Source: Candidatus Latescibacterota bacterium | GTDB taxonomy: Bacteria; Latescibacterota; UBA2968; UBA8231 | Reading direction: 5' to 3' | Assembly (NCBI GenBank): GCA_965203355.1 | Contig: OZ241889.1 | Span: 3,104,001-3,168,000 of the forward strand | DNA length: 64,000 bases | In this document: positions 1 to 64,000 of the stretch, one piece after another | Layout: the number at the start of each line of letters is the position of its first letter | Position numbering within the stretch: position 1 is the stretch's first letter | The notes under the pieces: model-generated | Told to the model about the DNA's origin: nothing | The model's input: only the letters and a program-made list of their open reading frames with translations | Database searches by the model: none | Program-made: the position numbers and the translations under genes

Positions 1-2
1 AC

Positions 3-332
3 AGCGCGTTCAAGGTATTTGAGATGCAGGAGGCGTACGATAGCTATGCGTTCTATCTCCAGACGCACGGTATGATCCCCAAGGGCACCTTGAACTTTCA
101 CCCCAAACTGCGGGACGAGGTTGAGCAAGCCCTACAGAAAGGCGAGTCGTTGATTTTCGCCGACATCATGTTCATCGTCGAAGAGCCGGCCGGGGTCTCC
201 CCTTGGCCGTGGCAGGGGCGCACCCCGTCCTTCTTCCGGCTGGTCTGGGATCCAGAGCGGGCCATGTGGCGCCATGTAGAAGCCTATTTTAGCGGCGGTG
301 TGCCGCAGAATTTTCTGTTCAACCTCATATAA
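3..332 (+). CDS. Hypothetical protein, 5'-truncated by window edge
   Basis: The frame of ORF 24..332 is open back to position 3. Its stop is followed by the AGGAG RBS of the next gene. Confidence 0.6.
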   Translation, partial: SAFKVFEMQEAYDSYAFYLQTHGMIPKGTLNFHPKLRDEVEQALQKGESLIFADIMFIVEEPAGVSPWPWQGRTPSFFRLVWDPERAMWRHVEAYFSGGVPQNFLFNLI

Positions 333-371
333 TCCACTTTTGCCGCTGACTCTAAAAAAGGAGACTTCCCA

Positions 372-1814
372 ATGCTAACAGCCATTGTAAAACGCGAACT
401 GATCGATCACCTCATCAGCCTGCGCTTCAGCTTGGCCCTCGTGCTAGTCGTAGGGCTGATGGTGCTCAACGCCCTCGGATTTGTCGGCGGCTCGTACGAG
501 TCCCGCCGCGACCATTATCTCGAACAGGTCCAAGCCGAGCAAGAAATCGGCCGCAACAATGCCCAAACGGGTTTGTGGAAGCTGATAGTCCACGGCGCAC
601 AGGACTATATCTACAAAAAACCCAGTCCCCTCATGTTCTGCGCCGTTGGTGCCAACGACGTCCTGCCTGAGCGCCTCTGGACACCGAGTTGGTACTCTAA
701 TTACCACGGCATCAATTTCTACACGGCCTATCCACTCATCTATTGGGACATCAAAGGCGTCTGGGCACCAAAGGTCCACCAGTTGATGAAGAGCCGGTCC
801 ATCGACTGGGTCTTTATCATCGGCGGTCTCTTGAGCCTCATGGCCTTGCTGTTCACCTTTGACGCCTTCATTGGCGAAAAAGAGCGCGGTACCCTCAAGC
901 TGGTCATGGCCCAGAGCCTGCCGCGGCACACTCTGCTGTTGGGCAAGTTCTTCGGCGCGATGCTGGCCCTCGGCCTGGTGCTGTGCCTCGCCATCATCGT
1001 CAACTTGCTCATTGTAGTCGCACTCGCGCAGATGAACTTGGGCTTGGTCGAGGCCGGACGCTTGATCGGCATGGTCGGCTTAGCCCTGCTGTATCTGGCC
1101 TGCTTCGTCGGGTTGGGGCTGTGGGTGTCAATACGGAGCAGCACCACGCGCTCGAGTCTGGTGAGTGTGCTGTTGCTCTGGACTTGTGGGGTGCTGCTCT
1201 GGCCCTCGGCTGGCGGCGCACTGGCCTCCCGCGCGTTGACCCGCGAATTCGGGGACGCGCTTCTAATGGAGTGGGAGTGGCATCCTCCAGTAAAAGATGA
1301 AATAGCTAATATTCACAACCAATTGCAGAGGCGCGATCTGAGAAAACCCGAAAAATTGCGCCCCTTGGCCAAGGCCGAACGCACCTTTCGCCGGCTTATG
1401 CAAGACCGGGAAGATGAATTCCTGGCCCACAGCCTCGGCGAGGTCGAAAAAGTCCGCCACATCGTGCGCCTGTCGCCGATGGGCTGCTTTCAGTACGGCA
1501 TGGAAGCCCTCGCCGGCACCGGGCTATCGCGCCACAAAAGTTTTGTCGAGCAGGCGCGTACTTACGTCCAGCAGTTCGACCAGACCATGCTAAACCGCGA
1601 CCGCGACGACCCCAAAAGCATGCACATCTACCCCGTCGCCCAAGGGCTGTCGAAGCAGAAAATCGACCCCGATACCCTACCCGTCTTCACCGAAGACCTG
1701 TCGGCGACGACCTTGCTGCGGCATGCGGTCGTCGATGTAATCGGGCTTTTCTTTTTTGCCATCATCACTTACATGCTGGCCTACCGGTCGTGGCTGAGAG
1801 CCAGCATTGTCTAA
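372..1814 (+). CDS. ABC-2 type transporter permease
   Basis: N-terminal MLTAIVKRELIDHL motif, FDAFIGEKERGTLKL and LLLGKFFG motifs, several TM helices and two large soluble loops. AGGAG RBS. Confidence 0.85.
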   Translation: MLTAIVKRELIDHLISLRFSLALVLVVGLMVLNALGFVGGSYESRRDHYLEQVQAEQEIGRNNAQTGLWKLIVHGAQDYIYKKPSPLMFCAVGANDVLPERLWTPSWYSNYHGINFYTAYPLIYWDIKGVWAPKVHQLMKSRSIDWVFIIGGLLSLMALLFTFDAFIGEKERGTLKLVMAQSLPRHTLLLGKFFGAMLALGLVLCLAIIVNLLIVVALAQMNLGLVEAGRLIGMVGLALLYLACFVGLGLWVSIRSSTTRSSLVSVLLLWTCGVLLWPSAGGALASRALTREFGDALLMEWEWHPPVKDEIANIHNQLQRRDLRKPEKLRPLAKAERTFRRLMQDREDEFLAHSLGEVEKVRHIVRLSPMGCFQYGMEALAGTGLSRHKSFVEQARTYVQQFDQTMLNRDRDDPKSMHIYPVAQGLSKQKIDPDTLPVFTEDLSATTLLRHAVVDVIGLFFFAIITYMLAYRSWLRASIV

Positions 1815-1828
1815 AAAGGAGGGTTGTG

Positions 1829-2770
1829 ATGCACAAGCTAACGCTAAAAACAGCGGCCCTAGTCGCCGTGCTCCACACCGGCGGGGCCCATGCCGCCGAA
1901 CTCCCGCAGACGGCCGAGTTCGGCATCGCTTACGACAGCGAGGGTACGGCCGGCGAAGTGCGCTTTGTCGCGCCCTACGACATGGAAATCGTCGCGGCCG
2001 AACCCGGCTGCGGCTGCACCGGCGTCGAGTTTCCCCAAGGGCCGCTAAAGGCCGGCGAGACGTACTCGATTGCCTATCAGGTCGATACCTGGGGACGCGC
2101 CGGAACCTTTGCCTCCAGCATTGACTTTAGCGTGGCCGGCCAAGCCGATAAATGGCAGTTGCAGTTGGCCGGACAGGTCGTGCCCATGCTGCCCAGCAAC
2201 TTGAACTTGGGGATGATTCGAGGCGACGATCTGGCCGCCACGAGCCGCCGCATTCCCCTCGCGCAGATCAACGAGCAGCCGCGGCACATTAGCCGGGTTC
2301 AGGTCGCGGGCAAAGGCATAGAGGCATCGGTAGTAGAAAACGGCACCGCCCTAGCGATTGCCCCGGCAGCGAACCTAACGTGGGGCGATCGCATTATCGC
2401 CACCATCGAGGCGACGATTGCAGCCGAGGACGCCGAGTACACCCGGGCTATCGAAGTGCGCGGGCGAGTCAGCCCCCGATTTAGCCTAACACCGCAGAGC
2501 GCATCTTTCGGCGTGGGCAGAGCGCAGCGGCGCGAGACGCGCCCAGTGCGCCTAGGCTTGCCAGCCGAGTTAGCCAACGCGCCCGTACAGGCGGTGCCCA
2601 TGTGCGACGAGGTAACCTTGGCTATCGAATATCAACGAGAAGCGGACCAGCACTTAGTCGTCCAGATCCGCAACGCGAGCGATTTCCCCGCTGGTGCGCT
2701 GAACTGCCGGGTAGCCGTGCAAATCGGTGCAGAGCAGGTGTTCATACCTGTGCTGGCCCTGACGCGATAA
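1829..2770 (+). CDS. DUF1573-domain secreted protein
   Basis: Signal peptide ending AHA, a PGCGCT motif typical of DUF1573, then Ig-like beta-rich sequence. AGGAGG RBS before ATG 1829. Confidence 0.75.
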   Translation: MHKLTLKTAALVAVLHTGGAHAAELPQTAEFGIAYDSEGTAGEVRFVAPYDMEIVAAEPGCGCTGVEFPQGPLKAGETYSIAYQVDTWGRAGTFASSIDFSVAGQADKWQLQLAGQVVPMLPSNLNLGMIRGDDLAATSRRIPLAQINEQPRHISRVQVAGKGIEASVVENGTALAIAPAANLTWGDRIIATIEATIAAEDAEYTRAIEVRGRVSPRFSLTPQSASFGVGRAQRRETRPVRLGLPAELANAPVQAVPMCDEVTLAIEYQREADQHLVVQIRNASDFPAGALNCRVAVQIGAEQVFIPVLALTR

Positions 2771-2780
2771 GGAGACCACC

Positions 2781-3785
2781 GTGAATCCGTCCAAAACAAC
2801 CAAGGCCTCAACGCACCTTTTGTTGGGCCATACCTGCCGAAAAAAGGGACAGAACGAGCAAGCAGTCACCCACTACCAAACAGCGCGGCGGCTCGCACGC
2901 GCCGAGGGATGCCAAAAGGAGCTTTTTGCGGCTTGCACCCAGCTCGGCCACTACGGCGAGATCGCCGGCGATTTCGACGAATCGCTGCGCTACTTCCAAG
3001 AGGCGTTGGCCGCCTGCTCGCCTAGCCGCTCCCTACGCGATATAGCCGAGGCCGAAGGCAACATAGGCTTTGTCAAACAATGCCAATCCCGCTGGGCCGA
3101 AGCCGCAACATACTACCACCAGGCCATGCAGCACGCCCAACAAGGAGGCGATGCCGCCCTTGCGGCCAAGATGGCCAACAACATGGGCAACCTCTACATG
3201 CAGCAGAACGACCTATCGGAGGCTCAACAGTGGCTCCAGCGCAGCCGCGCCCTCTATGCCGACGACGCACCGGGCAACCTGCTCAACAGCTTGGGGCAAC
3301 TGGCCCGGCGGCGCGGCGACCCACAGCAGGCCCTGCACCACTTTACGGCTGGACTAGCGGCGGCGCGGCAGCAAGGGACGCCCCTCGAAGTGGCCCTGCA
3401 ACTCGGCTCTATCGCTTCGGTCTGCCGCGACTTAGGCCATACAGAGCGCGCCCTGAGCAGCGGCAACGAAGCCTTGAGCATCTACGTGGCACAGGGGCAT
3501 GCCCAAGGTCGCTGTGGCATGGCGGCTCTGCTGGCCGAGCTCTACAGGACCGCTGGCGACCTAGCAATGGCGCAACGGCATGTACAGGCTTCTATGGACC
3601 TGTGCCGACAGCTAGGAAACGCGAGGATGCAGGCTTTCAGCTACGTATCCTTGGGCAATCTGTACGCGCAACAGGACGGCAACAAGCGACGGGCGTTGGC
3701 CGAATGGGTGGCGGCGTTGCGCCTGTTTAAGCAACTCGGTATGGAGACACAGAGCCAAGCTGTCATTAAGGCTATGGCCGCCTAA
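2781..3785 (+). CDS. Tetratricopeptide repeat protein
   Basis: Repeated NIG/NMG/SLG...A..YY.QA TPR helices. AGGAG RBS, GTG start. Confidence 0.85.
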   Translation: MNPSKTTKASTHLLLGHTCRKKGQNEQAVTHYQTARRLARAEGCQKELFAACTQLGHYGEIAGDFDESLRYFQEALAACSPSRSLRDIAEAEGNIGFVKQCQSRWAEAATYYHQAMQHAQQGGDAALAAKMANNMGNLYMQQNDLSEAQQWLQRSRALYADDAPGNLLNSLGQLARRRGDPQQALHHFTAGLAAARQQGTPLEVALQLGSIASVCRDLGHTERALSSGNEALSIYVAQGHAQGRCGMAALLAELYRTAGDLAMAQRHVQASMDLCRQLGNARMQAFSYVSLGNLYAQQDGNKRRALAEWVAALRLFKQLGMETQSQAVIKAMAA

Positions 3786-3804
3786 CCCAAAAAAGACTTT
3801 TACA

Positions 3805-3840
3805 GCGGGCAGTCCAGTCGGTATCTGGGCTGCCCGTTTC
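3805..3840 (+). terminator. Putative intrinsic terminator
   Basis: Stem gcgggcagtccag / ctgggctgcccgt followed by a short pyrimidine run, just after the TPR gene stop. Confidence 0.55.
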
Positions 3841-3894
3841 TCTGCCAAAATCCCGCTGTCTATCAACCTGCACCAACTTCCAACCGCACACTCA

Positions 3895-3954
3895 TGCGAT
3901 ATTTCGACGCACAAAAAGCGATGATTTGTCGCACTTGTGCGATGTATCCGCGCA
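3895..3954. promoter_or_regulatory. Three phased palindromic enhancer (UAS)-like sites
   Basis: 17-bp (T/A)GCGAT-N7-CGCA motifs at 3895, 3917 and 3938 (21-22 bp spacing), about 150-200 bp upstream of a sigma54 promoter. Confidence 0.65.
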
Positions 3955-4099
3955 CTTTTAGCGCATTAAGCGGGTATCGCCAAGGGCCTGATCGACTCGA
4001 AAGAAATTTATTTTTACATTTTATAAAGCATTATTTAACAGTCACTTATAAACCTTAAAATCGAGAAAATCGGCGCGATAATCCCCCGCTGGTTACTAG

Positions 4100-4116
4100 T
4101 TGGCACGATGATTGCA
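4100..4116 (+). promoter_or_regulatory. Sigma54 (-24/-12) promoter
   Basis: TTGGCACGATGATTGCA matches the TGGCACG-N4-TTGC(A/T) consensus. An AT-rich, IHF-like tract lies at about 4000-4060. Confidence 0.85.
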
Positions 4117-4182
4117 TATTGCGATGTAGAAGCAATAACGTGCTGGTCACTGCAGACCAGCCATAAAGAAAGGAAGGCAGCC

Positions 4183-5694
4183 ATGTCTGCACTTTTCTCT
4201 ATTTTCGTTTTGTTCGCGTTTTCCCTTTCGTCCGGTGCTTCGACCTTGACGAAGGAACAGCAGCGCATTCTGCTCGATCTTGAAGAGGCGCACTTGCAGT
4301 TGAAGCAAGCGAAAGCGCGGGAGGCCGAGGTTCAGATTGAGTATGATCAGATGACCGGCCTCAAAGAGCGCGGGGTGGTGACCGGCCAGGAGTTGCGCTT
4401 AGCCCGCGAGCGGTATGAGCGCACGCGGCAAGAGCGGCAACGGGCCGACTTAAACCTCCAGCGCACCTTCCTCAACTCACTGGGCGACGCCACCCATCTG
4501 ACGGTGGTCAACGGCCAAAAGTACGGCGTGGAAGGCGACAAGGTGCGCGTGCGGCTGACGCTGCGCAACGACTCGGACTTGCACTTGGCGCAGATGGTCG
4601 ATGCCGCCCGGCGGCGCTACGCCATCAACGGCGTGGACCAAGACGCCGCGTCCCTGTTGCAGGTCAACAACATCTTCGTCGTCATCTTGGCCGATCGAGT
4701 CCGGGTCGGCCAGCCCTACCAAGTACACATCCCGGTGCTGGCGCTGGGTGAAGAAGTCGACGTCGAGGTGGGCTTGCAGCGGCCCGACATCGAGGATTTG
4801 ACCGTGCAACTACAGTATCTCAACCGGGTGGACGACCACGTCATTCACTTGGAGAAGGCGTCGGCGCGCGACGTGGTGCGGGTGTATGCCACGCAGTTTT
4901 CCCAAGAAGGGCCGTTGGGCAACTCGGTGGCGTATGAGTTGCAGTTGGAGCGTTTGGCCGAAGACGAAAAGATTTTCCAACTGATGGCGCACGGGCTGCC
5001 CGAGGACTTCCGCTGGCAATTCGAGCGGAATGGCCAGACCCTATCGCGGCTGCGCTTTTCGCGCGATCATTCGAGCGTCTCGTTGACGCTCAACGTGTAT
5101 GTGCCCGAACAGTCGACCGGTTTTGTCGTGGATCAGCCGTTGCGGTTCTCGGTGCTGGCCTACGAACCCCAAGCGGTCGAGGCGGCGACGGTCGCGGCGG
5201 CCGATCCGGCGGCTTGGCAAGCGTTGGGCATTGGCTACGAGCCGTTGCAACTGGTGCCGACCGGCCGCGCCGAATTGGAGTTGACCACCCTCAACTTAGA
5301 CCTGGCGGTCAATGGCCAAGGCCATTCCCAGTCGGTGTGGCACGTGCGCAACCTGGGCACGGTGGACTTGCTCGACATCCGCTTGCAGGCGCTGTCGCCG
5401 CCGGGCTGGGAGGTTTCTTTTGTGCCCCCGGAAATTGATCGACTGCCGCCGCGGGAGGAACTAGAGGCCGTGCTGACGGTTCGGCCGGTCAACAGCGCCG
5501 ACATTGGCCGCTACGAAGTCAAGACCAGTGCCCGCACCCAGCACAAGGGGCAGTGGGTCGAGTCGGTGGAGCGCACCGTCAACATCAACATCAAAAGCGA
5601 CGGCTCGTTTTGGGGCATCACCGGGTTGGTGGTGTTGCTGGTCAGCATCGTGCTGGGCATCGCCGTCTTCACCGTGCAATGGAGCAAACGATGA
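4183..5694 (+). CDS. Periplasmic protein: alpha-hairpin, Ig-like/NEW3 domains and C-terminal TM anchor
   Basis: Signal peptide; coiled coil resembling an MFP hairpin (LKERGVVTGQELRLARERY); NEW3-like VRNLGT...PPGWEVSFVPPEIDRL; C-terminal TM followed by SKR. Confidence 0.7.
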   Translation: MSALFSIFVLFAFSLSSGASTLTKEQQRILLDLEEAHLQLKQAKAREAEVQIEYDQMTGLKERGVVTGQELRLARERYERTRQERQRADLNLQRTFLNSLGDATHLTVVNGQKYGVEGDKVRVRLTLRNDSDLHLAQMVDAARRRYAINGVDQDAASLLQVNNIFVVILADRVRVGQPYQVHIPVLALGEEVDVEVGLQRPDIEDLTVQLQYLNRVDDHVIHLEKASARDVVRVYATQFSQEGPLGNSVAYELQLERLAEDEKIFQLMAHGLPEDFRWQFERNGQTLSRLRFSRDHSSVSLTLNVYVPEQSTGFVVDQPLRFSVLAYEPQAVEAATVAAADPAAWQALGIGYEPLQLVPTGRAELELTTLNLDLAVNGQGHSQSVWHVRNLGTVDLLDIRLQALSPPGWEVSFVPPEIDRLPPREELEAVLTVRPVNSADIGRYEVKTSARTQHKGQWVESVERTVNINIKSDGSFWGITGLVVLLVSIVLGIAVFTVQWSKR

Positions 5695-7082
5695 CGGCTT
5701 ATCGCTGGATTTGGATCGCCTTGGGCGGCTGGGCGAGCGTGGCACTGGCCGAGGAGTGGGATTTGTCGACCTGTCAGCGCGCCGCCGGCGTCCACAGCCC
5801 GGTGCTGGGGGCGGCGCACGCCCGCTGGCAGCAGAAGCAGGCGAGTACGCGCTTGGAGTACGCCGAACAGGGGCCGACGGTCGGCCTGCAGGCCGACTAC
5901 ACCCGCCGCGACCGCGCCGACGGCCCGGCCACCGACGCCCGCGAACTGTTCTTAGCCGCCGAGCAAGAACTGGTGCGCTACGGCAAAACGCCCCCGGCGC
6001 GCTGGGCCGCCGAGCACCAAGAGCAGGCCGAAAAAGCGCGCTACCGCCAGACCATCATCGCCGTGGATAGCCAGGTGCGCCAAGCGTATTACCGCCTGCT
6101 GCTGACGCGCGACGAGATCGCCAGTCGCGACGAGTTGCTGGCCTACTTCCGGGCGAAGATGGAGCGGGTGCAAACGCGCCTCGACGCGGGCTTAGCCCGG
6201 CCGATCGAACGGTACGAGGCCGAACTGGAGGTGTTGGAAGAGCAGGCGCGGATCAACCACCTCCAGCGGGCCTTGCGCGCCCTGCATCGGCAACTGTTCA
6301 CCGAGATCGGTCTAGTGGGCAAGCGCTCGCTGCGCGCCATCGAGGTGGTCGGTCCGCCCTACGAGCAACTCCAACTGCTCAACCCCAAGGAAGCGGACTT
6401 GCCCGGGCTGATCGAGGAAGCCCGCGCCAATCGGCCCCAGTTGGCCGAACTGGGCTGGCAGATAGACCAGCAGCAGCAGCAAGCGCGCCGGGTGCTCTGG
6501 CAGTGGCTGCCCCACGTGGGCCTGCAACTTTCCAAGGACGTCCAAGACACCGAGTGGGGCTTGGACTGGCGCGGCGACGGCCAAACGTGGACGGTGGTCG
6601 GCTCGGGGCGCCGCTCGATAGCCCGCCACGGCCAAGACCCGGCCCGGGACCCCGCCGTCGGCGCGGGCTGGCGGGTGCAGGCCCAAGTCGCGCTCCCGTT
6701 GTTCCAAGGCGGGCAGCGGTGGGCCCGCCACGCCCAAGAAAAGGCGCGGCTCCACCAGCTACACCAAGCCCACCACGAGACCCGCAACGGCGTTGAACTC
6801 GACGTGGTCGAGGCCTTTTACGAGTTGCAAAGCCGCCGGGAAAACACCCAAATTCTACGGCGGCGCGCCGATGTGGCCCGCCAGCGATTGGACACCATTG
6901 AAGAGTTGTTTGAAAACGCGATGGGCAACCTCAATTTCGACGACATCCGCCGCCAGCGGGTCGCCGTCAACGTCGCCGAGCAGACCTATTTCGCCGAGCG
7001 CCTGACCTACATCCTCGCCGCCGAACACCTGCGGCGTCTGCTGGGCCGGGCCCTCCACAGTGAGTTTTATCACACCCCCTGA
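5691..7082 (+). CDS. TolC-family outer membrane efflux protein
   Basis: ATGA overlap with the upstream gene; VRQAYYRLL, ALPLFQGG and DVVEAFYEL motifs of the OEP family. Confidence 0.85.
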   Translation: MTAYRWIWIALGGWASVALAEEWDLSTCQRAAGVHSPVLGAAHARWQQKQASTRLEYAEQGPTVGLQADYTRRDRADGPATDARELFLAAEQELVRYGKTPPARWAAEHQEQAEKARYRQTIIAVDSQVRQAYYRLLLTRDEIASRDELLAYFRAKMERVQTRLDAGLARPIERYEAELEVLEEQARINHLQRALRALHRQLFTEIGLVGKRSLRAIEVVGPPYEQLQLLNPKEADLPGLIEEARANRPQLAELGWQIDQQQQQARRVLWQWLPHVGLQLSKDVQDTEWGLDWRGDGQTWTVVGSGRRSIARHGQDPARDPAVGAGWRVQAQVALPLFQGGQRWARHAQEKARLHQLHQAHHETRNGVELDVVEAFYELQSRRENTQILRRRADVARQRLDTIEELFENAMGNLNFDDIRRQRVAVNVAEQTYFAERLTYILAAEHLRRLLGRALHSEFYHTP

Positions 7083-7096
7083 GAAAGGAACGCATC

Positions 7097-7819
7097 ATGT
7101 TGGAAATCATCGGCCTGTCCAAGCACTACGGGGACGTCAAAGCGGTCACCGACCTCACCCTGACCATCCCCGGCGGCGAGATCTTTACCATGCTCGGCGC
7201 CAACGGCGCGGGCAAGACCACCACCTTGATGGTCGCGTTGGGCTTTACCGAGCCGACCCACGGCACGGTCAAGCTGTGCGGCATCGACATCACCGAGCAG
7301 CCTTTGGAAGCCAAAAAGCACGTGGCCTATGTCTCGGAAAACGTCATGCTCTACGGCAACTTCAGTGCCCGGCAGAACTTGGATTTCTTCACCCGCTTGA
7401 GCGGCCAGCCGGCCCGCGCCGCCGAACACTACGACGCCATCATGGCGCGGGTGGGGCTGCAAGCCGAGGCGTTTGATCGGCGGGTCAAGACGTTTTCCAA
7501 GGGCATGCGCCAGAAGTTGGGCATTGCCATTGCCATTGCCAAGGACGCCCAAATCGTCTTGCTCGACGAACCCACGTCCGGGTTGGACCCCAAGTCCGGC
7601 GCCGAGTTCTTGGACCTGTTGGATGAATTGCGCCACGAAGGCAAGGCCATCTGGATGACCACTCACGACGTGTTCCGCGCCCGCGTGATCGCCGACCGAC
7701 TCGGCATCATGGTCCAAGGCCACCTCGTCAAGACGCTGACCCGCGAAGAAATCCAAGCCACCGACCTAGAGCGCCTCTACGTCGAATACGTCGAGCAGCC
7801 CGTCCTGCCCGCCGCTTAA
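7097..7819 (+). CDS. ABC transporter ATP-binding protein
   Basis: Walker A GANGAGKTT, signature FSKGMRQK, Walker B LLDEPTSGLD, H-loop TTHD. Confidence 0.95.
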   Translation: MLEIIGLSKHYGDVKAVTDLTLTIPGGEIFTMLGANGAGKTTTLMVALGFTEPTHGTVKLCGIDITEQPLEAKKHVAYVSENVMLYGNFSARQNLDFFTRLSGQPARAAEHYDAIMARVGLQAEAFDRRVKTFSKGMRQKLGIAIAIAKDAQIVLLDEPTSGLDPKSGAEFLDLLDELRHEGKAIWMTTHDVFRARVIADRLGIMVQGHLVKTLTREEIQATDLERLYVEYVEQPVLPAA

Positions 7820-7834
7820 ACGAGGAGCGTAGTT

Positions 7835-7867
7835 GGGTGTGTAGGTCCGGCATGGACCTACACACCC
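7835..7867 (+). terminator. Intrinsic terminator-like hairpin
   Basis: Perfect 14-bp inverted repeat gggtgtgtaggtcc / ggacctacacaccc with a 5-nt loop, directly after the operon. Confidence 0.7.
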
Positions 7868-8175
7868 GCCTCTTTGCACCGGCTCATCGAGGATAACTTG
7901 TGGAGCGTATGTACCATGGCAACTCGTAGAGCTAGTCCGCGGAGTAGATTTAGTTTCATCTAGAGTCACCGGAGTACATCCGGCATAATCCTCAGCAGCT
8001 CACCCCGAAAAATGCTGGATGCGCAAGGTCCCTCGACCGCCTCGCGGGACCCGCTGTCGCCCGTGAGCAGTTGGGCGCAATCGTCTGCGATCAGGGCCTA
8101 CTGGTATTGACTTTTCCAAGCATCCACGTTTTTTCTGTTTAATCCCCCTTTACCAACAGGAAAGAGCCGACTGTG

Positions 8176-8445
8176 ATGACGCCTAAAACCAAAAAACGCA
8201 AACTCTTCAAACTTTTGGCCCCGCAAGCGGAAAGCGTTTGCTTGGCTGCCTCCTTCAACGATTGGGATCCACAGGCCCGCCCGTTAAAAAAAGACGCCCG
8301 GGGCCTGTGGAAAACTTCGGTCACGTTGCCGCTGGGTACGCACGAATACCGCTTTGTGGTCGATGGCGAATGGCGCGACGATCCGCAGTGCGAGGAGCGC
8401 CGCCCCAATCCCTTCGGCACCACCAATTGCATTTTGTACGCCTAA
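8176..8445 (+). CDS. Small glycogen-binding (CBM48/AMPK-beta-like) domain protein
   Basis: APQAESVCLAASFNDW...GLW...LPLGTHEYRFVVDGEW..DP...NPFGTTN pattern. Confidence 0.85.
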   Translation: MTPKTKKRKLFKLLAPQAESVCLAASFNDWDPQARPLKKDARGLWKTSVTLPLGTHEYRFVVDGEWRDDPQCEERRPNPFGTTNCILYA

Positions 8446-8765
8446 GACCGCCTTCGCCTCACCACGTCAACGGCCTGGAAATCCCCTCCCGTGCTACGCG
8501 CACGTCTGGTTGTGGGAGGCGGAAGAGTTGGCGCCCGGCCGCAGCGAGGCCGGCGATAAACTCGCAAAAGTGCCGGGTGCCCCACGCACTCGAACGCCCC
8601 GCCGCGAATCGCCGTAGAGGGCGGTAGTTCCACCGAAAAGCACTTTCCTGCGACACTCGTCGCGGCCGAGCGAACAGGCTTCCATCAGCCTACGGCCTCC
8701 TGGCGTGCGGTCGCCATGATAGGCCCTCGCTTGGCCGCTCTTGACGCATCCGTTACCTTACCCCC

Positions 8766-9551
8766 ATGAACAGTAAAGACTATCTACACGCCCTCTTTGG
8801 CTGCCAAGGTCGCAAAGCCATCGTCACAGGATCCTCCAGCGGCTTAGGAGCCGAACTGGCCCGGGTCCTCGTCTCGGCCGGTGCTGACGTCCTCGCCATC
8901 GCCCGCCGCCAAGAGCGCCTTGAAGCACTGGCGAACGAATTGCAAGACTGCGCCGGCACTCTCCACCCACACGCGGCCGACCTCAGCGACCACGCCGCCA
9001 TCGCGGCCCTGCCCGAGCAAGCACACACGCGACTCGGCGGCTGCGATATCTTGGTTGCCAATGCCGGCACGGCCACGCGCGTCCGCCTCGAAGACATGGC
9101 CGAGCAAGACTTTGCCGCGGTCGTTGATCTCAACCTCAAAGCCCAGTGGCTGCTCGCTAAAGCCTGCTTTCCCCTACTCCGCGAATCTGGAGCCGGCCGC
9201 ATCGTCAATATCGCCTCGATATACGGCTTGGGAGCCTCGGTAATCAACGGATTAAGTGCCTACACGATCAGCAAACACGGACTCGTAGGACTGACGCGCT
9301 CGCAGGCCGTAGAGTGGAGCAGACACGGCATCACAGCAAACGCTATCGCCCCCAGTTATTTCCCCACCGAAATGACCGAGACGGCCCTCGACGACGAGAA
9401 GATGAGCACCCGCCTGTGCACCTTTACGCCGCAAGGCCGCTTTGGTCAGCCCGCAGAGCTAGCCACCGCCGTACTCTTTTTGTGCTCAAAGGCCAGCGGC
9501 TATGTCAATGGGGCCATCGTACCGGTGGATGGCGGCTGGACGGCGTGGTGA
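8766..9551 (+). CDS. Short-chain dehydrogenase/reductase (SDR)
   Basis: TGSSSGLG, ANAG, catalytic YTISK, VDGGW. Confidence 0.95.
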   Translation: MNSKDYLHALFGCQGRKAIVTGSSSGLGAELARVLVSAGADVLAIARRQERLEALANELQDCAGTLHPHAADLSDHAAIAALPEQAHTRLGGCDILVANAGTATRVRLEDMAEQDFAAVVDLNLKAQWLLAKACFPLLRESGAGRIVNIASIYGLGASVINGLSAYTISKHGLVGLTRSQAVEWSRHGITANAIAPSYFPTEMTETALDDEKMSTRLCTFTPQGRFGQPAELATAVLFLCSKASGYVNGAIVPVDGGWTAW

Positions 9552-9597
9552 TCCAGCCGTTACGATTCATTTCATTGTGCGAGTCAAAGGAGTGCTG

Positions 9598-9701
9598 GGT
9601 CGTGGTACGTTTTGAAATTTAGCTTTACTCCCGTTGCCCGGGTCGCTCTCGCTCCGCCTGAACCCCGGCACCCCAAGCCCGACCGAAAACGCATCACGAC
9701 C
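9598..9701. mobile_element. MITE-like element, copy 1 (internally deleted)
   Basis: Ends GGTCGTGGTACGTTTT / AAAACGCATCACGACC form imperfect TIRs. Homologous to 16463-16573 and 59253-59384. Confidence 0.65.
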
Positions 9702-9824
9702 GAATGATTTGGTCTAATCCCGCTTTGGCAGTGCAGTTCCCGACATGGACAATAGAAATGGGACCCGGCGGCGGGGACAGCGGGACAAACCTGTGCGCTG
9801 TCTAATTCCCAACATGGACAATAG

Positions 9825-10227
9825 AAATGGGACTCCAGAACATCGGGGTCCCATTTCCGTAACTCGCGGTGCTGTGGGGGCTACTTGAGCAGCAGCATCT
9901 TGACGGCGAGGAACGCTTCACCCGCCTGCAAGCGGTCCGTAGGCGGGCGATCTGACGTTCATAAAGAAAATGGGACCCCAGAACATCGGGGTCCCATTTC
10001 CGTGACTCGCGGGGGCGTGGATGCTACTTGAGCAGCAGCAGCATCTGGATGTCGAGGAAGTCACCGCCCGCCTGCAAGCAGTCCTCTAGGCTGGCGAGTT
10101 GACGTTCATAAAGAAAATGGGACCCCAGAACATCGGGGTCCCATTTCCGTGACTTGCGGTGCCGCGGGTGCTACTTGAGCAGCAGCATCTTCTTGATGTC
10201 GAGGAAATCGCCGCCCGCCTGCAAGCG
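9825..10227 (-). repeat. Tandem ~145-bp units: REP/terminator hairpin plus copy of the last codons of the giant surface protein gene
   Basis: AAATGGGAC(C/T)CC-AGAACATC-GGGGTCCCATTT hairpins at 9825, 9968 and 10115, each adjacent to ctacttgagcagcagc...cccgcctgcaagc. Confidence 0.85.
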
Positions 10228-13200
10228 GTAGAAGTACATTCCCGACGACACGCTCTGGCCGCTATCGTTGGTCGCGTCCCACTCCACCGCGTAACGACCC
10301 GCCGCCTGATGCTCGGCGACCAGCGTCCGCACCGGCTGACCCAACACGTTGTACACGGTCAGCCCCACGGCCGCCGCTTGCGGCAACGCATACTGAATCG
10401 TCGTCTGCGGATTGAACGGGTTCGGATAGTTGGCCGCCAGCGAGAACACGGCCGGGCGCGTCTGCACCGCCACCGGCGCGGGCAATGCCAGCCGGTTGAA
10501 GCCCAACGCCCGGTCATACGTCTGGCTGTCGGTGATTTCGAGCGTCGTGTGCTCGATCTCGGTCGTTGGCCGGAAGACTAAGCGCAGCATCAGCTCGCCG
10601 TCCGAAACGACGTCGCCGTGGGCGGCTACCGTCAACACGCCCGCTTGATCGGCCAGCACCTGCGGCGTAGCGAATGCGCTGCCGCCCAGCGGCTGATCGG
10701 TCCGCGCCTCGACGAAGGTCAACTGGTCGGCGTCATAGGCTACCTGCAAGCCGTAGCCTTTGACCGCTACGAAGTCGGCTAACCGCACATTAACGACGAA
10801 CTCCTCTCCTACGCTCGGCAGGGCGGCTGGCGCGTCCAGATACAGCCGTGCGTCCCCGTTCAGCCCGGCCCGCAACGGCACCGGCTTGCCCGCCGCGGCC
10901 ACGCTGCGACCGAAATGGTCGGCCAACACGAAGAAGTCGTCGAAGTCAATCGTCCCATTCGGCGCCAGGTCAAACGCCGGATCAAACCCGGCGTCGCCCG
11001 CCGTCAAGCCGAAGCGGTCGGCCAACACGAAGAAATCGTCGAACCCAATGCGCGCGTCGGCCCCGAACAGACCCAACAGAGCCTGCCCTTGGCTATCGGC
11101 CACCCGGTTGCGCACGGCTAACGCGGTATGCTCGACCGAACCGGTCTCGTTGTCTAAGTCGAAAGTACGCACCTGATAGGTGTAATGCACACCATGCTGT
11201 GCCGTCTCATCGACGAAGGACGAACGGCCCGCCTCCACCTCGGCGACCACGGAAAACGTTTCTGCTCCCACGGCGCGGCGATAGATGCGGTAGCCATGTA
11301 CGCCCACGACCGGCTCGACCGGCGCCGGGCCTAGTGCGCCGGCCACGACCCCTTGCAGCACCTGATCCGACGGCGACAGCGTCCACGTCAGCGCGATGCG
11401 ACCACCCTGATCGTCCGGCGCATCCAACACCTGCAACGCCGACACGGCCAACGGCGCGATGTCGTCAGTCGCCCGCACAGCCTCGGCCGTCCAAGTGATC
11501 GACGAACTCAGCACACTACTGACGACATTCAACTTCGGAGCCACGCCGCGAGCGTAGGCCAATGCTTCCGGCAGCAACGACGCCAGCACCGGACCCTCAC
11601 CGCCTTGCGCGGCGTCCCGGCTCGCTTGCAGCGTCGCCGCCATCTGCGCGTAAGGCTGCGTCAGGTCGTCCGCTTCGACGAACACAGCTTTGGCCATCGT
11701 GTGCGTGGTGCGACCCCCGCGCTCGGCGGCAATGCCCCAGCGCGTCGAGACGTTGTCCAGCGTCGCCACGATAGCGCGGCCCATCGCCACCCCCGGCACG
11801 GCATCTACTCGCGCCCACGGCACCATCTCATTGCCCAGCACCGGCAACGCACGGAAGATGCGATAGCCGTCCAGCGACTTATGATCGGCCGATAGCTCCC
11901 AAGACAGCATCACGAAACCGCCTTGGTCGCCTTGGCCGTCCGCGCCTTTGTAGTCCTCGGCGACCAGATTGGTCGGCGCCGACAGGGGCGGATCCACCAC
12001 CGCCAGCGGCACCGGCAGCGACTGACGCGCGCCACTGGCATCTACGACCGTGTAGGTCGCTACGGTCTCGCCCATCGTCGTCGGCGTCCCGGAAATCGTC
12101 CGGGTCGCCGCGTCAAACGACAGCCCCGCTGGCAGACCCGACACGCTATACGTCAGCGGCGGGGTGCCCCCGGAGACCGCCGGCAGCGTCAGGTTTGCCG
12201 GCACACCCACGGTGAATTGAATCATGTTGTCGGTATGCGAGTCGGCCGGATTGGCTTTACCGGCTCCGCTGTTGAGACCGAACAACGAACTCAGGTCGCC
12301 CCAGTCCAGCATCGCGTTGACTGTAATTGTGAACATCAGCGAGACGCTTTCGGCGCCAGCCGTCGCCGTGTAGGTGACCTCAACGGCCCCATCGGTCGCC
12401 GCGTCCGGTGTGCCCGAAATCGTCCGGGTGGCCGGGTCAAACGACAGCCCGGCTGGCAAATCCGACACGCTATACGTGATGGTGCCTTCGCCGCCCATCG
12501 CCATCGGCAGCACCAACGGCGTAATCGCCGTGCCCGCCGTATAGGCATGTGCGGCAATCGAAGTGCCCTCGACGAAAGACAAGGGGATCATCATCTCCTT
12601 ATCGTCCATCATGCCGCCGGCCGCTTCCGTCAGCACCAGCGTCGCCGAACCCGCCGTCAAGCCCGGCAGCATCGCGTTGATCACAACCGTCTCGTCGCCT
12701 TCAGCCATACCATCGGAAACCGGATCAATCAACAGGCGCGTCGAACCCATGATCGAACCCGCCGCAATGGTAATCGTCGGATTGAATAGCGCCGAGTAGT
12801 CCGTGTCGCGCGTGGCACTCGAAGCCGCCTCATCAATCGAGACGGTGGCGGTGGCGGCCTCGGCCAACGGCTTGCCATCCAACGCGGCCATGACCATTAC
12901 TTCCGTCAATTCCGCCGACTCGCTGAGCGCGCTCGGCATCACCGACACGACCAAAGACGTGCTTGGCGTCTCGTCGTCGGAAATCCGCAAGTCCACTTGC
13001 CCCCAGCCGCCTGAAGCCGCCGCCCGAACGCCCAAGAACTTATGACCGTCCGCCGAAGCGTTGTCAATCGGCGACAGGAAAAGCGTCGTCGAACCGACCT
13101 TTTCCCCGGCCGCAATGGTGACGGTCCCCACCAATGTCGCGGTGTAATCCACGTCGCGGGTGGCCATCGCGCCGCTGGCCGGTGGCACAATCGTGAAGCG

Positions 13201-15837
13201 GACGCTCTCAGCCGCCGGGGCCGCCTCCGACAAGGTCGCTGTAATTCGGATTTCAGCCGTGTCGCCGTTTTCGCGCACGGCCGATTGCGAAGCCATTACG
13301 CTGGCGACGCCCACAGTGACCGGCGGGGCCTCAGCAACCGTGATGGTGAAGGTCCGTCCCCCGATGTCTCCGTCGTCATCCCGTGCCGTATAGAAGACTT
13401 CCGACATGCCCACCGCTGTCGGCGTTCCCGAAAGCGTCCGCGTCGCCGCGTCAAACGACAGACCTGCCGGGAGGTTAGACGTGACGCCGTACCTCAGCGT
13501 TCCTTGGCCGCCCGTCGCCGCGGGCAACACCTCGCTGAACGCTTGCCCCACCGTCGCTTCAAAGGCTAGCGCCCCCGCACCGAAACTCGGTCGGCCCGTG
13601 TCCGCCGGCGTATCCGAAGAATCATCCATCTTCGCCGCGTCTTTCAGCGTGATCTTCGTGGTGCCGACCTTGATCTTGTCGTCGTCTTGGTTCTTGAGAT
13701 TGTCCGTCAACTGCTTCAGCGTGATCGTCTCGTCGTTGTCGTCGGTCCCGTCGTTGACGGGCGTGATCGTGATCGTCGTCGAGCCAACGACCTCGCCGCG
13801 CGGAATCGTCAGCGAGCTAAGCACCGCCGTGTAGTCCACGTCCCGCGTCGCCGACTTGTCCGGCGTATCATCCACGACCAACGTGATCGTCGCCGCCGCG
13901 TCCAGCACCTTGCCGTCTAACGTGCCGGTCACCGTCACCGTCGTTGCCCCGGCGTCCTCTTTGATTTCACCCGGGCTGACCGACAGCGTGATGTTTTCGC
14001 TCAGCGTCTCATCGTCCGTGATCTTGAACTCCACCGTATCCTTCTGAGACGCTTCGGTGCCGACCTTCGCTATCACCTCGAACGTCCACGGATTATTCAC
14101 ACCGCTGTTGTCCACCGGCGTGACGCGCAGCGTCGCTGTGCCTTTCGTGTCGCCGGTCGGGATCGTCAAGCCTTCAGTGACTTCCACCTCGTAATTCACA
14201 TCGCGCGTCCCCTGACCCGCCACAATCTGAAAGTCCACTGCCTTAGAGCCGGTCAAGGCTTTCGCCAATTCAACCGTCATCGCAACATCAGTCGCCCCGA
14301 CTTCCTCGCGGATCGTCGCTGGACTCAGCGTAAAATTCTTGATCGTCGCCACCGCAACGTCCTCAACCGTGATGGTGCCAGGATTGACCGGGACCGCAAT
14401 GACAAAAGAATCAAGACGCTTGATCGTTCCCGAAGCATTAGCCGTCCCCTCGATCTTCCCATCACCGTTAAGGTCAATACCGATTGGGATAGTTTTGAGG
14501 TTGACGCTGTTGACGAAGGTTCGACGCCTTCCTCTATCGACTTCATAGGGACCTGCTTCCGTTAGCACTTTTCCGTCGGGCACCACATAGGTATCCAACA
14601 AATCGCCATCATTGAAAAAGTCGAGCCCCAAGTCTCGTTCTACTAAGACGGTGCCCGACGTGAGGGTGTCGGAGTTGCTAAGGTCATATCCCGTCGAAGA
14701 AGTAAAAACCCCAAACCCTATGAAATTATTCGAATCATTCCCTTCAGATGATTCGTCTGTTAATCCAATAGTTCCATCGCCATCCAAGTCAATTGCGATG
14801 GCGTGATCGACCATAACTTCCTTAATAGTAGAGGATCCGCTATGTGTATGACCATCTTTTTCGAAGCTACCATCAAGGTTGTAGTCGATCCGGACCTGCT
14901 TACCCGCCTTATTGATCCGTTTCTTGAACTCCACCAGCAGCGTATCACTGCCCCCCAGCGTGATCGTGCCCGCCTTATTTTTCGGATCAACGGTGATCGT
15001 CGTCGTCGCGTCGATCCGCCGCCGTGGAATGGTCAGAGTACCCAACCCTGTAAGCGAGTAATCCACATCGCGCGTCAAGTCGCCGCCAGAAATAACCAAC
15101 TGGGATTTAAGGTCGTGGGCCTTCAACGCGCCGCCCTTCACCGTCGCCGTCACTTCAATCGGAGTCGCATCCGCCTGCTTGCTGAGCTTGGACGGCGAAA
15201 AAGAAAGGTCAATCCCACTCGGCAACTGATCGTCGTCAATGATCTCGACATACAGGCCACCCTGACTCCCATCCCAATATACATTGGGTTCGTTATGTGA
15301 TACGATTAAATTTCCATTACTACCTGCATCAAAACGTATAACGACGGGAATATTAGGGCGCCTTAGAGCTGCATCGCTACTAACTGTCCCCCCCCCAGTA
15401 GTTATACCAATACTATTATTATTTATGATCAGGGGATCAATATCCATCCCCGCTGTGGCCGAGGTCGCTCCGATCCGATCATTGTCTATCGGGGTTATGG
15501 TTATGGTCCCGGTCGTCTTTCGCTCGCCGTTCTTAATCACCATAGTGGGAGCGGGTAAGGATACTCTGAAGAACTTATTGAGATAGGTTGAGGTGCCCCC
15601 CCCGATGAGCTTCGCCTGAATCTGAATATCTGCTCCCGCCTTAGCGTTAGCGTCTTTTAATTCTATCGTAACCGTAATGTCTTGCGCCCCACCGTCCTCG
15701 CGGATGGAATACCGGTCAAAGGAGACGTATAGGCTATCTTGGGCCGTGGCCTCCCCGGCCAACAGCAAACTGGCAATCAGCAAACAAGGCACAAAAGCCA
15801 AGCGCGGCATCGGCACGAACAACTTCGCATGTGTCAT
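10171..15837 (-). CDS. Giant secreted surface protein, paralog A (Calx-beta-like repeats, He_PIG Ig, FN3-like, dockerin-like EF-hands, cohesin-like, FlgD-Ig/T9SS-like CTD)
   Basis: 1888 aa. Signal peptide ending ATA-Q; repeated ATRDVDY; three LPAGLSFD.ATRT.SGTP; twin FDDFFVLAD.FG; VGEEFVVNV...GYGLQVAYD; NYPNPFNP...KKMLLLK. Confidence 0.9.
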   Translation of the reverse strand: MTHAKLFVPMPRLAFVPCLLIASLLLAGEATAQDSLYVSFDRYSIREDGGAQDITVTIELKDANAKAGADIQIQAKLIGGGTSTYLNKFFRVSLPAPTMVIKNGERKTTGTITITPIDNDRIGATSATAGMDIDPLIINNNSIGITTGGGTVSSDAALRRPNIPVVIRFDAGSNGNLIVSHNEPNVYWDGSQGGLYVEIIDDDQLPSGIDLSFSPSKLSKQADATPIEVTATVKGGALKAHDLKSQLVISGGDLTRDVDYSLTGLGTLTIPRRRIDATTTITVDPKNKAGTITLGGSDTLLVEFKKRINKAGKQVRIDYNLDGSFEKDGHTHSGSSTIKEVMVDHAIAIDLDGDGTIGLTDESSEGNDSNNFIGFGVFTSSTGYDLSNSDTLTSGTVLVERDLGLDFFNDGDLLDTYVVPDGKVLTEAGPYEVDRGRRRTFVNSVNLKTIPIGIDLNGDGKIEGTANASGTIKRLDSFVIAVPVNPGTITVEDVAVATIKNFTLSPATIREEVGATDVAMTVELAKALTGSKAVDFQIVAGQGTRDVNYEVEVTEGLTIPTGDTKGTATLRVTPVDNSGVNNPWTFEVIAKVGTEASQKDTVEFKITDDETLSENITLSVSPGEIKEDAGATTVTVTGTLDGKVLDAAATITLVVDDTPDKSATRDVDYTAVLSSLTIPRGEVVGSTTITITPVNDGTDDNDETITLKQLTDNLKNQDDDKIKVGTTKITLKDAAKMDDSSDTPADTGRPSFGAGALAFEATVGQAFSEVLPAATGGQGTLRYGVTSNLPAGLSFDAATRTLSGTPTAVGMSEVFYTARDDDGDIGGRTFTITVAEAPPVTVGVASVMASQSAVRENGDTAEIRITATLSEAAPAAESVRFTIVPPASGAMATRDVDYTATLVGTVTIAAGEKVGSTTLFLSPIDNASADGHKFLGVRAAASGGWGQVDLRISDDETPSTSLVVSVMPSALSESAELTEVMVMAALDGKPLAEAATATVSIDEAASSATRDTDYSALFNPTITIAAGSIMGSTRLLIDPVSDGMAEGDETVVINAMLPGLTAGSATLVLTEAAGGMMDDKEMMIPLSFVEGTSIAAHAYTAGTAITPLVLPMAMGGEGTITYSVSDLPAGLSFDPATRTISGTPDAATDGAVEVTYTATAGAESVSLMFTITVNAMLDWGDLSSLFGLNSGAGKANPADSHTDNMIQFTVGVPANLTLPAVSGGTPPLTYSVSGLPAGLSFDAATRTISGTPTTMGETVATYTVVDASGARQSLPVPLAVVDPPLSAPTNLVAEDYKGADGQGDQGGFVMLSWELSADHKSLDGYRIFRALPVLGNEMVPWARVDAVPGVAMGRAIVATLDNVSTRWGIAAERGGRTTHTMAKAVFVEADDLTQPYAQMAATLQASRDAAQGGEGPVLASLLPEALAYARGVAPKLNVVSSVLSSSITWTAEAVRATDDIAPLAVSALQVLDAPDDQGGRIALTWTLSPSDQVLQGVVAGALGPAPVEPVVGVHGYRIYRRAVGAETFSVVAEVEAGRSSFVDETAQHGVHYTYQVRTFDLDNETGSVEHTALAVRNRVADSQGQALLGLFGADARIGFDDFFVLADRFGLTAGDAGFDPAFDLAPNGTIDFDDFFVLADHFGRSVAAAGKPVPLRAGLNGDARLYLDAPAALPSVGEEFVVNVRLADFVAVKGYGLQVAYDADQLTFVEARTDQPLGGSAFATPQVLADQAGVLTVAAHGDVVSDGELMLRLVFRPTTEIEHTTLEITDSQTYDRALGFNRLALPAPVAVQTRPAVFSLAANYPNPFNPQTTIQYALPQAAAVGLTVYNVLGQPVRTLVAEHQAAGRYAVEWDATNDSGQSVSSGMYFYRLQAGGDFLDIKKMLLLK

Positions 15838-16071
15838 TATTCAACCTCCGTAAGGAAAGCATCGCCCAAGGGCGAAAGGGAAAGGGTAGAAGGAAATGGA
15901 CTTAGCCTTATCACTAAGCCGTTGCGTTCTGGCGTTTTTGCTACCGTTGAGCAAGACGAATCCCTCACGGCGAGAGCTTGGCTACGACGTCGCCGGCCGA
16001 TAACCACGCGGCTATCGAGAAGAGGTTTCGTTTGTGAGGTGGATGGGTGGTCAGTGGCCGGTGGCCAGTGG

Positions 16072-16371
16072 TCGGTGGAGCTTACCGACGCGGCCGGGCA
16101 GAGTAAGGCCGTTTCCCGCTTCCGTAGAGGAAGGGGAGCGAGGCAAATAGGTTGGTGAGTGAAGCTAGGGCTTAATGCCCAAGAAAATCGGGGGGGGGGG
16201 GGGGGGATAAATCATTGTTTTTTAACGACTTATGGCGATTAAGCCTCGGCGTTATCGCAAGCGTAGAACAAGACACCGCCATTGCATCAAGCACCGCTGC
16301 CGGCGATGGCGTTCTTTGTGCTATTGACGTTGTGCCCATGTCCTGTTAATCCGGCTAAGAATGCCGCAAGC
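16072..16371 (-). promoter_or_regulatory. Poly-C leader cassette A (300 bp; G17 at 16190-16206)
   Basis: Colinear homology with 46090-46389. Contains leader ORF ATG 16339 preceded by AGGA. Confidence 0.75.
16172..16339 (-). CDS. Putative leader peptide (55 aa, out-of-frame state)
   Basis: Hand translation: MGTTSIAQRTPSPAAVLDAMAVSCSTLAITPRLNRHKSLKNNDLSPPPPPDFLGH*. Homologous to the ORF at 46041-46355. Confidence 0.5.
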   Translation of the reverse strand: MGTTSIAQRTPSPAAVLDAMAVSCSTLAITPRLNRHKSLKNNDLSPPPPPDFLGH

Positions 16372-16462
16372 GGCGGAGGTTTTATACCCAAACGCGCCGC
16401 TGTGCGCTGTGAATTTCATATCTAATGATTATACAACATCAGTTAAAAGTTTGTCAAATGTA

Positions 16463-16573
16463 GGTCGTGGTTTTTGAAACTTAGCTTTACTCCCGTTGGA
16501 TCGCCCCGGCTCAACCCCAAGCCCGACCTCAACCGTACCGCGGCAATTGGAGATTGCAAAATGTACCACGACC
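16463..16573. mobile_element. MITE-like element, copy 2
   Basis: GGTCGTGGT...TTTTGAAA / TTGCAAAATGTACCACGACC ends and the shared core TTAGCTTTACTCCCGTTG...CCCAAGCCCGACC. Confidence 0.65.
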
Positions 16574-16655
16574 GCCGATTCATTGACAGCGCGGACCAAG
16601 CCTCATAAATAATAAGGCCGTTAAAACCCCAACTTTTGCAAACAAAGGAACAAAC

Positions 16656-17219
16656 ATGACTACAGCGCACGAAGAACTCGTCTTTGCCGAGACCTTCGAC
16701 GGCGTCCTCGATCCCAAGTGGATCTGGCTGCGCGAACATCCCGGCTTTTGGCGCTTGCAAGACGGCCTAGAAATTCGCGTCGAACCGGGCGTGGCCGCTA
16801 CCGTGCAAAACGCACTGTTGCGCCCAGCCCCGGATCGCAGCGCAGAAACCTGGGCCATAGAAGTGACGGTGTACAACCATACCCACCCCATCCAGCAGTA
16901 CGAGCAAGCGGGCATCACTTGGTACCAAAACGGCCAACCTGTCTTCAAGCAGGTCAAGGAACTGATCGACGGCGATCTCTACATCGTTCCCGGCCGCAAG
17001 CCCATGCCCACCCAGAGCGTGCGCCTGCGTCTCATCGTCACCGCCGACTCTTGGGAGGCCCAGTACCGGCCCGCGGGCGAGGACCGATTCCATACCGCTG
17101 ATCGGGGTGAGTTGCCTCCGCCCGGCGACGATCAAGTCAGCATCCAATGCTACAACGGCCCGGAAAACGCCGAGCACTGGATCCGCTTTCGGGACTTTCA
17201 GATTAAACGCCTGCGCTGA
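16656..17219 (+). CDS. DUF1349-like / concanavalin A-like beta-sandwich protein
   Basis: LDPKWIWLRE and QYEQAGI motifs as in GH43 C-terminal/DUF1349 domains. AAGGA RBS. Confidence 0.65.
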   Translation: MTTAHEELVFAETFDGVLDPKWIWLREHPGFWRLQDGLEIRVEPGVAATVQNALLRPAPDRSAETWAIEVTVYNHTHPIQQYEQAGITWYQNGQPVFKQVKELIDGDLYIVPGRKPMPTQSVRLRLIVTADSWEAQYRPAGEDRFHTADRGELPPPGDDQVSIQCYNGPENAEHWIRFRDFQIKRLR

Positions 17220-17431
17220 TCCCCCTCTGCTAGCGAAACCAGTCGTAATTCAACCTCATTGCCCGATCCGCCGCTCGCCGCTGGGGATCGTATTCGCTGC
17301 GGCAGGGTGCGCCCAACTCGGACCATCGCCGGCCAAGGAACTTGCCCCGATCGCTATGAGTTCACATTTTACAGGGCCAGATTTTGTAGTGTTATAGCAA
17401 CGCACACTCACATCACAGTTAGGAGAATTCC

Positions 17432-18022
17432 ATGACTCGTCCCAATATGTTCCGTTTCGTCTCGGTTGCCGCGCTGACATTTGTTCTTACCGCCGAGGCG
17501 ACTTGGGCGGAAACTTACGTGGTCGATGCGGCGCACTCTTCAGTTGATTTTAGCATTCGCCACCTCGTTGGCCGCACCAAGGGCCGTTTCGGCGATTTCA
17601 GCGGCACCATCAGCTACGACGCTGCCAAGCCCGACTCCGCCAGTTTCTCTGGCATCATTCAGGTCAAAAGCATCGACACCGGCAACGAGCGCCGCGATGG
17701 CCACTTGCGAAACGCCGATTTTTTCGAGGCTGAGACCTACCCCACGATCACCTTCGAATCCACCAAGGTGACCAGCACGGGCGAAAACACCCTCAGCGTC
17801 GAGGGCAAGCTGACCATGCACGGCACCACCAAAGAGGTCACTTTGCCCGTCGAGATTCTCGGCACCGGCATCAATCCGCGCAGTAGCAAAGCGCAGATCG
17901 GTATAGAAACAAATTTTTCCATACTCTGCTCGGATTACGGAGTCAATAGCTGGGAACGCTTCAGTGCCGTGCTCGGCGACGAGGTGAAAATTCAGGTATT
18001 GATCGAGGCCAACGCAGAGTAG
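17432..18022 (+). CDS. yceI: YceI-family polyisoprenoid-binding protein
   Basis: Signal peptide; VDAAHSSVDFSIRHL, SIDTGNERRDGHLRNADFFE, GKLTMHG, LGDEVKI. Confidence 0.92.
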   Translation: MTRPNMFRFVSVAALTFVLTAEATWAETYVVDAAHSSVDFSIRHLVGRTKGRFGDFSGTISYDAAKPDSASFSGIIQVKSIDTGNERRDGHLRNADFFEAETYPTITFESTKVTSTGENTLSVEGKLTMHGTTKEVTLPVEILGTGINPRSSKAQIGIETNFSILCSDYGVNSWERFSAVLGDEVKIQVLIEANAE

Positions 18023-18029
18023 GTCAGGG

Positions 18030-18568
18030 TGTTCCACTTGGGGAAATTGGGTACTGCCGGGATTCATAGCTACAAACGACGGCTTTTCGGCGAGTAACCG
18101 ATCGTAATCGCGAATGCTGGCAACCAACAATCCTTTGTCGGCCAATACGCGCCGGATATTTCGCAGAGCAAGCGTTAGATCTTCGTCCGTTAGAAGATGT
18201 GGCAGAGAATTGTCGCAGCTAATCACTACATCGAATTGCTGGTCGAATACACGTTCCAACGCGCGAACATCGGCAACCGCAAATCGCATATTCAGCCCTC
18301 GCCTGTCAGCTTCTGATTGCGCCCTTTTGACCGCCTCCGGGCTGAGATCGGACGCAAAAACTTCGTATCCTCGCCGCGCTAAGCCAATGGCCTGAGTGCC
18401 GATGCCGCATGAACAGTCTAAAACAACCGACGCACTCGCTGACGACTCACCTTGAATCAACAGGTCTAGCGCAGACGACTGCCGTTCGATGGCCGATTCC
18501 CAATCGGTGTAAATGTGATGGTAGTCAGCCGCTAGAGCGTCGTAAAAGCCTTTAACGGATTCGCTCAT
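18030..18568 (-). pseudogene. Class I SAM-dependent methyltransferase, apparently C-terminally truncated
   Basis: VLDCSCGIG, DLS, FDVVISCDNSLPHL and SIRDYD motifs. Family-like sequence stops near aa 165 and the frame continues antisense through yceI to 17540. Confidence 0.55.
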
Positions 18569-18600
18569 TTCTCAATAAACCTACACTTCTTGACTGAGTG

Positions 18601-19467
18601 CTATCTATCGCCCGGAAGCTCCACATAATCAATGACCATTGGCTGCTCAAGCAGTCGCTCTAGTTCCACCAGATCCGCACGCCCCTCCGGCACACCCTGC
18701 GCTAGGCTCCCATTGGGATAGATTGTCACCGTAGTCATCACTTTCACAAACGCCTTTTCTGCCCTCGTCCGCGACACGTGAATGCCGTCCTTTGCAACAG
18801 CTATGCGAGAATGGGTCATGTATCCCTCGCCGATGATCTGAAAAAGAAGGGCCAATACGCCGGACTCTGGACGCGCTGTAATCCCCTCAATCTCGTCGTA
18901 AACAATCCAATCGCCAAAGTCCAGCAAGCGATAGGTAACCACCTGCCGATTAGTCAGCCTAATAGGCGGCGTTGACAGCGTATCTACGTACGAGTACCGG
19001 TCTGGTCGGCCCGGCCCTTCCTCCCACTTGAGCCGCACATTCACGGCCAGTTCTGGTATCGGCCCTTCCACCACCTCGCGGATGACCCGATCGAGCCGAT
19101 AGTCCACTTCCATATTCTGTTCGTAGCGATAATTTAGTAGGGCGTACTTTGGTACTGTATCTTCCGTCTGCCCGGTCACCGCCAAAAACGACCGAAACCA
19201 CTCCTCGTGCCTGATAAACAGGGGCAGTTCGTCTGGATCGCGTTCCCTAGCTTGTCGCACCAGAGAAAGCACCACTTCCGCCAACCACGCACCATTGGTC
19301 GTCGATGTTAGTTCATAAGCACCATAATGCTGCCGCATCGCCTCCAACACCTCCGACGGCCCCACCACATTATACGTTCCCTCTATGCCGGCCAGTGGAT
19401 CGGGCAGTAACAAAAAATAGAGGTGGACTGCAATCCTCGAACTCCCAAGGTATTGAAAGTTTTTCAT
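18601..19467 (-). CDS. Hypothetical protein
   Basis: Long ORF. The start is uncertain; ATG 19467 was chosen to avoid overlap with the divergent sulfatase. Confidence 0.55.
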   Translation of the reverse strand: MKNFQYLGSSRIAVHLYFLLLPDPLAGIEGTYNVVGPSEVLEAMRQHYGAYELTSTTNGAWLAEVVLSLVRQARERDPDELPLFIRHEEWFRSFLAVTGQTEDTVPKYALLNYRYEQNMEVDYRLDRVIREVVEGPIPELAVNVRLKWEEGPGRPDRYSYVDTLSTPPIRLTNRQVVTYRLLDFGDWIVYDEIEGITARPESGVLALLFQIIGEGYMTHSRIAVAKDGIHVSRTRAEKAFVKVMTTVTIYPNGSLAQGVPEGRADLVELERLLEQPMVIDYVELPGDR

Positions 19468-19669
19468 AATCCATATTCCGTCAGTAAGCTTCCTCGCGGA
19501 TCTCGCGGAAATTCTGGATGCCAATGGGTAGTCTGCGTTTGCGCCCGGGTGCGTCTTCGCTATCAAGATGGCCAAAATACCGAGCACCTCGAACTCGGTC
19601 AATGTTGACAGCCGCCCCTCGGCGCGAAGATATTGAGGCCATTCACCATTAAGCCGTAGGAGGCGCACC

Positions 19670-21007
19670 GTGTCCAACAAACCACCCAATGTCGTCCTCG
19701 TCTTCGCTGACCAATGGCGGGCCCAAGCCTTTGGCTACGCCGGCGACCCCAACGTGCAAACCCCCAATTTAGACGCGCTAGCGGGTCGTAGCGTCAACTG
19801 CACCCACGCGGTATCTGGCTGCTCGGTATGCTCACCGGCGCGGGCTTCGCTCCTAACCGGCCAATATCCCCTCGCGCACGGCGTCTTCGTCAACGACACA
19901 GCACTGGGGCAAGATGCCACGAGCCTGGCGCGGGCTTTCAGCGCCGGCGGCTACGACACGGCCTATATTGGCAAGTGGCACGTCAATGGCCGCGGCCGCT
20001 CCCGCTATATCCCGCCTGAGCGGCGGCAAGGCTTTGAGTACTGGAAGGTGCTCGAATGCACCCACGACTACAATCATTCGGCGTACTATGCCGGCAATTC
20101 GGACGAGCGGCTCATGTGGGAGGGCTACGACGCCTTGGCTCAGACCCGCGACGCCCAAGCATACCTGCGCAACCGCAAAGACAAACCCTTCTTACTGGTC
20201 CTATCGTGGGGACCCCCGCACGCCCCCTATCACACGGCCCCGGCCGCGTACCAAACCCGGTACGATCCAGCCGCTATCACCCTGCGACCTAACGTGCCAC
20301 CTGACTGGGCCGAGAACGCCCGGCAGTGGCTCGCTGGGTACTACGCCCATTGCACGGCCTTAGACGACTGCGTCGGCCTGTTGCTCCAGACCTTGCAGGA
20401 GGAAGGATTAGAGCAAGAGACGATCTTGCTGTTTTTTTCGGATCACGGCGACATGCTCGGTTCGCAGGGCATGGACAAAAAGCAAAAGCCCTACGAAGAA
20501 TCCATCCGCGTACCGTTCCTGTTGCGCTGTCCGGGGATGGGTGCCGCCGAGCTCGACGCGCCCATTGACCTGCCGGACATCATGCCGACCTTGTTGGGCC
20601 TATGCGGCCTACCGATTCCCCCCACCGTGGAAGGCATTGACTTTTCCGCGTACCTACGAGGGGGGCCCGATCCCTCGGACGGCGCCGCGCTCTTGCAGTG
20701 CCCCCAGCCCTTTGGTCAGTGGTGGACCGGCGTTGGCGGTCGCTCCTACCGGGGCCTGCGCACCCGCCGCCACACGTACGTGCGCGCCCTAGAGGGGCCG
20801 TGGCTGCTCTACGACAACGAGGCCGACCCTTTTCAGCAGGACAACCTCGTCGGACAGCCCGGCCAGCAGGGCTTGCTCGACGCATTAGACGCCCACCTAA
20901 CGCGCCGCCTCGCCGCAGCCGACGACCTCTTCCTCCCCGGCCCAGCCTATCTCAAACGCTGGGGGTACCAAGTAGACGCACGCGGCACGGTGCCCTATGA
21001 AGCGTGA
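19670..21007 (+). CDS. Sulfatase (S1, formylglycine-dependent)
   Basis: PNVVLVFADQ, CSPARASLLTG, GKWH, SDHG. AGGAGG RBS. Confidence 0.93.
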   Translation: MSNKPPNVVLVFADQWRAQAFGYAGDPNVQTPNLDALAGRSVNCTHAVSGCSVCSPARASLLTGQYPLAHGVFVNDTALGQDATSLARAFSAGGYDTAYIGKWHVNGRGRSRYIPPERRQGFEYWKVLECTHDYNHSAYYAGNSDERLMWEGYDALAQTRDAQAYLRNRKDKPFLLVLSWGPPHAPYHTAPAAYQTRYDPAAITLRPNVPPDWAENARQWLAGYYAHCTALDDCVGLLLQTLQEEGLEQETILLFFSDHGDMLGSQGMDKKQKPYEESIRVPFLLRCPGMGAAELDAPIDLPDIMPTLLGLCGLPIPPTVEGIDFSAYLRGGPDPSDGAALLQCPQPFGQWWTGVGGRSYRGLRTRRHTYVRALEGPWLLYDNEADPFQQDNLVGQPGQQGLLDALDAHLTRRLAAADDLFLPGPAYLKRWGYQVDARGTVPYEA

Positions 21008-21054
21008 AGCGCACGGCACCATTCCCCTATTCCAACCACTACAAAACGAGGTAT

Positions 21055-22125
21055 ATGAACATGCCCCAACGCTTTCGCCGCGCATCCCTCGCATCCTTGG
21101 TTCTCTTACTAACGGCTAGCTCGTCGTCGGACGGCGCGGCTTGTACGAGCGACGGACAGGTGCTGCAAGTCGGGTTCTACGCCTTTTTCGAGCCGGTCAG
21201 TTACAGCGCAGACCCCGAGCCAAGCAGCACCGGGTTCAACGAACATCGCGGGTACGAGGCAGACTTGCTGACGGCCTTAGAGGCCATGGACGGCGCGGGC
21301 CTGTCCTTTGCGCGCCGCGGCCTAGCCGAGTGGCCCGATATATGGCTCCAATCGGCCGGGCCGCAGTACGACTTGATCGGCGGCGGCATCACCATCCTCG
21401 ACATCCGCACCCGCAACGCGACTGGCGAACACGTCGTAAACTTCACGTCCGGCCACATCGCCTTCCGCCAATCGCTCCTGGTGCGGGCCGAAGACGCAGC
21501 GCGCCTAGCCACTCACCGCGACCTGACCCGTGCCGATCGGGTGGGCGTGTCGAGCAGCACCACAGGCGAGTTCCGCCTGCTAGTGCTAACCGGCCTCGTC
21601 AATGCCGATGGCATAATCGCCGCTGGTACGCGCATTGAGACCGCTTCGGGCGAGTTGGTGGCCGATGGCACGGCTGACTACACCATCACCGCGGCCGGCT
21701 CGTCGTCCAATCTCGCCGCCCGACTGCGGTTGGAGCCGGCCGCCGCCGACATACCGCAAGTGATTTACCTTCAAGAGACCGCTGGCGAAGTGGCGTGGCT
21801 AAACGCCCTCAGCACCGGTGCTATTGATGCGATCGCCCGCGGCGAAATCGGCAACCGCGACGCGAGCCGCGCTTCCAACGGCGCGTTTGTCGTCGTGGCC
21901 CTCGACGCCAGCAACGAAGAGCGCGGTGGATTTACGCTCTCGGTGGCGGACGCCGACCTAGCCTCCTGCATAGACGACAAACTCAACTATCTCACCGATC
22001 ATCAGAATATTGGCTACGTCGATTGGCACACCGATCCAACGATTTTCATGCAGCGTGCCCAGCAGTGGCGCCCGCCGACGGCTGTGGTCGAGACGGCGTG
22101 GGGCTGGATCAAGAGTCATTGGTAA
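21055..22125 (+). CDS. Amino-acid-type (family 3) solute-binding protein with C-terminal TAV...WGWIK tail
   Basis: Signal peptide; LQVGFYAFFEPVSY, GYEADLL, DLIGGGITI. GAGG RBS. Confidence 0.7.
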   Translation: MNMPQRFRRASLASLVLLLTASSSSDGAACTSDGQVLQVGFYAFFEPVSYSADPEPSSTGFNEHRGYEADLLTALEAMDGAGLSFARRGLAEWPDIWLQSAGPQYDLIGGGITILDIRTRNATGEHVVNFTSGHIAFRQSLLVRAEDAARLATHRDLTRADRVGVSSSTTGEFRLLVLTGLVNADGIIAAGTRIETASGELVADGTADYTITAAGSSSNLAARLRLEPAAADIPQVIYLQETAGEVAWLNALSTGAIDAIARGEIGNRDASRASNGAFVVVALDASNEERGGFTLSVADADLASCIDDKLNYLTDHQNIGYVDWHTDPTIFMQRAQQWRPPTAVVETAWGWIKSHW

Positions 22126-22158
22126 ATCGCAGCGCAACCCCTCACAAGGAGCACAATC

Positions 22159-23142
22159 ATGTATAGAGCTGGAGTCATTGGCTGCCGCGGCATTGGCGTC
22201 CAACACGCCACTGGGATTGTTGGGTCAGACCGCGCCTGCCTCGTGGCCGCTTGCGACCTCGACGAAGCGGCCCCCCGCGCGTTTGCACAGCACTGGCCGG
22301 ACGAAGATCTGGCCCTATATAGCGATCCCCGCGAGATGCTGGCTGGCGCATCGCTGGACATTGTCACCGTCGCCACCTCGGACCACCGCCACGCCGACCT
22401 AGTCGTCGATGCGGCCAACGCCGGGGCCAAGGGCATCTTCTGCGAAAAGCCGCTGGCCACCAACCTCGCAGACGCCGACCGCATGATCGCCGCTTGCAAT
22501 GCCAACACCACCACCTTGTCGGTCGATCACACCCGGCGCTTCATCCCTTTGTGGCGACACGCCAAAGAGGCGATCGTCGATCAAGGCATCATCGGCCCGG
22601 TGCAATACGTCGTCGGCACACTCTCCGGCCCCCGCGCCATGCTCTTCCGCAACGGCACCCACACCCTCGACGCTATCTGCTACTACGCCGGCACACAGCC
22701 CGAGTGGGTAGTGGCCGAGTTGGAGGAAGGCTACGCGGACTACGCCGAGTATCGCGGCGATGGTGGCCATGTGCCAGCCACCGAGCCAGGGGCCAACGGG
22801 TACATCCATTTTGCCGGAGGAGTGCGGGGCTTCTATATCGGCGGCTCCAAGACCACGCCAGCACCCAAGCAGCAAATCGAAGTAGTCGGCACCACCGGAC
22901 GCCTACTTTTAGGCAACAAAGGCATCCTATATCGCGGCGAAGAGCCCGAACCCCTCGTGCCGCCTTCTTGGCCGCTCGAGGGCATCCCGGCCGGCATCCA
23001 CGAATTGATCGCCGCGATGGACCAAGGGGTCGAGTCGGTTTCGCCGGGCCGGGCTGGCCACCTCGTGGTGGAGTTGATCATCGGGTTTTTAGAATCGCAA
23101 AAACAAGGCAACGTGCCGGTGCCTATTCCGATGCCGAGGTAG
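22159..23142 (+). CDS. Gfo/Idh/MocA family oxidoreductase
   Basis: GVIGCRGIG, CEKPLA, NGTHTLD. Confidence 0.9.
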   Translation: MYRAGVIGCRGIGVQHATGIVGSDRACLVAACDLDEAAPRAFAQHWPDEDLALYSDPREMLAGASLDIVTVATSDHRHADLVVDAANAGAKGIFCEKPLATNLADADRMIAACNANTTTLSVDHTRRFIPLWRHAKEAIVDQGIIGPVQYVVGTLSGPRAMLFRNGTHTLDAICYYAGTQPEWVVAELEEGYADYAEYRGDGGHVPATEPGANGYIHFAGGVRGFYIGGSKTTPAPKQQIEVVGTTGRLLLGNKGILYRGEEPEPLVPPSWPLEGIPAGIHELIAAMDQGVESVSPGRAGHLVVELIIGFLESQKQGNVPVPIPMPR

Positions 23143-23438
23143 TTTTTCGTCTGCCGCGGAAACTAGTCGGCAAGACAAGATACGTACCTTTGATTACCAG
23201 CCATCTGGACCAAATGTGAAGCTACACCGATGGCCATCCCGCGGGTGCTTGCGGTGGTTTGACGACGCGAACGCTTCGTGGTTACATTCTGCCTCTAGGC
23301 TCTTGGTTATATTCATCTCAACTATATGACTTATACACGAACGATTTGGGCGTCAGACGGTCCCTCTTGCGCGAGGTATTCGGGTTAGTGGAGTTCGAGA
23401 GCATCAACATTGCGATCGTCAATCCTTAGGATGGCGGC

Positions 23439-25568
23439 ATGACCAAGACGACCGAGGCCTCTGCCCGCGTCAATATCGACGCCCTGCTCCAAGACGCGGA
23501 CTGGAACTTGACTGACTGTGTAAGCGTACTGTTCGAGTACGCACTGCCCGACGGAACGCTGGCCGATTACGTGCTCTGCGATCGGCAGGGCCGCCCCATG
23601 GCGGTGTTGGAAGCCAAGCGCGCAAGCACCGATCCGATCACGGCCCAAGACCAGGGTAAGCACTACGCCGAACAGCTCGGTGTGCCGTTCGTGTTTCTGT
23701 CGAACGGCGAGGAAGTGTGGTTCCTCAACCGCGAGACCGATGCACACGCGCGCAAGATCGCGGGCGTCTATGCCCAAGACGATCTTGCGCGGCGGATCGC
23801 CGTACGTCAGAACCGCCGCGCACTGTCAACGGTCATCATTGACCGGAAGATCGTCGACCGCGATTACCAGATCGAATGCATCGAGGCACTTTCCGCCGAG
23901 GTCTCGCACGGGCGGCGCAAGCTGCTGGTCGAGATGGCGACGGGAACCGGCAAGACACGCACGGCGGCGGCGTTCATCAAGCGGCTGTTCGAAGCGGGGA
24001 TCGTCACTCGCGTCCTGTTCTTGGTCGATCGGATCGCGCTGGCCCGGCAGGCCGAGGATGCGTTCACCGACCATCTCCGAGACTATCCCTGTCACGTGTT
24101 GCGGCCCGGCCGCGGCTTTGACCGCGCCAAACGCATCGCGATTGCGACCCTACAGACCATGATCGCGGAGTACCGCACTCTTTCGCCGGGCTATTTCGAT
24201 CTCGTAATAACCGACGAATGCCACCGCTCGATCTACGGCAAGTGGAGTGGCGTACTACGACACTTCGACTCCATCCAGCTCGGCCTCACAGCAACACCCT
24301 GCACGGCGGATACCGACGCGCTCCTCGATCCCGAGGACGGGCGGTTCGTGCGCGACACGTTGCGCTTCTTCGAACTCGCCGAACCCACCTTCCGCTACAC
24401 GCTAGGCCGGGCCATCAAGGAAGGCCATCTAGTGCCCTACCACATATACAAAGCGATGACGGTAAAGACCGCCGCCGAAGGCGGGTTTGAAGTCAGGCGC
24501 GAGGAACTCGACTGGAGCGCGATGGACGGACAGACGCGGGAGGAATTCGAGGATCTGTTTTCTAACTCGGCCGCGATAACAGTCGATCCGCAGGCATTGG
24601 AACGCAAGTTCACGATTCCCGAACGTAACCGTGCCATGGTGCGCGAGTTCCGCGATGTACACGAGAAGGGTTTCATGGGCCGGGACGGCATCAGGCACTG
24701 GCCTGCATGGGGCAAGACCATCGTGTTCGCGGTGACCCGGCGTCATGCCGAGACCCTTGCGGTGATGTTCGACGAACACTTCGCGGACCGGAAGCCTCAC
24801 CCGATGACGCGCTATGCGGACTTCGTGGTCAGCGATGTAGGCGGCGGTCCCGCTCCCGACGCAAGTGCCATAATCAAGCGATTCAAGGAAGAGGAATATC
24901 CGAAGATACTCGTCAGCGTGAACATGCTTGATACCGGTTTCGATTGCCCGGAAGTCGTGAACCTCGTCATGGCGCGGTTCACGCGAAGCACCATCCTCTA
25001 CCGGCAAATGCGCGGGCGCGGTACACGCAAGGCGGCACACATCGGCAAGACGGGATTCACTATCTTCGACTTCGTCGGGGTAACGGACTTTCACGGCGAT
25101 GACCATGGAGATATAGCCCTCGGAGAACAGAGAGAATCCTACAAAACGGACAGGCCGCGTATGCTACTGACGCTCAACGTGGACGATCATATTGACCCGG
25201 AGAGCCGCGACTGGCTGACGCTCGACGAGACCGGACGCATCATCCGCTCTCCCGAACACGAGGCGTGTGCCGCCGAGATTGGCGTACGTTTCGAGTCGTG
25301 GCGTGGAGGGCATGGCGAGTTCGACGCGGAGCAGGCCCGCTGGGCCGGGCTGATCGGAAGCCGGATGCGGGCCGACGCGACGAGCATGGATGCTTTCGGT
25401 GTATGGAGCTTCGACGAACACCCCTTTGCCGCCCTCGGCGGCTACGATCAGGCGCGGCGCGTGTTCGGCGGTGAGGGAGCACTCGGCAAGCTGATCGCTG
25501 GAATCAACGCCGCGGTGTTCAGACAACAGCAGACAACCAGCCGGGCCGACAGCGCCGAGGAGCGATAG
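23439..25568 (+). CDS. hsdR: Type I restriction endonuclease subunit R (EcoAI/EcoEI-like)
   Basis: ADYVL...VLEAKR nuclease motif, MATGTGKT, DECH, LTATP, QMRGRGTR. Confidence 0.9.
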   Translation: MTKTTEASARVNIDALLQDADWNLTDCVSVLFEYALPDGTLADYVLCDRQGRPMAVLEAKRASTDPITAQDQGKHYAEQLGVPFVFLSNGEEVWFLNRETDAHARKIAGVYAQDDLARRIAVRQNRRALSTVIIDRKIVDRDYQIECIEALSAEVSHGRRKLLVEMATGTGKTRTAAAFIKRLFEAGIVTRVLFLVDRIALARQAEDAFTDHLRDYPCHVLRPGRGFDRAKRIAIATLQTMIAEYRTLSPGYFDLVITDECHRSIYGKWSGVLRHFDSIQLGLTATPCTADTDALLDPEDGRFVRDTLRFFELAEPTFRYTLGRAIKEGHLVPYHIYKAMTVKTAAEGGFEVRREELDWSAMDGQTREEFEDLFSNSAAITVDPQALERKFTIPERNRAMVREFRDVHEKGFMGRDGIRHWPAWGKTIVFAVTRRHAETLAVMFDEHFADRKPHPMTRYADFVVSDVGGGPAPDASAIIKRFKEEEYPKILVSVNMLDTGFDCPEVVNLVMARFTRSTILYRQMRGRGTRKAAHIGKTGFTIFDFVGVTDFHGDDHGDIALGEQRESYKTDRPRMLLTLNVDDHIDPESRDWLTLDETGRIIRSPEHEACAAEIGVRFESWRGGHGEFDAEQARWAGLIGSRMRADATSMDAFGVWSFDEHPFAALGGYDQARRVFGGEGALGKLIAGINAAVFRQQQTTSRADSAEER

Positions 25569-25572
25569 CACC

Positions 25573-27204
25573 ATGCCCATGACCCCAGAACTCCGGCGCG
25601 GCATCGACCGCATTCGCGATTATCTCTTCGGCGGCGGCTACCCGAACCCAGCCCAGAACGCCGAGCAGCTCAGCTTCCTGATCTACTTTTATATGTATGA
25701 GACGGCCGACGCGGCGCGGGTGCGGGCGGCGCAACGGCCGGGTGCCGCCCCGTATGCCAGCACCTTCGAGGGCGAATGGACACTGCGCGACCCGCGCAAC
25801 GCCCCGAGCCACGGCACGAGGGCCGTGTCCCGCGAACTCCTGCGCTGGTCGTCCTATGCACAAGCACTGAACGGCGAGCGGCTGGTCAACTGGGTACGGG
25901 AGGAGGTCTTTGCGTTCCATGCCGAACTCGCGGCAAACGGCATCACCGACTTCATGGACGGTGCCCGCTTGGTGATCGACGAGCCGACCGTGCTCACTCA
26001 GGTCATCAGCCAGTTGAACAACCTGCATCTCCACCGAGTGGACGCCGACACGAAGGGCGATCTGTTTGAGCACGTACTGCGCCAGATCAGGCAGGCGGGT
26101 GAGCTCGGTCAGTTTCGCACACCGCGCCATGTCATCCGTGCCTTGATTCGGCTGGTCGATCCGAGGATTGGCGAGACGATCTTCGATCCGGCGGCGGGCA
26201 CGGCGGGCTTCCTGGTCGGCGCGTGGGACCACATCCGTCTCGCCAATTCGTCTCCCGCTGGGATCGAGGAGGTCGAGGCCGACGGCAAGACCGTGCGGCG
26301 CGGCCTCGGTGACACGTTGAGTCGCGATGCGGTCAAGCAGTTGCAGGAGGCGACCTTTCACGGCGCGGACGTGGACCCGCAAATGGTCCGCCTCGCAACC
26401 ATGAACCTCACTCTGCGCGGGCTGGACCGGGTGCGCATCCTGCGGCGCGACGCGCTCACCCGCTCTCTCGACCGCCCGGCCAAGGCGGAGCTCGGCCTGC
26501 CGCCGGACGGGTTCGACGTCATCCTCGCCAATCCGCCATTCTCCGGGCGGCTGGACCGCGACCGCATCGTCGAGGCGGTGAAGGTCGGGCGCACGGCGCA
26601 GACCGAACTGCTGTTCCTGCAATACATGCTCAACCATCTGAAGGAGGGCGGACGCTGCGGCGTGGTGGTGCCGGAAGGCGTACTGTTCGGTTCCACCGCA
26701 GCGCACAGGGAGCTGCGCCGAAGGCTGATCGAGAACAACCGGGTGGAGGCAGTACTCTCGCTGCCGGGCGGCGTATTCAATCCCTATACCGGCGTCAAGA
26801 CCTCGGTGCTGGTGTTTCGCAAGGGTGGGACGACCGAGCGGGTGATGTTCCTCCACGCCGAGAACGACGGCTTCAAGCTCGATGCCAACCACGACCAGCC
26901 CATTGACGAGGACGACCTGCCCGGCCTGGTCGAGGCTTTCCGCGAGCGGGACGCACGATGGACGGCGTGGCGCGACCCCGACCCCGACGAGAACTGGGGC
27001 GAAAACTGGTGGTTCGCCGAGGCCGACGCCATCCGCGCCGCCGACTTCAACTTGAGCGCTAACTGGCACAGGCCGCTGAACAGGGCGAAGGTCGAGCACC
27101 GCGACCCGCTGGAGATTCTCAAGGAACTGCAAGGCATCGAGATGCAAATCCTCGGGGAGATCGACGAACTGGCCGAGGCGGTGCGGGGAGCAGTGGGGGA
27201 ATGA
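25573..27204 (+). CDS. hsdM: Type I RM N6-adenine methyltransferase subunit M
   Basis: GQFRTPRH, DPAAGTAGFL, NPPF, VPEGVLFG. Confidence 0.93.
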   Translation: MPMTPELRRGIDRIRDYLFGGGYPNPAQNAEQLSFLIYFYMYETADAARVRAAQRPGAAPYASTFEGEWTLRDPRNAPSHGTRAVSRELLRWSSYAQALNGERLVNWVREEVFAFHAELAANGITDFMDGARLVIDEPTVLTQVISQLNNLHLHRVDADTKGDLFEHVLRQIRQAGELGQFRTPRHVIRALIRLVDPRIGETIFDPAAGTAGFLVGAWDHIRLANSSPAGIEEVEADGKTVRRGLGDTLSRDAVKQLQEATFHGADVDPQMVRLATMNLTLRGLDRVRILRRDALTRSLDRPAKAELGLPPDGFDVILANPPFSGRLDRDRIVEAVKVGRTAQTELLFLQYMLNHLKEGGRCGVVVPEGVLFGSTAAHRELRRRLIENNRVEAVLSLPGGVFNPYTGVKTSVLVFRKGGTTERVMFLHAENDGFKLDANHDQPIDEDDLPGLVEAFRERDARWTAWRDPDPDENWGENWWFAEADAIRAADFNLSANWHRPLNRAKVEHRDPLEILKELQGIEMQILGEIDELAEAVRGAVGE

Positions 27205-28358
27205 GCTTCCCCGTCGTGCAATTGGGCGATCTCTGCGAGATGGATCGCCAAGGACTTGGCCCAGACGACTGCGCGGCGGCGGGACTTCCCTACGTCGGTG
27301 TCGAGAATGTCGAGTCGCACAATGGCACCATCAATTTCGCCAACGGATCGCGCGTCGGAAGCCAAAGGAGCACGACTTTCCAATTCGACGAGCGTCATAT
27401 CCTCTATGCAAAGCTCCGACCTTATCTGAACAAAGTCGCAACTCCAGATTTTTCGGGCAGATGCTCGACCGAGTTGGTTCCACTTCTCCCTCGGGACGGT
27501 ATCGATCGCGAGTTCATTGCGTATCTTCTTCGGCGAAACCAGACCGTCGAATATGTCATGGCGTCGGTAACCGGTTCCCGAATGCCGCGAACAGACATGA
27601 AAGTGCTGATGTCGCTACCGGTGTCCCTCCCCCCGCTCGACGAGCAGCGGCGGATCGTCGGCATCCTGAACCGGGCGGCGCGGATCGAGCGGCTGCGAAA
27701 GCAAGCGCAGGCGTTGATGCGGGAATTCACACCGGCATTGTTCGTGAAGATTTTCGGAGACCCGGCCACGAACCCGATGAGGTGGGACAAACAAAAACTT
27801 GGAGAAGTGTGCTTCGAAACCGAGCAACGCGATCCCGGAAAGAATCCTGCAAAGGAATTTCGGTACGTGGATATTTCCGGAATTGACAATGTCAGTAAGA
27901 AGATCAATGAGTTTCGCTTGATTCTCGGATCAGAAGCTCCGAGTCGCGCCCGGAAGGAAGTTAGAAGAAATGACGTACTCGTATCCTCCGTAAGACCGAA
28001 CCTCAACGCGGTTGCCATTGTTCCAGATCACTTGGATGATGGAATCGCGTCTACAGGGTTTTGCATATTGCGGGCTGACCGGAAAATCTTGGATCCCCTT
28101 TATCTGTTCCTGTACGTTACATCTGCCCATTTCATCGACATTATGGTCTCGAAAGCCCGGGGCGCAAACTATCCAGCTGTGTCCGACAAAGACATTAAGG
28201 ATATTCAAATCCCTTTACCGCCACTTCATATACAAAGACGTTTTTCGGACATTGCGGAAGCAGCGCAAAACGCTGTAGAGCGTATTGAGCTTGGCGACCG
28301 AACTGCCGCAGCATTGAGTGCCTCTCTCATGTCTCGTCTTTTGGAAGATGCGATATGA
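27201..28358 (+). CDS. hsdS: Type I RM specificity subunit S
   Basis: Two TRDs (KLRPYLNK, VRPNLNA) with conserved LPPLDEQRRIV / LPPLHIQRRF spacers. ATGA overlap with hsdM. Confidence 0.93.
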   Translation: MSFPVVQLGDLCEMDRQGLGPDDCAAAGLPYVGVENVESHNGTINFANGSRVGSQRSTTFQFDERHILYAKLRPYLNKVATPDFSGRCSTELVPLLPRDGIDREFIAYLLRRNQTVEYVMASVTGSRMPRTDMKVLMSLPVSLPPLDEQRRIVGILNRAARIERLRKQAQALMREFTPALFVKIFGDPATNPMRWDKQKLGEVCFETEQRDPGKNPAKEFRYVDISGIDNVSKKINEFRLILGSEAPSRARKEVRRNDVLVSSVRPNLNAVAIVPDHLDDGIASTGFCILRADRKILDPLYLFLYVTSAHFIDIMVSKARGANYPAVSDKDIKDIQIPLPPLHIQRRFSDIAEAAQNAVERIELGDRTAAALSASLMSRLLEDAI

Positions 28359-28460
28359 CCGACATCGTGAGCAGCAAGCGATGGGCACTTCGTCATTCCC
28401 GCCTACGTGTTCGATCTGGTCAACGCCTTGCTTGTGCCCAAAGGGGTCGATTCAGTTTTA

Positions 28461-28985
28461 TCAGTCATCTGGATACTCCCTATCTGTATCAATCAAGTCC
28501 AGCCGCGTGGAAATCTCTTGCTGAGGCAGGAAGACCGTGCTGTCCGCTTGCCAGACTTTGAGGGCTTGAGTCAGTAGCGATTTATCACAGACCCCCTTGG
28601 CGGCGAGTTCGTCAATAACCCAAAGCACACCGTGTACACGAATTCCATTTTCGGCAGCGACTCTACGCAGTAAAGCGTCGCCGGTAAGCAGGATGCTAGG
28701 GTAAACTCGTGCAGTAACAAGACAGAAGCAGTCATTGGCAGAGAGGCGCGGATAGTGCTCCTTGAGTACGAGGGCTTGACCGACCTCAGCCGGTATCAGA
28801 TCATGCGTGATCATGCCGGCGTCGTCGAGCATTTGCCACTGGCTCTCGGAAAAGTCGAGTATTTCGAACTCGCGCACGGGCAATGGAACCACGAAGCGAT
28901 AGGGTAGATCGCATAGCACGGGCAATAGACCACCTTTGCGGAGGTCAATCAGACAGGAAGCATCGTTGACGATGATGCACGTCAC
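28461..28985 (-). CDS. PIN-domain (VapC-like) protein
   Basis: IIVNDASCLIDL, LSANDCFCL and LLTGDALLRR acidic motifs. The GTG start overlaps the upstream stop (GTGA). Confidence 0.8.
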   Translation of the reverse strand: MTCIIVNDASCLIDLRKGGLLPVLCDLPYRFVVPLPVREFEILDFSESQWQMLDDAGMITHDLIPAEVGQALVLKEHYPRLSANDCFCLVTARVYPSILLTGDALLRRVAAENGIRVHGVLWVIDELAAKGVCDKSLLTQALKVWQADSTVFLPQQEISTRLDLIDTDREYPDD

Positions 28986-30061
28986 TCGCTCGTCGGGCCG
29001 CTGATCTGCCGCTCGACGGAGGCGAGCGACTGATTGAGAAGTGCCGCTGCACGTACCGGCGAAATCAACTCTTCGCCCACTGCACGCGACACGAGACGTT
29101 CGAAACGATATGGCTTTTCGAAGGCCGCAAACCCGTGATCCTCGCCGATGGGCTCCGGTTCCGACTTGCGCCAAGAGCGCGCGAAGGTTGCGAAGGCGCG
29201 TTTGACGGCGCTGGAGGATAACACGCCGACCTGCCCCAGACGCATCAGGACGGCCGCCGCCGAGACGCCGTACATGTGCTTCAGGCGGATGATCTCGTAA
29301 TACGTAATCCAATGCCGGTCGCCGCCTACCTCGTCCCGCAGATGCTGGCTGGGGACAAGGAATGCGCCGGCGAACCTGTTCATGGCCGCCTCCATGTCGA
29401 TCGCTGGGTTTCCCGTAGAGCGGATGATTCGGTGGGCAAACTCGTGGGCCAGCGTGAATCGTTTACGCTCGACGTTGACCCGGCTGGACACCATAACGGC
29501 CTCGGCGATAGTCTCGCCACCCCGCAGTACGTGACACGACAGGCCGTTGATGCTCTCGGGGAGGTCGGCTTCGATCACCTTGATCCCCTTATCCTCGAGC
29601 AGTTCGCACAAGCTGGGAATGGGATCCATGCCAAGGTCCCAAGCCTTGCGGAGATGATCGGCCCTCTCGTCGATCTGGGTTTCGCTCGCGACGCAGTCGT
29701 ATCGGTATGCCTCCACCCAGCCAACGTCGGTTGGCATGTCGAGGATGTGCTCAATCACCAGATAACGTTCCAAGCTGTCGATAAGGATCGCTTCGGCTCT
29801 GGCACGGTCACGAGCCGAAGCACTGGAATGCCTTCGGAACTCCACCTCGTCGAGTGCCTCAACCTGTCCACTCATGAGAAAGTCCAGCGATACACTGAGA
29901 GCCTTGCCGAGCCCGACGAGTACAGCCGATGAAGGCAGCATCTTGCCCGCCTCGTACTTGCTAATCGCCTGAGCGGTCACCTTCGGAGTCATCGCGTCTG
30001 CGAGGGTACGCATGGAAAGGCCTGCCCGTTTGCGGGCGAGCCGAAGTCGCTGTCCGAACAT
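28982..30061 (-). CDS. XRE-family HTH fused to ImmA/IrrE (peptidase M78) domain
   Basis: RLRLARKRAGLSMRTLA...AISKYEAG HTH; RKRFTLAHEFAH (HExxH); E..MNRFAGAFLVP. Confidence 0.9.
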   Translation of the reverse strand: MFGQRLRLARKRAGLSMRTLADAMTPKVTAQAISKYEAGKMLPSSAVLVGLGKALSVSLDFLMSGQVEALDEVEFRRHSSASARDRARAEAILIDSLERYLVIEHILDMPTDVGWVEAYRYDCVASETQIDERADHLRKAWDLGMDPIPSLCELLEDKGIKVIEADLPESINGLSCHVLRGGETIAEAVMVSSRVNVERKRFTLAHEFAHRIIRSTGNPAIDMEAAMNRFAGAFLVPSQHLRDEVGGDRHWITYYEIIRLKHMYGVSAAAVLMRLGQVGVLSSSAVKRAFATFARSWRKSEPEPIGEDHGFAAFEKPYRFERLVSRAVGEELISPVRAAALLNQSLASVERQISGPTSE

Positions 30062-30087
30062 CCTCAGGGTCTCCTTGTTTAACCAGT

Positions 30088-30125
30088 GGTTGACAATTTA
30101 TGTATTCTTCAGGATATTGTAAACC
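30088..30125. promoter_or_regulatory. Overlapping divergent sigma70-like promoters inside a palindromic operator
   Basis: GGTTGACAAT-N18-ATTGTAAACC (9/10 inverted match). + strand TTGACA-N17-GATATT; - strand TTTACA-N17-TAAATT. Confidence 0.65.
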
Positions 30126-30213
30126 TCAAGTTGGTACCATCCACATAACCCCAACTTCGTGGCTGCAAACCGCCTGATGGTGCCAGAAACCAGATAGCAC
30201 AGAGGTGATTGAC

Positions 30214-30456
30214 ATGAAAAAATGCGAATTCAAAGTGAACGGCGAAACCTTCTTCGCGGACCAACAGTCGGTCGACGTGGCCGTGTTGCTGCGGGTCGCG
30301 TTCGAGGGAAAAGCGATCGGTGGGGATCCCGATAAGACAGGGTACGTGCTGAGGGTACCAGACTCGGAGGAGACCTTCGTTTCAGGCGAGACGGTGGACC
30401 TCGACAAGTACAACGTATTTCGGGCGACCCCGGAAAAGGGTGCGCCGTTCGCATGA
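30214..30456 (+). CDS. Ubiquitin-like (beta-grasp) protein
   Basis: 80 aa. FKVNG...LLRVAF...YVL...ETVDL...F pattern of multi-ubiquitin domains; C-terminus KG-APFA; operonic with E2 and E1. Confidence 0.7.
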   Translation: MKKCEFKVNGETFFADQQSVDVAVLLRVAFEGKAIGGDPDKTGYVLRVPDSEETFVSGETVDLDKYNVFRATPEKGAPFA

Positions 30457-30878
30457 GCAAGAACTCCGAGCGCATGGCCGCGGAACTCGTCGAGTTGCGC
30501 CATCGGCTGGGCCCGTTCACCGCGCCCAACCAACAGGGCGGTGCGGACGGCGTTTGCTTCGAGTACCGGATCGAGGACGGTAGCCGCACCGGGGACACCG
30601 TAACCTTGGCAGTCGCAGTCCACGAAAACGAGGGCGAGTGGCCCGAAGTGGCACCGCACTGGGTGTATATCTCGCCGCCAGATACTGTTCTGGCCGAGCA
30701 AGTGAAGGGGGGGCAGCCGCCGGGAGCCGTCGAGACTTGGCAATGCGCCGAGGGGCACGACTGGATGGCGATCAGCGCTCCGCCGAGCGATTTCTGGGAT
30801 CGGATCGACACACCGAACGGAAAGAACATGCAGACCTATCTGGACAGGCATATCCGCAGAATCTGGAGTGCTCGTTGA
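30453..30878 (+). CDS. Prokaryotic E2/UBC-like protein
   Basis: WPEVAPHWVYISPP (UBC-like xPxxPP) and WMAISAPP..FW motif. ATGA overlap with the Ubl gene. Confidence 0.7.
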   Translation: MSKNSERMAAELVELRHRLGPFTAPNQQGGADGVCFEYRIEDGSRTGDTVTLAVAVHENEGEWPEVAPHWVYISPPDTVLAEQVKGGQPPGAVETWQCAEGHDWMAISAPPSDFWDRIDTPNGKNMQTYLDRHIRRIWSAR

Positions 30879-32374
30879 GGCACCGCATCGTCCTGCGCGA
30901 AGTGCTGCACCGACAGCTCGCGGATCATCTGCTCAGCGGCATGCGGCACGGTGGGATGCAAGAGGAGGCCTGTCTTGCACTGTGGCACCGAGCCGACGGG
31001 TTCAACCGCTATACCGGGATACTCGGTGAGGTATTTCTCCCGGAAGATGGCGATCGCGATCTGCAGGGCAACGTTACGGTCCACGGCAAATACCTCAACC
31101 GCGTTCTGGACCATGCGATCGAGGCTCAGGCGGGCGTCGCGGTCCTTCACAGCCATCCCGGTCCCGGTTGGCAAGACCTGAGCGGCGTGGACAACGACAC
31201 GGAGCGCAACATCATCGCGCCCTTCATTCGAGAGACCGGGCTGCCTCTGCTCGGGCTGACGATGGGTTCAGACGGTGCCTGGAGCGCACGGTTCTGGCAG
31301 GAGTCCGTGTGCGGCCGGATCGCACCTGTGCATTGCACGGATGTTCGGCGGGTCGGGCCGCGCCACACCGGGGCGGACTGGCATCCGGACGCGTATCCGC
31401 CCTACGCTCGGCGTCCGAATCTGGTGAGGACCATCGACAGTTGGGGTATCGATGCACAGGCAAGGCTGGCGCGTACGCATGTTTGCGTGGTCGGTGCAGG
31501 AAGCGTTGGTTCGATCGTGCTCGAATGTCTCGCACGTACCGGGTTCGAAGAGATCACCGTCCTCGACCCGGACCTAGTCGAGGACAAGAACCTCGACCGT
31601 CTGATCTACGCTGATCGGCACTGCCTGGGATTGCGTAAAGCGGAGGTAGCCGCGGCACACCTCCGCAGAGTCGCCACTGCGCATCGTCCGGTCATTCGCC
31701 CGGTGCCATTTTCGATCCGCACCGAGCAGGCATACCGTCTGGCCGCCGACGCCGACATTATCCTGTGCTGTGTCGACAACGCCGAGGCGCGCGAGGTTAT
31801 CAATCACCTCGCCTACGCAAACTGCCTTCCGTTGATCGACGGCGGCGTTCTCGTGGAGTCGCGAGAGCGTCTGTTGTCCGCGAAATGGCAGGCCCATCTG
31901 GTTGGCCCCGACATGCAATGCCTGCGTTGTCGCGGTCAATACAACAGCGGTGATGCTCGAGATGAGCGGATGGGTATCAGGCGTCACGGACGCTACATCA
32001 ACGACGGTGTCGCGGATGGGCCGGAGCCGGGCCAGAACACGATCGGGTTCTGTGGCGTCGTGGCGGCCGAGCAGACACGAATGCTCATCCGCTACCTGAT
32101 CGGCGAGAATTGGTGGCACGACAGCGCACCTATCATCGGCCAATGGTCGTTTGAACACCGTTTCGTGGAGGCCCAAACCGAACCGTTCGAACACCCGGGT
32201 CGGTGCGTCGCGAGTTGCGAGTTCTCGCGTGATCGCCAGGGGCTCGGTGAAGGCGGAAGGCCCAAATACCCGTTCGCAGAGGTACCACAAGAAGATTGGT
32301 CTACCCTCATGAGGCGTCAATACCGGCAGGTTCGGACGAAGATGTGCCGAGCAATTGCAGCAGTACGATCCTGA
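30875..32374 (+). CDS. JAB/MPN metallopeptidase fused to ThiF/E1-like adenylyltransferase
   Basis: QEEAC...LHSHPGPGWQDLSGVD (E..HxH..S..D); VVGAGSVGS, DPDLVEDKNLDRL, CVDN..AR, CLRC. TTG start overlaps the E2 stop. Confidence 0.88.
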   Translation: MRHRIVLREVLHRQLADHLLSGMRHGGMQEEACLALWHRADGFNRYTGILGEVFLPEDGDRDLQGNVTVHGKYLNRVLDHAIEAQAGVAVLHSHPGPGWQDLSGVDNDTERNIIAPFIRETGLPLLGLTMGSDGAWSARFWQESVCGRIAPVHCTDVRRVGPRHTGADWHPDAYPPYARRPNLVRTIDSWGIDAQARLARTHVCVVGAGSVGSIVLECLARTGFEEITVLDPDLVEDKNLDRLIYADRHCLGLRKAEVAAAHLRRVATAHRPVIRPVPFSIRTEQAYRLAADADIILCCVDNAEAREVINHLAYANCLPLIDGGVLVESRERLLSAKWQAHLVGPDMQCLRCRGQYNSGDARDERMGIRRHGRYINDGVADGPEPGQNTIGFCGVVAAEQTRMLIRYLIGENWWHDSAPIIGQWSFEHRFVEAQTEPFEHPGRCVASCEFSRDRQGLGEGGRPKYPFAEVPQEDWSTLMRRQYRQVRTKMCRAIAAVRS

Positions 32375-32714
32375 CGCATCTGTTCGGAGTCCGCCTTGCC
32401 ACTTCATTGTTGCTTCCTCTCCGACCCATCTTGATGCACTGTGGCCGGTGTAGCGCACCATCTATCTGGTGTTCACACAAAGCCTTTGTCAGAATCCGGG
32501 AACAACGGAAACCATCAGAATCATAACAGATTGCGTGATACAGAAAGTTTCCTTCTTTCTGTGGCTGCTAGCTCTGAACCCACCTCAAAAGGCCTCTGGC
32601 CTGACCAGTCGATTTCGCGCCGCCAGGCTCTTCGCTTCCGCCTCATCCAGAAGCCCAAGCCAGTCTCGCGTTCTCAACAGGCTGTTCGCAACATATTTTC
32701 ACTAGGTTCGCAAA

Positions 32715-32731
32715 TTGGCACGGCTCTTGAA
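32715..32731 (+). promoter_or_regulatory. Putative sigma54 promoter
   Basis: TTGGCACGGCTCTTGAA (-24 perfect, -12 TTGA variant). Perfect inverted repeat ACAGAAAG-N7-CTTTCTGT at 32540-32562 upstream. Confidence 0.5.
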
Positions 32732-32923
32732 TACGGACTACTACGACCCTTCTTTAATGCTTTAACGGGTTGAATTTACTTTTTTAGAAAGGGCCAAATT
32801 AAAAGGAACCAATGCGGTAATCAGCCATCTTTAGAGAAGGATCATTGCCCAAAAAAAGGGGCTTCATACATCTGCGCTCCTGCTATCTCTAAGCAGGGCT
32901 AATTCATTGAAAGGAGGCACATC

Positions 32924-34747
32924 GTGCTGACTCGTTTAGTTCTATTCGCACTCGCTGTTAGTCTATGGGGCTGTGGAGACGACAGCGATCCGCCGCCCAC
33001 TGCGGCAGTCGTTGAGCCGACGGTTCTGCGGCCAAGCGGGGCGTTGCAACCTTGGGATCTGTCGCCCATTGTTCCGATTGACTCGGTTCGCTCCATGCCG
33101 GCGGGTACGACCGTATTCCTGCGCACGGAGTTTGCCCGCGGCGAACTGGCCGATCTCGAGATGACGCTTGTCCAAGTGGTCAATGATTTTTTGCCGCCCA
33201 TGCCGGTCTATATGCTCGAAGCCTCCGATCCCGTTTTGATACAGCTTGGGGGCATTGCTCAGGGGATGAGCGGTTCGCCCATTTTTACCGAGCAAGGCAC
33301 TTGGGGCGCCATTGCCTACGGATTTGATTCTCAAGACAGCCCGCCGTACTACTTTTTTGCCACCCCCATAGAATGGATGGTCGGCACGCGAGGCACGGTG
33401 CCAGCGGCCAAACCCATGGCTACCTGGGCTGGCAACCGCATTACCCCTTTGGAGATCCCCTTGTTGAGTGCGGGACTCAATCGGGTGCATCCGCGGCCTG
33501 AAGCAAGATCGTCCCTCCTAAGCAAAGCCAGCACCGCTAGTCTGACCCAAGAGCGCCAAGAGAGCTTTGAGGCCGGTCGCCCCTTGGTCGTTGGGTTGTT
33601 GCTCGGTGAGCATACGCTGGGTTCGCTGGGAACCATATCGTACGTCGATGGCGACCGGGTCTATGGATTTGGGCATCCTATGTCTAGTGCTGGGCCGGTG
33701 GAACTGCCCATTATAGAGGCACGGGTGCTCGGCGAAATTTCCAACTTGTCTGCCCCGTACAAGTTTGCAACCCTGAACCCAACGGTGCGGGGCACCCTGA
33801 CTGAAGACCGCTTGCCAGGGGTACGCGGCGTACTCAATGCGGAGCCTGCATTAGTACCTGTTAAGAGCGTCTATGCTTTTCCGTCGGGGGGCACGGTCGA
33901 ACTTACGCACCAGATGGCCGTCGGTCTCGAACCACATACCGTGACCGGTGTGGTCGCCAGTGCTTTTTTTGAGCCTTTGTTCAACCGACTTGACAACGAT
34001 CCCAATCACAGTATCCGCGTTACGACGGATGTTTCTTTTACCGGCTCTGATTCAACACTCACTCGCTCTCGGCTCTACTCCTCGTCAAGCGGACAACTTG
34101 TGAGAGCAATTGACAGTGCCTATGGCGACGTGTTAGACGCGCTTACGGAACTTACGACACGGAACGATTACGCCCTATATGTACGCGAGGCCGATGTGCA
34201 TGTCGAAGTGATTCCCGAGACTCGTTTTGCCACCGTGACAAAGATTGCGGCCGACACGGTTATCAGTCTTGGGAGTACGCTGGACATTACCACTTTGCTG
34301 CGCGTGGGAAGGGTCCGCGACCGGGAAGTCAAACTGGCCCTCAGCATACCGGATACGCTTCCCCCTGGCTTTTACCAACTCGAAGTGGGGGCCGCCGCAT
34401 CATTAGCGGACGCTGCCCTGTCGTTCGACAGCCCATCGTCGTCTGGCCTTTTTGGGGGCGAGGAAACGCTCGACGATGTTTTTGCGCGACTGAACAAACC
34501 CGCCGAAAATGTCGCCTTAAAAGCTCGCTTGACGTTTGTCGAGGCACGCAGAGAAGCTGAATTCTCCGATCCGTCGACTGATCTTGAAGGAGATGACGGC
34601 GAACCCACCGGAGATTTTAGTGATTTTTGGCCTCCGGACGCTTTCTCTTTCGACTCTTCTCCCGCGCCTATCTCTGCACAAGAAGACATCGATTTAGTGC
34701 TTGCAGGGACTCAAAGCCTTGCGATAGAAGTGGTAAAAGGAGAGTAG
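32924..34747 (+). CDS. SpoIVB peptidase S55-domain lipoprotein
   Basis: Lipobox LWGC; GGIAQGMSGSP, ATPIEWM, GFGHPM. AGGAGG RBS. Confidence 0.85.
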   Translation: MLTRLVLFALAVSLWGCGDDSDPPPTAAVVEPTVLRPSGALQPWDLSPIVPIDSVRSMPAGTTVFLRTEFARGELADLEMTLVQVVNDFLPPMPVYMLEASDPVLIQLGGIAQGMSGSPIFTEQGTWGAIAYGFDSQDSPPYYFFATPIEWMVGTRGTVPAAKPMATWAGNRITPLEIPLLSAGLNRVHPRPEARSSLLSKASTASLTQERQESFEAGRPLVVGLLLGEHTLGSLGTISYVDGDRVYGFGHPMSSAGPVELPIIEARVLGEISNLSAPYKFATLNPTVRGTLTEDRLPGVRGVLNAEPALVPVKSVYAFPSGGTVELTHQMAVGLEPHTVTGVVASAFFEPLFNRLDNDPNHSIRVTTDVSFTGSDSTLTRSRLYSSSSGQLVRAIDSAYGDVLDALTELTTRNDYALYVREADVHVEVIPETRFATVTKIAADTVISLGSTLDITTLLRVGRVRDREVKLALSIPDTLPPGFYQLEVGAAASLADAALSFDSPSSSGLFGGEETLDDVFARLNKPAENVALKARLTFVEARREAEFSDPSTDLEGDDGEPTGDFSDFWPPDAFSFDSSPAPISAQEDIDLVLAGTQSLAIEVVKGE

Positions 34748-34886
34748 CAGAGAGTCGTGGAGCCTTTGTCTGCATCGATCGCTTTTGCAGATGAAGGCTC
34801 CTTTCTCTGCTACTAGTCGGGATTATCCGGCCACTTAAGCTGCCGCACGCACGCCAGCCCCTCGGGCAACGACGCATATCCCTCCG

Positions 34887-35525
34887 CTAACGCCATTCCT
34901 CTGCGGTTGCGATCCGATTGACCGCTGTTGCCAGCCATTGGAATGCGGCTAATCTGTACAGAACACTAAAATCGTCAATCATTTCAGCCACGCGATGGAC
35001 ACTCGACCGCCAATTGAAGTGCTTTAGGCGACGCCCTTGTAGGCCGCTCGCCTGACTCAGAAGTTCGCGGATGCGTTTTTTGGGATCGGCTAACTCTTCA
35101 AGCCTTGTCACATCTGGCATGTCTAGGGGCTGAGTACCATTGGGATTGCCCGCAGCCCTTCTCAACGCAGCCTCGTTGATGAGCAACCACGCTTCCTGCA
35201 TCCGCACGGGCACCACGCAGACAACGCGTACCGAACCTTCCACGGAACTTTCCGCTAAAGCTCTACAAATTTCTGCCTCGCGCTCCTCGATTGAGTCACT
35301 CTCTGCGTCCCTATGCACAAAGAGCAGGTCGCAAGGATACAGTTCAACGCCTCTGTCAATGCGTTCAGAAAGTTTCCTAGGAGAGGGAGATAGACGGCGC
35401 AGGTCGGCAAACTCCGCTTGGATGGGAATCGCACCGCAGTACTGACGTAGCAGCCAAGTAAGAATCGGTAGAAGGGCACGGTCAGACGATCCGTCCGCCA
35501 CCAGCGTGTAGCGCAGTTCCTGCAT
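34887..35525 (-). CDS. DUF4276-like (TOPRIM-like) protein
   Basis: VADGSSD, FVHRDAE, VPVRMQEAWLL and EELADPK motifs. Lies downstream of an AAA_21 ATPase. Confidence 0.65.
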   Translation of the reverse strand: MQELRYTLVADGSSDRALLPILTWLLRQYCGAIPIQAEFADLRRLSPSPRKLSERIDRGVELYPCDLLFVHRDAESDSIEEREAEICRALAESSVEGSVRVVCVVPVRMQEAWLLINEAALRRAAGNPNGTQPLDMPDVTRLEELADPKKRIRELLSQASGLQGRRLKHFNWRSSVHRVAEMIDDFSVLYRLAAFQWLATAVNRIATAEEWR

Positions 35526-35541
35526 CCGGCACCAGATTTGC

Positions 35542-36990
35542 CTAGTAAAAAGACAGAAGAAGTTGCTGCATATCCTCCCTATCGACTACCCGCTTCTGTG
35601 TTGATGTCTCTATGTAATTCTTAGGCAGCACCGGGTTCAGATAAGGAAGCAGATCGCCGCGAGCGGCATCTTCGCTCACTTTGGCTCGCCAAGTATCGGA
35701 CAGGCCGAGAAAGTGAGCTTTTTTGCAGAGGCGTCCTTCCTCATCTATGGCCTCTCTTGCCTTTACAAATACGACGCTATCGTCCGGGACTTGTTGGAAT
35801 ACTGAAGGCGAGTGAGTATTGACGATCACTTGGCGTAGTGGATTGTCCTCTCCAACAGGCTCTTGGGTATCCACCGCAATATCCCTGAGCAGCTGCAGTA
35901 TAGCCGGGATCCGCGCCGGATGAATACCGTTTTCCGGTTCTTCCAAACAAATCACTCCCTGCATCTGCGGGTCGCTCTCCAAGACAGCCAAAGCGAGAAA
36001 GCGCAGGGTACCATCCGACAGGGCACGTGCCGGATGTAAGGTCCCCTCTTCGTTTTTTACATACAACGTCAATAGCTCCCGCTTCTCATCCCGCTCTATG
36101 TGAATATCATTCACACCCTCGATGAGTTCGGCCAAGCGGTTGGCGATCTGGCTATATACTTTTTGAGGGACCGAATCTACATGCCGCCCCAAGCGATACA
36201 ACGTAGCCGCCAGATAGCGACCATCCGCCTTTAAGTGAGTAGGAGCACCAAATTCATCGGGGCTTCTAAGTGCCGAAGGCTCCAGTTGCAACATTTGCCA
36301 AGATTCCATCTCTCGGCGAGCGACCAATGCCGTAGGGCTTTCCGCCGCATTGGCTGTGGAAAGCACGGTGCGCGGTAAATTAGCGGCGGATCGGGGCAAA
36401 GGACGCCCACTGCTGCCGCCATCCTGATGTAGTTTTATGACTCTGTTTTCTCCCTCGCCTGTAGTTGAAATGAAATAGGGGGCGTGGCGCTTGCCGTACA
36501 CGGCGGATTTGCGCCAGTCCTTTGCACTGTTGGGAAATAAGAGATGTCGCGGAGCATCACCGTGGGTGATATGGACTAATTCTTCTTTGACGATAGCGAG
36601 ATTACCTCGCACCAAGCTGTCGGCCGTCTCTCGGTAAGCAAGCTCTAGGGAATAGCGCAAAAATGTAATACTGGCCTTTGCCTCCTGCCCTAAGTCGTCA
36701 ATGGCCCACCGCGGCACGATCATCTCTGCCTCAAAGGTCATATGCTCAGCATAGTGGTCTCCCACGCGGTGAAAAAGGTCGCGCACATGTGCGGTGCGGC
36801 AGTCTTGATTGCGCACGGCGGCAGCGGCCTCCATGAGCGTGTGATTGGCCAATGCACTCAGAAACCGAATCGCGTCAAACAGGTTTGACTTACCCACCCC
36901 ATTCGGCCCAACTACACAGGTAAACGGACCGAGGTACAAATCCACATCCACCAGATTTTTGAAGTTAGCGACTTTCAGTCGAGTCAACAT
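35542..36990 (-). CDS. AAA_21/ABC-type (OLD/SMC-like) ATPase
   Basis: VANFKNL, GPNGVGKSN, LSDGTLRFL, LEEPENGIHP, NTHSP. Confidence 0.9.
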   Translation of the reverse strand: MLTRLKVANFKNLVDVDLYLGPFTCVVGPNGVGKSNLFDAIRFLSALANHTLMEAAAAVRNQDCRTAHVRDLFHRVGDHYAEHMTFEAEMIVPRWAIDDLGQEAKASITFLRYSLELAYRETADSLVRGNLAIVKEELVHITHGDAPRHLLFPNSAKDWRKSAVYGKRHAPYFISTTGEGENRVIKLHQDGGSSGRPLPRSAANLPRTVLSTANAAESPTALVARREMESWQMLQLEPSALRSPDEFGAPTHLKADGRYLAATLYRLGRHVDSVPQKVYSQIANRLAELIEGVNDIHIERDEKRELLTLYVKNEEGTLHPARALSDGTLRFLALAVLESDPQMQGVICLEEPENGIHPARIPAILQLLRDIAVDTQEPVGEDNPLRQVIVNTHSPSVFQQVPDDSVVFVKAREAIDEEGRLCKKAHFLGLSDTWRAKVSEDAARGDLLPYLNPVLPKNYIETSTQKRVVDREDMQQLLLSFY

Positions 36991-37166
36991 AGGCCATCTC
37001 CTCAGTGGGAGGACTTACATCTCTTGGTTCGTCTACAACCACTCACTATGCCAGATGTCCAATAATAGGCAACCTCTTAAACCCCGGCTAATTTTCAGCA
37101 TTGGCTCTACCAAGCCCGCGTTCTTAGCTTAAACAAATCATCCGCACTTAACCGACAGGAGCTATC

Positions 37167-37901
37167 ATGGTCGAAACCAACGACATCCAACGCCCTCCCA
37201 AAGACCTCGTCGAGGCCCTCGCCTCCATTTCCAGCGCGACCGCGGCCGGCGAACTGGCTCGCTTGGGCATCCGCGATCCCCACATCCAAGGCCCGGTCGC
37301 CCGCATCCCGGGCAAACACGTCGTCGGCCCGGCCCTGACCTTGCAGTTCATGCCCAAGCGCGAAGACCAATACTCGGTTGATGAATACGCCGACCCAGAA
37401 AAGCAACTCCACCGCCACGCCCTGTACCACACCCAACCCGGCGACATCATCGTCGTCGATGCGCGCGGCGACATGCACAGCGGCGTCTTCGGCGAGATGA
37501 TGCTCACTTTCTTCATGGGGCGCGGCGGCATTGGCGCGGTCATCGACGGCTGCATCCGCGACTTTCCCAAGGTGGTCGAAGACCTCGACATCGGGCTTTG
37601 GCTGCGCGGCACCACCCCCAACTTCCACACCCAGACCAATATCTTCCCCTTCGCAGTCAACCAGCCCATCGCCTGCGGCAACACCCTCGTCATGCCCGGC
37701 GACATCATCGTCGCCGACGACGACGGCGCCACCGTCGTCCCAGCCCAACTCGCCCCCGAACTGACCGAAAAGGCCCAAGCCCACGCCGAGTGGGAGGACT
37801 TCAGCCGCATGAAGCTGGCCGCGGGCGGGCACTTGCGCCAATACTACCCTCTCAGCGAAGAAGCCCGCGCCGAGTACGAAACCTGGAAAAAGGAACAATG
37901 A
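37167..37901 (+). CDS. RraA/HMG-aldolase family protein
   Basis: GPALTL, VVDARG...GVFGE, VIDGCIRD, PGDIIVADDDG. Confidence 0.88.
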   Translation: MVETNDIQRPPKDLVEALASISSATAAGELARLGIRDPHIQGPVARIPGKHVVGPALTLQFMPKREDQYSVDEYADPEKQLHRHALYHTQPGDIIVVDARGDMHSGVFGEMMLTFFMGRGGIGAVIDGCIRDFPKVVEDLDIGLWLRGTTPNFHTQTNIFPFAVNQPIACGNTLVMPGDIIVADDDGATVVPAQLAPELTEKAQAHAEWEDFSRMKLAAGGHLRQYYPLSEEARAEYETWKKEQ

Positions 37902-39661
37902 ACCGCCGCCCCAACATCGTCTTCGTCCTCACCGACGACCAAGGCTACGGCGACTTGGGCTGTCACGGCAACAGCGCGATCCGCACACCGTGCCTCGACC
38001 GCTTCCACCAAGATGCCGTGCGCTTCACCGACTATCACGTCGGCTCCACCTGTGCCCCCACCCGCGCCGGCCTGCTCACCGGCCACTACTGCAACAGCGC
38101 TGGCGTTTGGCACACCATTGGCGGCCGCTCGCTGTTGCGTGCCAACGAGTGGACCCTTGCCGACGCGCTCACTGGCGCGGGCTATCGCACCGGGCACTTC
38201 GGCAAGTGGCATCTCGGCGACAGCCCGCCCTACCGCCCTCACGAGCGCGGCTTTGCCGAATCCGTGTACCACGCGGGCGGCGGCATTGGCAACACCGGCG
38301 ACCCTTGGGGCAACGACTACTTTGACGACACCTATTTCAAAAACGGCGTTCCCACCCCGTACGAGGGGTACTGCACGGACGTGTTCTTCCGCGAGGGGCG
38401 GCGCTTTATCGCGCAAAACGCCGACCGACCCTTCTTTTGTTACATCGCCACCAACGCGCCGCACGGGCCGCTCAACGTCGCGCCACACTACGTCGCGCCC
38501 TATCGCGACGCCACGCCACACGAAGACCGCGCCCGCTTCTACGGCATGATCGCCAACATCGACGAAAACTTCGGCCAGTTGCAGGCCACGCTCGACGAGT
38601 TGGGCATTGCCGACAACACCATCCTCATCTTTATGACCGACAACGGCACGGCCACCGGGGTCGAGCTAGACGACGATCAATTCCCCCGCGAAGGGCCGGG
38701 CAGTTACAACGCCGGTATGCGCGGCAAAAAAGGCTCCCAGTACGAAGGCGGTCACCGCGTGCCCTTCCTCATCCGCTACCCCAACGGACGCATCACTGGT
38801 GGCCGCGACATTGACGTGCTGACCAGCTACGTGGATTTCATGCCGACCCTGCTCGACTTGTGCGGAGTAAAAGTCCCGGCTGGCCGCACCTTCCACGGCC
38901 AGAGTCTAAGGCCGCTACTGCTCGGCGCAGGCAGTTCGGCTTGGACCGAGCGCGTCACCGTCTGCGACACCCAGCGCGTAGCTCGCCCGGTCAAATGGCG
39001 CAAGAGCGCGGTGATGAAGGACAAGTGGCGGCTCATCGACGGTCGCGCACTCTACGATCTCGGCGCGGACCCCGGCCAGCGTCAGGACCTGGCCGCTGAG
39101 CATCCCAAAATCGTCGCCGAGTTGCGCACGGCATACGATGAGTGGTGGGCACTCGTGTCCGAGCAATTCGACCGCGACGCACCAATCGCCCTCGGCGGGA
39201 GCGACCAACCCGTTAAGCTCACCACCCACGACCTCCGCAATGAGGCGTGTAGTGCCGTCTGGAATCAGCGCCAAGTCCGCGCCGGGCAGATCGCGAGTGG
39301 TTTTTGGGCGGTTGATGTCAAGGAGGCGGGACGCTACCAAATTGAACTGCGGCGCTGGCCCGAGGAAACCGGCTACGCGCTTGCTGCGGGGATTGAAGGC
39401 GACGATAGTGGCTGGTACCGCGCCGGTATTCAGCCGAAAAACGCGCCAGCCTACGAAGGCGGGCTGGCCCTCGCCCTCGGCTGGGCACAGCTAACCATCG
39501 GCGGTCAAAATCGCCAGCGAGAAGTCGATCCTGCCGCGACCAATACTTGCTTTGCGATTGACCTCGCCGCTGGCCCGGACCGACTCTACGCCTCGTTTCA
39601 CGATCGCACGGAGCGGACTATTGCTCCTTACTACGTGTACGTGCAGAAGTTTTCGGGATAG
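37898..39661 (+). CDS. Arylsulfatase
   Basis: PNIVFVLTDDQGYGD, CAPTRAGLLTG, GKWHLG, TDNG, YEGGHRVP. ATGA overlap. Confidence 0.93.
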   Translation: MNRRPNIVFVLTDDQGYGDLGCHGNSAIRTPCLDRFHQDAVRFTDYHVGSTCAPTRAGLLTGHYCNSAGVWHTIGGRSLLRANEWTLADALTGAGYRTGHFGKWHLGDSPPYRPHERGFAESVYHAGGGIGNTGDPWGNDYFDDTYFKNGVPTPYEGYCTDVFFREGRRFIAQNADRPFFCYIATNAPHGPLNVAPHYVAPYRDATPHEDRARFYGMIANIDENFGQLQATLDELGIADNTILIFMTDNGTATGVELDDDQFPREGPGSYNAGMRGKKGSQYEGGHRVPFLIRYPNGRITGGRDIDVLTSYVDFMPTLLDLCGVKVPAGRTFHGQSLRPLLLGAGSSAWTERVTVCDTQRVARPVKWRKSAVMKDKWRLIDGRALYDLGADPGQRQDLAAEHPKIVAELRTAYDEWWALVSEQFDRDAPIALGGSDQPVKLTTHDLRNEACSAVWNQRQVRAGQIASGFWAVDVKEAGRYQIELRRWPEETGYALAAGIEGDDSGWYRAGIQPKNAPAYEGGLALALGWAQLTIGGQNRQREVDPAATNTCFAIDLAAGPDRLYASFHDRTERTIAPYYVYVQKFSG

Positions 39662-39736
39662 GGCGCGTTTGCTCGGGTGTGGAGTTACGCTAGCGACGCT
39701 TGTGCGGCCGAAATTCTGCGGCAAACTGCGGTGCGA

Positions 39737-40357
39737 TTATCCTGCGCCCAGTTCCTCGTCGAATAGCCGTTTGGCTTCGGCTTTGGCCCATTGCTCGCAT
39801 GCACGTGCTGCTTGGGTGGTCGGCTCGCGAACGTCCTGGGGAGCCTGAAGGTTGAGCTTGTCGAGCGCACCTTCCACCGCTTTTTGGAGCTGTTGTTGCT
39901 TCCATCGCCATTCGTCGGAATTGAGATACAGAACGGGCCATGCCAGTACTTCCTTGCGGCCGTCAAGCAGCTTCTGCAAAACATCCCGCGATGCCTCACG
40001 ACGGTTGTATTCGAGGTCAAGCTCGTAGCAGAGCATCTCATCGCGGTAGGTTTCCACCCGCTCTTGGACGAAGGAACATTGCTCTTGGGATGGAGGGATG
40101 GGGCCTGGGCTTGGCGTACTTGGCTCGCCAACGCTCTGACGCCGCTTGCGCTTGTTACTTACAATGACGCCCGCGGTGAATCCAATGGCTATACCGGTGG
40201 CTATACCGGCTAGAAACCATGTTATTTCATTATTTTCTTCTACCGAATCTTTCGGTACAACAGCGGCTCCTGCAATGGCTCCTGAAGCGGCTCCTGCAAT
40301 GGCTCCTGCAATGACCGCCGTACCAGCGGCTAAAGACACAATACTCTTCGTACTCAT
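39737..40357 (-). CDS. Glycine-zipper-like membrane protein, last gene of the dynamin operon
   Basis: Two Gly/Ala-rich hydrophobic segments followed by KRKRR and a helical C-terminal domain. The start directly abuts the upstream stop. Confidence 0.7.
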   Translation of the reverse strand: MSTKSIVSLAAGTAVIAGAIAGAASGAIAGAAVVPKDSVEENNEITWFLAGIATGIAIGFTAGVIVSNKRKRRQSVGEPSTPSPGPIPPSQEQCSFVQERVETYRDEMLCYELDLEYNRREASRDVLQKLLDGRKEVLAWPVLYLNSDEWRWKQQQLQKAVEGALDKLNLQAPQDVREPTTQAARACEQWAKAEAKRLFDEELGAG

Positions 40358-42367
40358 TTAGGCACTCCTCGCTTCGCTCGCTAGGTCATGGTCATATTCA
40401 GCTTTAAGTTCTTCTACTTGCAGTTTGCGCCGATCTAATTCCACAAGCTGATCGTCAATCTTTTGCTGCTCAACCTCATCTAACGAAGCTCCTTTTTCCA
40501 ACTCTTCTAAAAAATTCCGCTTCGCTCTGAAAATGTGCTGCAAACTACCTTCCATTGTATTAAGGGCCTCTAGTCCGAGCCGTTGCAACTCGGTGGCAAT
40601 TTTTTCAAATAATTCGTCAAAAGTTTCTCTCAGAAGCGATTCAAGTTCGTCTTCCAACGCCTTAGCAGCCTTCTTTTTGCCTAGTCCTGTACCACAGATC
40701 CTCTCCCACCAAGAAACTGCAGACCTCACAGCGTTCTCCAGAGTTTCTCGGTTAAGATCGTTTGTCAGCTCCGTTTCTGCATCCTTGCAAATTCTATAAG
40801 GCGGGAGGAGTAGTAAGTGATAGTTTGGTATATATGGTATATATATATCAATGGTCGATCCACTCGTTAGGAATATATCTGATAAATCACTCTCCGACTG
40901 ATTGAGGATGCGTTCGGTTTCTGCCACGATCTTCCTGATAGCTTCCACGAGAATAGAACGACTATCATACAGATGGCTCCCAATACTCATCGCTACTCCT
41001 GCCATATTGTCGATGCTAGGACAACTTTTAAGGTCATCTTCGATCTTTCTCATGATTTCACGAAGCGTTTCATTAATGCTCCTTTGCAGGGGATCTCTTG
41101 CTTCATCAAGAGCCTTCCTGAACTTCTTCATCGTGTTATCAACAACTAAATTTATCGAAACAAGGTTTTCTCTTGTCCGAGCGAAGTCTTTGCTGCGATT
41201 TTCCTGCGATAGGTTAATAGCATTGCGATTAGCCGTCAATATCGCCTTGTCTTGCGCGATGCTTTTATCGGCCTTTTCGAAGACGCTGTCCAAACGTGTT
41301 TGATGCGCCTCAATAATACCATCTCCTTTAGTCGCGATGATTTGTCGTTCAATGACATTGCGAAGTCGCTCAAGCCCATGTCTCTCTGGCTCTAGATAGC
41401 CCTTGCTTGATATTTCCCTCAAATTCCATGTCAAAACCTCAGGCAGGGGGCGACCTGCTTCTTGCATGGCGGAAACAAGCGCACCGAGACCGCTGACGAG
41501 TACGATCTGCTCGTCGTTTCCGAACAGTGCCTTTCCCCTCAAGTCTTCGCTATCTCGAGTTTTCCGAATGTGTCTCCGAATGGCTGCTTCGTCGGGCTGC
41601 GTATCGCACTTGTTCACCGCGATGATGCGCCGGCGAGGATCGATGTGTGTCAAGTACTTGTCAATAAACTTCACGTCATCCTCAGTCAGGCCTGCTTGCC
41701 CGGCAAAAGTGACGTACACCACAGCATCAGCGCGTTCGATCCACTCGCGGGTAATTTTGTCGCGCACCGGGTTCGGATCATTGGTTCCAGGGGTATCGGC
41801 TACTGTCACTTGATGCAGCCACGGACGATCGGCCCACAATTGCACCTGGTTGACATACGCGCTGTATATGCCACCGCTGTTACATACCGCCACAAACTGG
41901 CCGAGCTTATCAAGCCCATCCTCGGAAATGACGCACGGAGGGTTAGTAAGCAGATCGGATTCCCTAAGTCTTTCCGCACGAGCAGTCTCCCGTGCCTCTT
42001 CCAGGTCCTGCGCGGACCGTTCATCTAGCTTGCTAGCTTCCACCACCTCGCGAAATTCGTCAGGCGTGTACAACGTAGCCTCAACTCGCTCCGTTTCATC
42101 TCCTTCCATGAGTGCGATTTTGGCCGTCATAGTCGTAACGTGACTCGGCAACACCTCCTCGGAGAAAAGTAGGGCGTTAAGCAGGGTTGACTTCCCGTTG
42201 TTCATCTGGCCACAGACCGCGAGGATGAAGCGCTCTTCTTGTAGATTGGATTTTGCCTCCTGAAGTGCCTCCACGTCTGCCTTTAGCAATTCATGGTTTT
42301 CAACGACGCGGTCGTACCACTCGCAGAGGGTAGCTTTGTGCTTTTGGTGAATAGCTAGACCGTTCAT
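40358..42367 (-). CDS. Bacterial dynamin-like GTPase 3
   Basis: G1 GQMNNGKST, G2 TMT, G3 DTPG, G4 NKCD, long helical C-terminal half. Confidence 0.88.
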   Translation of the reverse strand: MNGLAIHQKHKATLCEWYDRVVENHELLKADVEALQEAKSNLQEERFILAVCGQMNNGKSTLLNALLFSEEVLPSHVTTMTAKIALMEGDETERVEATLYTPDEFREVVEASKLDERSAQDLEEARETARAERLRESDLLTNPPCVISEDGLDKLGQFVAVCNSGGIYSAYVNQVQLWADRPWLHQVTVADTPGTNDPNPVRDKITREWIERADAVVYVTFAGQAGLTEDDVKFIDKYLTHIDPRRRIIAVNKCDTQPDEAAIRRHIRKTRDSEDLRGKALFGNDEQIVLVSGLGALVSAMQEAGRPLPEVLTWNLREISSKGYLEPERHGLERLRNVIERQIIATKGDGIIEAHQTRLDSVFEKADKSIAQDKAILTANRNAINLSQENRSKDFARTRENLVSINLVVDNTMKKFRKALDEARDPLQRSINETLREIMRKIEDDLKSCPSIDNMAGVAMSIGSHLYDSRSILVEAIRKIVAETERILNQSESDLSDIFLTSGSTIDIYIPYIPNYHLLLLPPYRICKDAETELTNDLNRETLENAVRSAVSWWERICGTGLGKKKAAKALEDELESLLRETFDELFEKIATELQRLGLEALNTMEGSLQHIFRAKRNFLEELEKGASLDEVEQQKIDDQLVELDRRKLQVEELKAEYDHDLASEARSA

Positions 42368-44253
42368 AGTGAATGCTCCTTCATATTATTGATCCGTTTT
42401 TGGAGTTTCGTGAGTTGTTCGGCTTTACTCTCAGCCTTTGATTGATTTCGTTCTGTGGTACTAATGATGGCTTTCTTTAGATCATCTATAATGATCTGAT
42501 CGATTATAATGATCTGATCGATATCTGGATCTGGTACCGAATTAAAACTTGAGACTATATACTCAAACCATCCGTCTCTAGTAGATTTATCCTCCTTGAA
42601 TTCGCCCTGCCAAATCCCTCTTTCAGATTTCCATCTCACATCATGTCGAAAATCTTTTCTCATTTCTTTGGCTACTTCGGAAATATTATTATCGAGAATC
42701 TCTTTCAGTTCTTCAACAACTTTCTCGGGTTTGGATGTAGATTCTATATTGATACCAAAGTACTTTTCTAGGTGAGAAAGTAACACTTCATATATAGAAT
42801 TAATACGAAACCAATTATCATCGTCCATTATATTAATATTATTTAAAGAAACACTAAATCTAACTGTATAATAGCTAGTGTGCGAAAAAATCCCCTTTTC
42901 AATTCGCTCGCCCTTAACAACTATATCCTGGCCAACTCTTTCACAAATCTCTCGGATACAATAGAGCGTATCGCTCTTCGCTTTCTCGATCCTTTTAAGA
43001 GCAGTTTTACGTTTGGTTTCATGATGACTATCACTGGAAGAATCGTTTAGTGCATGTTTCAGTCCCATATCCACCTCAGAAAGCGTCTTTTGCAAGTTTT
43101 CTCGCAGTTGCTGGGTATTCCGCTGAAATTGCCGTTGAAGCATAGAGTGTCGTTCGGCTAGAATTTTGTTCACGATCTCGATAAGTTCCTCGCGAGATAC
43201 CAGCTCAAAACCTGATGAGAGAGGCGCATCGTACACATTGCCGGTGATATCGAGCTGATAACTCTTTGTAGTTAGTTTAGCCGAGATATTTTCTCGAAAT
43301 GAATCGCGCCTCTTGTACGCTTCTCGCATGCGATCCATCATTCTGTCCAGCGCGTCGAGCGGTTCCGCGTCTTCGGATTCATTCAACTGCAACGCAGAAA
43401 CAAGCACGACATCGCGGAATAGATCGCCGTGCTTCTCCTTGCAGAAACACTTCAACTCCCTACGTTGCGGTGGTGGCAGATCCTCAGCCTTGTTGAGCAA
43501 GAGGAATGTGGGTGGGTTGGTCGAATCTTGTGACAGCTTATTCAACTCGTCCAACAGCGTACCTGATGGATTGCCCTTGTGAGCATCCGCGATTACAAAC
43601 AACACATCTGATTCTCTGACAGCTTGTTTGGTTACTTCAGTATCAATCTCATTTGGCGGCGGAGCATTAAACCCGGGTGTATCGACAAGTCGAATGTGAT
43701 CGAGAACCGGGGAGTTTATCGAGATGCGGAAGGTATGCGACTCGTTGTCGCCCTCTTTCTGATGGCTGGCCAATGCGCGGTACTTCGTTTTACCCAAAGA
43801 AACCCATTTTCTATCCGCTGATTCTTGCTCAATGCGTTCTTGGTCGCCATGGACAAAGTACGTTACCGATGCGGTCGTCGGCTCATCGCCTACCGGGCAC
43901 ATATCCATTCTCAATAGTGCATTGATGAATGTCGATTTACCTGCACTGAAGTCACCGACCACCGATACGGTCAAAAGACCGAAACCATCCTGAAGATTGC
44001 GCTCCTCGGCAAGGTGTTCAATCAAGCTCTTTTCCAAGGAAACTAACTTATCCGCTAGTTCGCCGGTCAAAAGATCGAGTTCGGCATCGGCAAATTGGTC
44101 GCGAACAGATCGCAAGTCGAGGAGACATTTAATCGTAGCGTTGTGACCGATTGGCCGGGTGTCTTCCTGTGGAGCCGATGAGGGTACATCTGTTTTTCGC
44201 GACGACATAGCCTTCTTCTTCGGAGTAGCCTTCTTCTTACGCTTACCGCTCAT
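42364..44253 (-). CDS. Bacterial dynamin-like GTPase 2
   Basis: G1 GDFSAGKST, G2 PTT, G3 DTPG, G4 NKAE; Lys-rich N-terminus; ATGA overlaps at both ends. Confidence 0.88.
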   Translation of the reverse strand: MSGKRKKKATPKKKAMSSRKTDVPSSAPQEDTRPIGHNATIKCLLDLRSVRDQFADAELDLLTGELADKLVSLEKSLIEHLAEERNLQDGFGLLTVSVVGDFSAGKSTFINALLRMDMCPVGDEPTTASVTYFVHGDQERIEQESADRKWVSLGKTKYRALASHQKEGDNESHTFRISINSPVLDHIRLVDTPGFNAPPPNEIDTEVTKQAVRESDVLFVIADAHKGNPSGTLLDELNKLSQDSTNPPTFLLLNKAEDLPPPQRRELKCFCKEKHGDLFRDVVLVSALQLNESEDAEPLDALDRMMDRMREAYKRRDSFRENISAKLTTKSYQLDITGNVYDAPLSSGFELVSREELIEIVNKILAERHSMLQRQFQRNTQQLRENLQKTLSEVDMGLKHALNDSSSDSHHETKRKTALKRIEKAKSDTLYCIREICERVGQDIVVKGERIEKGIFSHTSYYTVRFSVSLNNINIMDDDNWFRINSIYEVLLSHLEKYFGINIESTSKPEKVVEELKEILDNNISEVAKEMRKDFRHDVRWKSERGIWQGEFKEDKSTRDGWFEYIVSSFNSVPDPDIDQIIIIDQIIIDDLKKAIISTTERNQSKAESKAEQLTKLQKRINNMKEHSL

Positions 44254-46028
44254 GGCCGACCAACCTTTTTAAGCCGCTCAATATCGTCTTGAATACGCGA
44301 CACCTTGGCGTTGCGCTCCTTGATATCGTTTCGTCGATCAGACTCAATCTGAGAAAGCACACTCTGCACTTCTTCAGACTCGCGCTTTAAGGGTTGAAAT
44401 ATTTCAGACTCGAAGTATGCCTCAATATCTCGGGCCGCTTGCTCCGAAACCTCCATGCAAATACGGTCCATTGGCTCGTCGATGCGCTCCTTTTTCAACC
44501 GCTCTCCAACCCAGACAGCGACAATGTTGATTATATTGACATCGTGCATAGTGGCAAGCATACTTTTTCCGACTTTCTTCAGCCCTTCGGCGGCTGCGCG
44601 TCTCGCCATTTTGGTGGATGCTTTGGCGGCCGCATGGCGCAATCCCGCACCGACCGTCGACTCTGCGGCAGTAGCAGCTACACCAGCACCAGGTAAGATC
44701 GCGGCAACCAGTGCGGCAGTAGTAATGGTTGCCGCCACGCTCATAATCTTGTTGGTGTCTTTCAACAAGCGTTTGATCTCCGCGTCAATCTCGCCAACAT
44801 GGTTATCCCGTTCTTGTCCCAGTCTCTTAAAATGCTCGCTAACCTTTGTTGCGAGTGCCGAGATGAATGCGCTACTGACCTGTTCTATGGTGATCTTGGC
44901 TGGTTGTTGATGATGGTCTAGTTGATCTTCATAGGTGAACTGTTCTATGGCGAGATCGTCTGACGCAGCGGCAAACCGACCCTTATAATCGGTGCATATT
45001 GCACTCACATCCCGGCGGAGATCATCGCGCGACTTATCGAAACGTTGCCGTTGCTGGTGTAGCTCTTGATCCAATCTTTCGCGTCGATCATTTGCCTCTT
45101 TCTGGCGCGACAAAAAATCTCCTTCCGACTCCAGTAAGCCACCCCGCATTTGCTCAAGCGTCGCGATTGCACCTGGCACCAAACGAACGCTGGCGCGATC
45201 TTGCCGTTCGGCCATAAGGGACGCCTTCCGCGCCTCGAACACCTCGTGGATAGCGGTGCGTAAAGTACTGACATCGCGCACTGCCGCCTCCGGACCAGCA
45301 CTTACGACCACAATGCGCCCCTCGGCTTCTGATTTGGCGCAGCCAATGGTCTGCGCCAGCGTGTCGGCAGTCTTCTCGGCGACCACCGCCCGCTCAGAAT
45401 CTGGCAATTGGTCGGCAAATGTGAGCGCGATGAGAAAGCGATGTTGTAGATGGCGAACGCCGGGAGAAGTAAGAAAATCGGTGACGGTACTCGTTAGCCC
45501 TCCCTTGCGGATATCCACGCAGATCATGGCTGCATCTACGAAGGGTAGCTTTCCCAAAGTGACCTCCGTGTGCTCTTGGAAAGCAGGCGTCGATAGTCCC
45601 GGCGTGTCGAGGAATACGAATCCTGCTGGAAACCCGGGCCGGGAGGGGAGGCGTACAAGTGGGCGGCCCGGCGTATGCCCGCGGGCGAGATCATCAAAAT
45701 CAGGACGACTGATTGCCGTCTGCTCATCCTCGTCGTCCACGCGAAAATACTCCGGCTCTTGGAGAGAAGGCGTCGAGATGACCTGTCCGGCCCGCGCTGT
45801 GCAAGGCTCGAGTTGCACTGGCATGAGGTCCTCCACGCCTACCAACTCGTTGATTAGCGTACTCTTGCCGCTACTGAAGTCCCCCAGAAAACCTATCTGC
45901 ACCGCATCATCACTCGTAAGGCTCTGGATATCGTCGGACAATCGGTCCAACTCCCACTGCGAGGCTACCTCGCGCAACACTTCCAACACTGTTGAATCAC
46001 CTTGTTCGGTCGTCACATTCCGCTCCAT
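44250..46028 (-). CDS. Bacterial dynamin-like GTPase 1
   Basis: G1 GDFSSGKST, G2 PCT, G3 DTPG, degenerate G4 TFAD; hydrophobic paddle-like segment; AGGAGG RBS. Confidence 0.88.
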   Translation of the reverse strand: MERNVTTEQGDSTVLEVLREVASQWELDRLSDDIQSLTSDDAVQIGFLGDFSSGKSTLINELVGVEDLMPVQLEPCTARAGQVISTPSLQEPEYFRVDDEDEQTAISRPDFDDLARGHTPGRPLVRLPSRPGFPAGFVFLDTPGLSTPAFQEHTEVTLGKLPFVDAAMICVDIRKGGLTSTVTDFLTSPGVRHLQHRFLIALTFADQLPDSERAVVAEKTADTLAQTIGCAKSEAEGRIVVVSAGPEAAVRDVSTLRTAIHEVFEARKASLMAERQDRASVRLVPGAIATLEQMRGGLLESEGDFLSRQKEANDRRERLDQELHQQRQRFDKSRDDLRRDVSAICTDYKGRFAAASDDLAIEQFTYEDQLDHHQQPAKITIEQVSSAFISALATKVSEHFKRLGQERDNHVGEIDAEIKRLLKDTNKIMSVAATITTAALVAAILPGAGVAATAAESTVGAGLRHAAAKASTKMARRAAAEGLKKVGKSMLATMHDVNIINIVAVWVGERLKKERIDEPMDRICMEVSEQAARDIEAYFESEIFQPLKRESEEVQSVLSQIESDRRNDIKERNAKVSRIQDDIERLKKVGRP

Positions 46029-46040
46029 AGTACGCGCCTC

Positions 46041-46355
46041 CTAAAAAGATAGACTTAGGGATTTGATGGTTTTGGCCGGTGCCCCGAGATCGGTGGGACT
46101 TGCCAACGCGGCCGGGCAGAGCAATACCTCTTCCCGCTTCTGTTGAGGAAGGGGATCGAGGGGAATAGGCTGATAAATGAATCTAGAGAATGCCCGAGAA
46201 AATCGGGGGGGGGGGGGTAACTCATTGTTTTTTAACGACTTACGGCAAAAAATAAAGCTCGGTATTGGCGTTATTTTAAGCGTTGAATAAGGTACAGCCA
46301 TCGCATCAAGTACCGCTCTGCAATGGTATTCTTTTACTATCGACGCTGTATCCAT
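46041..46355 (-). CDS. Putative leader peptide (104 aa, in-frame state)
   Basis: Contains KSLKNNELPPPPRFS. Its TAG overlaps the AGGAGG RBS of dynamin 1. Homologous to the split ORF at 15837-16339. Confidence 0.55.
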   Translation of the reverse strand: MDTASIVKEYHCRAVLDAMAVPYSTLKITPIPSFIFCRKSLKNNELPPPPRFSRAFSRFIYQPIPLDPLPQQKREEVLLCPAALASPTDLGAPAKTIKSLSLSF

Positions 46356-46389
46356 GTCCTGCTTAATCCGCCTAAGAGTGCCCGCAAGC
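46090..46389 (-). promoter_or_regulatory. Poly-C leader cassette B (300 bp; G13 at 46205-46217)
   Basis: Colinear homology with 16072-16371. Confidence 0.75.
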
Positions 46390-46522
46390 TAAGCTATCGG
46401 TTTAAGTTCAGCAAGAAACTATTACGCTATTTTTCTGTGTCAATACAAAACTGGATTAGCTTCGTGATAACCTACAAAAACGCCGTCATACGCCTATCTT
46501 GTCAAGAGCAGCACACTGCCCC

Positions 46523-48907
46523 CTAGCGCACCAGCAGCAACTTGCGCGTCTGCCGCTCGCGGCCAGCCCGTAGCTGGTACAAATACAATCCCGAAGCAAG
46601 CGGACGTCCCTGCCCGTCGCGGCCATCCCAATGCAGCACGTGCCGGCCAGCCGGCCGCTGGCCACCAACCAGCGTCGCTACGTGCTGCCCGGTGAGCGTA
46701 TAGACTTTCAGTTCGACCTCTTGGGCGCGGTCGAGCGCATAGCGGATCGCGGTCTGGCCGTTGAACGGATTGGGGAAATTCTGCTCCAAACCGAAGGGCT
46801 GCGGCCTCGCGTCTTCACGCGCCTCGCGGACGGCGGTGGGCGCGGCAAACTCCGTGCGCACCAGCCGCAGATCGTCAATGTAAAAGTGCCCTTCGACATT
46901 GGCGGCAAAGCGCACGGTCTCTATCGGCTGGTCGAGATTGCCGAACGCGCTTAAGGGAATTTCTAGCACCTGCCATTCCTTGCGCCCCAAATCCAACTCA
47001 CCCGCTCCTTCGCCCAAAAGCACGACCCGCCGGAAGCCACCGCTCGCCAACACCACCTCGACCACATCGCCTTCGGCCGGCACCACATCGCCGGGATGGA
47101 TCGCCAGCCGCAGCGCCCGATAGCCCACCGTCTCGATAGGCGTTGGCGGTGCCAGGTCTAACTGCCAAGGCAACAGCCGCGTCAGGGGGGCGGCGGTCAG
47201 CACGCCGGCCATCGTGCCGGTAAAAACCGGGCCGCTTCCGTCAAAGTCAAAGCGATCCAAACCCAAACCGGCCTTGGCGGTCCAGCCCGCAGCCAACTCG
47301 TCATCCGCGATCGTCAAATCCTCAGCCGGCAGCACTACCAACGTGTGCATGAGCGCGATTTCAAACGGACCTTCCCCGGTATTTTGCACCACCTTCACCG
47401 CGATCGGCTTGCGGCCGTTGGCCTGTGCGCCCGCCAAGGTAGCCGCCAGCCGATAGCGTCCGTCGCCCAAGTCCGCAAGCGGCGTTTCGGCCTCGCCGCC
47501 CAAGGCACTCAGATCCGCGGTTACCACCGGCGGCGGCGCTCCCCGGTCAAAGCGCGTCAGCGCAATCGCCGCCGACAAGTCGAGGGCCTGACCAGCCAAG
47601 ACCGTATCCGGTGGCTCAACCTCCCACTGCCCCATCAACGGCCCCATCCGCACCCGAAAAACCGCTTGGGTCGCGTGATCGCTGGAAACGTAGAGTGCCC
47701 CTTGGGCATCGCTTGCCAAGCCCACCGGCTTGCCCCAAACCCGGTTGCTACTCGGATTGGGACGAAAGCCGGTGAGAAAATCGGCTACTTGGGCCTTTTG
47801 CCCGTCTGGATCGCTAAAAACCACCATCACCTTATAGCCTAAATCGTTGCCCCGCACACCAGCGCGCAGCGCGACAAAGGCTTGGTTGTGGTATTCGGCG
47901 GGAAATTGATCGCCGGTATAAAAGTGGATCGCCATCGGCGCCGTGTGAGCCGCGACCGTGGCAACCGGCCTCGCCATCCGCTCAACGTCAAGCGTATCCT
48001 CGCGCGTAAAAGGCGCGATCGAGCGAAAGTACTCGCCAATCTCAAAGTCAACCCACGCCTGATAGCCGTGCGCCAGCGGCCAGCCGTAGAATCCACCCTC
48101 GCGCACGATGACAATGGTCTCAGGAGGTACGTCGCGCCCATTGGGAAAGCGGTCGCGGTCGTGGCCGTTGTTGGTCGCCCACAATGCGCCGGTAAGCGGA
48201 TGCAGCGCCAAACCTATGGCATTGCGCAAGCCGCGGGCAAAAATGCGCCGTCCCATGCCGTCGAGGTTAAAGGCCAGTATAGTGGCGCGCTCGGGATCGC
48301 GCTCGCGGCACAAATCGCAGGAGGATCCTTGATGCACGTATATGCGCTCGTTGGCCGCGTCGAAGACGATGGTGTGCGTAACGTGCTCTGCGCCGCCTAA
48401 ACCGGGGATCCACGTCGCCAGATCCGGGATAAAGACCGCGCGCTCTTCGTAAAAGCCGTCGCCATCGCCGTCCCTGAAGCGCACGACCTCATCGGTATCG
48501 GCCACGTACATGGCCCCCTGATAAAAGGCCACGCTATTGGGCCACAGCAGATCGTCGGCCACCGTCCGCACTTCGTCGGCCCGCCCATCCCGGTCGCGGT
48601 CGGGCAACGCCACAACGCGCCCGGTGCGATTGGGATCGGCCCTCCACTCGCTATTGCCTCGGGTGCCCATGACCGCCACGTGCAACACGCTGTCTGGACT
48701 CCACGCCATCAGCCGCGCCTTGCCGAGATCCTCGGCGAACAATTCGACGACAAAACCGGGCGGGACGTTTAAGGTCCGACTCTCCAGCCCTGCTACCGGG
48801 ACCGGCTGGAGGTGGAGGTCGATTTTTGGCGTCAGATAGACTTCGCCGGGTGCTTGGGCATAGACGCTGCTGACGAAGAGGCCAAGGGCAACAAGCAAAC
48901 GCATCAT
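46523..48907 (-). CDS. Glucose/sorbosone dehydrogenase-like beta-propeller protein with carbohydrate-binding-like domain and FlgD-Ig/T9SS-like CTD
   Basis: VPPGFVVELFA, GSSCDLCRE, ARGLRNAIG, GGFYGWP, AHTAPM, GKPVG; NFPNPFN...RKLLLVR. Confidence 0.85.
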   Translation of the reverse strand: MMRLLVALGLFVSSVYAQAPGEVYLTPKIDLHLQPVPVAGLESRTLNVPPGFVVELFAEDLGKARLMAWSPDSVLHVAVMGTRGNSEWRADPNRTGRVVALPDRDRDGRADEVRTVADDLLWPNSVAFYQGAMYVADTDEVVRFRDGDGDGFYEERAVFIPDLATWIPGLGGAEHVTHTIVFDAANERIYVHQGSSCDLCRERDPERATILAFNLDGMGRRIFARGLRNAIGLALHPLTGALWATNNGHDRDRFPNGRDVPPETIVIVREGGFYGWPLAHGYQAWVDFEIGEYFRSIAPFTREDTLDVERMARPVATVAAHTAPMAIHFYTGDQFPAEYHNQAFVALRAGVRGNDLGYKVMVVFSDPDGQKAQVADFLTGFRPNPSSNRVWGKPVGLASDAQGALYVSSDHATQAVFRVRMGPLMGQWEVEPPDTVLAGQALDLSAAIALTRFDRGAPPPVVTADLSALGGEAETPLADLGDGRYRLAATLAGAQANGRKPIAVKVVQNTGEGPFEIALMHTLVVLPAEDLTIADDELAAGWTAKAGLGLDRFDFDGSGPVFTGTMAGVLTAAPLTRLLPWQLDLAPPTPIETVGYRALRLAIHPGDVVPAEGDVVEVVLASGGFRRVVLLGEGAGELDLGRKEWQVLEIPLSAFGNLDQPIETVRFAANVEGHFYIDDLRLVRTEFAAPTAVREAREDARPQPFGLEQNFPNPFNGQTAIRYALDRAQEVELKVYTLTGQHVATLVGGQRPAGRHVLHWDGRDGQGRPLASGLYLYQLRAGRERQTRKLLLVR

Positions 48908-49061
48908 GGGCAACCTTTCTGCAAGTGGCGTAAAAACCTGTCTCTAAAAACGCACTCGCCCCCCATAAGAGCAAAACGCGCCCGCCGTGCGTTCCCAACA
49001 GATAGCGCGTTCATCCACCGCGTCTTATTTTTCCGCGCACACCTCACCCGGAGAATTCATC

Positions 49062-50063
49062 ATGCGCATCGGCATCATGGGCGTCCACTACGGTCACATC
49101 GGCGGCATGATCCAATCCGCCTTACAGGCGGCAAACGGCCAAATCGTCGGCTTGGTTGAAGAAGACGACGCACTCGGCGCACGCTATTCATCCATCCCCC
49201 GCTTCGCCACCTTAGAAGACATGATCGACCGCGCCCAGCCCGAGCTAATCCTCGAGGGCTTGATCCACCACGAAAAAGCCGCGCTCGTAGAAACCTGCAC
49301 CCGCGCTGGCATTCACTTGCTGCTCGACAAACCCCTGTGCCACTCGTTGGACGACTGGGAGCGCATGCGCCGCGCCGTGGCCGCCAGCCCAATCCACGTA
49401 TCCATGTGGTTCACCTCGCGCAGCTATCCGCCGTTTGTCGCCTTGCGCCAAGCCATTCTCAGCGGCGCGCTCGGGACCATCGCCAGCCTCATCTCCACCC
49501 ACCCGCACAAAATCCGCCGCGCCACGGCTCCGGCTTGGTATTTCGACCGAGCGCAATACACGGGCGCGTTCCACGACCTCGCTTGCCACGGCGTCGATCA
49601 AATCCGCTGGCTCACCGGGGCCGAATGCGTCGGCGTCCACGCCCTCACCACCTGCAAGCGGTTCACGGCCAAGCCGCGCTTAGACGACCACGTGCAGGCT
49701 TCCTTTGAGTTGTCCGACGGCGCGTTGGCAACCCTCACCGCCGACTGGCTCACGCCCCAAGCCGCGCCCTCGTTTGGCGACACTCGCTTCATCGTCATGG
49801 GCACGACCGGCTCGGCGCATCTGCGCGCCTATGCCGACGATCACCTACTCATAGCCACCAACGAGCGCGGCCCGTACTCACCCGATTTGCCCGCAGACCG
49901 CAGCGGCTCGTTCGTCGCCAACCTGATTGACGCCATTGAACGCGGCACCGACCTCTTCATCCCCACCCACTCGGTGTTCGCCACAGCCCAAGCCTGCCTG
50001 CTGGCCCAAGAATCCGCCCGGCAAGGGGGCGCATTTCTCCGCATTCCGCCGTTTGCGCTATAA
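49062..50063 (+). CDS. Gfo/Idh/MocA family oxidoreductase
   Basis: MRIGIMG, LDKPL, DLACHGVD. GGAG RBS. Confidence 0.85.
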   Translation: MRIGIMGVHYGHIGGMIQSALQAANGQIVGLVEEDDALGARYSSIPRFATLEDMIDRAQPELILEGLIHHEKAALVETCTRAGIHLLLDKPLCHSLDDWERMRRAVAASPIHVSMWFTSRSYPPFVALRQAILSGALGTIASLISTHPHKIRRATAPAWYFDRAQYTGAFHDLACHGVDQIRWLTGAECVGVHALTTCKRFTAKPRLDDHVQASFELSDGALATLTADWLTPQAAPSFGDTRFIVMGTTGSAHLRAYADDHLLIATNERGPYSPDLPADRSGSFVANLIDAIERGTDLFIPTHSVFATAQACLLAQESARQGGAFLRIPPFAL

Positions 50064-50342
50064 GTGATAAATTTGGCACGGAGAACCTGCTGCAAGCCGA
50101 TCTTGGTCCATGGCGACACGCCCGCCAACATCGGCCCCGAGCCGAGCGTTGCCCTGACCGCGGGCGACTTGGACGGATTGGGCGGATGTTCCTCGGCAAA
50201 GATCAATCGGGGCTTGTCGTGGAATGGCCCGGTACTACCGACGACCGCGGATCGCGTTCTATCTATCCAAACCGCCAACGCAGCAAAATAGTGGAACTTT
50301 GGGACTGGCTTGTCGCCCTAGGCACTTTCCGGTTGCCCCCTT

Positions 50343-52292
50343 TCAGCGCACCAGCGTCATCTTCCCCGCCCGTATCGTTCCTGCCGCAATCATCCTATAC
50401 ACATACATGCCGCTGGCCGCGGCCCGGCCCTGCTCGTCCGTGCCGTCCCACTGCGCGGTGTGCCATCCGGCTGCGCGGACCTCATCAACCAAAGTCCGCA
50501 CGCGCTGACCGGCCATGTTATACACATCAATGAGCACCGCCCCAGCCGCTGGCACTGCATAGCCGATCGCGGTCGTCGCGTTAAACGGGTTGGGATAATT
50601 CGCGGCCAACGCCCAAGCGGCCGGCTGCGACGCTGCCTCGGCGAGCACGGCGGTCCGTTCCGGTCCCACAATCCGCAGTTCGTCAAACCAGAACTGGATT
50701 CCGTCTAAAGCGTGGTGCTCGGCCACGATGTCGAAGCGATCTATCTCCTGCCAATCGAACGCGCCCATCGGATCGAACCACTCATGCTCCCAAGCCCCGT
50801 GCTCGGCAAAGTCGCGCAAGGGGATGCGCACCGCGTGCCACCCACCATCCCACGGCACCACCTGCTCATCTATCGTATAGCGCACGCGCCAAGGGCGATC
50901 GGCCGGGTCGTCCGTATCCGTATCGACTAAGCGGATGTCAAACGACGATCCCGGCGTATCTCCCCGCACCCAAAACTCGACCGCATAGCCCATCGCAGCC
51001 AACGCCGACAAGTCCTTGAAAGGCTTGAAGTCGAAGCCAATGAACCCGTAGAGCGGCACCCCGGTCCATCGCATGCAGTAGCGGCCCACCGCTGGCGCCA
51101 CCTCGTCATAGTAATCGACCGTACCCGCACTGAGGTGGTTGGACGCGACCAAGTACAGGCCGAGAAAGTCGTCGTAGAGCACAAACCCCTGCTGGTCTGG
51201 CTCGGCGACAAAATCCCGTTGCGGCGGCACATTCAGCCCCAACGCCTCTAGCAACGGCACGTTCAGGTCAAAATCAAACAACTCGCTCGACCCGCGCTCG
51301 AACAGCCCAAAACCACCGCGATAGTCCCAAATGGTCCACGCGATGCCCCGGTCCTCCAAATGCTGCCGCACCACCTCGTACCACAAGACGCGGTCGCTGT
51401 TGGGGCTGTTCGGGCTGTACACCCCAAACTCCCCGCAAAATAGCGGCACCCTGCGCTCCTGCTGAAAGGCCGCCGCCTCGTCGATCCGTATGCGCACCTG
51501 CGTGATAGTGCCCTCTTGGCTGTACTTGCCCAGTGCCGTGCCGACCCACGTGCTCTGCAAGGGCGAGGGCAACGCCGGCATCCGCGCCCGCTCGTAGGGA
51601 AAGGGCACATCGCGCAGCGGGACTAGCGAGGGATTGGTCCAGCTAGCGCCTTGGTGGGTAAAGACAAACGGCTCGTAAAAATGAAAGGTGTATAGGAGGT
51701 TGTCATCGGCAAAAACTGGCATCCGGTTCAGGTTGCGAAAGCTGTTCCAGTTGGCCGGACCAACGACAATCGCGTGCTGCTGATCCACGTGCCGGATCGC
51801 GTCAATCACCTGCTGCTGAATCGCGTTCCAAGCCGCGTCGCTAATGCCGTGCGGCTCGTTGAGTATCTCGTAGTAGAGCGGGGCTGGATGCGCGGCAAAA
51901 TGCGCGGCGAGTTGGGTCCACACCGACACCAGCGCGTTGGCGATGCCTGGCGACGTGCTCTCCGCTGGATCAAACGTGTGGTTGTCCAAAATCAGATGCA
52001 GCCCTAACTCGTCGGCCCAATCCGCAATTGGATCGAGAAAGGCGTAGAGCAAGGGATCGATGCGATAGTCCGGCGGGCCGCTGGTCATGGCGTGTAAGTT
52101 GATCGGCAAGCGCACTACGTCGCAGCCGAGCTGTTGGATCTGCGCGAAATCGGTCCGGCCAAACTTGGCAAAATGCACGTGCTGCGCGCTGGACGCTTGC
52201 AGCCAATTGGTCATATTGACGCCCCGGCTAAACCGAGCCTCAGCACCCCACGCGGCGGAACACATCAATAAGAACACTGTTGATTTTAGCAT
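50343..52292 (-). CDS. GH5 glycoside hydrolase with CBM-like domain and FlgD-Ig/T9SS-like CTD
   Basis: RGVNM, VRLPI, ILDNH, YEILNEP (acid/base), FHFYEP, CGEFG (nucleophile), WTIWDY; NYPNPFN...KMTLVR. Confidence 0.9.
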   Translation of the reverse strand: MLKSTVFLLMCSAAWGAEARFSRGVNMTNWLQASSAQHVHFAKFGRTDFAQIQQLGCDVVRLPINLHAMTSGPPDYRIDPLLYAFLDPIADWADELGLHLILDNHTFDPAESTSPGIANALVSVWTQLAAHFAAHPAPLYYEILNEPHGISDAAWNAIQQQVIDAIRHVDQQHAIVVGPANWNSFRNLNRMPVFADDNLLYTFHFYEPFVFTHQGASWTNPSLVPLRDVPFPYERARMPALPSPLQSTWVGTALGKYSQEGTITQVRIRIDEAAAFQQERRVPLFCGEFGVYSPNSPNSDRVLWYEVVRQHLEDRGIAWTIWDYRGGFGLFERGSSELFDFDLNVPLLEALGLNVPPQRDFVAEPDQQGFVLYDDFLGLYLVASNHLSAGTVDYYDEVAPAVGRYCMRWTGVPLYGFIGFDFKPFKDLSALAAMGYAVEFWVRGDTPGSSFDIRLVDTDTDDPADRPWRVRYTIDEQVVPWDGGWHAVRIPLRDFAEHGAWEHEWFDPMGAFDWQEIDRFDIVAEHHALDGIQFWFDELRIVGPERTAVLAEAASQPAAWALAANYPNPFNATTAIGYAVPAAGAVLIDVYNMAGQRVRTLVDEVRAAGWHTAQWDGTDEQGRAAASGMYVYRMIAAGTIRAGKMTLVR

Positions 52293-52402
52293 GGCAGGAA
52301 GTTAGGCGTACCGCCGCTCCCAAACAACGCGCCCGGGCATGGTCCTTTCATGCTGCGCCTGAATTGCAAACCTACGCAGAGGCACTTTTCCCCTACGTTT
52401 TC

Positions 52403-53839
52403 TTAGGGCAACGCCACCTCGTCTCCAGTTTCCACCTGCCAAGCGCGAATCCGCTCCCTCAGTTCATCAACTCGCGCTTGCTGCGTGCGCTGGTGGTACA
52501 AATTCTCCAGTTCGTGCGGGTCCGCGTTCAGGTCGTATAGCTCGCCTTGGCCCTTGCCGTACAGGTTGAGCTTCCAGCCATCGGCCGCGACAACGGTGCG
52601 AAGGGGATGCACCAAGCTGCGGTTCGGCTCGGCTTCGCCGATCGAGGCCGGCGGATGGCCGTCGGCACCGCTCCACTCGACAAATATGTCATGGGCCGTC
52701 AAGTCCTCGCGACCGCACAGCACCGGCACCCGGCTCTGCCCCGGCAAATGGTCTGGCACGGCTATCCCCAGCAAGTCGAGCAGCGTGGGCACCAAGTCGA
52801 TATGACTGAACTGGCCGCTGATTCTCCGTGGCGGCGCGTCCAGCATGGGCGCACGCAGCAGCATCGGCACCTTGATCGACTCCTCGTACATCAGGGTCTT
52901 GCCCAAAATCCCGTGATCGCCCATGAGCTCGCCGTGATCCGATGTAAAAATCACAATAGTATCATCGGCCTTGCCGCTTTCGTCTAGCGCCTGAAGGATC
53001 GTAGCCACCGAGCGATCCACCAGCGTCACATTGCCCCAATAGCGAGCCATCAACCCGCGCCAGCCAGCCTCGGTCTGCAAGTCCAACCCGTAGTTTTCCG
53101 AGGCCGAGTAAAAAGCCGCCATCAGCCGCACAAGCAAGGGCGCGTCGTCGGGCGGAGGCTGCCGAAAGCTCGGCCCGGTCGGCAGCGTCTCCGGGGCGTA
53201 GTACTCGTTGAGCGGCCCAGTGTGCGGCGGATGCGGCTCCAGATAGCTGACGCACAGCGCAAACGGCGCCGCACCGCTCTGGCGAATGTACTCCGCAGCC
53301 TGATCGCCTAAAAACGCCGCCTTAGTGTATTCTTCCGGCATGGACGCTTCGGCGTGGCGCGAGAACACGCACTGGCCGAGGCTTTCCGCGTCGGGCGCAA
53401 ACCCCTGCTCGACCAAGAAGTGGTGATACGGGCTGAGCGCGTCCAGCCGCTCCGGCGTGGAATAGCAACCCCGATACGAGTCTTCGCTGCCGACCCACGT
53501 ATCAAACCCATGCTGGGGAAAAATCTCATCCCCCAAGTGCCATTTGCCCATAAAAGCCGTCTGATACGCCGGCGGCAGCATCTCGGCAAAAGTCGGCACC
53601 GCGGCCCGGAGCGGCACATTGCACGCCGGCACCCCAGCGGTGTGCGGCCATAGTCCGGTCAGCATGGTGGCCCGCGCCGGACTGCACACGGGCTGGCTCA
53701 CATAGGCGTTTTCAAAGACAAAGCCGGCCGCGGCCAGCCTGTCGAGGGCCGGGGTCTCGATCTGCTCGTTGCCGTAGCAGCGCAGCGTATCCACGCGCTG
53801 CTGATCGGTAAAGATGTAGAGTAGGTTGGGATGTTTCAT
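52403..53839 (-). CDS. Sulfatase
   Basis: PNLLYIFTDQ, CSPARATMLTG, GKWHLG, SDHG. Confidence 0.92.
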   Translation of the reverse strand: MKHPNLLYIFTDQQRVDTLRCYGNEQIETPALDRLAAAGFVFENAYVSQPVCSPARATMLTGLWPHTAGVPACNVPLRAAVPTFAEMLPPAYQTAFMGKWHLGDEIFPQHGFDTWVGSEDSYRGCYSTPERLDALSPYHHFLVEQGFAPDAESLGQCVFSRHAEASMPEEYTKAAFLGDQAAEYIRQSGAAPFALCVSYLEPHPPHTGPLNEYYAPETLPTGPSFRQPPPDDAPLLVRLMAAFYSASENYGLDLQTEAGWRGLMARYWGNVTLVDRSVATILQALDESGKADDTIVIFTSDHGELMGDHGILGKTLMYEESIKVPMLLRAPMLDAPPRRISGQFSHIDLVPTLLDLLGIAVPDHLPGQSRVPVLCGREDLTAHDIFVEWSGADGHPPASIGEAEPNRSLVHPLRTVVAADGWKLNLYGKGQGELYDLNADPHELENLYHQRTQQARVDELRERIRAWQVETGDEVALP

Positions 53840-54885
53840 GGGCGTCCCTCGCGGTTGGCACGCGAGCGCGGCGTCAGGTCAAAATAGGTCTGATGGCCAG
53901 CGAAAAAGCGCTCTAGTTCATCGACCATGAGGCGAAAAAAATGCGGGTATGCGTCGCCTGTGCGCCCGGAAAAGTGCGGGGTCAAAAATACGTTGGGCAG
54001 GTCGATGATCTCGCTGTCGGCCGGGATCGGCTCCGGGTCGAAGACATCAAAGCCCGCGGCAATGTCGCCTCGCTTGAGACGCTCGATCAGGGCCGCCGAG
54101 TCGAAGATCGGCCCGCGCGATACATTCACCAAAACCGCGCCCGCTGGAATGAGTTCCAACTCGCGCTGGCCAATCATACCTTCGGTCTGCGGCGTCAGCG
54201 GCGCGACGCAGACAATCGCATCGCACTGCGACAGCACGTTGTCCAGCGACGTCAGCAGAAAGCCCAACGCCTCGGCGAGTTCCGGCGACAAGTACGGATC
54301 GCAGACCCACATCTCGACCTCAAAGGGCCGCAACAGTTTCATCAGCCGCCGCCCCATGTGGCCGCCGCCGATCAAACCCACCCGCTTGCCGGTGAGCATT
54401 CCAGCCATCGGCTCAATGATGGACCGCTCGGTATCCTTGGCGAGGATGCGGCGGAAGAGCGCACCGGCATTGCGCATGGCAATCAGCATCAACGCCAAGG
54501 CCCATTCGGCCACCGGATAGGACGAGCCATTGGTCGTATCGACCGTGCGGATGCCCCTTGCCCACGCCGCGTCCAAATCGATCCGCGTGGCAAAGCGGTC
54601 GCCTTCGAGTTCGCCGATAAATCGCAAGCGAGGGGCGGCGTCCAAGATCGCCGCATCAACCCTCGGCGCACCGTGGCAGACCACGAGCGCATCTACGCCA
54701 GCCAGTTCCCTGGCCAACCGCGCCCGGGCCGCGGCGTCTTCGCTGGCTTGGTATATGTTGCCGCCCTCGCTGGCAAACCACGCCCAATCGGCAATCTGCG
54801 CTAGGCGCGTCAACTCGGCTGGCGGCAGATAGCCGTGGCGCACCCGCTCGCTACAGGCGATGAGTACGTGCGGACGATTTCCCAT
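53836..54885 (-). CDS. D-isomer-specific 2-hydroxyacid dehydrogenase family protein
   Basis: GLIGGGHMG, VNVSRG, DVFDPEP, LTPH. Confidence 0.9.
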   Translation of the reverse strand: MGNRPHVLIACSERVRHGYLPPAELTRLAQIADWAWFASEGGNIYQASEDAAARARLARELAGVDALVVCHGAPRVDAAILDAAPRLRFIGELEGDRFATRIDLDAAWARGIRTVDTTNGSSYPVAEWALALMLIAMRNAGALFRRILAKDTERSIIEPMAGMLTGKRVGLIGGGHMGRRLMKLLRPFEVEMWVCDPYLSPELAEALGFLLTSLDNVLSQCDAIVCVAPLTPQTEGMIGQRELELIPAGAVLVNVSRGPIFDSAALIERLKRGDIAAGFDVFDPEPIPADSEIIDLPNVFLTPHFSGRTGDAYPHFFRLMVDELERFFAGHQTYFDLTPRSRANREGRP

Positions 54886-54972
54886 TGATTCCTCCCTGGA
54901 TGGATGACAGCGGTTGGCACCGCACCGCCCTAAATAGCATATTTATCCCCGCCCCACAACAGTGGAGATCTT

Positions 54973-55782
54973 ATGCTCGACCTCGAACCTGTTACACCGA
55001 AAACAAGTTTCGGCGTGCGAAGCGTTGCACCAGACGCCATCGACCGCGCCGCCGCCCTCTTTCACCGCGACGGTTTTGCCGTGGTCGCCGAGGCCCTGAC
55101 TGACGAACAATTTGCCTATCTCAAGCAAGGCGCGCACCGGGTCGTGGCCGAGCAGACCGCCGCCGTGCCGCTCGCTAAAGCCAATAGGGGCTTTGCGCGC
55201 TATTCTTTTGGCTCGCAGATCCACCATCCCGAGTGGGCCATGCTCGTGGACTTGCCGACCGTTTTACCCATCGTCGAAGCCATTTTTGCCAGCGATCAGT
55301 TCACGTGCAGCGGTGGTGGCGGCGATTATTCCCTGCCCGGCGCGAAAATCCAGCCACTACACCGCGACATGCCCGACCTGATCAACGACCCCGAACAGCG
55401 CGTCACCATCATGGACCTGCCCACGCCCTTTGTCGTGGTCAACTTTCCCATGATTGATTTTAGCGTGGAAAACGGAGCCACGCGCTTCATCCGCGGCACC
55501 CACCGCTCGCGCCATCCCATCCCCAGCCTCGCAGACGAACCCGCTTGGATGCAGCAATCGATCGCCTGTGTGCCGATTCGCTCAGCCCTCATTCGGGACG
55601 TGCGCTGCTGGCACGGCGGCACGGCCAACACATCCACAGCGGTGCGCATTATGACGAGCGTCGGCTATTACGCGCCTTGGTTTCGTCGGCCCAAAAAAGA
55701 TGGGGAAATGCCCCGCGCCCGGTACGACGCCCTTTCAGAGCGCGGCAAGACGCTGTGCCGTTATCTTGCGGCGTTAGATTAG
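54973..55782 (+). CDS. Phytanoyl-CoA dioxygenase (PhyH) family protein
   Basis: FHRDGF, QPLHRD (HxD), NGATRFIRGTH, WHGG.AN...R. Confidence 0.88.
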   Translation: MLDLEPVTPKTSFGVRSVAPDAIDRAAALFHRDGFAVVAEALTDEQFAYLKQGAHRVVAEQTAAVPLAKANRGFARYSFGSQIHHPEWAMLVDLPTVLPIVEAIFASDQFTCSGGGGDYSLPGAKIQPLHRDMPDLINDPEQRVTIMDLPTPFVVVNFPMIDFSVENGATRFIRGTHRSRHPIPSLADEPAWMQQSIACVPIRSALIRDVRCWHGGTANTSTAVRIMTSVGYYAPWFRRPKKDGEMPRARYDALSERGKTLCRYLAALD

Positions 55783-55943
55783 CCGGGAGCCGGCAATCCC
55801 GCGGCTGGCGTTCTCCCCACAAGCGACGCAGAGCCAGCGTATAGCGAGGCACATTCCTCGATCCAATCCGCGCTTGCCTCGCATACCCGGCCCTTGTTAT
55901 TGTAGAAACAACACACCCATCGCCCACCCATCGGAGGAAAACC

Positions 55944-56951
55944 ATGCCCGCGCTCACTCCCAGCCAACTCGACCACTTTGCCCGCGAAGGCTACGTCGTC
56001 GTCAAAGGCGTTCTCGATCCGGTCCATACCCTCGACCCGGTCATCGACGAATACGCCGCCGTCCTCGACCGCTTGGCCGACGCGCTCTACGCTCAAGGCG
56101 AAATCACCTCGCGTTACGAAGCACTCGATTTTGGCGACCGCTACATCCAAATTTGCGTTGAAACCGGCCGCGTCCACAGCCAGTACTTCGACTTCTCACT
56201 GCCCTTTCAAAACGTCCAGCCCGACACCCCCTTCTGGGCCGGACCAGCCGTCTTCCGCGCCTTTACCGACCCGAACCTGCTCGACGTCGTCGAGTCGCTG
56301 ATTGGCCCAGAAATCTACTCCAATCCCGTCCAACACGTGCGCATCAAGCCGCCCGAGCACTACCTGCCCAAGAACCAGTTCGGCAACGCCATCCTCGGCG
56401 CGACCCAATGGCATCAAGACCACGGCGTCGTCACCGAAGAAGCAGACGACACCCAGATGCTGACCGTGTGGTTCTCACTCCAAGACACCCCCATCGAAAA
56501 AGGTCCGCTGATGGTCGTGCCCGGCTCGCACCAAAGCGGATTGCTGCCGCACTGCCCGAACTACATGGACAACGCACCCCAGTTCGCGGGCGCGGCCCAA
56601 ATCCCGGAAAAACTCTTTGCGGCCGATCAGGCCATTCCCTTGCCGGTCGAGCGCGGCGACGTCATCTGCGTCCACAAGCAGACCGTCCATGGGTCCTATC
56701 CCAACGTCAGCGACGAGGTCCGCTGGAGCTTTGACCTGCGCTACAATCCCACCGACCAGCCCACCGGGCGCATCGCCTTCCCCGGGTTTATCGCCCGCAG
56801 CCGCCGCGAGCCAAACAGCGCACTGCGCGACCCGGCCGAGTGGCACCGACTGTGGCTGGAAGCACGCGCGAGCATGTCCACGCTCAACCAAGACGGCCAG
56901 ACTGACGTCCCCTTCCGCCGCGCCTCAATGGCGCATCCCCTGTGCGCCTAA
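55944..56951 (+). CDS. Phytanoyl-CoA dioxygenase (PhyH) family protein
   Basis: FAREGY, WHQD, GPLMVVPGSH, HGSYPN...RWSFDLRY. Confidence 0.9.
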   Translation: MPALTPSQLDHFAREGYVVVKGVLDPVHTLDPVIDEYAAVLDRLADALYAQGEITSRYEALDFGDRYIQICVETGRVHSQYFDFSLPFQNVQPDTPFWAGPAVFRAFTDPNLLDVVESLIGPEIYSNPVQHVRIKPPEHYLPKNQFGNAILGATQWHQDHGVVTEEADDTQMLTVWFSLQDTPIEKGPLMVVPGSHQSGLLPHCPNYMDNAPQFAGAAQIPEKLFAADQAIPLPVERGDVICVHKQTVHGSYPNVSDEVRWSFDLRYNPTDQPTGRIAFPGFIARSRREPNSALRDPAEWHRLWLEARASMSTLNQDGQTDVPFRRASMAHPLCA

Positions 56952-56956
56952 ACGCC

Positions 56957-57985
56957 ATGCAGCCATTCGATAGCTACGCCGACCTGCTCACCCATATCCA
57001 AGACAACGGCCACACCCCGCACTTCCTCGGCCGCGCACCCGACGGACAGCCCATTGTCGCGGTCAAAAGCGGCGGCGACAAAACACCGGCCATTTTCATC
57101 AGCGCCGGTAGCCATGCCACCGAGCAAGCGGGCGTCAGTGCGGCCTGCGCCCTTATCGACGAGATCGAGACTGAGCACCAACTCTACACCATGCCCAGCC
57201 GCGACCCCATCGGCATGAACGGCTTGGCCTACGCGCTCGGCCTAAGCCTAGACGAAGCCCCAGCCCTCGGCGGCCTCGACGACGTCGCCCCCTTGCTCAA
57301 AAAGCGCGGCCAAGTCCTCTATGAAAAAGGCGATACCGCGGTCGCCATCATCGGCGAGTACGGCTACGCGACCCACAACTTGTACCACCGATCGGTGGCG
57401 GCTTGGATCGAGGCACTCAAGGGCCGTCGGCTCTACTTTGCCGCCAGCAATCCCGGCGTCAACCGCGCGTACACGCTGGTAATCAACCCCGCTGGCGAAG
57501 TCCTCCACCTCAACCGCTTTCACGACACTTCTTGGGCACCCGTCGAGTCGCGCTGTACCCGCGACCTAATGGCCGTCATCCAGCCCGGTTTGACGCTCGA
57601 CCTCCACGAGCACGGGGGCGACTTCTTCTGGTTTTCGGCGCGGCATCAGCGCACGCCCAGCGACCAAGAGTGGGAAGAGCGCATGGCCGACGCTATGATC
57701 GCCGCCGTCGCCGCCTCGGGCGCCGCCCTGCCACCAGCCGACTATGTACCTGGCGCGTTTTTTACCCGAGGGCCGCACGGGGTCTTCTGGCTCAACGCGG
57801 CCCAGCGCGGCGAAGGACTCAACCTCGCCGACTTCGCGGCTCGTACCTACGGCCCCGCATTCACCATTGAAACCGGCATGGCCCTGAGCTTTGCCGACCG
57901 AGTCCATGCCTCCAAGCTAGCGGCGAAAAAGGCCGTAGAGGTGTTTGCAGAGCACCACGCCGGATGCCGGTCGGCCACGCCCTAA
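56957..57985 (+). CDS. M14-like zinc carboxypeptidase/deacylase family protein
   Basis: GSHATE (HxxE), LNR, LDLHE and FTIET motifs. Confidence 0.7.
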   Translation: MQPFDSYADLLTHIQDNGHTPHFLGRAPDGQPIVAVKSGGDKTPAIFISAGSHATEQAGVSAACALIDEIETEHQLYTMPSRDPIGMNGLAYALGLSLDEAPALGGLDDVAPLLKKRGQVLYEKGDTAVAIIGEYGYATHNLYHRSVAAWIEALKGRRLYFAASNPGVNRAYTLVINPAGEVLHLNRFHDTSWAPVESRCTRDLMAVIQPGLTLDLHEHGGDFFWFSARHQRTPSDQEWEERMADAMIAAVAASGAALPPADYVPGAFFTRGPHGVFWLNAAQRGEGLNLADFAARTYGPAFTIETGMALSFADRVHASKLAAKKAVEVFAEHHAGCRSATP

Positions 57986-59223
57986 GCCGCTTTCGGCTGC
58001 GGGAATTCAACCGCAATGTCCGGCTGTTCTTCGCTTTTGGCACCTCAATCAACGCCGGCATGGCGCTTTTTTCTCTGCTGTACAATCTCTATCTACTGCG
58101 CCTGAGCTACCAAGAGGACTTCATCGGCCAAGTCGCCAGCATGGCACCGCTGGCGACCGGCCTATTGGCCCTACCCACCGGCATCCTGAGCGACCGCCTC
58201 GGCCGCCGCCCCTTCCTCATAGCCTCGGGGCTGCTGCTGGCTATCTCCCAGTTGGGCCTGTGCTTGACCACGGCGTCGGGCGCACTGCTGGCGTTTTCGT
58301 TTGTCGGCGGCGTGGCCATGGCCTTCGTCTGGGTCAACCACGTGCCCTTCCTCTCGGACAACGCCCACCCAGCGCGCCGCGCCGAAGCCCTCGCCATCTG
58401 GTCGGCCCTGCAAATAGTCGTCCGCATGCTCTTAAGCCTAATCGGCGGCTTCATGCCCGGGGTCATGGGCTACTTTCTCGGCCTTTCCACCGAGGCCCCC
58501 GCGCCCTTCCGCTACGCGCTGCTACTCGGCGCGGCGTGTTCGCTCATCGCCATCGTGCCGCTATTATACGCATCCGGTCAAGCCCGCCGCGCCAGAACAC
58601 CCGCGTCAGCCCGAGCGCCAGAGGCGGACGCGCCGACAGCCCCACCGTGGCGCGTCTTTGCCGCTATCACCGCCTTGAGCGGCACGCGCGGCTTCTCCAT
58701 GGGGCTGACGTACCCGTTCTTCAATGTGTTCTTCGAGGCTGAGTTAGGGGTCGGTCCGGCCGCGATCGGCGCCATTTTCTTCCTCAGCCAACTCGCCGGC
58801 CTACCAGCGACCTTTGCCGCGCCAACGCTGGTGCGCCGCTTCGGTCCGACGCTGACCATCCTTCCATCCCGCATTATGGGCGGCAGTGCCCTCGGGGTCA
58901 TGGGGGCCTTTATCAGCCTGCCGTTGGCCGTATCCATGTTCCTGCTCGTGCGCATCGGCGAAGTCATCGACAACCCGTCCGATCAGCACTTCTCCACCCA
59001 AGTGCTGCCCCGGCGCTTCTGGGCGCGCATCCAGGGCCTCCGCGTTTGTGGCTTCCAGCTTATGAACTTCCTCGGCAGCCTCATCGGCGGCATACTCATT
59101 CTCGACTATGGCTACGGGGCCGTTTTTGGCTTGGCTTGCGCGTCTCGTATTGCGAGCGGCCTGATCATGGCGGCTTTCTTCGGGCTGCGGCCAACGCGCT
59201 CCCTCGCAAGCGAACACCCATAG
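57964..59223 (+). CDS. MFS transporter
   Basis: About 12 TM helices; motif A GILSDRLGRR. Confidence 0.9.
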   Translation: MPVGHALSRFRLREFNRNVRLFFAFGTSINAGMALFSLLYNLYLLRLSYQEDFIGQVASMAPLATGLLALPTGILSDRLGRRPFLIASGLLLAISQLGLCLTTASGALLAFSFVGGVAMAFVWVNHVPFLSDNAHPARRAEALAIWSALQIVVRMLLSLIGGFMPGVMGYFLGLSTEAPAPFRYALLLGAACSLIAIVPLLYASGQARRARTPASARAPEADAPTAPPWRVFAAITALSGTRGFSMGLTYPFFNVFFEAELGVGPAAIGAIFFLSQLAGLPATFAAPTLVRRFGPTLTILPSRIMGGSALGVMGAFISLPLAVSMFLLVRIGEVIDNPSDQHFSTQVLPRRFWARIQGLRVCGFQLMNFLGSLIGGILILDYGYGAVFGLACASRIASGLIMAAFFGLRPTRSLASEHP

Positions 59224-59252
59224 TTGAAACGCGCTTTTACCGCAAAAAATAA

Positions 59253-59384
59253 GATAGTGGTACGTTTTGAGATTTAGCTTTACTCCCGTTGCACGGGTCG
59301 CTCTCGCTCTGCCTGAACCCCGGCGACCCAAGCCCGACCTCAACCGGACCGCGACAATTGGAGATTGCAAAACGCATCACGACC
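59253..59384. mobile_element. MITE-like element, copy 3 (longest)
   Basis: GATAGTGGTACGTTTTG / CAAAACGCATCACGACC ends; shared core with copies 1 and 2. Confidence 0.65.
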
Positions 59385-59544
59385 GAATGATTTGGTCTAA
59401 TCCCGCTTTGGCAGTACAGGGTAGTTGCCGACATGGACAATAGAAATGGGACCCGGCGTCGTGGACGGCGGGCAAACCTGTGCGCTGTCTAATTCCTAGC
59501 ATGGACAATAGACAGTGCGTTGTCTAATTCCCGACATGGACATC

Positions 59545-59796
59545 CCAGAACATTGAGGTCCCATTTCCATAACTCGCCAACATCGTGCCGTGTATGCTAC
59601 TTGAGCAGCAGCATCTTGACGGCGAGGAAATCACCGCCCGCTTGCAAGCGGTCCTCTAGGCTGTCGATCTGACGTTCATAAGAAAATGGGACCCCAGAAA
59701 ACTAAGGTCCCATTTTCGTAACTTGCGGTGCCGCGTATGCTACTTGAGCAGCAGCATCTTCTTGATGTCGAGGAAGTCGCCGCCCGCCTGCAAGCG
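59545..59796 (-). repeat. REP/terminator hairpin plus orphan C-terminal tip downstream of paralog B
   Basis: Orphan RLQAGGDFLAVKMLLLK* at 59597-59650 and an AAAATGGGACC...GGTCCCATTTT hairpin at about 59684-59716. Confidence 0.8.
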
Positions 59797-62700
59797 GTAG
59801 AAGTACATCCCGGACGACACGCTCTGGCCACTATCGTTGGTCGCGTCCCACTCCACCGCATAGCGACCCGCCGCCTGATGCTCGGCGACCAGCGTCCGAA
59901 TCGGCTGACCCAGTACATTATACACGGTCAGCCCCACGTCCGCCGCCTGCGGCAACGCATACTGAATCGTTGTCTGCGGATTGAACGGGTTGGGATAGTT
60001 AGCTGCCAATGAGAACACGGCCGGGCGCGTCTGTAACGACACCGGCGCGGGCAATGCCAGTCGGTTGAAGCCCAACGCCCGGTCATACGTCTGGCTGTCG
60101 GTGATTTCGAGAGTCGTGTGTGCAATCTCGGTCGTCGGACGGAAGACCAAGCGCAATATCAACTCGCCGTCCGAAACGACGTCACCGTGGGCGGCTACCG
60201 TCAACACGCCAGCCTGATCGGCCAGCACCTGCGGCGTAGCAAACGCGCTCCCGCCCAGCGGCTGATCGGTCCGCGCCTCGACGAAGGTTAGCTGGTCGGC
60301 GTCATAGGCTATCTGCAAGCCGTAGCCTTTGACCGCCACGAAGTCGGCTAACCGCACATTAACGATGAACTCTTCTCCCACGCTCGGCAGTTCTGTCGGC
60401 GCGTCCAGATACAGCCGCGCGTCCCCGTTCAGCCCGGTCCGCAGCGGCACCGGCTTGCCCGCCGCAGCCACGCTGCGACCGAAATGGTCGGCCAACACGA
60501 AGAAGTCGTCGAAGTCAATCGTCCCATTCGGGGCCAAGTCAAACGCTGGATCAAAACCCGCGTCGCCTGCCGTCAAGCCGAAGCGGTCGGCCAACACGAA
60601 GAAGTCGTCGAACCCGATACGATGGTCGGCGCCGAACAGCCCCAACAGAGCCTGCCCTTGGCTATCGGCCACCCGGTTGCGCACGGCCAACGCGGTATGC
60701 TCAACCGAATCGGTCTCGTTGTCTAAGTCGAAAGGCCGCACCTGATAGGTGTAATGCACCCCATGCTGCGCCGTCTCATCGACGAAGGACGCTACCCCAG
60801 ACGACACCTCGGCGACCACGGAAAACGCTTCTTCCCCGACCGCCCGGCGATAGATGCGGTAGCCATGCACACCGACGACCGGCTCGACTGGCGCCGGGCC
60901 TAGTGCTCCGGCCACGACCCCTTGCAGCACCTGATCCGACGGCGACAGCGTCCACGTCAGCGCGATGCGACCGCCCTGATCGTCCGGTGCATCCAACACC
61001 TGCAACGCCGACACGGCCAACGGCGCGATGTCGTCAGTCGCCCGCACAGCCTCGGCCGTCCAAGTAATCGACGAACTCAGCACACTACTGACGACATTCA
61101 GCTTCGGTGCCACGCCGCGAGCGTAAGCCAATGCGTCCGGCAGCAACGATGCCAACACCGGCCCCTCACCGCCCTGCGCGGCGGTGCGGCTGGCTTGCAG
61201 CGTCTTCGCCATCTGCGCGTAAGGCTGCGTCAAATCACCCGCCTCGACGAACACGGCTTTGGCCGCATGATGCGTGGTGCGCCCCCCGCGCTCGGCGGCA
61301 ATGCCCCAGCGCGTCGAGACGTTGTCCAGCGTCGCCACGATAGCGCGGCCCATCGCCACGCCAGGCACGGCATCCACGTGCGCCCACGGCACCATCTCAT
61401 TTTCCAGCACCGGCAAGGCGCGGAAAATGCGATAGCCGTCCAGTGACTTATGATCAGCCGATAGTTCCCAAGACAGCATCACGAAACCGCCTTGGTCGCC
61501 TTGGCCGTCCGCACCTTTGTAGTCCTCGGCGACCAGGTTGGTCGGCGCCGACAGCGGCGGCTCCACCACCGCCATGCTCAACGGCAGGGACTGACTCGCG
61601 CCGCTGGCATCTACGACCGTGTAGGCCGCAACCGTCTCGCCCATCGTCGTCGGCGTCCCCGAAATCGTCCGGGTGGCCGGGTCAAACGACAGACCCGCTG
61701 GCAAACCCGACACGCTATACGTCAGCGGCGGGGTGCCCCCGGAGACCGCCGGCAACGTCAGGTTTGCTGGCACACCGACGGTGAATTGAATCATGTTGTC
61801 GGTGTGCGAATCGGCCGGATTGGCCTTGCCAGCACCGCTGTTGAGACCGAACAACGAACTCAGGTCGCCAAAGTCCAGCATCGCGTTGACTGTAATCGTG
61901 AACGTCAGCGAGACGCTTTCGGTGCCAGCCATCGCCGTGTAGGTGACCTCAACGGCCCCATCGGTCGCCGCGTCCGGTGTGCCGGAAATCGTCCGGGTCG
62001 CCGCGTCAAACGACAGCCCGGTCGGTAGCCCCGACACGCTATACGTGATGGCCCCCTCGCCGCCCAACGCCACCGGCAGGACCAACGGCGTAATCGCCGT
62101 GCCCGCCGTATAGGCATGTGCGGCAATCGAAGTGCCCTCGACGAAAGACAAGGGGATCATCGTCTCCCTATCGCCGTCATTATCGTCCATCATCCCGCTG
62201 TCTGTGTCGGTCAGCACCAGCGTCGCCGAACCCGCCGTCAAGCCCGGCAGCATCGCGTTGAGCACCACCGTCTCGTCGCCTTCGGCCATGCCGTCGGCCG
62301 TCGGATCGATCAGCAGGCGCGTCGAACCCATAATCGAACCGGCGGCAATGGTAATCGTCGGATTGAACAGCGCCGAGTAGTCCAAATCGCGCGCGGCACT
62401 CGAAGCCTCGTCAATCGAGACGGAGACCGTCGCGGCCTCGGCCAACGGCTTGCCGTCCAGCGCGGCCATGACCATCACTTCCGTCAATTCCGCCGACTCG
62501 CTGAGCGCGCTCGGCATCACCGACAGCACCAAAGACGTGCTCGGCGTCTCGTCGTCGGAAATCCGCAGGTCCACCTGCCCCCAGCCGCCCGAAGCCGCCG
62601 CCCGAACCCCCAAGTGCTTATGACCATCCGCCGAAGCGTTGTCGATGGGCGACAGGAAAAGCGTCGTCCAACCCATCGTCTCGCCAGCCGCAATGGTGAT

Positions 62701-64000
62701 CGTCCCCGCTAATGTCGCGGTGTAATCCACGTCGCGGGTGGCCGCCGCTCCGCTGGCCGGCGGCACAATCGTGAAGCGGACCCGCTCGGCGGCTGGAGCC
62801 GCGCCCGACAAGGTCGCTGTAATTCGGATTTCAGCCGTCTCGCCGTTTTCGCGCACGGCCGATTGCGAAGCCATCACGCTGGCGACGCCCACAGTGACCG
62901 GCGCGGCTTCACTCACCGTGATGGTGAAGGTCTTTGCGCCGCTGTCGCCATCGCTATCGACCGCCACATAGAGGACCGAGGCCATGCCCGCCAGCGTCGG
63001 CGTACCCGAAATCGTCCGGGTCGCCGCGTCAAACGACAGACCCAGCGGCAGGTCCGACGAGACCTTGTACATCAGCGTTCCTTGCCCGCCCGTGGCCGCG
63101 GGCAAAACCTCGCTAAACGCTTGACCCACCGTCGCTTCAAAGGCTAACGCGGCAGTGCCGAAACTCGGCCTTCCCGTGTCCGCGGTCGTATCCGAAGAAC
63201 CAGAATCATCCATCTTCGCCGCGTCTTTCAGCGTGATCTTCGTGGTACTGACCGCGATCTTGTCGTCGTCTTGGTTCTTGAGATTGTCCGTGAGCTGCTT
63301 GATCGTGATCGTCTCGTCGTTGTCGTCTTTCCCGTCGTTGACCGGCGTGACCGTGATCGTCGTCGAGCCGGTGATCTCGCCGCGCGGAATTGTCAGCGAG
63401 CTAAGCACCGCCGTGTAATCCACGTCCCGCGTTGCCGACTTGTCCGGTGTGCGATCCACGACCAACGTGATAGTCGCCGCCGCGTCGAGCACCTTGCCGT
63501 CTAACGTGCCGGTCACCGTCACCGTCGTCGCCCCGGCGTCCTCTTTGATTTCGCTCGGATTGACCGACAGCGTGATGTTCTCGCTCAGCGTCTCATCGTC
63601 CGTGATCTTGAACTCCACCGTATCCATCTGAGACGCTTCGGTGCCGACCTTCGCTATCACATCGAACGTCCACGGATTATTCACACCGCTGTTGTTCACC
63701 GGCGCGACCCGCAGCGTCGCCGTGCCTTTGGTGTCGCCGGCCGGGATCGTCAAGCCCTCAATGACCTCCACCTCGTAATTCACATCGCGCGTCCCCTCAC
63801 CCGCCACGATCTGAAAGTCCACCGCCTTCGCGCCGGTTAAGGCTTTCTCCAATTCAACCGTCATCGCAATGTCCCTCGTCCCCCCTTCCTCGCGGATCAT
63901 CTTCGGACTCAGCGTAAAGTCCTTGATCTGCGCAACCGCAACGTCCTCAATCGTGATTTTGCCGGGGTTGACCTTAACCTGAAAGGCAAAAGAGTCCACA
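59740..64000 (-). CDS. Giant secreted surface protein, paralog B (5'-truncated by window edge)
   Basis: The visible 1419 aa align almost residue for residue with the C-terminal part of 10171-15837. Confidence 0.9.
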   Translation of the reverse strand, partial: VDSFAFQVKVNPGKITIEDVAVAQIKDFTLSPKMIREEGGTRDIAMTVELEKALTGAKAVDFQIVAGEGTRDVNYEVEVIEGLTIPAGDTKGTATLRVAPVNNSGVNNPWTFDVIAKVGTEASQMDTVEFKITDDETLSENITLSVNPSEIKEDAGATTVTVTGTLDGKVLDAAATITLVVDRTPDKSATRDVDYTAVLSSLTIPRGEITGSTTITVTPVNDGKDDNDETITIKQLTDNLKNQDDDKIAVSTTKITLKDAAKMDDSGSSDTTADTGRPSFGTAALAFEATVGQAFSEVLPAATGGQGTLMYKVSSDLPLGLSFDAATRTISGTPTLAGMASVLYVAVDSDGDSGAKTFTITVSEAAPVTVGVASVMASQSAVRENGETAEIRITATLSGAAPAAERVRFTIVPPASGAAATRDVDYTATLAGTITIAAGETMGWTTLFLSPIDNASADGHKHLGVRAAASGGWGQVDLRISDDETPSTSLVLSVMPSALSESAELTEVMVMAALDGKPLAEAATVSVSIDEASSAARDLDYSALFNPTITIAAGSIMGSTRLLIDPTADGMAEGDETVVLNAMLPGLTAGSATLVLTDTDSGMMDDNDGDRETMIPLSFVEGTSIAAHAYTAGTAITPLVLPVALGGEGAITYSVSGLPTGLSFDAATRTISGTPDAATDGAVEVTYTAMAGTESVSLTFTITVNAMLDFGDLSSLFGLNSGAGKANPADSHTDNMIQFTVGVPANLTLPAVSGGTPPLTYSVSGLPAGLSFDPATRTISGTPTTMGETVAAYTVVDASGASQSLPLSMAVVEPPLSAPTNLVAEDYKGADGQGDQGGFVMLSWELSADHKSLDGYRIFRALPVLENEMVPWAHVDAVPGVAMGRAIVATLDNVSTRWGIAAERGGRTTHHAAKAVFVEAGDLTQPYAQMAKTLQASRTAAQGGEGPVLASLLPDALAYARGVAPKLNVVSSVLSSSITWTAEAVRATDDIAPLAVSALQVLDAPDDQGGRIALTWTLSPSDQVLQGVVAGALGPAPVEPVVGVHGYRIYRRAVGEEAFSVVAEVSSGVASFVDETAQHGVHYTYQVRPFDLDNETDSVEHTALAVRNRVADSQGQALLGLFGADHRIGFDDFFVLADRFGLTAGDAGFDPAFDLAPNGTIDFDDFFVLADHFGRSVAAAGKPVPLRTGLNGDARLYLDAPTELPSVGEEFIVNVRLADFVAVKGYGLQIAYDADQLTFVEARTDQPLGGSAFATPQVLADQAGVLTVAAHGDVVSDGELILRLVFRPTTEIAHTTLEITDSQTYDRALGFNRLALPAPVSLQTRPAVFSLAANYPNPFNPQTTIQYALPQAADVGLTVYNVLGQPIRTLVAEHQAAGRYAVEWDATNDSGQSVSSGMYFYRLQAGGDFLDIKKMLLLK

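Follow-up and report, generated by a model that had tools for sequence, protein, structure and literature searches.

Short, putatively translated leaders carrying a slippage-prone run of C residues precede many surface-protein genes in the uncultured phylum Latescibacterota, and their sequences indicate that they most likely constitute a reusable, random on/off switch. The window (the whole 64,000-nt stretch of Latescibacterota DNA analyzed) contains two such cassettes, which are members of a large family in Latescibacterota genomes. In these cassettes, a promoter-like site is followed by the start codon of a leader ORF, a variable N-terminal stretch, a box of the form [R/H]KSLKNNxL, and the C tract, which is read as poly-proline in the leader ORF and is 8–24 residues long, with a mode of 14 (73 distinct copies). 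Long C runs were almost absent elsewhere in the cassette genomes, yet were kept at every cassette copy. For example, the 14 cassette copies of genome G133 held all 14 of its C runs of at least 11 residues, whereas eight of nine such runs in G140 and five of seven in G141 lay inside a cassette, and most of the 36 in G145 were located behind the box. The host genomes belong to environmental bacteria and are 4.5–7 Mb in size. In terms of cargo, the genes behind the cassettes mostly encoded exported surface proteins and glycan enzymes (43 of 74 ORFs were scanned), including LRR, fn3, cadherin-like, PEGA, and GSDH proteins, glycosyltransferases (GT2), and phosphonate or nucleotidyl enzymes, which by analogy is typical contingency-locus cargo.

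An earlier note on this DNA had described two homologous leaders of approximately 300 bp with unrelated genes downstream, and positions 16072–16371 and 46090–46389 did align. The 21-mer TAAGTCGTTAAAAAACAATGA occurred exactly twice in the window (0 expected; 100 shuffles), and C runs of at least 11 residues were found in only two places, the tracts of copies A and B. A search of the whole window against Rfam at the gathering score gave no matches. Copy A, on the − strand, is preceded by a promoter-like site (TTGACA-18-TATAAT, 16428–16457), which matches the consensus at 12 of 12 positions and lies approximately 90 nt upstream of the leader ATG at 16339. The leader opens with MGTTSIAQ...HKSLKNNDLSPPPPPDFLGH and passes through the conserved box at 16208–16234 (CAT AAG TCG TTA AAA AAC AAT GAT TTA, encoding HKSLKNNDL) into a tract of 17 C at 16190–16206. 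As assembled, the leader ORF (16172–16339, 55 codons) follows an OFF frame to a TAA at 16174–16172, and a second frame ends at a TAG at 16167–16165. A tract of 15 or 18 C would lead into the third frame, which runs without a stop for 116 codons (15837–16187); its TAA (15839–15837) overlaps the ATG (15837–15835) of the next gene as TAATG. The frames and stops named for copy A in the earlier note were thus all correct, and the three post-tract lengths are 5, 7, and 116 codons; a composition-matched shuffle would be open in that single long frame with a probability of 0.022. The gene that would be gated (10171–15837, − strand) encodes a 1888-aa secreted protein with He_PIG Ig domains and a FlgD_ig/type IX secretion C-terminal sorting domain. 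A paralogue at 59740–63999 shares 91% identity with it, and the genes behind G133 cassettes match its N-terminus at 53% identity over 130 aa. On the best reading of the sequence, copy A appears to be OFF as assembled.

Copy B, also on the − strand, has a weaker promoter-like site (TTGACA-16-TAGTTT, 46416–46443), which was read by eye and not called by the consensus scan. Its box, RKSLKNNEL (46218–46244), adjoins a tract of 13 C (46205–46217), and its 104-codon leader ORF (46355–46041) is indeed the homologous long frame, as had been proposed. The leader stop, a TAG, overlaps an AGGAGG sequence and lies 12 nt before the ATG at 46028 of an operon of three dynamin-family GTPase genes (40358–46028, − strand) with low G+C content (0.45–0.54). 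The best reading is that copy B is probably ON as assembled. The statement that indels between the two copies are multiples of three held upstream of the tract (36 versus 38 codons), but downstream it applied only to the first 3-nt indel, after which the homology decays.

Orthologues of the dynamin-like operon, with 73–79% identity, were found in four relatives. The cassette was absent at the orthologous operons in three of the four readable loci of these relatives, and the remaining one carried a different subfamily, suggesting that the cassette was gained independently at this operon. This comparison, together with the unrelated downstream genes across the relatives, upholds the earlier proposal of a reusable element and supports the interpretation that the cassette is a portable 5′ element that can be placed before unrelated genes.

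The tract lengths, which were taken from assembled contigs, in which homopolymer lengths can be wrong, ranged from 12 to 21 in 13 G133 leaders and from 11 to 22 in G145. Between copies and between genomes, tract length varied while the flanks barely changed: near-identical paralogues carried all three length classes, and the lengths differed in three of three orthologous pairs between two species-level genomes (G124 and G126) with flanks that were mostly 94–95% identical. The tract is also placed so that a change in its length alters the reading frame. Two of the post-tract frames usually stop within 2–9 codons, whereas the third is open for 60–130 codons to the start of the next gene, or is fused to the gene. 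The longest post-tract frame extended for at least 60 codons in 20 of 22 sequence clusters, which showed this three-frame design, whereas 2000 shuffles gave 7.6 such clusters on average and never more than 15 of 22. One frame leads without a stop from the tract to the gene's ATG in copy A and in 12 G133 leaders, although in L067 it reads past the start. The homologous long frame is open for 112–148 codons in 10 of the 12 G133 leaders with a recognized gene start; in the other two, indels have moved the openness to a different frame, which is still open to the start. Among eight G133 copies, the other two frames contained five polymorphic and four fixed stop sites, and the long frame contained none. 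For the window's own family alone, the shuffle P values were modest (0.012–0.022), and the chance that no stop-creating change had occurred was approximately 0.13 within G133 and approximately 0.016 when the copy A branch was added.

In the fused members (e.g., L004, L103, L109, L128, and L140), the tract lies inside the gene's own ORF and no start codon follows it. Among them are a GT2 glycosyltransferase and lipoproteins with the pattern MLDNLHKSLKNNKL-Pn-RK...LLASAGC; 9 of 17 were in frame, and the other 8 were out of frame and otherwise intact. Where the tract has decayed by interruption (L004 and L069), the ORF is fused in frame.

The codons of the nine-residue box varied mainly at synonymous third positions across the 73 distinct copies: all four TCN codons (TCG, TCC, TCA, and TCT) were used for its serine, in 70 of the copies, and leucine, asparagine, and lysine were written as TTA/TTG, AAT/AAC, and AAG/AAA, respectively. 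This pattern implies that the box is constrained at the peptide level. The codon-level analysis that had been suggested for the whole leader gave a signal only there. Substitutions were not enriched at third positions in the N-terminal part of the leader (19/26/18) or in the long frame (25/27/23; 49/49/44 with copy A). No conserved protein is encoded in either part, and the argument that the leader is translated depends on the avoidance of stops and on the box.

We propose, with somewhat better than even confidence, that the cassette mediates slipped-strand phase variation that is read out through the frame of the leader. The gain or loss of C residues by slipped-strand mispairing would set the frame in which ribosomes exit the tract. 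In two of the three frames they would terminate within 2–9 codons, whereas the third would carry them to the gene start, with a stop that overlaps the ATG or lies within a few tens of nucleotides of it; in fused members, it would run straight into the gene's own signal peptide. The downstream gene would be well expressed only in the third frame, probably by termination–reinitiation coupling or, alternatively, because translation shields the approximately 330-nt C-rich leader from premature termination at terminator-like hairpins or by Rho. The C runs may, however, make the OFF state leaky, since +1 ribosomal slippage occurs at CCC-C according to excerpts of two reports (PMC7577736 and PMC8643618). 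From these features we infer switching within populations, translation of the leader, and the mode of the frame read-out. In the scanned region of copy A, six terminator-like hairpins were detected, compared with 1.8 ± 1.3 in shuffles, and three of them, with pyrimidine-rich tails, lie in the long frame (15976–15962, 15920–15899, and 15875–15862, − strand). The G133 leader L056 has a hairpin at the place matching that of copy A, and post-tract hairpins occurred in two of the five leaders scanned, with pyrimidine-rich tails and not U-runs; none was found in the post-tract leaders of L001, L102, or L123. Masking of the ribosome-binding site was no stronger than in shuffles. Promoter-like sites related to that of copy A (TTGACA-16-TATTGT) were present in L001 and L102, and the consensus scan called none in L056 or L123.

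The tract could instead act at the DNA or RNA level regardless of frame, with the open frame being incidental. It might space a promoter from a factor-binding site, as the repeat does in Bordetella fim, be recognized in the 5′ UTR by a small RNA or an RNase according to its length, or serve as a poly(C) Rho-loading site. Nucleotide-level elements do exist in these leaders, since the frame in which a second conserved box, GGCATTCGTCTGTACG, is read differs between L001 and L073. There is also a partial dyad (TAAGTC-N13-GACTTA) in the 19-nt box, the box is inverted and adjoins a poly-G after an ATG on the opposite strand at five G145 loci, the post-tract leader is C-rich (C, 0.31–0.34 versus G, 0.22–0.23), and length-dependent 5′-UTR repeats are known, as excerpts of two papers describe (PMC12721329 and PMC8295292). 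Nevertheless, we consider an action independent of frame unlikely. The promoter-like sites are upstream of the leader ORF, in copy A approximately 220 nt before the tract, with a similar placement in L001 and L102, so that the tract is predicted to be transcribed and not to lie in a promoter spacer of the fim/porA/opc type. Moreover, the synonymous-site pattern of the box, the combination of two near-immediate stops with one long frame, and the fused genes lacking another start codon would all be left unexplained.

The peptide-level constraint on a box directly upstream of a proline run would also suit a physiological sensor, in which the leader peptide stalls or frameshifts depending on EF-P or tRNA-Pro status and gates termination in the leader. 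The short-frame ORFs end soon after the run, much like those of classic attenuation leaders, EF-P and Rho genes, host factors that also favour the phase-variation reading, were present in all five cassette genomes checked, and the excerpted literature establishes uORF-controlled Rho termination (PMC12360218) and CCC-C as a +1 slippery site (PMC7577736). However, a codon-run sensor would need nothing nearly as long or as variable as tracts of 13–24 C, which fall into all three length classes even in near-identical paralogues, the fused genes that are truly out of frame do not fit, and no alternative hairpin pairs were identified; a sensor that replaces a heritable switch is therefore quite improbable, although sensing is compatible with frame-dependent phase variation and could coexist with it. 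It is similarly hard to credit that the tract is a neutral, mutation-prone relic without regulatory effect in a repeated leader that spreads with a gene family by duplication and gene conversion. The fraction of ON copies (28 of 76), about one third, is also the value expected from indifference to frame, codon-level constraint is confined to the box, and most G133 cassettes stand before paralogous genes, which may mean no more than that each leader was duplicated along with its gene. A relic would not account for the retention of C runs at every copy, the in-frame fusion of ORFs with interrupted tracts, the placement before unrelated genes with a probable independent gain at the dynamin operon, or the avoidance of stops in one frame. 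More speculatively, and at rather low probability, the box and the 4–8 prolines may form a functional module for ribosome stalling or frameshift tuning, and the 27-nt box might in addition tag the tract for transfer by recombination. If so, Latescibacterota would own a plug-in switch that joins heritable ON/OFF states with physiological input (EF-P or tRNA-Pro state) and that can be installed before any gene, even a putative defence operon of the dynamin-like type.

To our knowledge, almost all cases of repeat-driven phase variation come from host-adapted pathogens. The presence of 14–36 long C tracts per genome, nearly all in one cassette, in an uncultured environmental phylum therefore points to random switching of the cell surface as a major strategy outside pathogens, which pressure from phages or hosts might plausibly drive. 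We know of only one demonstration of a separate-leader mechanism, that of pil1, which the cassette would extend to a homopolymer, to a long translated spacer that stops at the start codon of the gene, and to a portable module before unrelated genes. The conservation of the box peptide beside a poly-proline run is a testable puzzle. There is also a warning for annotation: cassette genes in metagenome-assembled genomes will be miscalled as pseudogenes or given wrong starts.

Among known systems, Neisseria pilC (poly-G) and opa (CTCTT) vary in phase at the level of translation through repeats in the stretch that encodes the signal peptide. The fused relatives are similar: they form multigene families of exported proteins in which the tract separates the start codon from the signal peptide. 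This type was rejected for the window copies, in which a stop separates the leader from the gene: these are separate leader ORFs that end before or overlap the gene start and leave the coding sequence untouched. The cassette also resembles leaders with runs of proline codons, such as mgtP/mgtL, and the short translated leader tnaC, which decides whether transcription continues into the gene (excerpts of PMC12360218); those leaders are metabolite-responsive and genetically fixed, whereas the deciding variable here appears to be a heritable tract length. As excerpts describe it, the phasome of Campylobacter, Helicobacter, and Neisseria comprises dozens of poly-G/C contingency loci (PMC6321876, PMC8355987, and PMC5084427), likewise concentrated at surface-protein and glycan-modification genes, but without a shared flanking cassette, whereas nearly every long tract here lies behind the same 27-nt box in homologous leaders. 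In Haemophilus influenzae hmw1A and Helicobacter pylori RepG–tlpB, a variable repeat likewise lies in a long leader downstream of the promoter of an adhesin or surface gene; the excerpted accounts attribute graded output to RNA pairing or processing (PMC12721329 and PMC8295292), whereas the frame architecture of the cassette points to a three-phase translational read-out. The closest precedent by analogy is the leader-peptide switch of Streptococcus gallolyticus pil1/pil3 (Danne et al. 2014, PMC3894217). According to the excerpts of that report, a hypermutable GCAGA repeat in a separate upstream leader ORF combines phase variation with attenuation, and the ribosome translating the long peptide reaches a downstream hairpin, increasing expression of a surface-structure operon. 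A repeat in a leader ORF had thus already been shown to gate a downstream gene, and the earlier note's remark that the cassette is not recognizable as a described element needs some qualification. As in pil1, both window copies have the repeat in a separate leader ORF, and the frame would decide how far the ribosome travels. Compared with that excerpted account, the cassette, which is known from sequence alone and in a different, uncultured phylum, differs in having a homopolymer of 8–24 C, a conserved peptide box before the tract, a long frame of 60–130 codons to the gene's start codon, which it sometimes overlaps and in some members is fused to, a weakly indicated terminator, and 14–36 loci per genome before unrelated genes.

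On the minus strand of the window, the segment at positions 16072–16371 (copy A) can be aligned with that at 46090–46389 (copy B), and the 21-mer TAAGTCGTTAAAAAACAATGA occurs exactly twice, against none expected from 100 shuffles. C runs of at least 11 nucleotides occur at only two sites in the window, 16190–16206 (17 C) and 46205–46217 (13 C). With 17 C, the leader ORF of copy A runs from the ATG at 16339 to a TAA at 16174–16172. The second frame stops at a TAG at 16167–16165, and the third continues for 116 codons up to a TAA overlapping the ATG of the downstream gene at 15837. About 90 nt upstream of the leader ATG, a scan of the same strand located a promoter-like site with perfect TTGACA-18-TATAAT. 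The gene encodes a protein of 1888 amino acids with He_PIG and FlgD_ig domains and a type IX secretion sorting domain; a second paralogue, 91% identical, lies at 59740–63999 and continues past the window end. The ORF of copy B has 104 codons, and its TAG stop lies inside AGGAGG; three dynamin-family GTPase genes follow, the first starting 12 nt downstream of this stop. The alignment and the shared 21-mer thus bear out the claim of the earlier note that homologous repeats precede unrelated genes, and translation confirmed each of the frames and stops it had described for copy A, including the TAATG overlap with the surface-protein gene, as well as its placement of the copy B leader in the homologous long frame. 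Rfam returned no matches in the window, and for the copy B leader ORF the protein search returned seven candidates, none of them scored, and Pfam no families. The low-G+C dynamin-like operon behind copy B occupies one end of a defence-like island (23439–46028), which also contains a type I restriction-modification system (ResIII helicase, N6 methylase, and S subunit), an IrrE/HTH pair, a ThiF-family protein, and an AAA_21/AbiEii-like ATPase.

In both copies, the C tract follows a 27-nt box encoding the peptide [R/H]KSLKNNxL. When 167 genomes of the phylum were searched with the box pattern TAAGTYGTTAAAAAACAAT, allowing up to two mismatches, matches were found in 61 genomes and matches to a reversed control were rare; this count overstates the family because many of the two-mismatch matches are chance occurrences or other elements, such as DnaA-box-like words in AT-rich regions and, in genome G124, a MITE-like repeat. 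Tract-bearing cassettes were confirmed by visual inspection in 12 genomes, as well as in the window and on one metagenome contig, and several genomes contained many true copies. The search in relatives proposed in the earlier note revealed numerous copies in the Latescibacterota. A stricter pattern retrieved a single record from the genome collection, an uncultured Latescibacteria chromosome, and missed most relatives because it demanded GA after the box; a pattern scan of metagenomes retrieved a single locus (L115). In G133, the closest relative by leader sequence, all 14 box matches are followed by 12–21 C. Counted from the tracts, C runs of at least 11 lay inside a cassette in 14 of 14 cases in G133, 8 of 9 in G140, 5 of 7 in G141, and 1 of 2 in G001, and most of the 36 such runs in G145 stood behind a variant of the box. 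Copy A and 13 of the 14 G133 copies have a leader of about 550 nt in common over its whole length, and the proteins encoded behind these 13 copies are homologous at their N-termini to the window protein, with 53% identity over 130 amino acids. In the G133 lineage, the leader moves together with a multigene family.

Several matches had other arrangements. At L072 in G140, the box is duplicated in tandem, the first followed by 21 C and the second, 12 nt later, by a decayed tract, and at two loci in G001 (L104 and L105) a box without a C tract lies 24 nt ahead of the Shine–Dalgarno (SD) sequence and ATG of a signal-peptide gene. The MITE-like repeat of G124 (L077, L079, L080, and L081), about 110 nt long with inverted-repeat ends GGCGTTGTTGCA and TGCAACAACGCC, includes a box-like word and was the source of several two-mismatch matches. 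Genome G086 had 13 matches to a reversed control pattern (C10, then T and an A-rich word) and none to the corresponding forward pattern, which may represent another tract-bearing element. At five loci in G145 (L126, L131, L137, L138, and L139), one strand carries 13–19 nt of poly-G after an ATG (M-K/R-x-Gn...); the 5′ UTR consists of the box in reverse complement, which also supplies that ATG. Such an inverted arrangement may represent either a rearranged cassette or a switch of a second design.

Nearly all downstream ORFs of the family started with signal or lipoprotein peptides, and their bodies were unrelated; the scan covered 43 of 74 ORFs, with near-duplicate paralogues omitted. They included LRR, fn3, cadherin-like, PEGA, WD40/PD40, M23, dockerin/FlgD_ig, GSDH+fn3, HlyD, and TPR proteins, as well as enzymes (two GT2 glycosyltransferases, an arylsulfotransferase, a PEP mutase/cytidylyltransferase, and a nucleotidyltransferase). 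Orthologues of the dynamin-like operon were found in four relatives at 73–79% identity. The cassette was absent from three readable loci (G133, G140, and G136 copy 2), whereas G136 copy 1 carried a cassette of another leader subfamily with 14 C; one further contig was too short to read. At the window locus, the cassette joins native sequence about 30 nt ahead of the ATG. The unrelated downstream genes and the dynamin-like loci with and without a cassette uphold the proposal of a reusable element, and the cassette, by these comparisons, is evidently portable.

Tract lengths ranged from 8 to 24, with a mode of 14, and all three phase classes occurred among near-identical paralogues. At three of three orthologous loci of two related genomes, the tracts differed (12/14, 11/16, and 13/8) within flanks that were mostly 94–95% identical. 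These comparisons point indirectly to a hypermutable tract. In four sequencing runs containing the stretch, available as assembled contigs, none bridged the tract; the contigs break there, and one of 6952 nt starts inside it. Over window positions 15400–17000 in runs X1–X4, the summed contig depth over the leader exceeded that over the unique flank 10- to 50-fold, and numerous short contigs with variant sequences mapped to the leader. This excess speaks only for a multi-copy or shared leader and fits one that is highly repeated in the sampled communities.

The frames were analyzed in 76 distinct copies forming 22 sequence clusters. Usually, two frames stop 2–9 codons after the tract (OFF) and one remains open to the downstream gene start (the long frame, ON). 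The longest post-tract frame had at least 60 codons in 20 of the 22 cluster representatives, whereas in 2000 shuffles the corresponding number averaged 7.6 and did not exceed 15; for the copy A/G133 family alone, the shuffle P was a modest 0.012–0.022. The expectation that one frame reaches the downstream start held for copy A and 12 G133 leaders, with the blemish that in one of these, L067, the frame overruns it. In L058 and L063, internal indels have moved the open frame to another register, where it is still open to the gene start. Across eight G133 copies, the other two frames contained five polymorphic and four fixed stop sites and the long frame none; the chance of zero stop-creating changes, about 0.13 within G133 and about 0.016 with the copy A branch, is again modest evidence. 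In fused members, the leader ORF is continuous with the gene and no start codon follows the tract, examples being a GT2 enzyme and lipoproteins of the form MLDNLHKSLKNNKL-Pn-RK...LLASAGC with GGAG and an ATG ahead. Nine of 17 fused genes were in frame, and eight were out of frame though otherwise intact. Over the 76 copies, the ON fraction (28/76) equalled the random-phase expectation, which is compatible with contingency loci and also with indifference to frame; assembled homopolymer lengths may be off by one, which affects only the ON/OFF calls. The frame design, the open frame, the fusions, and the synonymous variation of the box are four lines of sequence evidence indicating that reading frames matter.

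In the nine codons before the tract, variation among 73 copies was mainly synonymous: Ser was encoded by TCG (38), TCC (20), TCA (10), or TCT (2), with three Leu replacements; Leu by TTA (35) or TTG (30), with seven Phe and one Ile; Asn by AAT (31) or AAC (27), with ten Ser, four Lys, and one Arg; and Lys by AAG (66) or AAA (4), with two Asn and one Arg. The eighth codon varied freely. Such a pattern argues for translation of [R/H]KSLKNNxL and for selection on it at the peptide level. The idea that the whole leader is a conserved protein was rejected, since the third-position excess that the codon-constraint analysis suggested in the earlier note would have revealed was absent outside the box: substitutions by codon position were 19/26/18 in the N-terminal part and 25/27/23 in the long frame (49/49/44 with copy A). 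Because of this, the ORF outside the box looks like a translated spacer rather than a gene product. Programmed −1 frameshifting at A_AAA_AAC was also rejected: in 30 of 73 copies, a TTG codon ahead of the site breaks the heptamer, and most copies have an immediate stop in the −1 frame. The box contains a partial dyad (TAAGTC-N13-GACTTA); for a role as an RNA hairpin or dyad site, compensatory and disruptive changes were both present. The ATG-to-box spacing is nearly constant in the long-leader types (32–38 codons). The N-terminal leader ORF is overlapped by a long GC-rich hairpin at window positions 16300–16340 and in L001 at 3079–3113 (16 pairs), which may explain this constant distance better than a peptide function would. 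A second conserved box, GGCATTCGTCTGTACG, occurs about 60–100 nt before the gene start in seven leaders (L001, L007, L065, L073, L076, L102, and L150) and more weakly in the window at 15950–15970; its reading frame differs among members, so it acts at the nucleotide level. These leaders also have a CGGAT...ATCCG hairpin, the stem sequence of which differs between members.

The stop of the long frame lies at or close to the gene start: copy A has TAATG, G133, L076, and L086 have ATGA or GTGA overlaps, and in other members the stop falls from a few to a few tens of nucleotides before or after the start. Because some predicted starts share the frame of the upstream ORF and are uncertain, we relied on those for which both the signal peptide and the SD sequence are clear. 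From the position of these stops, ribosomes on the long frame would terminate at or near the gene start and could couple to it by termination–reinitiation. From the short-frame stops to the gene, about 330 nt of C-rich RNA follow (C 0.31–0.34, G 0.22–0.23). In copy A, this region has three terminator-like hairpins, and one G133 leader has a hairpin at the matching site; none was found in three scanned leaders of other subfamilies. Rho and EF-P are encoded in all five cassette genomes considered. For the OFF state, polarity or attenuation across the C-rich leader is thus plausible. Masking of the ribosome-binding site by the pyrimidine-rich leader was rejected, as the unpaired probability of the SD sequence equalled that of shuffled controls in eight of eight leaders. 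The OFF state may be leaky, because CCC-C in long C runs is described as a slippery site for +1 frameshifting (PMC7577736, PMC8643618) and transcriptional slippage on such runs is possible.

Overall, the interpretation as a reusable switch was largely supported in its architecture and family, and its working as a switch is hypothetical. Our search for literature on phase variation in Latescibacteria or on such a cassette returned nothing relevant. Repeats in signal-peptide coding regions constitute a related kind of switch. Other relatives in kind are poly-G/C phasomes, 5′ UTR repeats acting via RNA (PMC12721329), and Rho termination controlled by upstream ORFs (PMC12360218). The closest experimentally tested system is the pil1 switch of S. 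gallolyticus, in which GCAGA repeats shift a leader peptide from one frame to another; when the longer version is translated, its ribosomes keep a terminator from forming (PMC3894217). Alongside these systems, the cassette, with its putative switch function, is a variant of known repeat-driven switching that is new in form.

Follow-up and report, generated by a model that had tools for sequence, protein, structure and literature searches.

The window analysed here, a stretch of 64 kb, contains at positions 30214-32374 three plus-strand genes whose sequences support their assignment to a bacterial ubiquitin-like protein-tagging operon of the cysteine-free Bub type, in a branch devoid of the usual fourth gene. 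The first gene (30214..30456) encodes a BubA-like, beta-grasp ubiquitin-like protein (Ubl) of 80 aa with the tail G76-A-P-F-A80; the second (30453..30878), a BubB-like E2-like protein of 141 aa with a UBC fold and Ser108 and His69 as candidate catalytic residues; and the third (30875..32374), a 499-aa fusion of a JAB/JAMM peptidase (approximately residues 1-165) to a ThiF-type E1 adenylation domain (approximately residues 185-450), with a tyrosine (Tyr374) predicted to lie in its crossover loop. As the earlier note had it, the three genes are translationally coupled, the ATG of the E2 gene overlapping the TGA of the Ubl gene (ATGA) and the TTG of the JAB-E1 gene overlapping the TGA of the E2 gene (TTGA); this TTG start corresponds to an ATG in related loci. 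The extent given in that note was right for these three genes but overlooked two divergent minus-strand genes that are part of the same conserved cassette, one for a fusion of an HTH (Xre) domain with an M78 (ImmA/IrrE) zinc peptidase (28982..30061, 359 aa) and one for a PIN-like (DUF3368/VapC-like) nuclease (28461..28985, 174 aa), whose GTG start overlaps the HTH-M78 stop codon (GTGA).

The absence of CD-NTase, E3 and sulfur-carrier genes from the vicinity was borne out among the 21 neighbouring ORFs, and a type I restriction-modification (RM) system adjoins the locus (hsdRMS, 23439-28358), also as proposed. Together with HEC-01 and Leo-like dynamins, it gives the window a defence-island character, and other loci carrying the cassette are flanked by OLD and UvrD, Mrr or MmeI-type RM genes and by transposases. 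From this context we infer a defence role for the Ubl operon. Searches for tRNAs and Rfam families gave no match within the 64-kb window.

The AF2 model of the Ubl reached a pLDDT of 87.5, with values below 50 for tail residues 77-80. Its top 8 Foldseek matches in the PDB were all bacterial multi-ubiquitin or BubA proteins (TM 0.54-0.68), in agreement with the suspected beta-grasp fold, with E-values (6e-3 to 2e-2) that lie above the 0.001 line of the tool. No relevant PDB match was obtained for the Ubl by sequence or profile searches, and neither the Ubl nor the E2-like protein matched anything in Pfam, PADLOC, NCBIfam or PHROGs. Gly76 is followed by APFA, exactly as had been described. The GAPFA end was found in 27 of 28 cassette copies, with codons that differ synonymously, a pattern of sequence conservation indicating that the tail is under selection. 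Gly76 is invariant within the Ubl family of the window. In BubE-less relatives the Ubl ends in Val-Ala, and two actinobacterial ones end in CAPVA and RADVA, with no glycine nearby. The mature end of the Ubl is thus uncertain, Gly76 being one candidate.

The model of the E2-like protein was of high quality (pLDDT 91.6). Among 48,161 chains compared with VIA-align, the best match was Citrobacter BubB (9eav_D; Z 8.6, rmsd 3.8 Å, 118 residues aligned), followed by more than 30 E2 enzymes, which substantiated the anticipated UBC fold; weaker structural matches were Tsg101 (UEV, Z 5.9) and Cap2 (Z 5.7). BubB was recovered by VIA-align only: Foldseek gave no match at E ≤ 0.001, and sequence and profile searches of the PDB gave none of relevance. 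The nearest atlas clusters carry Prok-E2_E. The serine of WMAISAPP, singled out in the earlier note as a possible catalytic residue, is Ser108, and it aligns with the published catalytic serine. It is invariant in 41 E2 sequences, as are P64, P68 and W115, it lies within a W-x-x-x-S motif common to canonical Bub E2s, and no cysteine is conserved in the protein. In an hhalign alignment to a canonical Bub E2, which is weak (probability 36.6%), S108 was paired with the Ser and H69 with the Asp of that protein. The position two residues past the serine is Pro110 instead of His and the Asp position is occupied by His69, which is near-invariant in E2 relatives. All 4 BubE+ E2s examined have WSRH plus the Asp, and the BubE-less ones have PPHW. 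In the absence of the canonical His and Asp partners, Ser108 may be activated differently or less efficiently, and His69 could stand in for them.

For the JAB-E1 fusion, 1296 homologues were found. Its E1 domain matched Pfam ThiF (4.7e-36), and the protein matched the PDB entry of BubCD (9ea4) with an E-value of 5.8e-22 when the single sequence was used and of 8.4e-30 with the profile, residues 4-366 being aligned; the phmmer alignment (residues 3-328) spans both the JAB and the adenylation domains. The JAB motif is intact, as had been noticed, its residues E30, H92-S-H94 and D106 aligning with E28, H91, H93 and D104 of BubCD. These four JAB residues, together with R242, D301, C349, C352, Y374 and C448, were invariant in 9 of 9 JAB-E1 sequences, in an alignment spanning relatives with and without BubE. 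C349 and C352 form the CLRC motif and Tyr374 is the tyrosine of GRYIND, both confirmed here. Tyr374 was also invariant in a set of 12 of 12 sequences, the sequences compared including canonical BubE+ relatives; the sequence alignment to BubCD itself ends at residue 366-372, just short of this tyrosine. The claim that the E1 has no cysteine at the crossover held for the loop proper but not for the C-terminal end of the crossover region, where Cys393 is located. This cysteine is near-invariant only in the window's own family (11/11 in alignment A3), is missing from 3 of 3 actinobacterial BubE-less relatives and from the one canonical relative aligned, and could have a part in catalysis. Overall, the nearest solved structure of each of the three proteins is a Citrobacter Bub protein or belongs to its family, in line with the Bub-like identity suggested earlier, and the apparently non-cysteine chemistry is likewise upheld by candidate residues, Ser108 and Tyr374, that are invariant and predicted to occupy the Bub catalytic positions.

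No gene follows the E1 gene, downstream of which lie 549 bp of non-coding DNA. DUF6527, the BubE domain, was found in none of the 134 flank ORFs of 20 loci, and 4 of 5 whole genomes with the cassette lacked it, the fifth having two copies more than 1 Mb away; the positive controls (L104 and L113) were detected. An ORF at 32310-32567 (minus strand) gave the single borderline hit of our own DUF6527 HMM among 7017 ORFs (E 0.0096), limited to the variable N-terminal part, and matched nothing in Pfam at E ≤ 10; we attribute this candidate remnant to chance. The description of Type I Bub operons (formerly 6E.1/DUF6527) gives their composition as BubAB, or split BubA and BubB, followed by BubCD and BubE, and states that bubE is present in every Bub operon (Ye, Gong, Chambers & Corbett, bioRxiv 10.1101/2024.11.21.623953). 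According to the same work, mutants established the chemistry at Y370 and S333, and H335, two residues past the serine, and the nearby D299 are invariant in Bub E2s. The published catalogue (Table S1 therein) was assembled from DUF6527-containing operons and therefore excludes a BubE-less branch by construction; we found no published description of a BubE-less Bub type, Table S1 having been covered in part.

The window operon shares with Type I Bub the beta-grasp Ubl, the UBC-fold E2 with an invariant serine, the gene order, the JAB-E1 fusion, whose JAB site is intact and whose invariant tyrosine is predicted to lie in the crossover loop, and a link to regulators of the HTH plus M78 kind; the published list likewise has entries in which the Ubl and the E2 are encoded separately ('DUB+E1 fusion' rows; Rhizobium phaseoli). 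It differs in lacking BubE/DUF6527, in the His69 and Pro110 of its E2 in place of Asp and His, in the GAPFA end of its Ubl, in being half of a five-gene cassette with divergent HTH-M78 and PIN genes, and in an E1 that is approximately 40 aa longer and harbours the family-specific Cys393. JAB-E1 identity to BubE+ relatives was 26-29%, and in an unrooted tree of 16 sequences a branch with 100/99 support separated BubE+ from BubE-less proteins. Sister to the window's family in that tree is a group of actinobacterial BubE-less operons located on plasmids (Nocardioides pCHL, M. avium pP7a, Clavibacter pCCa and Pseudarthrobacter), with a further one in Paractinoplanes (L024), whose JAB-E1 proteins are 32-36% identical to that of the window; these operons are annotated merely as ThiF, multiubiquitin or hypothetical. 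Like the window operon, they consist of three genes in the same order with no DUF6527 among the downstream ORFs, their E2 has PPHW, and the last two residues of their Ubl are a hydrophobic one and Ala; two of them have a divergent HTH-M78 fusion. In contrast to the window, their E2 motif is H-S-R, with the His directly before the Ser, instead of I-S-A-P-P, they lack both Cys393 and a PIN gene, and some neighbour sigma-factor, AAA ATPase or helicase genes.

The divergent HTH-M78 protein is a putative repressor/sensor resembling CapH-CapP fusions or RmrA. It matched Pfam Peptidase_M78 (4.6e-16) and HTH_3 (1.6e-9) and the PADLOC models RmrA (6.3e-45), capP (2.6e-13) and capH (2e-5), and its HExxH residues (H206, E207 and H210) were invariant in 25 sequences. 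RmrA is the antitoxin model of the RosmerTA system. The PIN-like protein gave weak matches to Pfam PIN (E 0.0039) and PADLOC PDC-S70 (E 2.6e-6) and none to the RmrT model of PADLOC; its nearest atlas clusters are DUF3368/PIN (score 0.96), and its acidic residues D8, E41, D85 and D103 were invariant in 24 sequences. Between the two divergent gene sets, at 30090..30123, lie overlapping face-to-face promoter-like sites, TTGACA-17-GATATT on the plus strand (10/12) and TTTACA-17-TAAATT on the minus strand (9/12). Their -35 boxes together make an imperfect inverted repeat, GGTTGACA ... TGTAAACC, that may serve as the operator. In the 4.7 kb scanned, 5 such sites were found against 1.4 expected. GTTGACA and TGTAAAC are conserved in an alignment of 13 intergenic regions, and this region would function as a divergent promoter/operator. 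RNAalifold revealed no consensus structure in the 5'UTR across 13 loci; a hairpin-like repeat is present at 30132-30141/30176-30185.

Relatives of the HTH-M78 and PIN pair (57-68% identical) were found elsewhere preceding a CBASS, TIR or canonical Bub operon, and 72 of 75 further metagenome loci retained the pair but had no Ubl operon. DUF2188 was the first divergent gene in 54 of 80 loci. Among the divergent cargos is DUF2188-patatin-CD-NTase, with patatin in 26 loci and CD-NTase in 23, and others were TIR (L080), DuOB plus DUF488 (L086) and canonical Bub with DUF6527 (L104). Since the pair faces such varied operons, it appears to be a portable controller, with the Ubl operon as its cargo. 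The Ubl operon can do without the PIN gene, since at one locus (L020) its three genes are accompanied by another HTH-M78 set.

The cassette thus comprises five genes within 3.9 kb (28461-32374), all of them present in 19 of 24 genome loci; the Ubl-E2-JAB/E1 trio, with the same order and overlaps, occurred in 21 of those 24 and in 5 of 80 metagenome loci, a recurrence far beyond chance. DNA homology spans exactly 28498 to 32377 and ends there, at 66-82% identity across genomes labelled as at least 7 phyla. Values of dN/dS ranged from 0.05 to 0.24 for the five genes, and pS values co-vary. These sequence comparisons indicate that the cassette has spread horizontally between phyla as one unit. 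The search for flanking repeats yielded none that was convincing, the best (17 nt, 82% complementarity) having one arm inside the PIN gene. Relatives of the E2 were absent from viral contigs, and one of them (P0136) had no plasmid match; a single phage record showed a partial E1 match. Among 401 genomes sampled from one phylum, the E2 was found in the centre genome only.

Several known systems bear on the controller and the tagging machinery. CapH and CapP are described as DNA-damage regulators of adjacent immune operons, found on 31% of Bub operons (bioRxiv 10.1101/2022.04.27.489752, 10.1101/2024.11.21.623953); CapH-CapP fusions exist, one of them drawn with a vapC-like gene upstream of DISARM (Lau et al., bioRxiv 10.1101/2022.04.27.489752). 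The HTH-M78 protein of the window resembles what is described there in combining a putative HTH repressor with an M78 zinc peptidase, in being encoded divergently ahead of a presumed immune operon, and in cargos that include CBASS, DUF2188 operons and ubiquitin-like operons. It differs in being a single polypeptide with an N-terminal HTH, always followed by an overlapping PIN gene, and in its stronger match to RmrA. VapKSC consists of CapK/CapS-like regulators co-opted with a VapC PIN toxin (EMBO J 2026, PMC13373217), a precedent for a DNA-damage-sensing 'Cap' regulator that controls a PIN nuclease toxin; regulator genes lay directly downstream of RM systems in 88 of 443 cases in that work, as in the window. 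The VapKSC sensor, however, is described as a kinase plus a STAS domain, not an HTH-M78 protein, and the two sets of proteins share no homology. Bil (BilABCD) and type II CBASS Cap2/Cap3 likewise employ E1, E2 and JAB machinery in bacterial immunity, and the E1 of the window gave weak PADLOC matches, confined to the adenylation domain, to the E1-E2 and BilD models. In contrast to the window, both rely on cysteines for catalysis, in Bil the JAB is separate and the E1 consists of two domains, and CBASS conjugates a CD-NTase, of which there is none at this locus.

We consider it probable that the locus encodes a Bub-type conjugation system of the '6E'/Prok-E2_E lineage, from a BubE-less branch, which forms the cargo half of a mobile cassette of five genes and is controlled by the HTH-M78 protein. 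The JAB-E1 fusion would adenylate the C-terminus of the Ubl, which would then move to Tyr374 of the E1 crossover loop as an oxyester, be transferred as a second oxyester to Ser108 of the E2-like protein, and finally be joined to lysines of target proteins. The JAB domain, the only peptidase remaining in the Ubl system, may trim the conserved tail (APFA or part of it), strip the Ubl off its targets, or both. The HTH-M78 protein would repress both overlapping promoters until, upon a stress signal, it is inactivated by its own zinc peptidase, so that attack or stress would be needed to switch the Ubl operon on; for CapH and CapP, the signal is single-stranded DNA that arises through DNA damage or infection. 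The PIN nuclease, co-transcribed with the HTH-M78 gene, would be a toxin-like partner of this controller. A bolder version, which we regard as doubtful, would make the BubE-less branch a mechanistically distinct third type of Bub. The Ubl would then be activated at a non-glycine end, either the terminal hydrophobic-Ala or Ala77 once a tripeptide has been removed, the E2 would use a relocated Ser108-His69 pair in place of Ser/His/Asp, and the JAB domain would perform both maturation and deconjugation. Wired to the portable HTH-M78/PIN switch, which would release the RNase and induce tagging, the 3.9-kb unit would mount a two-armed response.

The five genes could instead be two unrelated systems travelling together, the HTH-M78 and PIN genes forming a self-contained addiction or abortive-infection module of the RosmerTA/VapBC kind and the Ubl operon being constitutive. 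The frequency with which the pair occurs without the Ubl operon in the metagenome loci, the RmrA label given by PADLOC to the HTH-M78 protein and the absence of the pair from L020 all speak for this separation. Elsewhere, however, the pair always stands opposite a divergent cargo operon (CBASS, TIR or Bub) at a fixed distance, an arrangement equivalent to the CapH and CapP layout published in bioRxiv 10.1101/2022.04.27.489752. Moreover, a protein bound at the overlapping -35 boxes would affect both promoters, and the relatives in L020, Clavibacter and Pseudarthrobacter again carry a divergent HTH-M78 gene. We therefore judge an unrelated pair unlikely.

As for the chemistry, the E1 might form a thioester on Cys393, or pass the Ubl on directly from the adenylate, with the E2-like protein acting as a non-catalytic, UEV-like adaptor and no Bub oxyester relay. 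The conservation of Cys393 throughout the window's family at the end of the crossover region, the loss of the His and Asp partners of the canonical Bub serine, and the UEV domains (Tsg101) among the structural matches are compatible with such a route, which nevertheless seems very unlikely: Cys393 is missing where Tyr374 is kept, in three actinobacterial BubE-less relatives and one canonical one, Ser108 is invariant within a motif shared with canonical Bub E2s, and His69 could compensate for the missing partners. A pathway of the ThiS/MoaD-ThiF/MoeB type, for sulfur carriage or cofactors in place of protein conjugation, has, in our view, a negligible probability. In NCBIfam the E1 domain does match ThiF/MoeB models best, all of them far under the cut-offs, and the zinc-binding CxxC...C is retained, but the vicinity contains neither a rhodanese or sulfurtransferase domain nor genes for thiamine or molybdopterin, while the operon has both an E2 of UBC fold and a JAB domain, in the context of a mobile defence island. 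In addition, the closest solved relative is BubCD, well ahead of TcdA, Uba4 and MoeB.

To our knowledge, Bub systems are the only ubiquitin-like pathways that operate without catalytic cysteines. The BubE-less branch suggests that the BubE protease is dispensable in such pathways and that the residues assisting the E2 serine are not fixed. It also shows that distant phyla exchange the core of three genes as the cargo of a controller that elsewhere drives CBASS and TIR operons. Published accounts, including bioRxiv 10.1101/2024.11.21.623953, state that Bub operons had not been shown to protect against phage. Of the arguments from context, the shared controller is so far the best one for regarding Bub-type tagging as an induced immune or stress response. 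With its own regulator and a size of 3.9 kb, the cassette would constitute a compact system in which to test Bub-type tagging in E. coli.

The three translationally coupled genes that an earlier note had read as a ubiquitination-like operon lie where it had placed them: Ubl (30214-30456, + strand, 80 aa), E2-like (30453-30878, +, 141 aa) and JAB-E1 (30875-32374, +, 499 aa, TTG start), joined by the stop-start overlaps ATGA (Ubl/E2) and TTGA (E2/JAB-E1), and all the motifs it had quoted (G76-APFA, WMAISAPP, E..HSH..D, CLRC and GRYIND) were found in their products. Of 24 genome loci retrieved with E1 as query, 21 kept the order and overlaps, and 19 of these contained two further genes on the opposite strand, PIN-like and HTH-M78. 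By tblastn and blastn, the conserved block extended from the stop of the PIN-like gene (28461) to that of E1 (32374), with a DNA identity of 66-82% and homology stopping sharply on both sides. The dN/dS of each cassette gene, calculated against six other copies, was 0.05-0.24. The three ORFs of the Ubl operon are real genes, and the real unit is of five genes, not three.

Family libraries recognized little of the operon, as a Pfam ThiF match in E1 (4.7e-36) was the only one among the three proteins, and Ubl and E2 had no match in Pfam, PADLOC, NCBIfam or PHROGs. Among solved structures, E1 was closest to Citrobacter BubCD (9ea4; E 5.8e-22 from the sequence alone, 8.4e-30 from a profile of 12 sequences), with TcdA second (1e-17), and the alignment (residues 4-366) comprised both the JAB and adenylation domains. 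In this sequence alignment, the JAB site E30, H92, H94 and D106 corresponded to BubCD E28, H91, H93 and D104, and R242 to R227. The Ubl model (pLDDT 87.5; tail residues 77-80 disordered) retrieved by Foldseek bacterial multi-ubiquitin/BubA structures as the best eight matches (TM 0.54-0.68, E 6e-3 to 2e-2), with ubiquitin next. The same check, suggested in the earlier note for each protein, gave nothing significant for the E2 model obtained from a 41-sequence alignment (pLDDT 91.6, pTM 0.86), though a structural search of 48,161 chains ranked Citrobacter BubB (9eav_D) first (Z 8.6, rmsd 3.8 A, 118 of 128 residues aligned), and the next places, at Z 5-7.9, went to over 30 E2 enzymes, among them Atg3, Atg10, Cap2, UFC1 and UEV domains. 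Since a Z of 8.6 barely exceeds that of unrelated models, the identity of E2 rests on the all-E2 match list and on sequence links. Overall, these matches support the proposed Bub-like layout. The Bub chemistry and general architecture were already known, and the operon is a variant of that kind.

According to the Bub preprint, bubE, encoding a DUF6527 protease, is present in all Bub operons, and its Table S1 catalogue consists of 'DUF6527-containing operons' (bioRxiv 10.1101/2024.11.21.623953). Unlike this Type I Bub, the window operon has no DUF6527 gene. E1 is followed by a 549-bp low-GC (48%) spacer (32375-32923) not common to other loci. DUF6527 was found in none of the 134 flank ORFs from 20 loci and was absent from four of the five complete genomes with the cassette, the fifth encoding two DUF6527 genes, both at a distance of over 1 Mb from the cassette. 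The downstream ORFs of five actinobacterial relatives also lacked DUF6527, which was detected in the control loci L104 and L113. An unrooted 16-sequence JAB-E1 tree, a small sample with two long branches, divided 12 BubE-less from 4 BubE-containing proteins by a branch with 100/99 support. A custom DUF6527 HMM, run on 7017 ORFs, gave a single borderline hit (E 0.0096), an 86-aa ORF (32310-32567, - strand); it was rejected as a DUF6527 candidate, because the match was limited to the variable N-terminal part and Pfam found nothing.

An exhaustive HMMER search with the window E2 produced 85 representatives at E <= 1e-3, among them stand-alone proteins (125-133 aa) and fusions to N-terminal Ubl domains (200-286 aa). 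P64, P68, S108 and W115 were invariant in 41 sequences, and H69, W104, D116, Y129 and H133 nearly so. When its profile was aligned to that of a canonical Bub E2, from a DUF6527-containing operon on a Rhizobium phaseoli plasmid (E 3.7e-4, probability only 36.6%), S108 fell on the Ser of W-S-R-H, P110 on the His of this motif and H69 on the Asp after the YPxxAP flap. The Ser that had been singled out in WMAISAPP thus holds as the counterpart of the Bub Ser, whereas both published helpers, His and Asp in Type I Bub, have been replaced. All four BubE-containing E2s examined had WSRH plus the Asp, the Asp-to-Ser distance in L104 (34 residues) being that of D299-S333 in Citrobacter BubB. Every BubE-less E2 examined had PPHW, and the surroundings of the Ser were H-S-R in actinobacteria and I-S-[AR]-P-P in the window's family. 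As for E1, the GRYIND Tyr noticed earlier (Tyr374) was invariant in one set of 12 sequences and in another of 9 that took in canonical and actinobacterial relatives, and by homology it would correspond to the crossover-loop Tyr whose essentiality was reported by the Corbett laboratory with Y370F (bioRxiv 10.1101/2024.11.21.623953). Cys393 was conserved only within the window's family.

G-A-P-F-A ends 27 of 28 cassette Ubls, and synonymous changes in all five codons indicate that the tail is selected as protein, and not merely for ribosome binding at the gene that follows. Of 120 homologues listed (199 found), nearly all were exactly 80 aa long. Regarding the mature end, Ubl-E2 fusion relatives have G-[RK]-T-P-V-A at the junction and BubCD cleaves BubAB after a conserved Gly, as stated in the preprint (bioRxiv 10.1101/2024.11.21.623953), which favours a putative trimming after Gly76. 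Nevertheless, actinobacterial BubE-less Ubls end in VGGVA, CAPVA or RADVA, with the terminal hydrophobic-Ala conserved across that branch and the Gly not, so that G76, A77 and A80 are all candidate mature ends on sequence grounds.

The 359-aa HTH-M78 protein was recognized by Pfam and PADLOC (RmrA 6.3e-45, capP 2.6e-13, capH 2e-5) and has an invariant HExxH; the overlapping gene encodes a 174-aa PIN-like protein (DUF3368/PIN in the atlas) with invariant acidic residues. Eighty metagenome loci were retrieved with the PIN gene. The full cassette, with Ubl-E2-JAB-E1 order and overlaps kept, was present in 5, and in the other 75 the PIN gene (53-64% identity) occurred without the Ubl operon, accompanied in 72 by the HTH-M78 gene (53-68% identity), the remaining 3 loci being truncated at a contig edge. 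A DUF2188 gene, absent from the window's cassette, was divergent beside HTH-M78 in 54 of the 80; after it came patatin (26 loci) and CD-NTase (23 loci). Near-identical copies are frequent among these, and Pfam was run on 7. This order is a type I CBASS layout, and in L053 (1344-5504), L057, L088, L050 and other loci it faces HTH-M78 and PIN proteins about 60-65% identical to those of the window. Further cargos were a TIR protein (L080), DuOB plus DUF488 (L086) and a canonical Bub with DUF6527 (L104). The placement of HTH-M78 plus PIN matches that of CapH+CapP, a repressor and peptidase pair encoded upstream and opposite diverse immune operons and induced by DNA damage, for which the source also describes fused forms, mentions DUF2188 operons and, in a figure legend, presents a vapC-like gene and a CapH-CapP fusion together at a DISARM system (bioRxiv 10.1101/2022.04.27.489752). 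Another Cap regulator pair was co-opted for control of a VapC toxin (PMC13373217). Promoter-like sites for both directions face and overlap each other (30090-30123), and the two -35 boxes form a conserved imperfect palindrome. At 30132-30185, within what is predicted to be the 5' leader of the Ubl operon, is a 10-nt inverted repeat, TGGTACCATC / GATGGTGCCA, with possibly compensating changes in locus L001; RNAalifold on 13 loci gave no consensus structure for this leader.

Cassette carriers were labelled Pseudomonadota (several orders), Spirochaetia, Binatia, Thermodesulfobacteriota, Gemmatimonadota, Latescibacterota and Bryobacterales. The family is rare, the centre genome being the only one with the E2 among 401 sampled from one phylum. 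Flanks vary by locus and are rich in transposases, integrases and defence genes (OLD+UvrD, AAA_21, MmeI-type RM, Mrr, Schlafen/AlbA_2 and DUF2357+PDDEXK). Decayed copies were seen in L022 (6001-7448; E1 stops at residue 332 and is followed by a DDE transposase ORF), L023 (6001-6997; only a C-terminal E1 fragment) and L002 (3845-4111; PIN match limited to residues 1-89). In a Latescibacterota genome (L020, 1878-4745), the neighbour of the three-gene Ubl operon is a different set on the other strand, comprising DUF6932, HTH_3+M78 (425 aa) and Beta_protein (PF14350). Neighbours of the actinobacterial BubE-less operons L027, L028 and L024 (sigma-70 factor, AAA/SMC-like ATPase and DEAD helicase) suggest another conserved extended layout. 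In the window, the type I RM noted previously, hsdR (709 aa), hsdM (543 aa) and hsdS (385 aa) at 23439-28358 (+), adjoins the cassette on its upstream side; a published survey found CapK/CapS regulators just downstream of RM systems in 88/443 cases (PMC13373217). On the other side are a 607-aa predicted lipoprotein (32924-34747, +; weak SpoIVB/S55 peptidase match, 5.6e-6), not kept beside the cassette elsewhere, and an AAA_21 ATPase (482 aa) with a 212-aa partner (34887-36990, -; PADLOC HEC-01A 3.4e-103, HEC-01B 3.2e-24), a candidate defence pair of which a relative adjoins the cassette in L007. Three consecutive dynamin-family GTPase genes (39737-46028, -; 669, 629 and 592 aa), weakly matching PADLOC LeoA/LeoBC, are followed by a 206-aa ORF without family, and GC falls to 44-46% at 40500-41500.

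The published Bub list also has operons with split Ubl and E2 genes and with HTH-M78 regulators, two features of the window cassette, and CapH+CapP accompany 168 of 544 Bub operons (31%) (bioRxiv 10.1101/2024.11.21.623953). The literature searched, including part of this preprint's Table S1, contained no description of a BubE-less branch, of the altered E2 site or selected GAPFA tail that go with it, or of the union of Ubl operon and HTH-M78/PIN controller in a phylum-crossing cassette. By homology, the Ubl would be relayed from Ubl-AMP to Tyr374, then to Ser108 and finally to a target lysine. The JAB domain, as the sole remaining peptidase, must account for any trimming of the tail, and deconjugation would have no other candidate enzyme. 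Judging from family membership and modular contexts, HTH-M78 may act as repressor or sensor and PIN may be toxin-like.

Follow-up and report, generated by a model that had tools for sequence, protein, structure and literature searches.

A predicted membrane-associated cassette of three dynamin-like GTPases and a small conserved protein in Latescibacterota and other bacteria

Described dynamin systems and the four-gene locus

The name Eleos reportedly covers the LeoABC of ETEC and the anti-phage system described as 'dynamin-like' by Millman et al. 2022. Extracts of the Eleos preprint describe a system of two dynamin-like proteins (DLPs), the P-loops of both being required (bioRxiv 10.1101/2022.05.11.491447), and one DLP is in some cases split into LeoB and LeoC. 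In Campylobacter jejuni, DLP1 and DLP2 (PDB 5owv/5oxf) form a 2:2 tethering complex, as set out in passages of the paper concerned (PMC6104087). DynA consists of two DLP units in one chain, and iniBAC comprises two DLPs and IniB.

The locus described here lies within a stretch of 64,000 nucleotides (the window) from a Candidatus Latescibacterota bacterium, on the minus strand of which the listing of open reading frames (ORFs) gives four tightly packed genes at 39737-46028. The first three encode the dynamin-like GTPases DLP1 (44250..46028, 592 aa), DLP2 (42364..44253, 629 aa) and DLP3 (40358..42367, 669 aa), followed by a small membrane protein of 206 aa (39737..40357). An earlier note on this DNA had recognised three full-length DLPs with a small membrane gene, and this was borne out, with all three passing the gathering score of Pfam Dynamin_N (27 bits), DLP1 at 37.5 bits (3.1e-9), DLP2 at 78.1 bits (1.1e-21) and DLP3 at 71.0 bits (1.6e-19). 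Chance cannot account for three such matches in a row. The ATGA joins it had pointed out are present as 4-nt stop/start overlaps at the DLP1/DLP2 and DLP2/DLP3 junctions, the fourth gene being adjacent without overlap through TAAATG. Because of these overlaps, the direct adjacency and the same order being kept in 7 loci, the four genes are regarded as one unit.

Upstream of DLP1 is a non-coding operon leader (46029..46522, minus strand), read from the sequence, with AGGAGG 8 nt 5' of the DLP1 start. Inserted in the leader is a dispersed repeat of ~280 bp with a C12 tract (46095-46385); genome G001 contains 12 near-full-length copies of it, it is unrelated to the dynamin genes as such, and it gave no match in Rfam. 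A 104-aa ORF at 46041-46355 sits within this repeat and has no homologue in related loci, therefore it is probably not a gene.

The cassette is like Eleos in having consecutive genes for bacterial dynamin-like GTPases with P-loops and long helical stalks, and in being accessory and often near defence genes. Eleos has two DLPs, but here there are three, all full-length, together with a conserved membrane protein, and all 7 complete loci hold three DLPs and the fourth gene in place of LeoA with LeoBC, or with split LeoB and LeoC. The PADLOC profiles for LeoA and LeoBC match all of the DLPs (5.7e-20 to 4.4e-11), from a library without cut-off, with partial or two-piece coverage and at 33-70 bits, modest scores for profiles of 560-600 positions; DLP1 is matched best by LeoA (5.7e-20) and DLP3 by LeoBC (3.8e-13), DLP2 has matches to both, and the orthologues behave alike. 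The earlier note had allowed that the genes might map to a described system, yet by the curated thresholds of NCBIfam they fall outside LeoA/HP0731 (NF041922, cut-off 325 bits; DLP1 19.1 and DLP2 18.4 bits, DLP3 not listed), DynA (NF052648; DLP2 25.1 and DLP3 38.1 bits against 1600, the genes here also being separate) and CrfC/YjdA (NF007368; DLP2 16.7 and DLP3 32 bits against 1146). A further difference from Eleos is that the solved relatives closest to DLP1 do not include LeoA, whose chain is absent from the best 60 of 102 DLP1-profile matches (E up to 0.41, with matches at E <= 10 counted) and ranks 36th by fold in Foldseek, after IniA, BDLP, Cj-DLP1/2 and mitofusins. On the evidence of its sequences, the cassette appears to be a real and undescribed variant of bacterial dynamin systems that is distinct from the described two-gene systems.

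The GTPases and the small protein

In dynamin-like GTPases the G1 motif has the form GxxxxGKS/T and G3 the form DxPG. G1 is present in DLP1-3 and all orthologues, as is G3, which is DTPG in 18 of 19 cases and DMPG in the DLP2 of locus L003. DLP1 has G1 GDFSSGKST, G3 DTPG and G4 TFAD, all invariant in 6/6 orthologues. Whilst the TFAD motif had been called degenerate and is indeed atypical, its invariance marks a trait of the family rather than decay; DLP2 also has an unusual G4, NKAE, kept in 6/6 orthologues, and DLP3 has canonical G1-G4 motifs with NKCD as G4.

It had also been claimed that only DLP1 has an obvious hydrophobic paddle, and the hydrophobic segment of such a putative paddle is indeed confined to DLP1. 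The Ala/Gly/Thr-rich segment at about residues 427-456 exceeds a Kyte-Doolittle value of 1.5 in 5/6 DLP1 orthologues, and hydropathy of the window copies and orthologues gave no such segment in DLP2 or DLP3. The AlphaFold2 model of DLP1 has long helices and a mean pLDDT of 76.7, falling below 50 in the paddle region, and its best Foldseek matches, which are full-length, are IniA (4.7e-12), BDLP (3.3e-11) and Cj-DLP2/1 (about 1e-10). IniA is also matched by the DLP1 sequence profile (3.6e-7), with ~15% sequence identity in the fold alignment. Judged by the model, DLP1 appears to be an IniA/BDLP-like protein and, like mycobacterial IniA and Nostoc BDLP, would have a hydrophobic membrane-binding tip in its trunk, as the predicted fold and the hydrophobic segment suggest. 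Among its listed homologues, 99 of 100 clusters at 90% identity reach E <= 1e-27.

The other two GTPases resemble the Campylobacter pair. The best solved relative of the DLP2 profile is Campylobacter DLP2 (5owv_C, 5.7e-13; Cj-DLP1 1.9e-3), and that of the DLP3 profile is Campylobacter DLP1 (5owv_A, 2.7e-24; BDLP 1.6e-13, Cj-DLP2 4.2e-4), so that one partner of each type is encoded adjacently; DLP3 has 165 representative clusters at E <= 1e-30. As in Campylobacter, the genes of the pair are neighbours in one operon, which is a predicted one here. Unlike in Campylobacter, the order is reversed, the DLP2-like gene coming first of the two, and the proteins are similar in the GTPase region only. 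The cassette adds a third DLP, with a putative paddle, and a putative membrane adaptor, the Campylobacter operon instead carrying an HcpA-like beta-lactamase in the passages mentioned (PMC6104087).

The Lys-rich N-terminal tail of DLP2 that the earlier note had singled out is present in the window but is variable, and it is missing from both Spirochaetia copies. Variation of another kind is seen in the trunks. In rough Nei-Gojobori estimates from a protein-guided alignment, which are least reliable in the most variable parts, sliding dN/dS for DLP2 rises from 0.2-0.4 in its GTPase domain to 0.6-1.0 in alignment columns 481-719, and for DLP3 it is 0.5-1.3 in columns 361-600; for the cassette as a whole, GTPase domains lie at 0.07-0.3 and the DLP2 and DLP3 trunk halves at 0.5-1.3. 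The note was correct that the block is AT-rich compared with its flanks (GC 0.42-0.52 against about 0.62-0.65), and the dip is strongest in these same C-terminal halves of DLP2 and DLP3 and recurs there in other hosts. The C-terminal trunk halves of both proteins thus seem to be fast-evolving and low in GC.

In the small protein an N-terminal hydrophobic anchor precedes a basic stretch (KRKRR) and a helical C-terminal domain (about residues 90-206), which is conserved and predicted to face the cytoplasm. Conservation is found in the C-terminal ~115 residues, where all 40 invariant columns of a 16-member alignment lie, and the AlphaFold2 model of this domain has four helices with pLDDT >90 over most blocks. 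The protein had been described as a glycine-zipper partner, and the GxxxG-rich helix is there in the window copy, but it is a second helix that an insertion has given to that copy and is not a feature of the family, since 14 of 16 aligned members have the N-terminal helix only; in most members one hydrophobic helix is followed by basic residues and then the conserved soluble domain. None of the family's 31 homologous clusters has a Pfam domain, no Pfam, NCBIfam or PADLOC profile passes for the protein, and Foldseek gave no fold match at E <= 1e-3, nor did VIA-align (best Z = 5.0). In comparison with iniBAC and its IniB, the small protein is one for which profile and fold searches detected no homology to any known family. 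Gene neighbourhoods, which the earlier note had proposed as a check, confirm that the small gene is kept together with the DLP genes, since it lies directly downstream of a DLP3 orthologue in 10/10 loci with the small gene (the window, L001-L008 and L018).

Distribution and neighbouring genes

The window and six other loci (L002, L003, L004, L007, L008 and L018) have the complete order DLP1-DLP2-DLP3-small gene, which is also consistent in three that are interrupted by contig ends (L001, L005 and L019). A degraded copy, L006, adjoins an rve transposase and keeps DLP3 and the small gene, with DLP1 gone. The host MAGs belong to Latescibacterota, Spirochaetia and Poribacteria. Of 167 Latescibacterota genomes, 4 gave a DLP1, as did 1 of the 401 Spirochaetota genomes that were sampled. 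Identity across phyla is 39-59% for DLP1-3, with DLP3 63% identical to the Poribacteria copy, and a single genome has two cassette copies whose proteins are 63-80% identical. The cassette GC is below that of the host, with the dip in every host. These comparisons show the cassette to be conserved, and probably horizontally spread and accessory. In the window, L002 and L004, from one Latescibacterota clade, its chromosomal position is fixed, as would also be expected under stable vertical inheritance, and the phage, viral and plasmid records searched held no copy.

Of 8 independent contexts, about 4 have defence-type neighbours (the syntenic group of window, L002 and L004, together with L005, L007 and L008). 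In the window HEC-01A/B (3.4e-103 and 3.2e-24) lies 2.7 kb from the cassette, separated by a sulfatase gene and an RraA-like stretch, the latter recognised by synteny with L002 alone; the syntenic L004 is without HEC-01. L007 adjoins a WYL/WCX regulator, L005 adjoins a SocA/Panacea antitoxin-like gene, and L008 is flanked by PDC-S15 (2.5e-61) and HEC-03B (3.7e-150). In L008 a PspA (PspA/IM30) gene also adjoins the cassette, a hint of envelope stress and not of phages. The contexts without defence-type neighbours are metabolic (L001 and L003), uncharacterised (L018) or, in L006, made up of the transposase and uncharacterised genes.

Possible functions and other dynamin trios

We give about an even chance to the reading that the operon encodes a four-part dynamin-like membrane machine, accessory and horizontally exchanged, most likely with an Eleos-like anti-phage or an envelope-guarding role. 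The earlier note had suggested a heterotrimeric membrane-remodelling or defence system, and a membrane-remodelling GTPase module with a dedicated partner fits the anatomy, whilst the patchy spread across phyla and some of the neighbours lend the defence role circumstantial support and make it plausible. The sequences themselves show which genes there are, in what order and how well conserved, with their domain families, motifs, distribution and pattern of variability; complex formation, membrane topology, trigger and defence role are what we infer from these genes. DLP2 and DLP3 would form a heterotypic pair, as Campylobacter DLP2/DLP1 do, and DLP1, the sole member with a putative hydrophobic paddle, would bind the inner membrane. 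The small protein may be anchored by its N-terminal helix, with the cytoplasmic helical domain serving as an adaptor or receptor by which the GTPases are held or nucleated at the membrane, in the way that eukaryotic Drp1 is recruited by membrane receptors; nothing favours the effector role that had been offered for it over that of an anchor. With the membrane under attack, GTP-driven assembly could then tether, seal or remodel it, and the trigger might be recognised by surfaces in the fast-evolving trunk halves of the paddle-less DLP2 and DLP3.

A credible, if somewhat unlikely, alternative is a non-immune envelope-maintenance module for stress-induced membrane repair, fusion or vesicle release, as with B. 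subtilis DynA or mycobacterial IniA/IniC, acting against antibiotics, pore formers or osmotic damage and not phages specifically. The closeness of the DLP1 model to IniA and BDLP, with the IniA profile match, the PspA/IM30 gene in L008 and the fixed position in three related Latescibacterota loci are all consistent with such a module, as are the roles in membrane repair or fission that the literature gives to DynA, Cj-DLP1/2 (PMC6104087) and IniA. However, occurrence in so few genomes of the phylum, two diverged copies in one genome and the cross-phylum identity are unexpected for housekeeping, candidate defence genes lie in several contexts, and the roles overlap, since DynA is reported to act in both repair and defence (PMC12998192).

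It is improbable that the cassette is a divergent Eleos of LeoA and LeoBC, with an extra DLP and a passenger gene, that works exactly as the two-gene system. The PADLOC matches in DLP1-3 and their orthologues are what would be expected of it, but the LeoA/HP0731 scores far below the cut-off and the distant place of LeoA among DLP1 relatives, by profile and by fold, argue otherwise; every complete copy also conserves the small gene and the third DLP, which are therefore not passengers. Two independent systems that merely happen to adjoin, one a single paddle DLP and the other a pair of DLPs served by the small protein, would be very improbable. Such a split could explain why DLP2 and DLP3 alone resemble a classical pair and why degraded L006 keeps DLP3 and the small gene without DLP1, yet the 4-nt overlap couples DLP1 to DLP2, DLP1 is in every complete copy in two phyla, and no locus was found with just one part except L006 by its transposase.

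The proposed four-part membrane machine can be set beside other dynamin trios, which are frequent in these phyla, so that the rarity of three DLPs in a row implied by the earlier note does not hold. Three consecutive Dynamin_N genes are found in each of L010/L012, L011, L013 and L014 in the same genomes, and some trios adjoin WYL or HEC-01A genes. As in the cassette, the first DLP has the sole hydrophobic segment in L011, L013 and L014, and none was found in the DLPs of L010/L012. These trios differ from the cassette in that they share 24-37% identity with DLP1-3, through local matches in the GTPase domain only, order the paralogue types differently (DLP3 resembles their middle gene) and have different accessory genes, without a homologue of the small protein. 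The Mx proteins of animals, with recognition through a variable stalk loop, offer an analogy for variable trunk tips. It is a speculative and rather doubtful extension, but bacterial dynamins might commonly act not just in pairs but also in threes. The cassette would then represent a single family within a broader and so far unrecognised class of immune machines built on three dynamins. Here two paddle-less DLPs with rapidly diversifying trunk tips would recognise phage structures, and the paddle DLP, with a dedicated membrane receptor of new fold, would give the membrane response.

The four genes and their products

The cassette lies on the minus strand at 39737-46028 of the window, and is made up of the genes for DLP1 (44250-46028, 592 aa), DLP2 (42364-44253, 629 aa), DLP3 (40358-42367, 669 aa) and a small membrane protein (39737-40357, 206 aa). 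An earlier note on this DNA had claimed three full-length dynamins in tandem, and this is borne out by the Pfam family Dynamin_N, the cut-off of which is passed by all three proteins (E values of 3.1e-9, 1.1e-21 and 1.6e-19 for DLP1, DLP2 and DLP3). The ATGA joints that it described are found as stop/start overlaps at the DLP1/DLP2 and DLP2/DLP3 junctions, but the small gene simply abuts its neighbour, with its ATG directly after the TAA of DLP3. The block is also as AT-rich as had been thought, with a GC content of 0.42-0.52 inside and ~0.62-0.65 in the flanks. The four-gene cassette is real and conserved and, as far as could be found, is a variant of bacterial dynamin systems that has had no earlier description.

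In profile searches the best solved relatives of DLP3 are Campylobacter DLP1 (2.7e-24) and then Nostoc BDLP (1.6e-13), those of DLP2 are Campylobacter DLP2 (5.7e-13) and then BDLP. In our reading DLP2 and DLP3 probably represent the classical heterotypic pair, with the order of the two genes reversed compared to that of the Campylobacter pair. DLP1, which we read as an added membrane-binding dynamin, finds the two Campylobacter proteins about equally well (3-5e-9), followed by BDLP and IniA (3.6e-7), and the LeoA chain is absent from the best 60 matches listed for its profile (E up to 0.41). An AlphaFold2 model, built for DLP1 from 25 input sequences (mean pLDDT 76.7), has long helices as well as a GTPase domain, and in Foldseek it comes closest to IniA (4.7e-12), BDLP (3.3e-11) and Campylobacter DLP2 and DLP1 (~1e-10), with LeoA at rank 36 (4.0e-8).

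The G1 and G3 motifs are found in all aligned orthologues, with G1 invariant within DLP1 and one exception in G3, a DMPG in the DLP2 of locus L003. The G4 motif is NKAE in six of six copies of DLP2 and NKCD in DLP3; the TFAD that had been called degenerate in DLP1 is present, but it is the same in all six copies. A hydrophobic paddle had been claimed for DLP1 alone, and a hydrophobic segment is indeed confined to DLP1, an Ala/Gly/Thr-rich one at residues ~427-456 being above threshold in 5/6 orthologues, and the model has a pLDDT below 50 at this segment. The Lys-rich N-terminal tail reported for DLP2 is a feature of the window copy, but the Spirochaetia copies are without it.

Homologues of the small protein form 31 clusters (53-82% identity), none of which carries a Pfam domain, and the protein itself has no family match in Pfam, NCBIfam or PADLOC. 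Sixteen members, picked from 32 listed rows to cover the range of identity, were aligned. All 40 invariant columns fall within a conserved C-terminal domain, which is preceded by a single hydrophobic helix at the N-terminus and a basic stretch. The protein had been described as a glycine-zipper membrane protein, but the GxxxG-rich second helix is an insertion in the window copy, with only one other member having an insertion there, and a different one, so that a glycine zipper is not the defining feature of the family. In the predicted model (mean pLDDT 72.4, with most 10-residue blocks between residues 90 and 206 above 90) the C-terminal domain is a four-helix arrangement. This fold found nothing in the PDB at E <= 1e-3 with Foldseek, whilst the Foldseek-independent VIA-align wide search gave a best Z of 5.0, in the range of generic helical bundles, and a search of the ESM Atlas gave no usable match; the fourth component is one without a known family or fold. 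Basic residues flanking a membrane helix mark its cytoplasmic side, the positive-inside rule, and as such residues follow the last hydrophobic helix (KRKRR in the window copy, R-rich in relatives) this suggests that the conserved domain probably faces the cytoplasm, the side of the dynamins. A complex prediction for DLP3 and residues 85-206 of the small protein gave a score of 0.00 in both runs, which is neutral on binding.

Upstream of the operon, at 46095-46385, there is a stretch of ~280 bp with a run of 12 C. It was considered as a possible shared regulatory element of dynamin operons and rejected, as it is a repeat, dispersed in genome G001 in 12 near-full-length copies (79-82% identity), one of them upstream of another dynamin trio (L010), and with fragments in genome G142. 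The repeat may be a miniature mobile element, and its C12 homopolymer tract could affect expression. The region upstream of the operon has no Rfam match, scans for promoter and terminator consensus did not outperform shuffled sequences and placed no site before the DLP1 gene, and a 104-aa ORF at 46041-46355 was rejected as a gene.

Distribution and neighbourhoods of the cassette

Scanned with the small-protein alignment, one genome per species (185,579 species) gave eight loci. MAGs of Latescibacterota account for five, a single genome holding two of these, a Poribacteria MAG for one and Spirochaetia MAGs for two. A tblastn search with the four window proteins gave the complete order DLP1-DLP2-DLP3-small gene in five of these (L002, L003, L004, L007, L008), whilst in L001 and L005 the contig end falls inside DLP3. 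The eighth (L006:5891-11541) is a decaying copy that is without DLP1 and whose DLP2 has lost its N-terminal ~160 residues, with a Myb-like ORF upstream and an rve-family transposase gene that overlaps the end of the small gene. Searching with DLP1 added two Latescibacterota genomes, with a complete locus in one (L018) and a locus that runs off its contig in the other (L019), which brings the tally, window counted, to seven complete loci, three that are cut yet consistent and one that is degraded; no intact locus of other composition was seen among these 11. The partnership of the small gene with the trio, as claimed in the earlier note, is upheld by the same four-gene order in all seven complete loci. 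The cassette is rare, with DLP1 found in 4/167 Latescibacterota genomes and in 1/401 sampled Spirochaetota genomes, the latter a genome that was known already. A metagenomic candidate from the small-protein alignment (L009, 30% over 49 residues, no adjoining DLP) was treated as spurious.

The flanks of the window are 84-93% identical in DNA to those of L002. In the window, L002 and L004 a DUF7133/GSDH or GFO/IDH/MocA oxidoreductase gene lies upstream, and sulfatase and RraA-like genes lie downstream; from this we infer that the window probably derives from a related member of the Latescibacterota, and that the cassette probably occupies a fixed place within this clade. Several observations point to probable horizontal spread. 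L003 is a second copy in the genome of L004, at another site and with proteins 63-80% identical to those of L004, the identities between Latescibacterota and Spirochaetia are 55% for DLP1, 39% for DLP2, 45% for DLP3 and 56% for the C-terminal domain of the small protein, the dip in GC is repeated in hosts of 0.62 and 0.68-0.70 GC, and a relative of DLP1 with 72% identity is named as coming from a Gemmatimonadota MAG. No relative of the small protein or DLP3 turned up in viral contigs, and none of DLP1 in a phage collection. Plasmids held one distant dynamin (28.5% identity over 32% of DLP3) and no copy of the cassette, and a search of genome contigs with DLP3 alone gave no match.

The genes beside the cassette vary. 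In the window and L002 the sulfatase and RraA-like genes are followed by a pair matching HEC-01, a PADLOC candidate defence system (A 3.4e-103, B 3.2e-24), which is missing in the syntenic L004 and is thus a variable insert. In the window this pair lies at 34887-36990 (minus strand), and consists of a 482-aa ABC-type ATPase that is the HEC-01A match (Pfam AAA_21/AAA_15) and a 212-aa partner that matches HEC-01B. Downstream of the cassette, L008 has a pentapeptide/FRG protein (candidate system PDC-S15, 2.5e-61), PspA together with a YbjN-like gene, and HEC-03B (3.7e-150), L007 has a 134-aa ORF and a regulator of the WYL/WCX type, and L005 has a SocA/Panacea-domain gene. L001 and L003 have metabolic neighbours, and the L018 copy is preceded by five low-GC ORFs that are uncharacterised and followed by purL. 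Neighbours of defence or toxin-antitoxin type thus occur in about four of eight independent contexts, which is suggestive of a role in defence, not decisive.

Further along the window, at 30638-34747 (plus strand), there are genes for a 578-aa ThiF/E1-like protein (PADLOC E1-E2 to 1e-16, BilD 8.5e-6) and, after it, for one of 607 aa that weakly matches the SpoIVB/S55 peptidases; the two lie within a block of lower GC (0.54), and may be another conflict system. Sulfatases, a CBM30-bearing GH5 cellulase and a DUF7133/GSDH protein are encoded in the flanks at 37598-39661 (plus strand), 46523-48913 and 50343-54000 (both minus strand), and several of them carry C-terminal sorting domains of the FlgD_ig or Por_Secre_tail type; the flanks are a neighbourhood of secreted enzymes for polysaccharide degradation and bear no relation to the cassette.

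Dynamin trios beyond the cassette

According to two papers (PMC4159319, PMC6104087), bacterial dynamin-like proteins occur as a rule as side-by-side pairs or fusions. In open full text no account of a prokaryotic three-dynamin operon was found, bar a passing one for a genomic island of Helicobacter pylori, in which 'three dynamin-like protein helical superfamily proteins' are named (PMC8935386); the instance tables of the Millman preprint (e.g. Table S5) may list multi-gene variants. A Dynamin_N scan of five host genomes found several separate three-dynamin runs, with three trios each in G001, G002 and G004. The other trios share 24-37% identity with the cassette, in local matches of the GTPase domain only, and DLP3 is likest to their middle gene. 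Their accessory genes differ. Four uncharacterised ORFs lie downstream of the trio in L010 and L012, and one of these encodes a long coiled coil and, at the N-terminus, a membrane helix; in L011 ~12 ankyrin repeats are fused to the third dynamin, L013 has HEC-01A downstream (4.6e-155) and L014 a WYL regulator upstream. In L011, L013 and L014 the first dynamin is again the sole bearer of a hydrophobic segment.

When clusters are defined as at least three same-strand Dynamin_N hits (E <= 1e-7) with neighbours no more than 3.6 kb apart, and counted by eye, Latescibacterota have 17 in 12/167 genomes (any hit in 27), as against 5-6 pairs, and one genome has four dynamin genes in a row (G134:C1:5718832-5725368). 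In Spirochaetota such clusters are found in at least 12/301 sampled genomes, with any hit in 40. The trio clusters of the two phyla suggest that the pair model of bacterial dynamins is incomplete, and this side finding may outweigh the cassette itself in importance. A further arrangement is seen at L017:3653-5848 (minus strand), in a 731-aa fusion protein that has an HTH_3 DNA-binding domain at its N-terminus, joined to a Dynamin_N GTPase domain, and several hydrophobic segments towards its C-terminus; its gene adjoins one for a DUF445 membrane protein.

Possible function

It is reasonable to regard the cassette as a putative defence or remodelling system. To our knowledge the sole validated dynamin defence system, Eleos (LeoA + LeoBC), has two genes, whereas the cassette has four, in an order shared across phyla; its additions are a third dynamin of different build and a membrane protein. 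Our best reading, held with middling confidence, is of an accessory membrane machine similar in kind to Eleos. The PADLOC profiles of LeoA and LeoBC hit all three dynamins (5.7e-20 to 4.4e-11). It is improbable that the cassette is plain Eleos; the composition differs and the curated NCBIfam cut-off for LeoA is missed, LeoA/HP0731 scoring 19 and 18 bits against 325. Nor is any other curated NCBIfam family reached by the three proteins, with DynA at 25-38 bits against a cut-off of 1600 and CrfC at 17-32 bits against 1146. The main rival, a module for envelope stress without an immune role and akin to DynA/IniA, is possible and in our view rather unlikely. DynA is reported to act in both defence and envelope roles (PMC12998192), so that these two readings are not mutually exclusive. 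The idea that two systems stand side by side by chance is contradicted by the coupling of the genes and their co-conservation, and is very hard to credit.

If the cassette is a membrane machine of the Eleos kind, the DLP2/DLP3 pair, the paddle-bearing DLP1 and a membrane-anchored adaptor would assemble at the inner membrane, where the dynamins may spend GTP to tether, seal or reshape an attacked membrane, to the presumed benefit of the cell. Candidate surfaces for recognition of the trigger are the variable trunk halves. A sliding Nei-Gojobori analysis of five Latescibacterota copies gave dN/dS of 0.07-0.3 in the GTPase domains against 0.6-1.0 in DLP2 alignment columns 481-719 and 0.5-1.3 in DLP3 columns 361-600, a large contrast and a rough estimate, because the alignment is poorest in the most variable regions. 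These stretches are also the low-GC stretches of the two genes, and the contrast singles out the trunk halves of the two dynamins as the probable fast-evolving surfaces of the system.

The cassette offers a handle on how bacterial dynamins are recruited to the membrane and on what triggers them. If the defence reading is true, bacteria would have in these fast-evolving trunk halves a counterpart of the regions that determine specificity in antiviral Mx dynamins.
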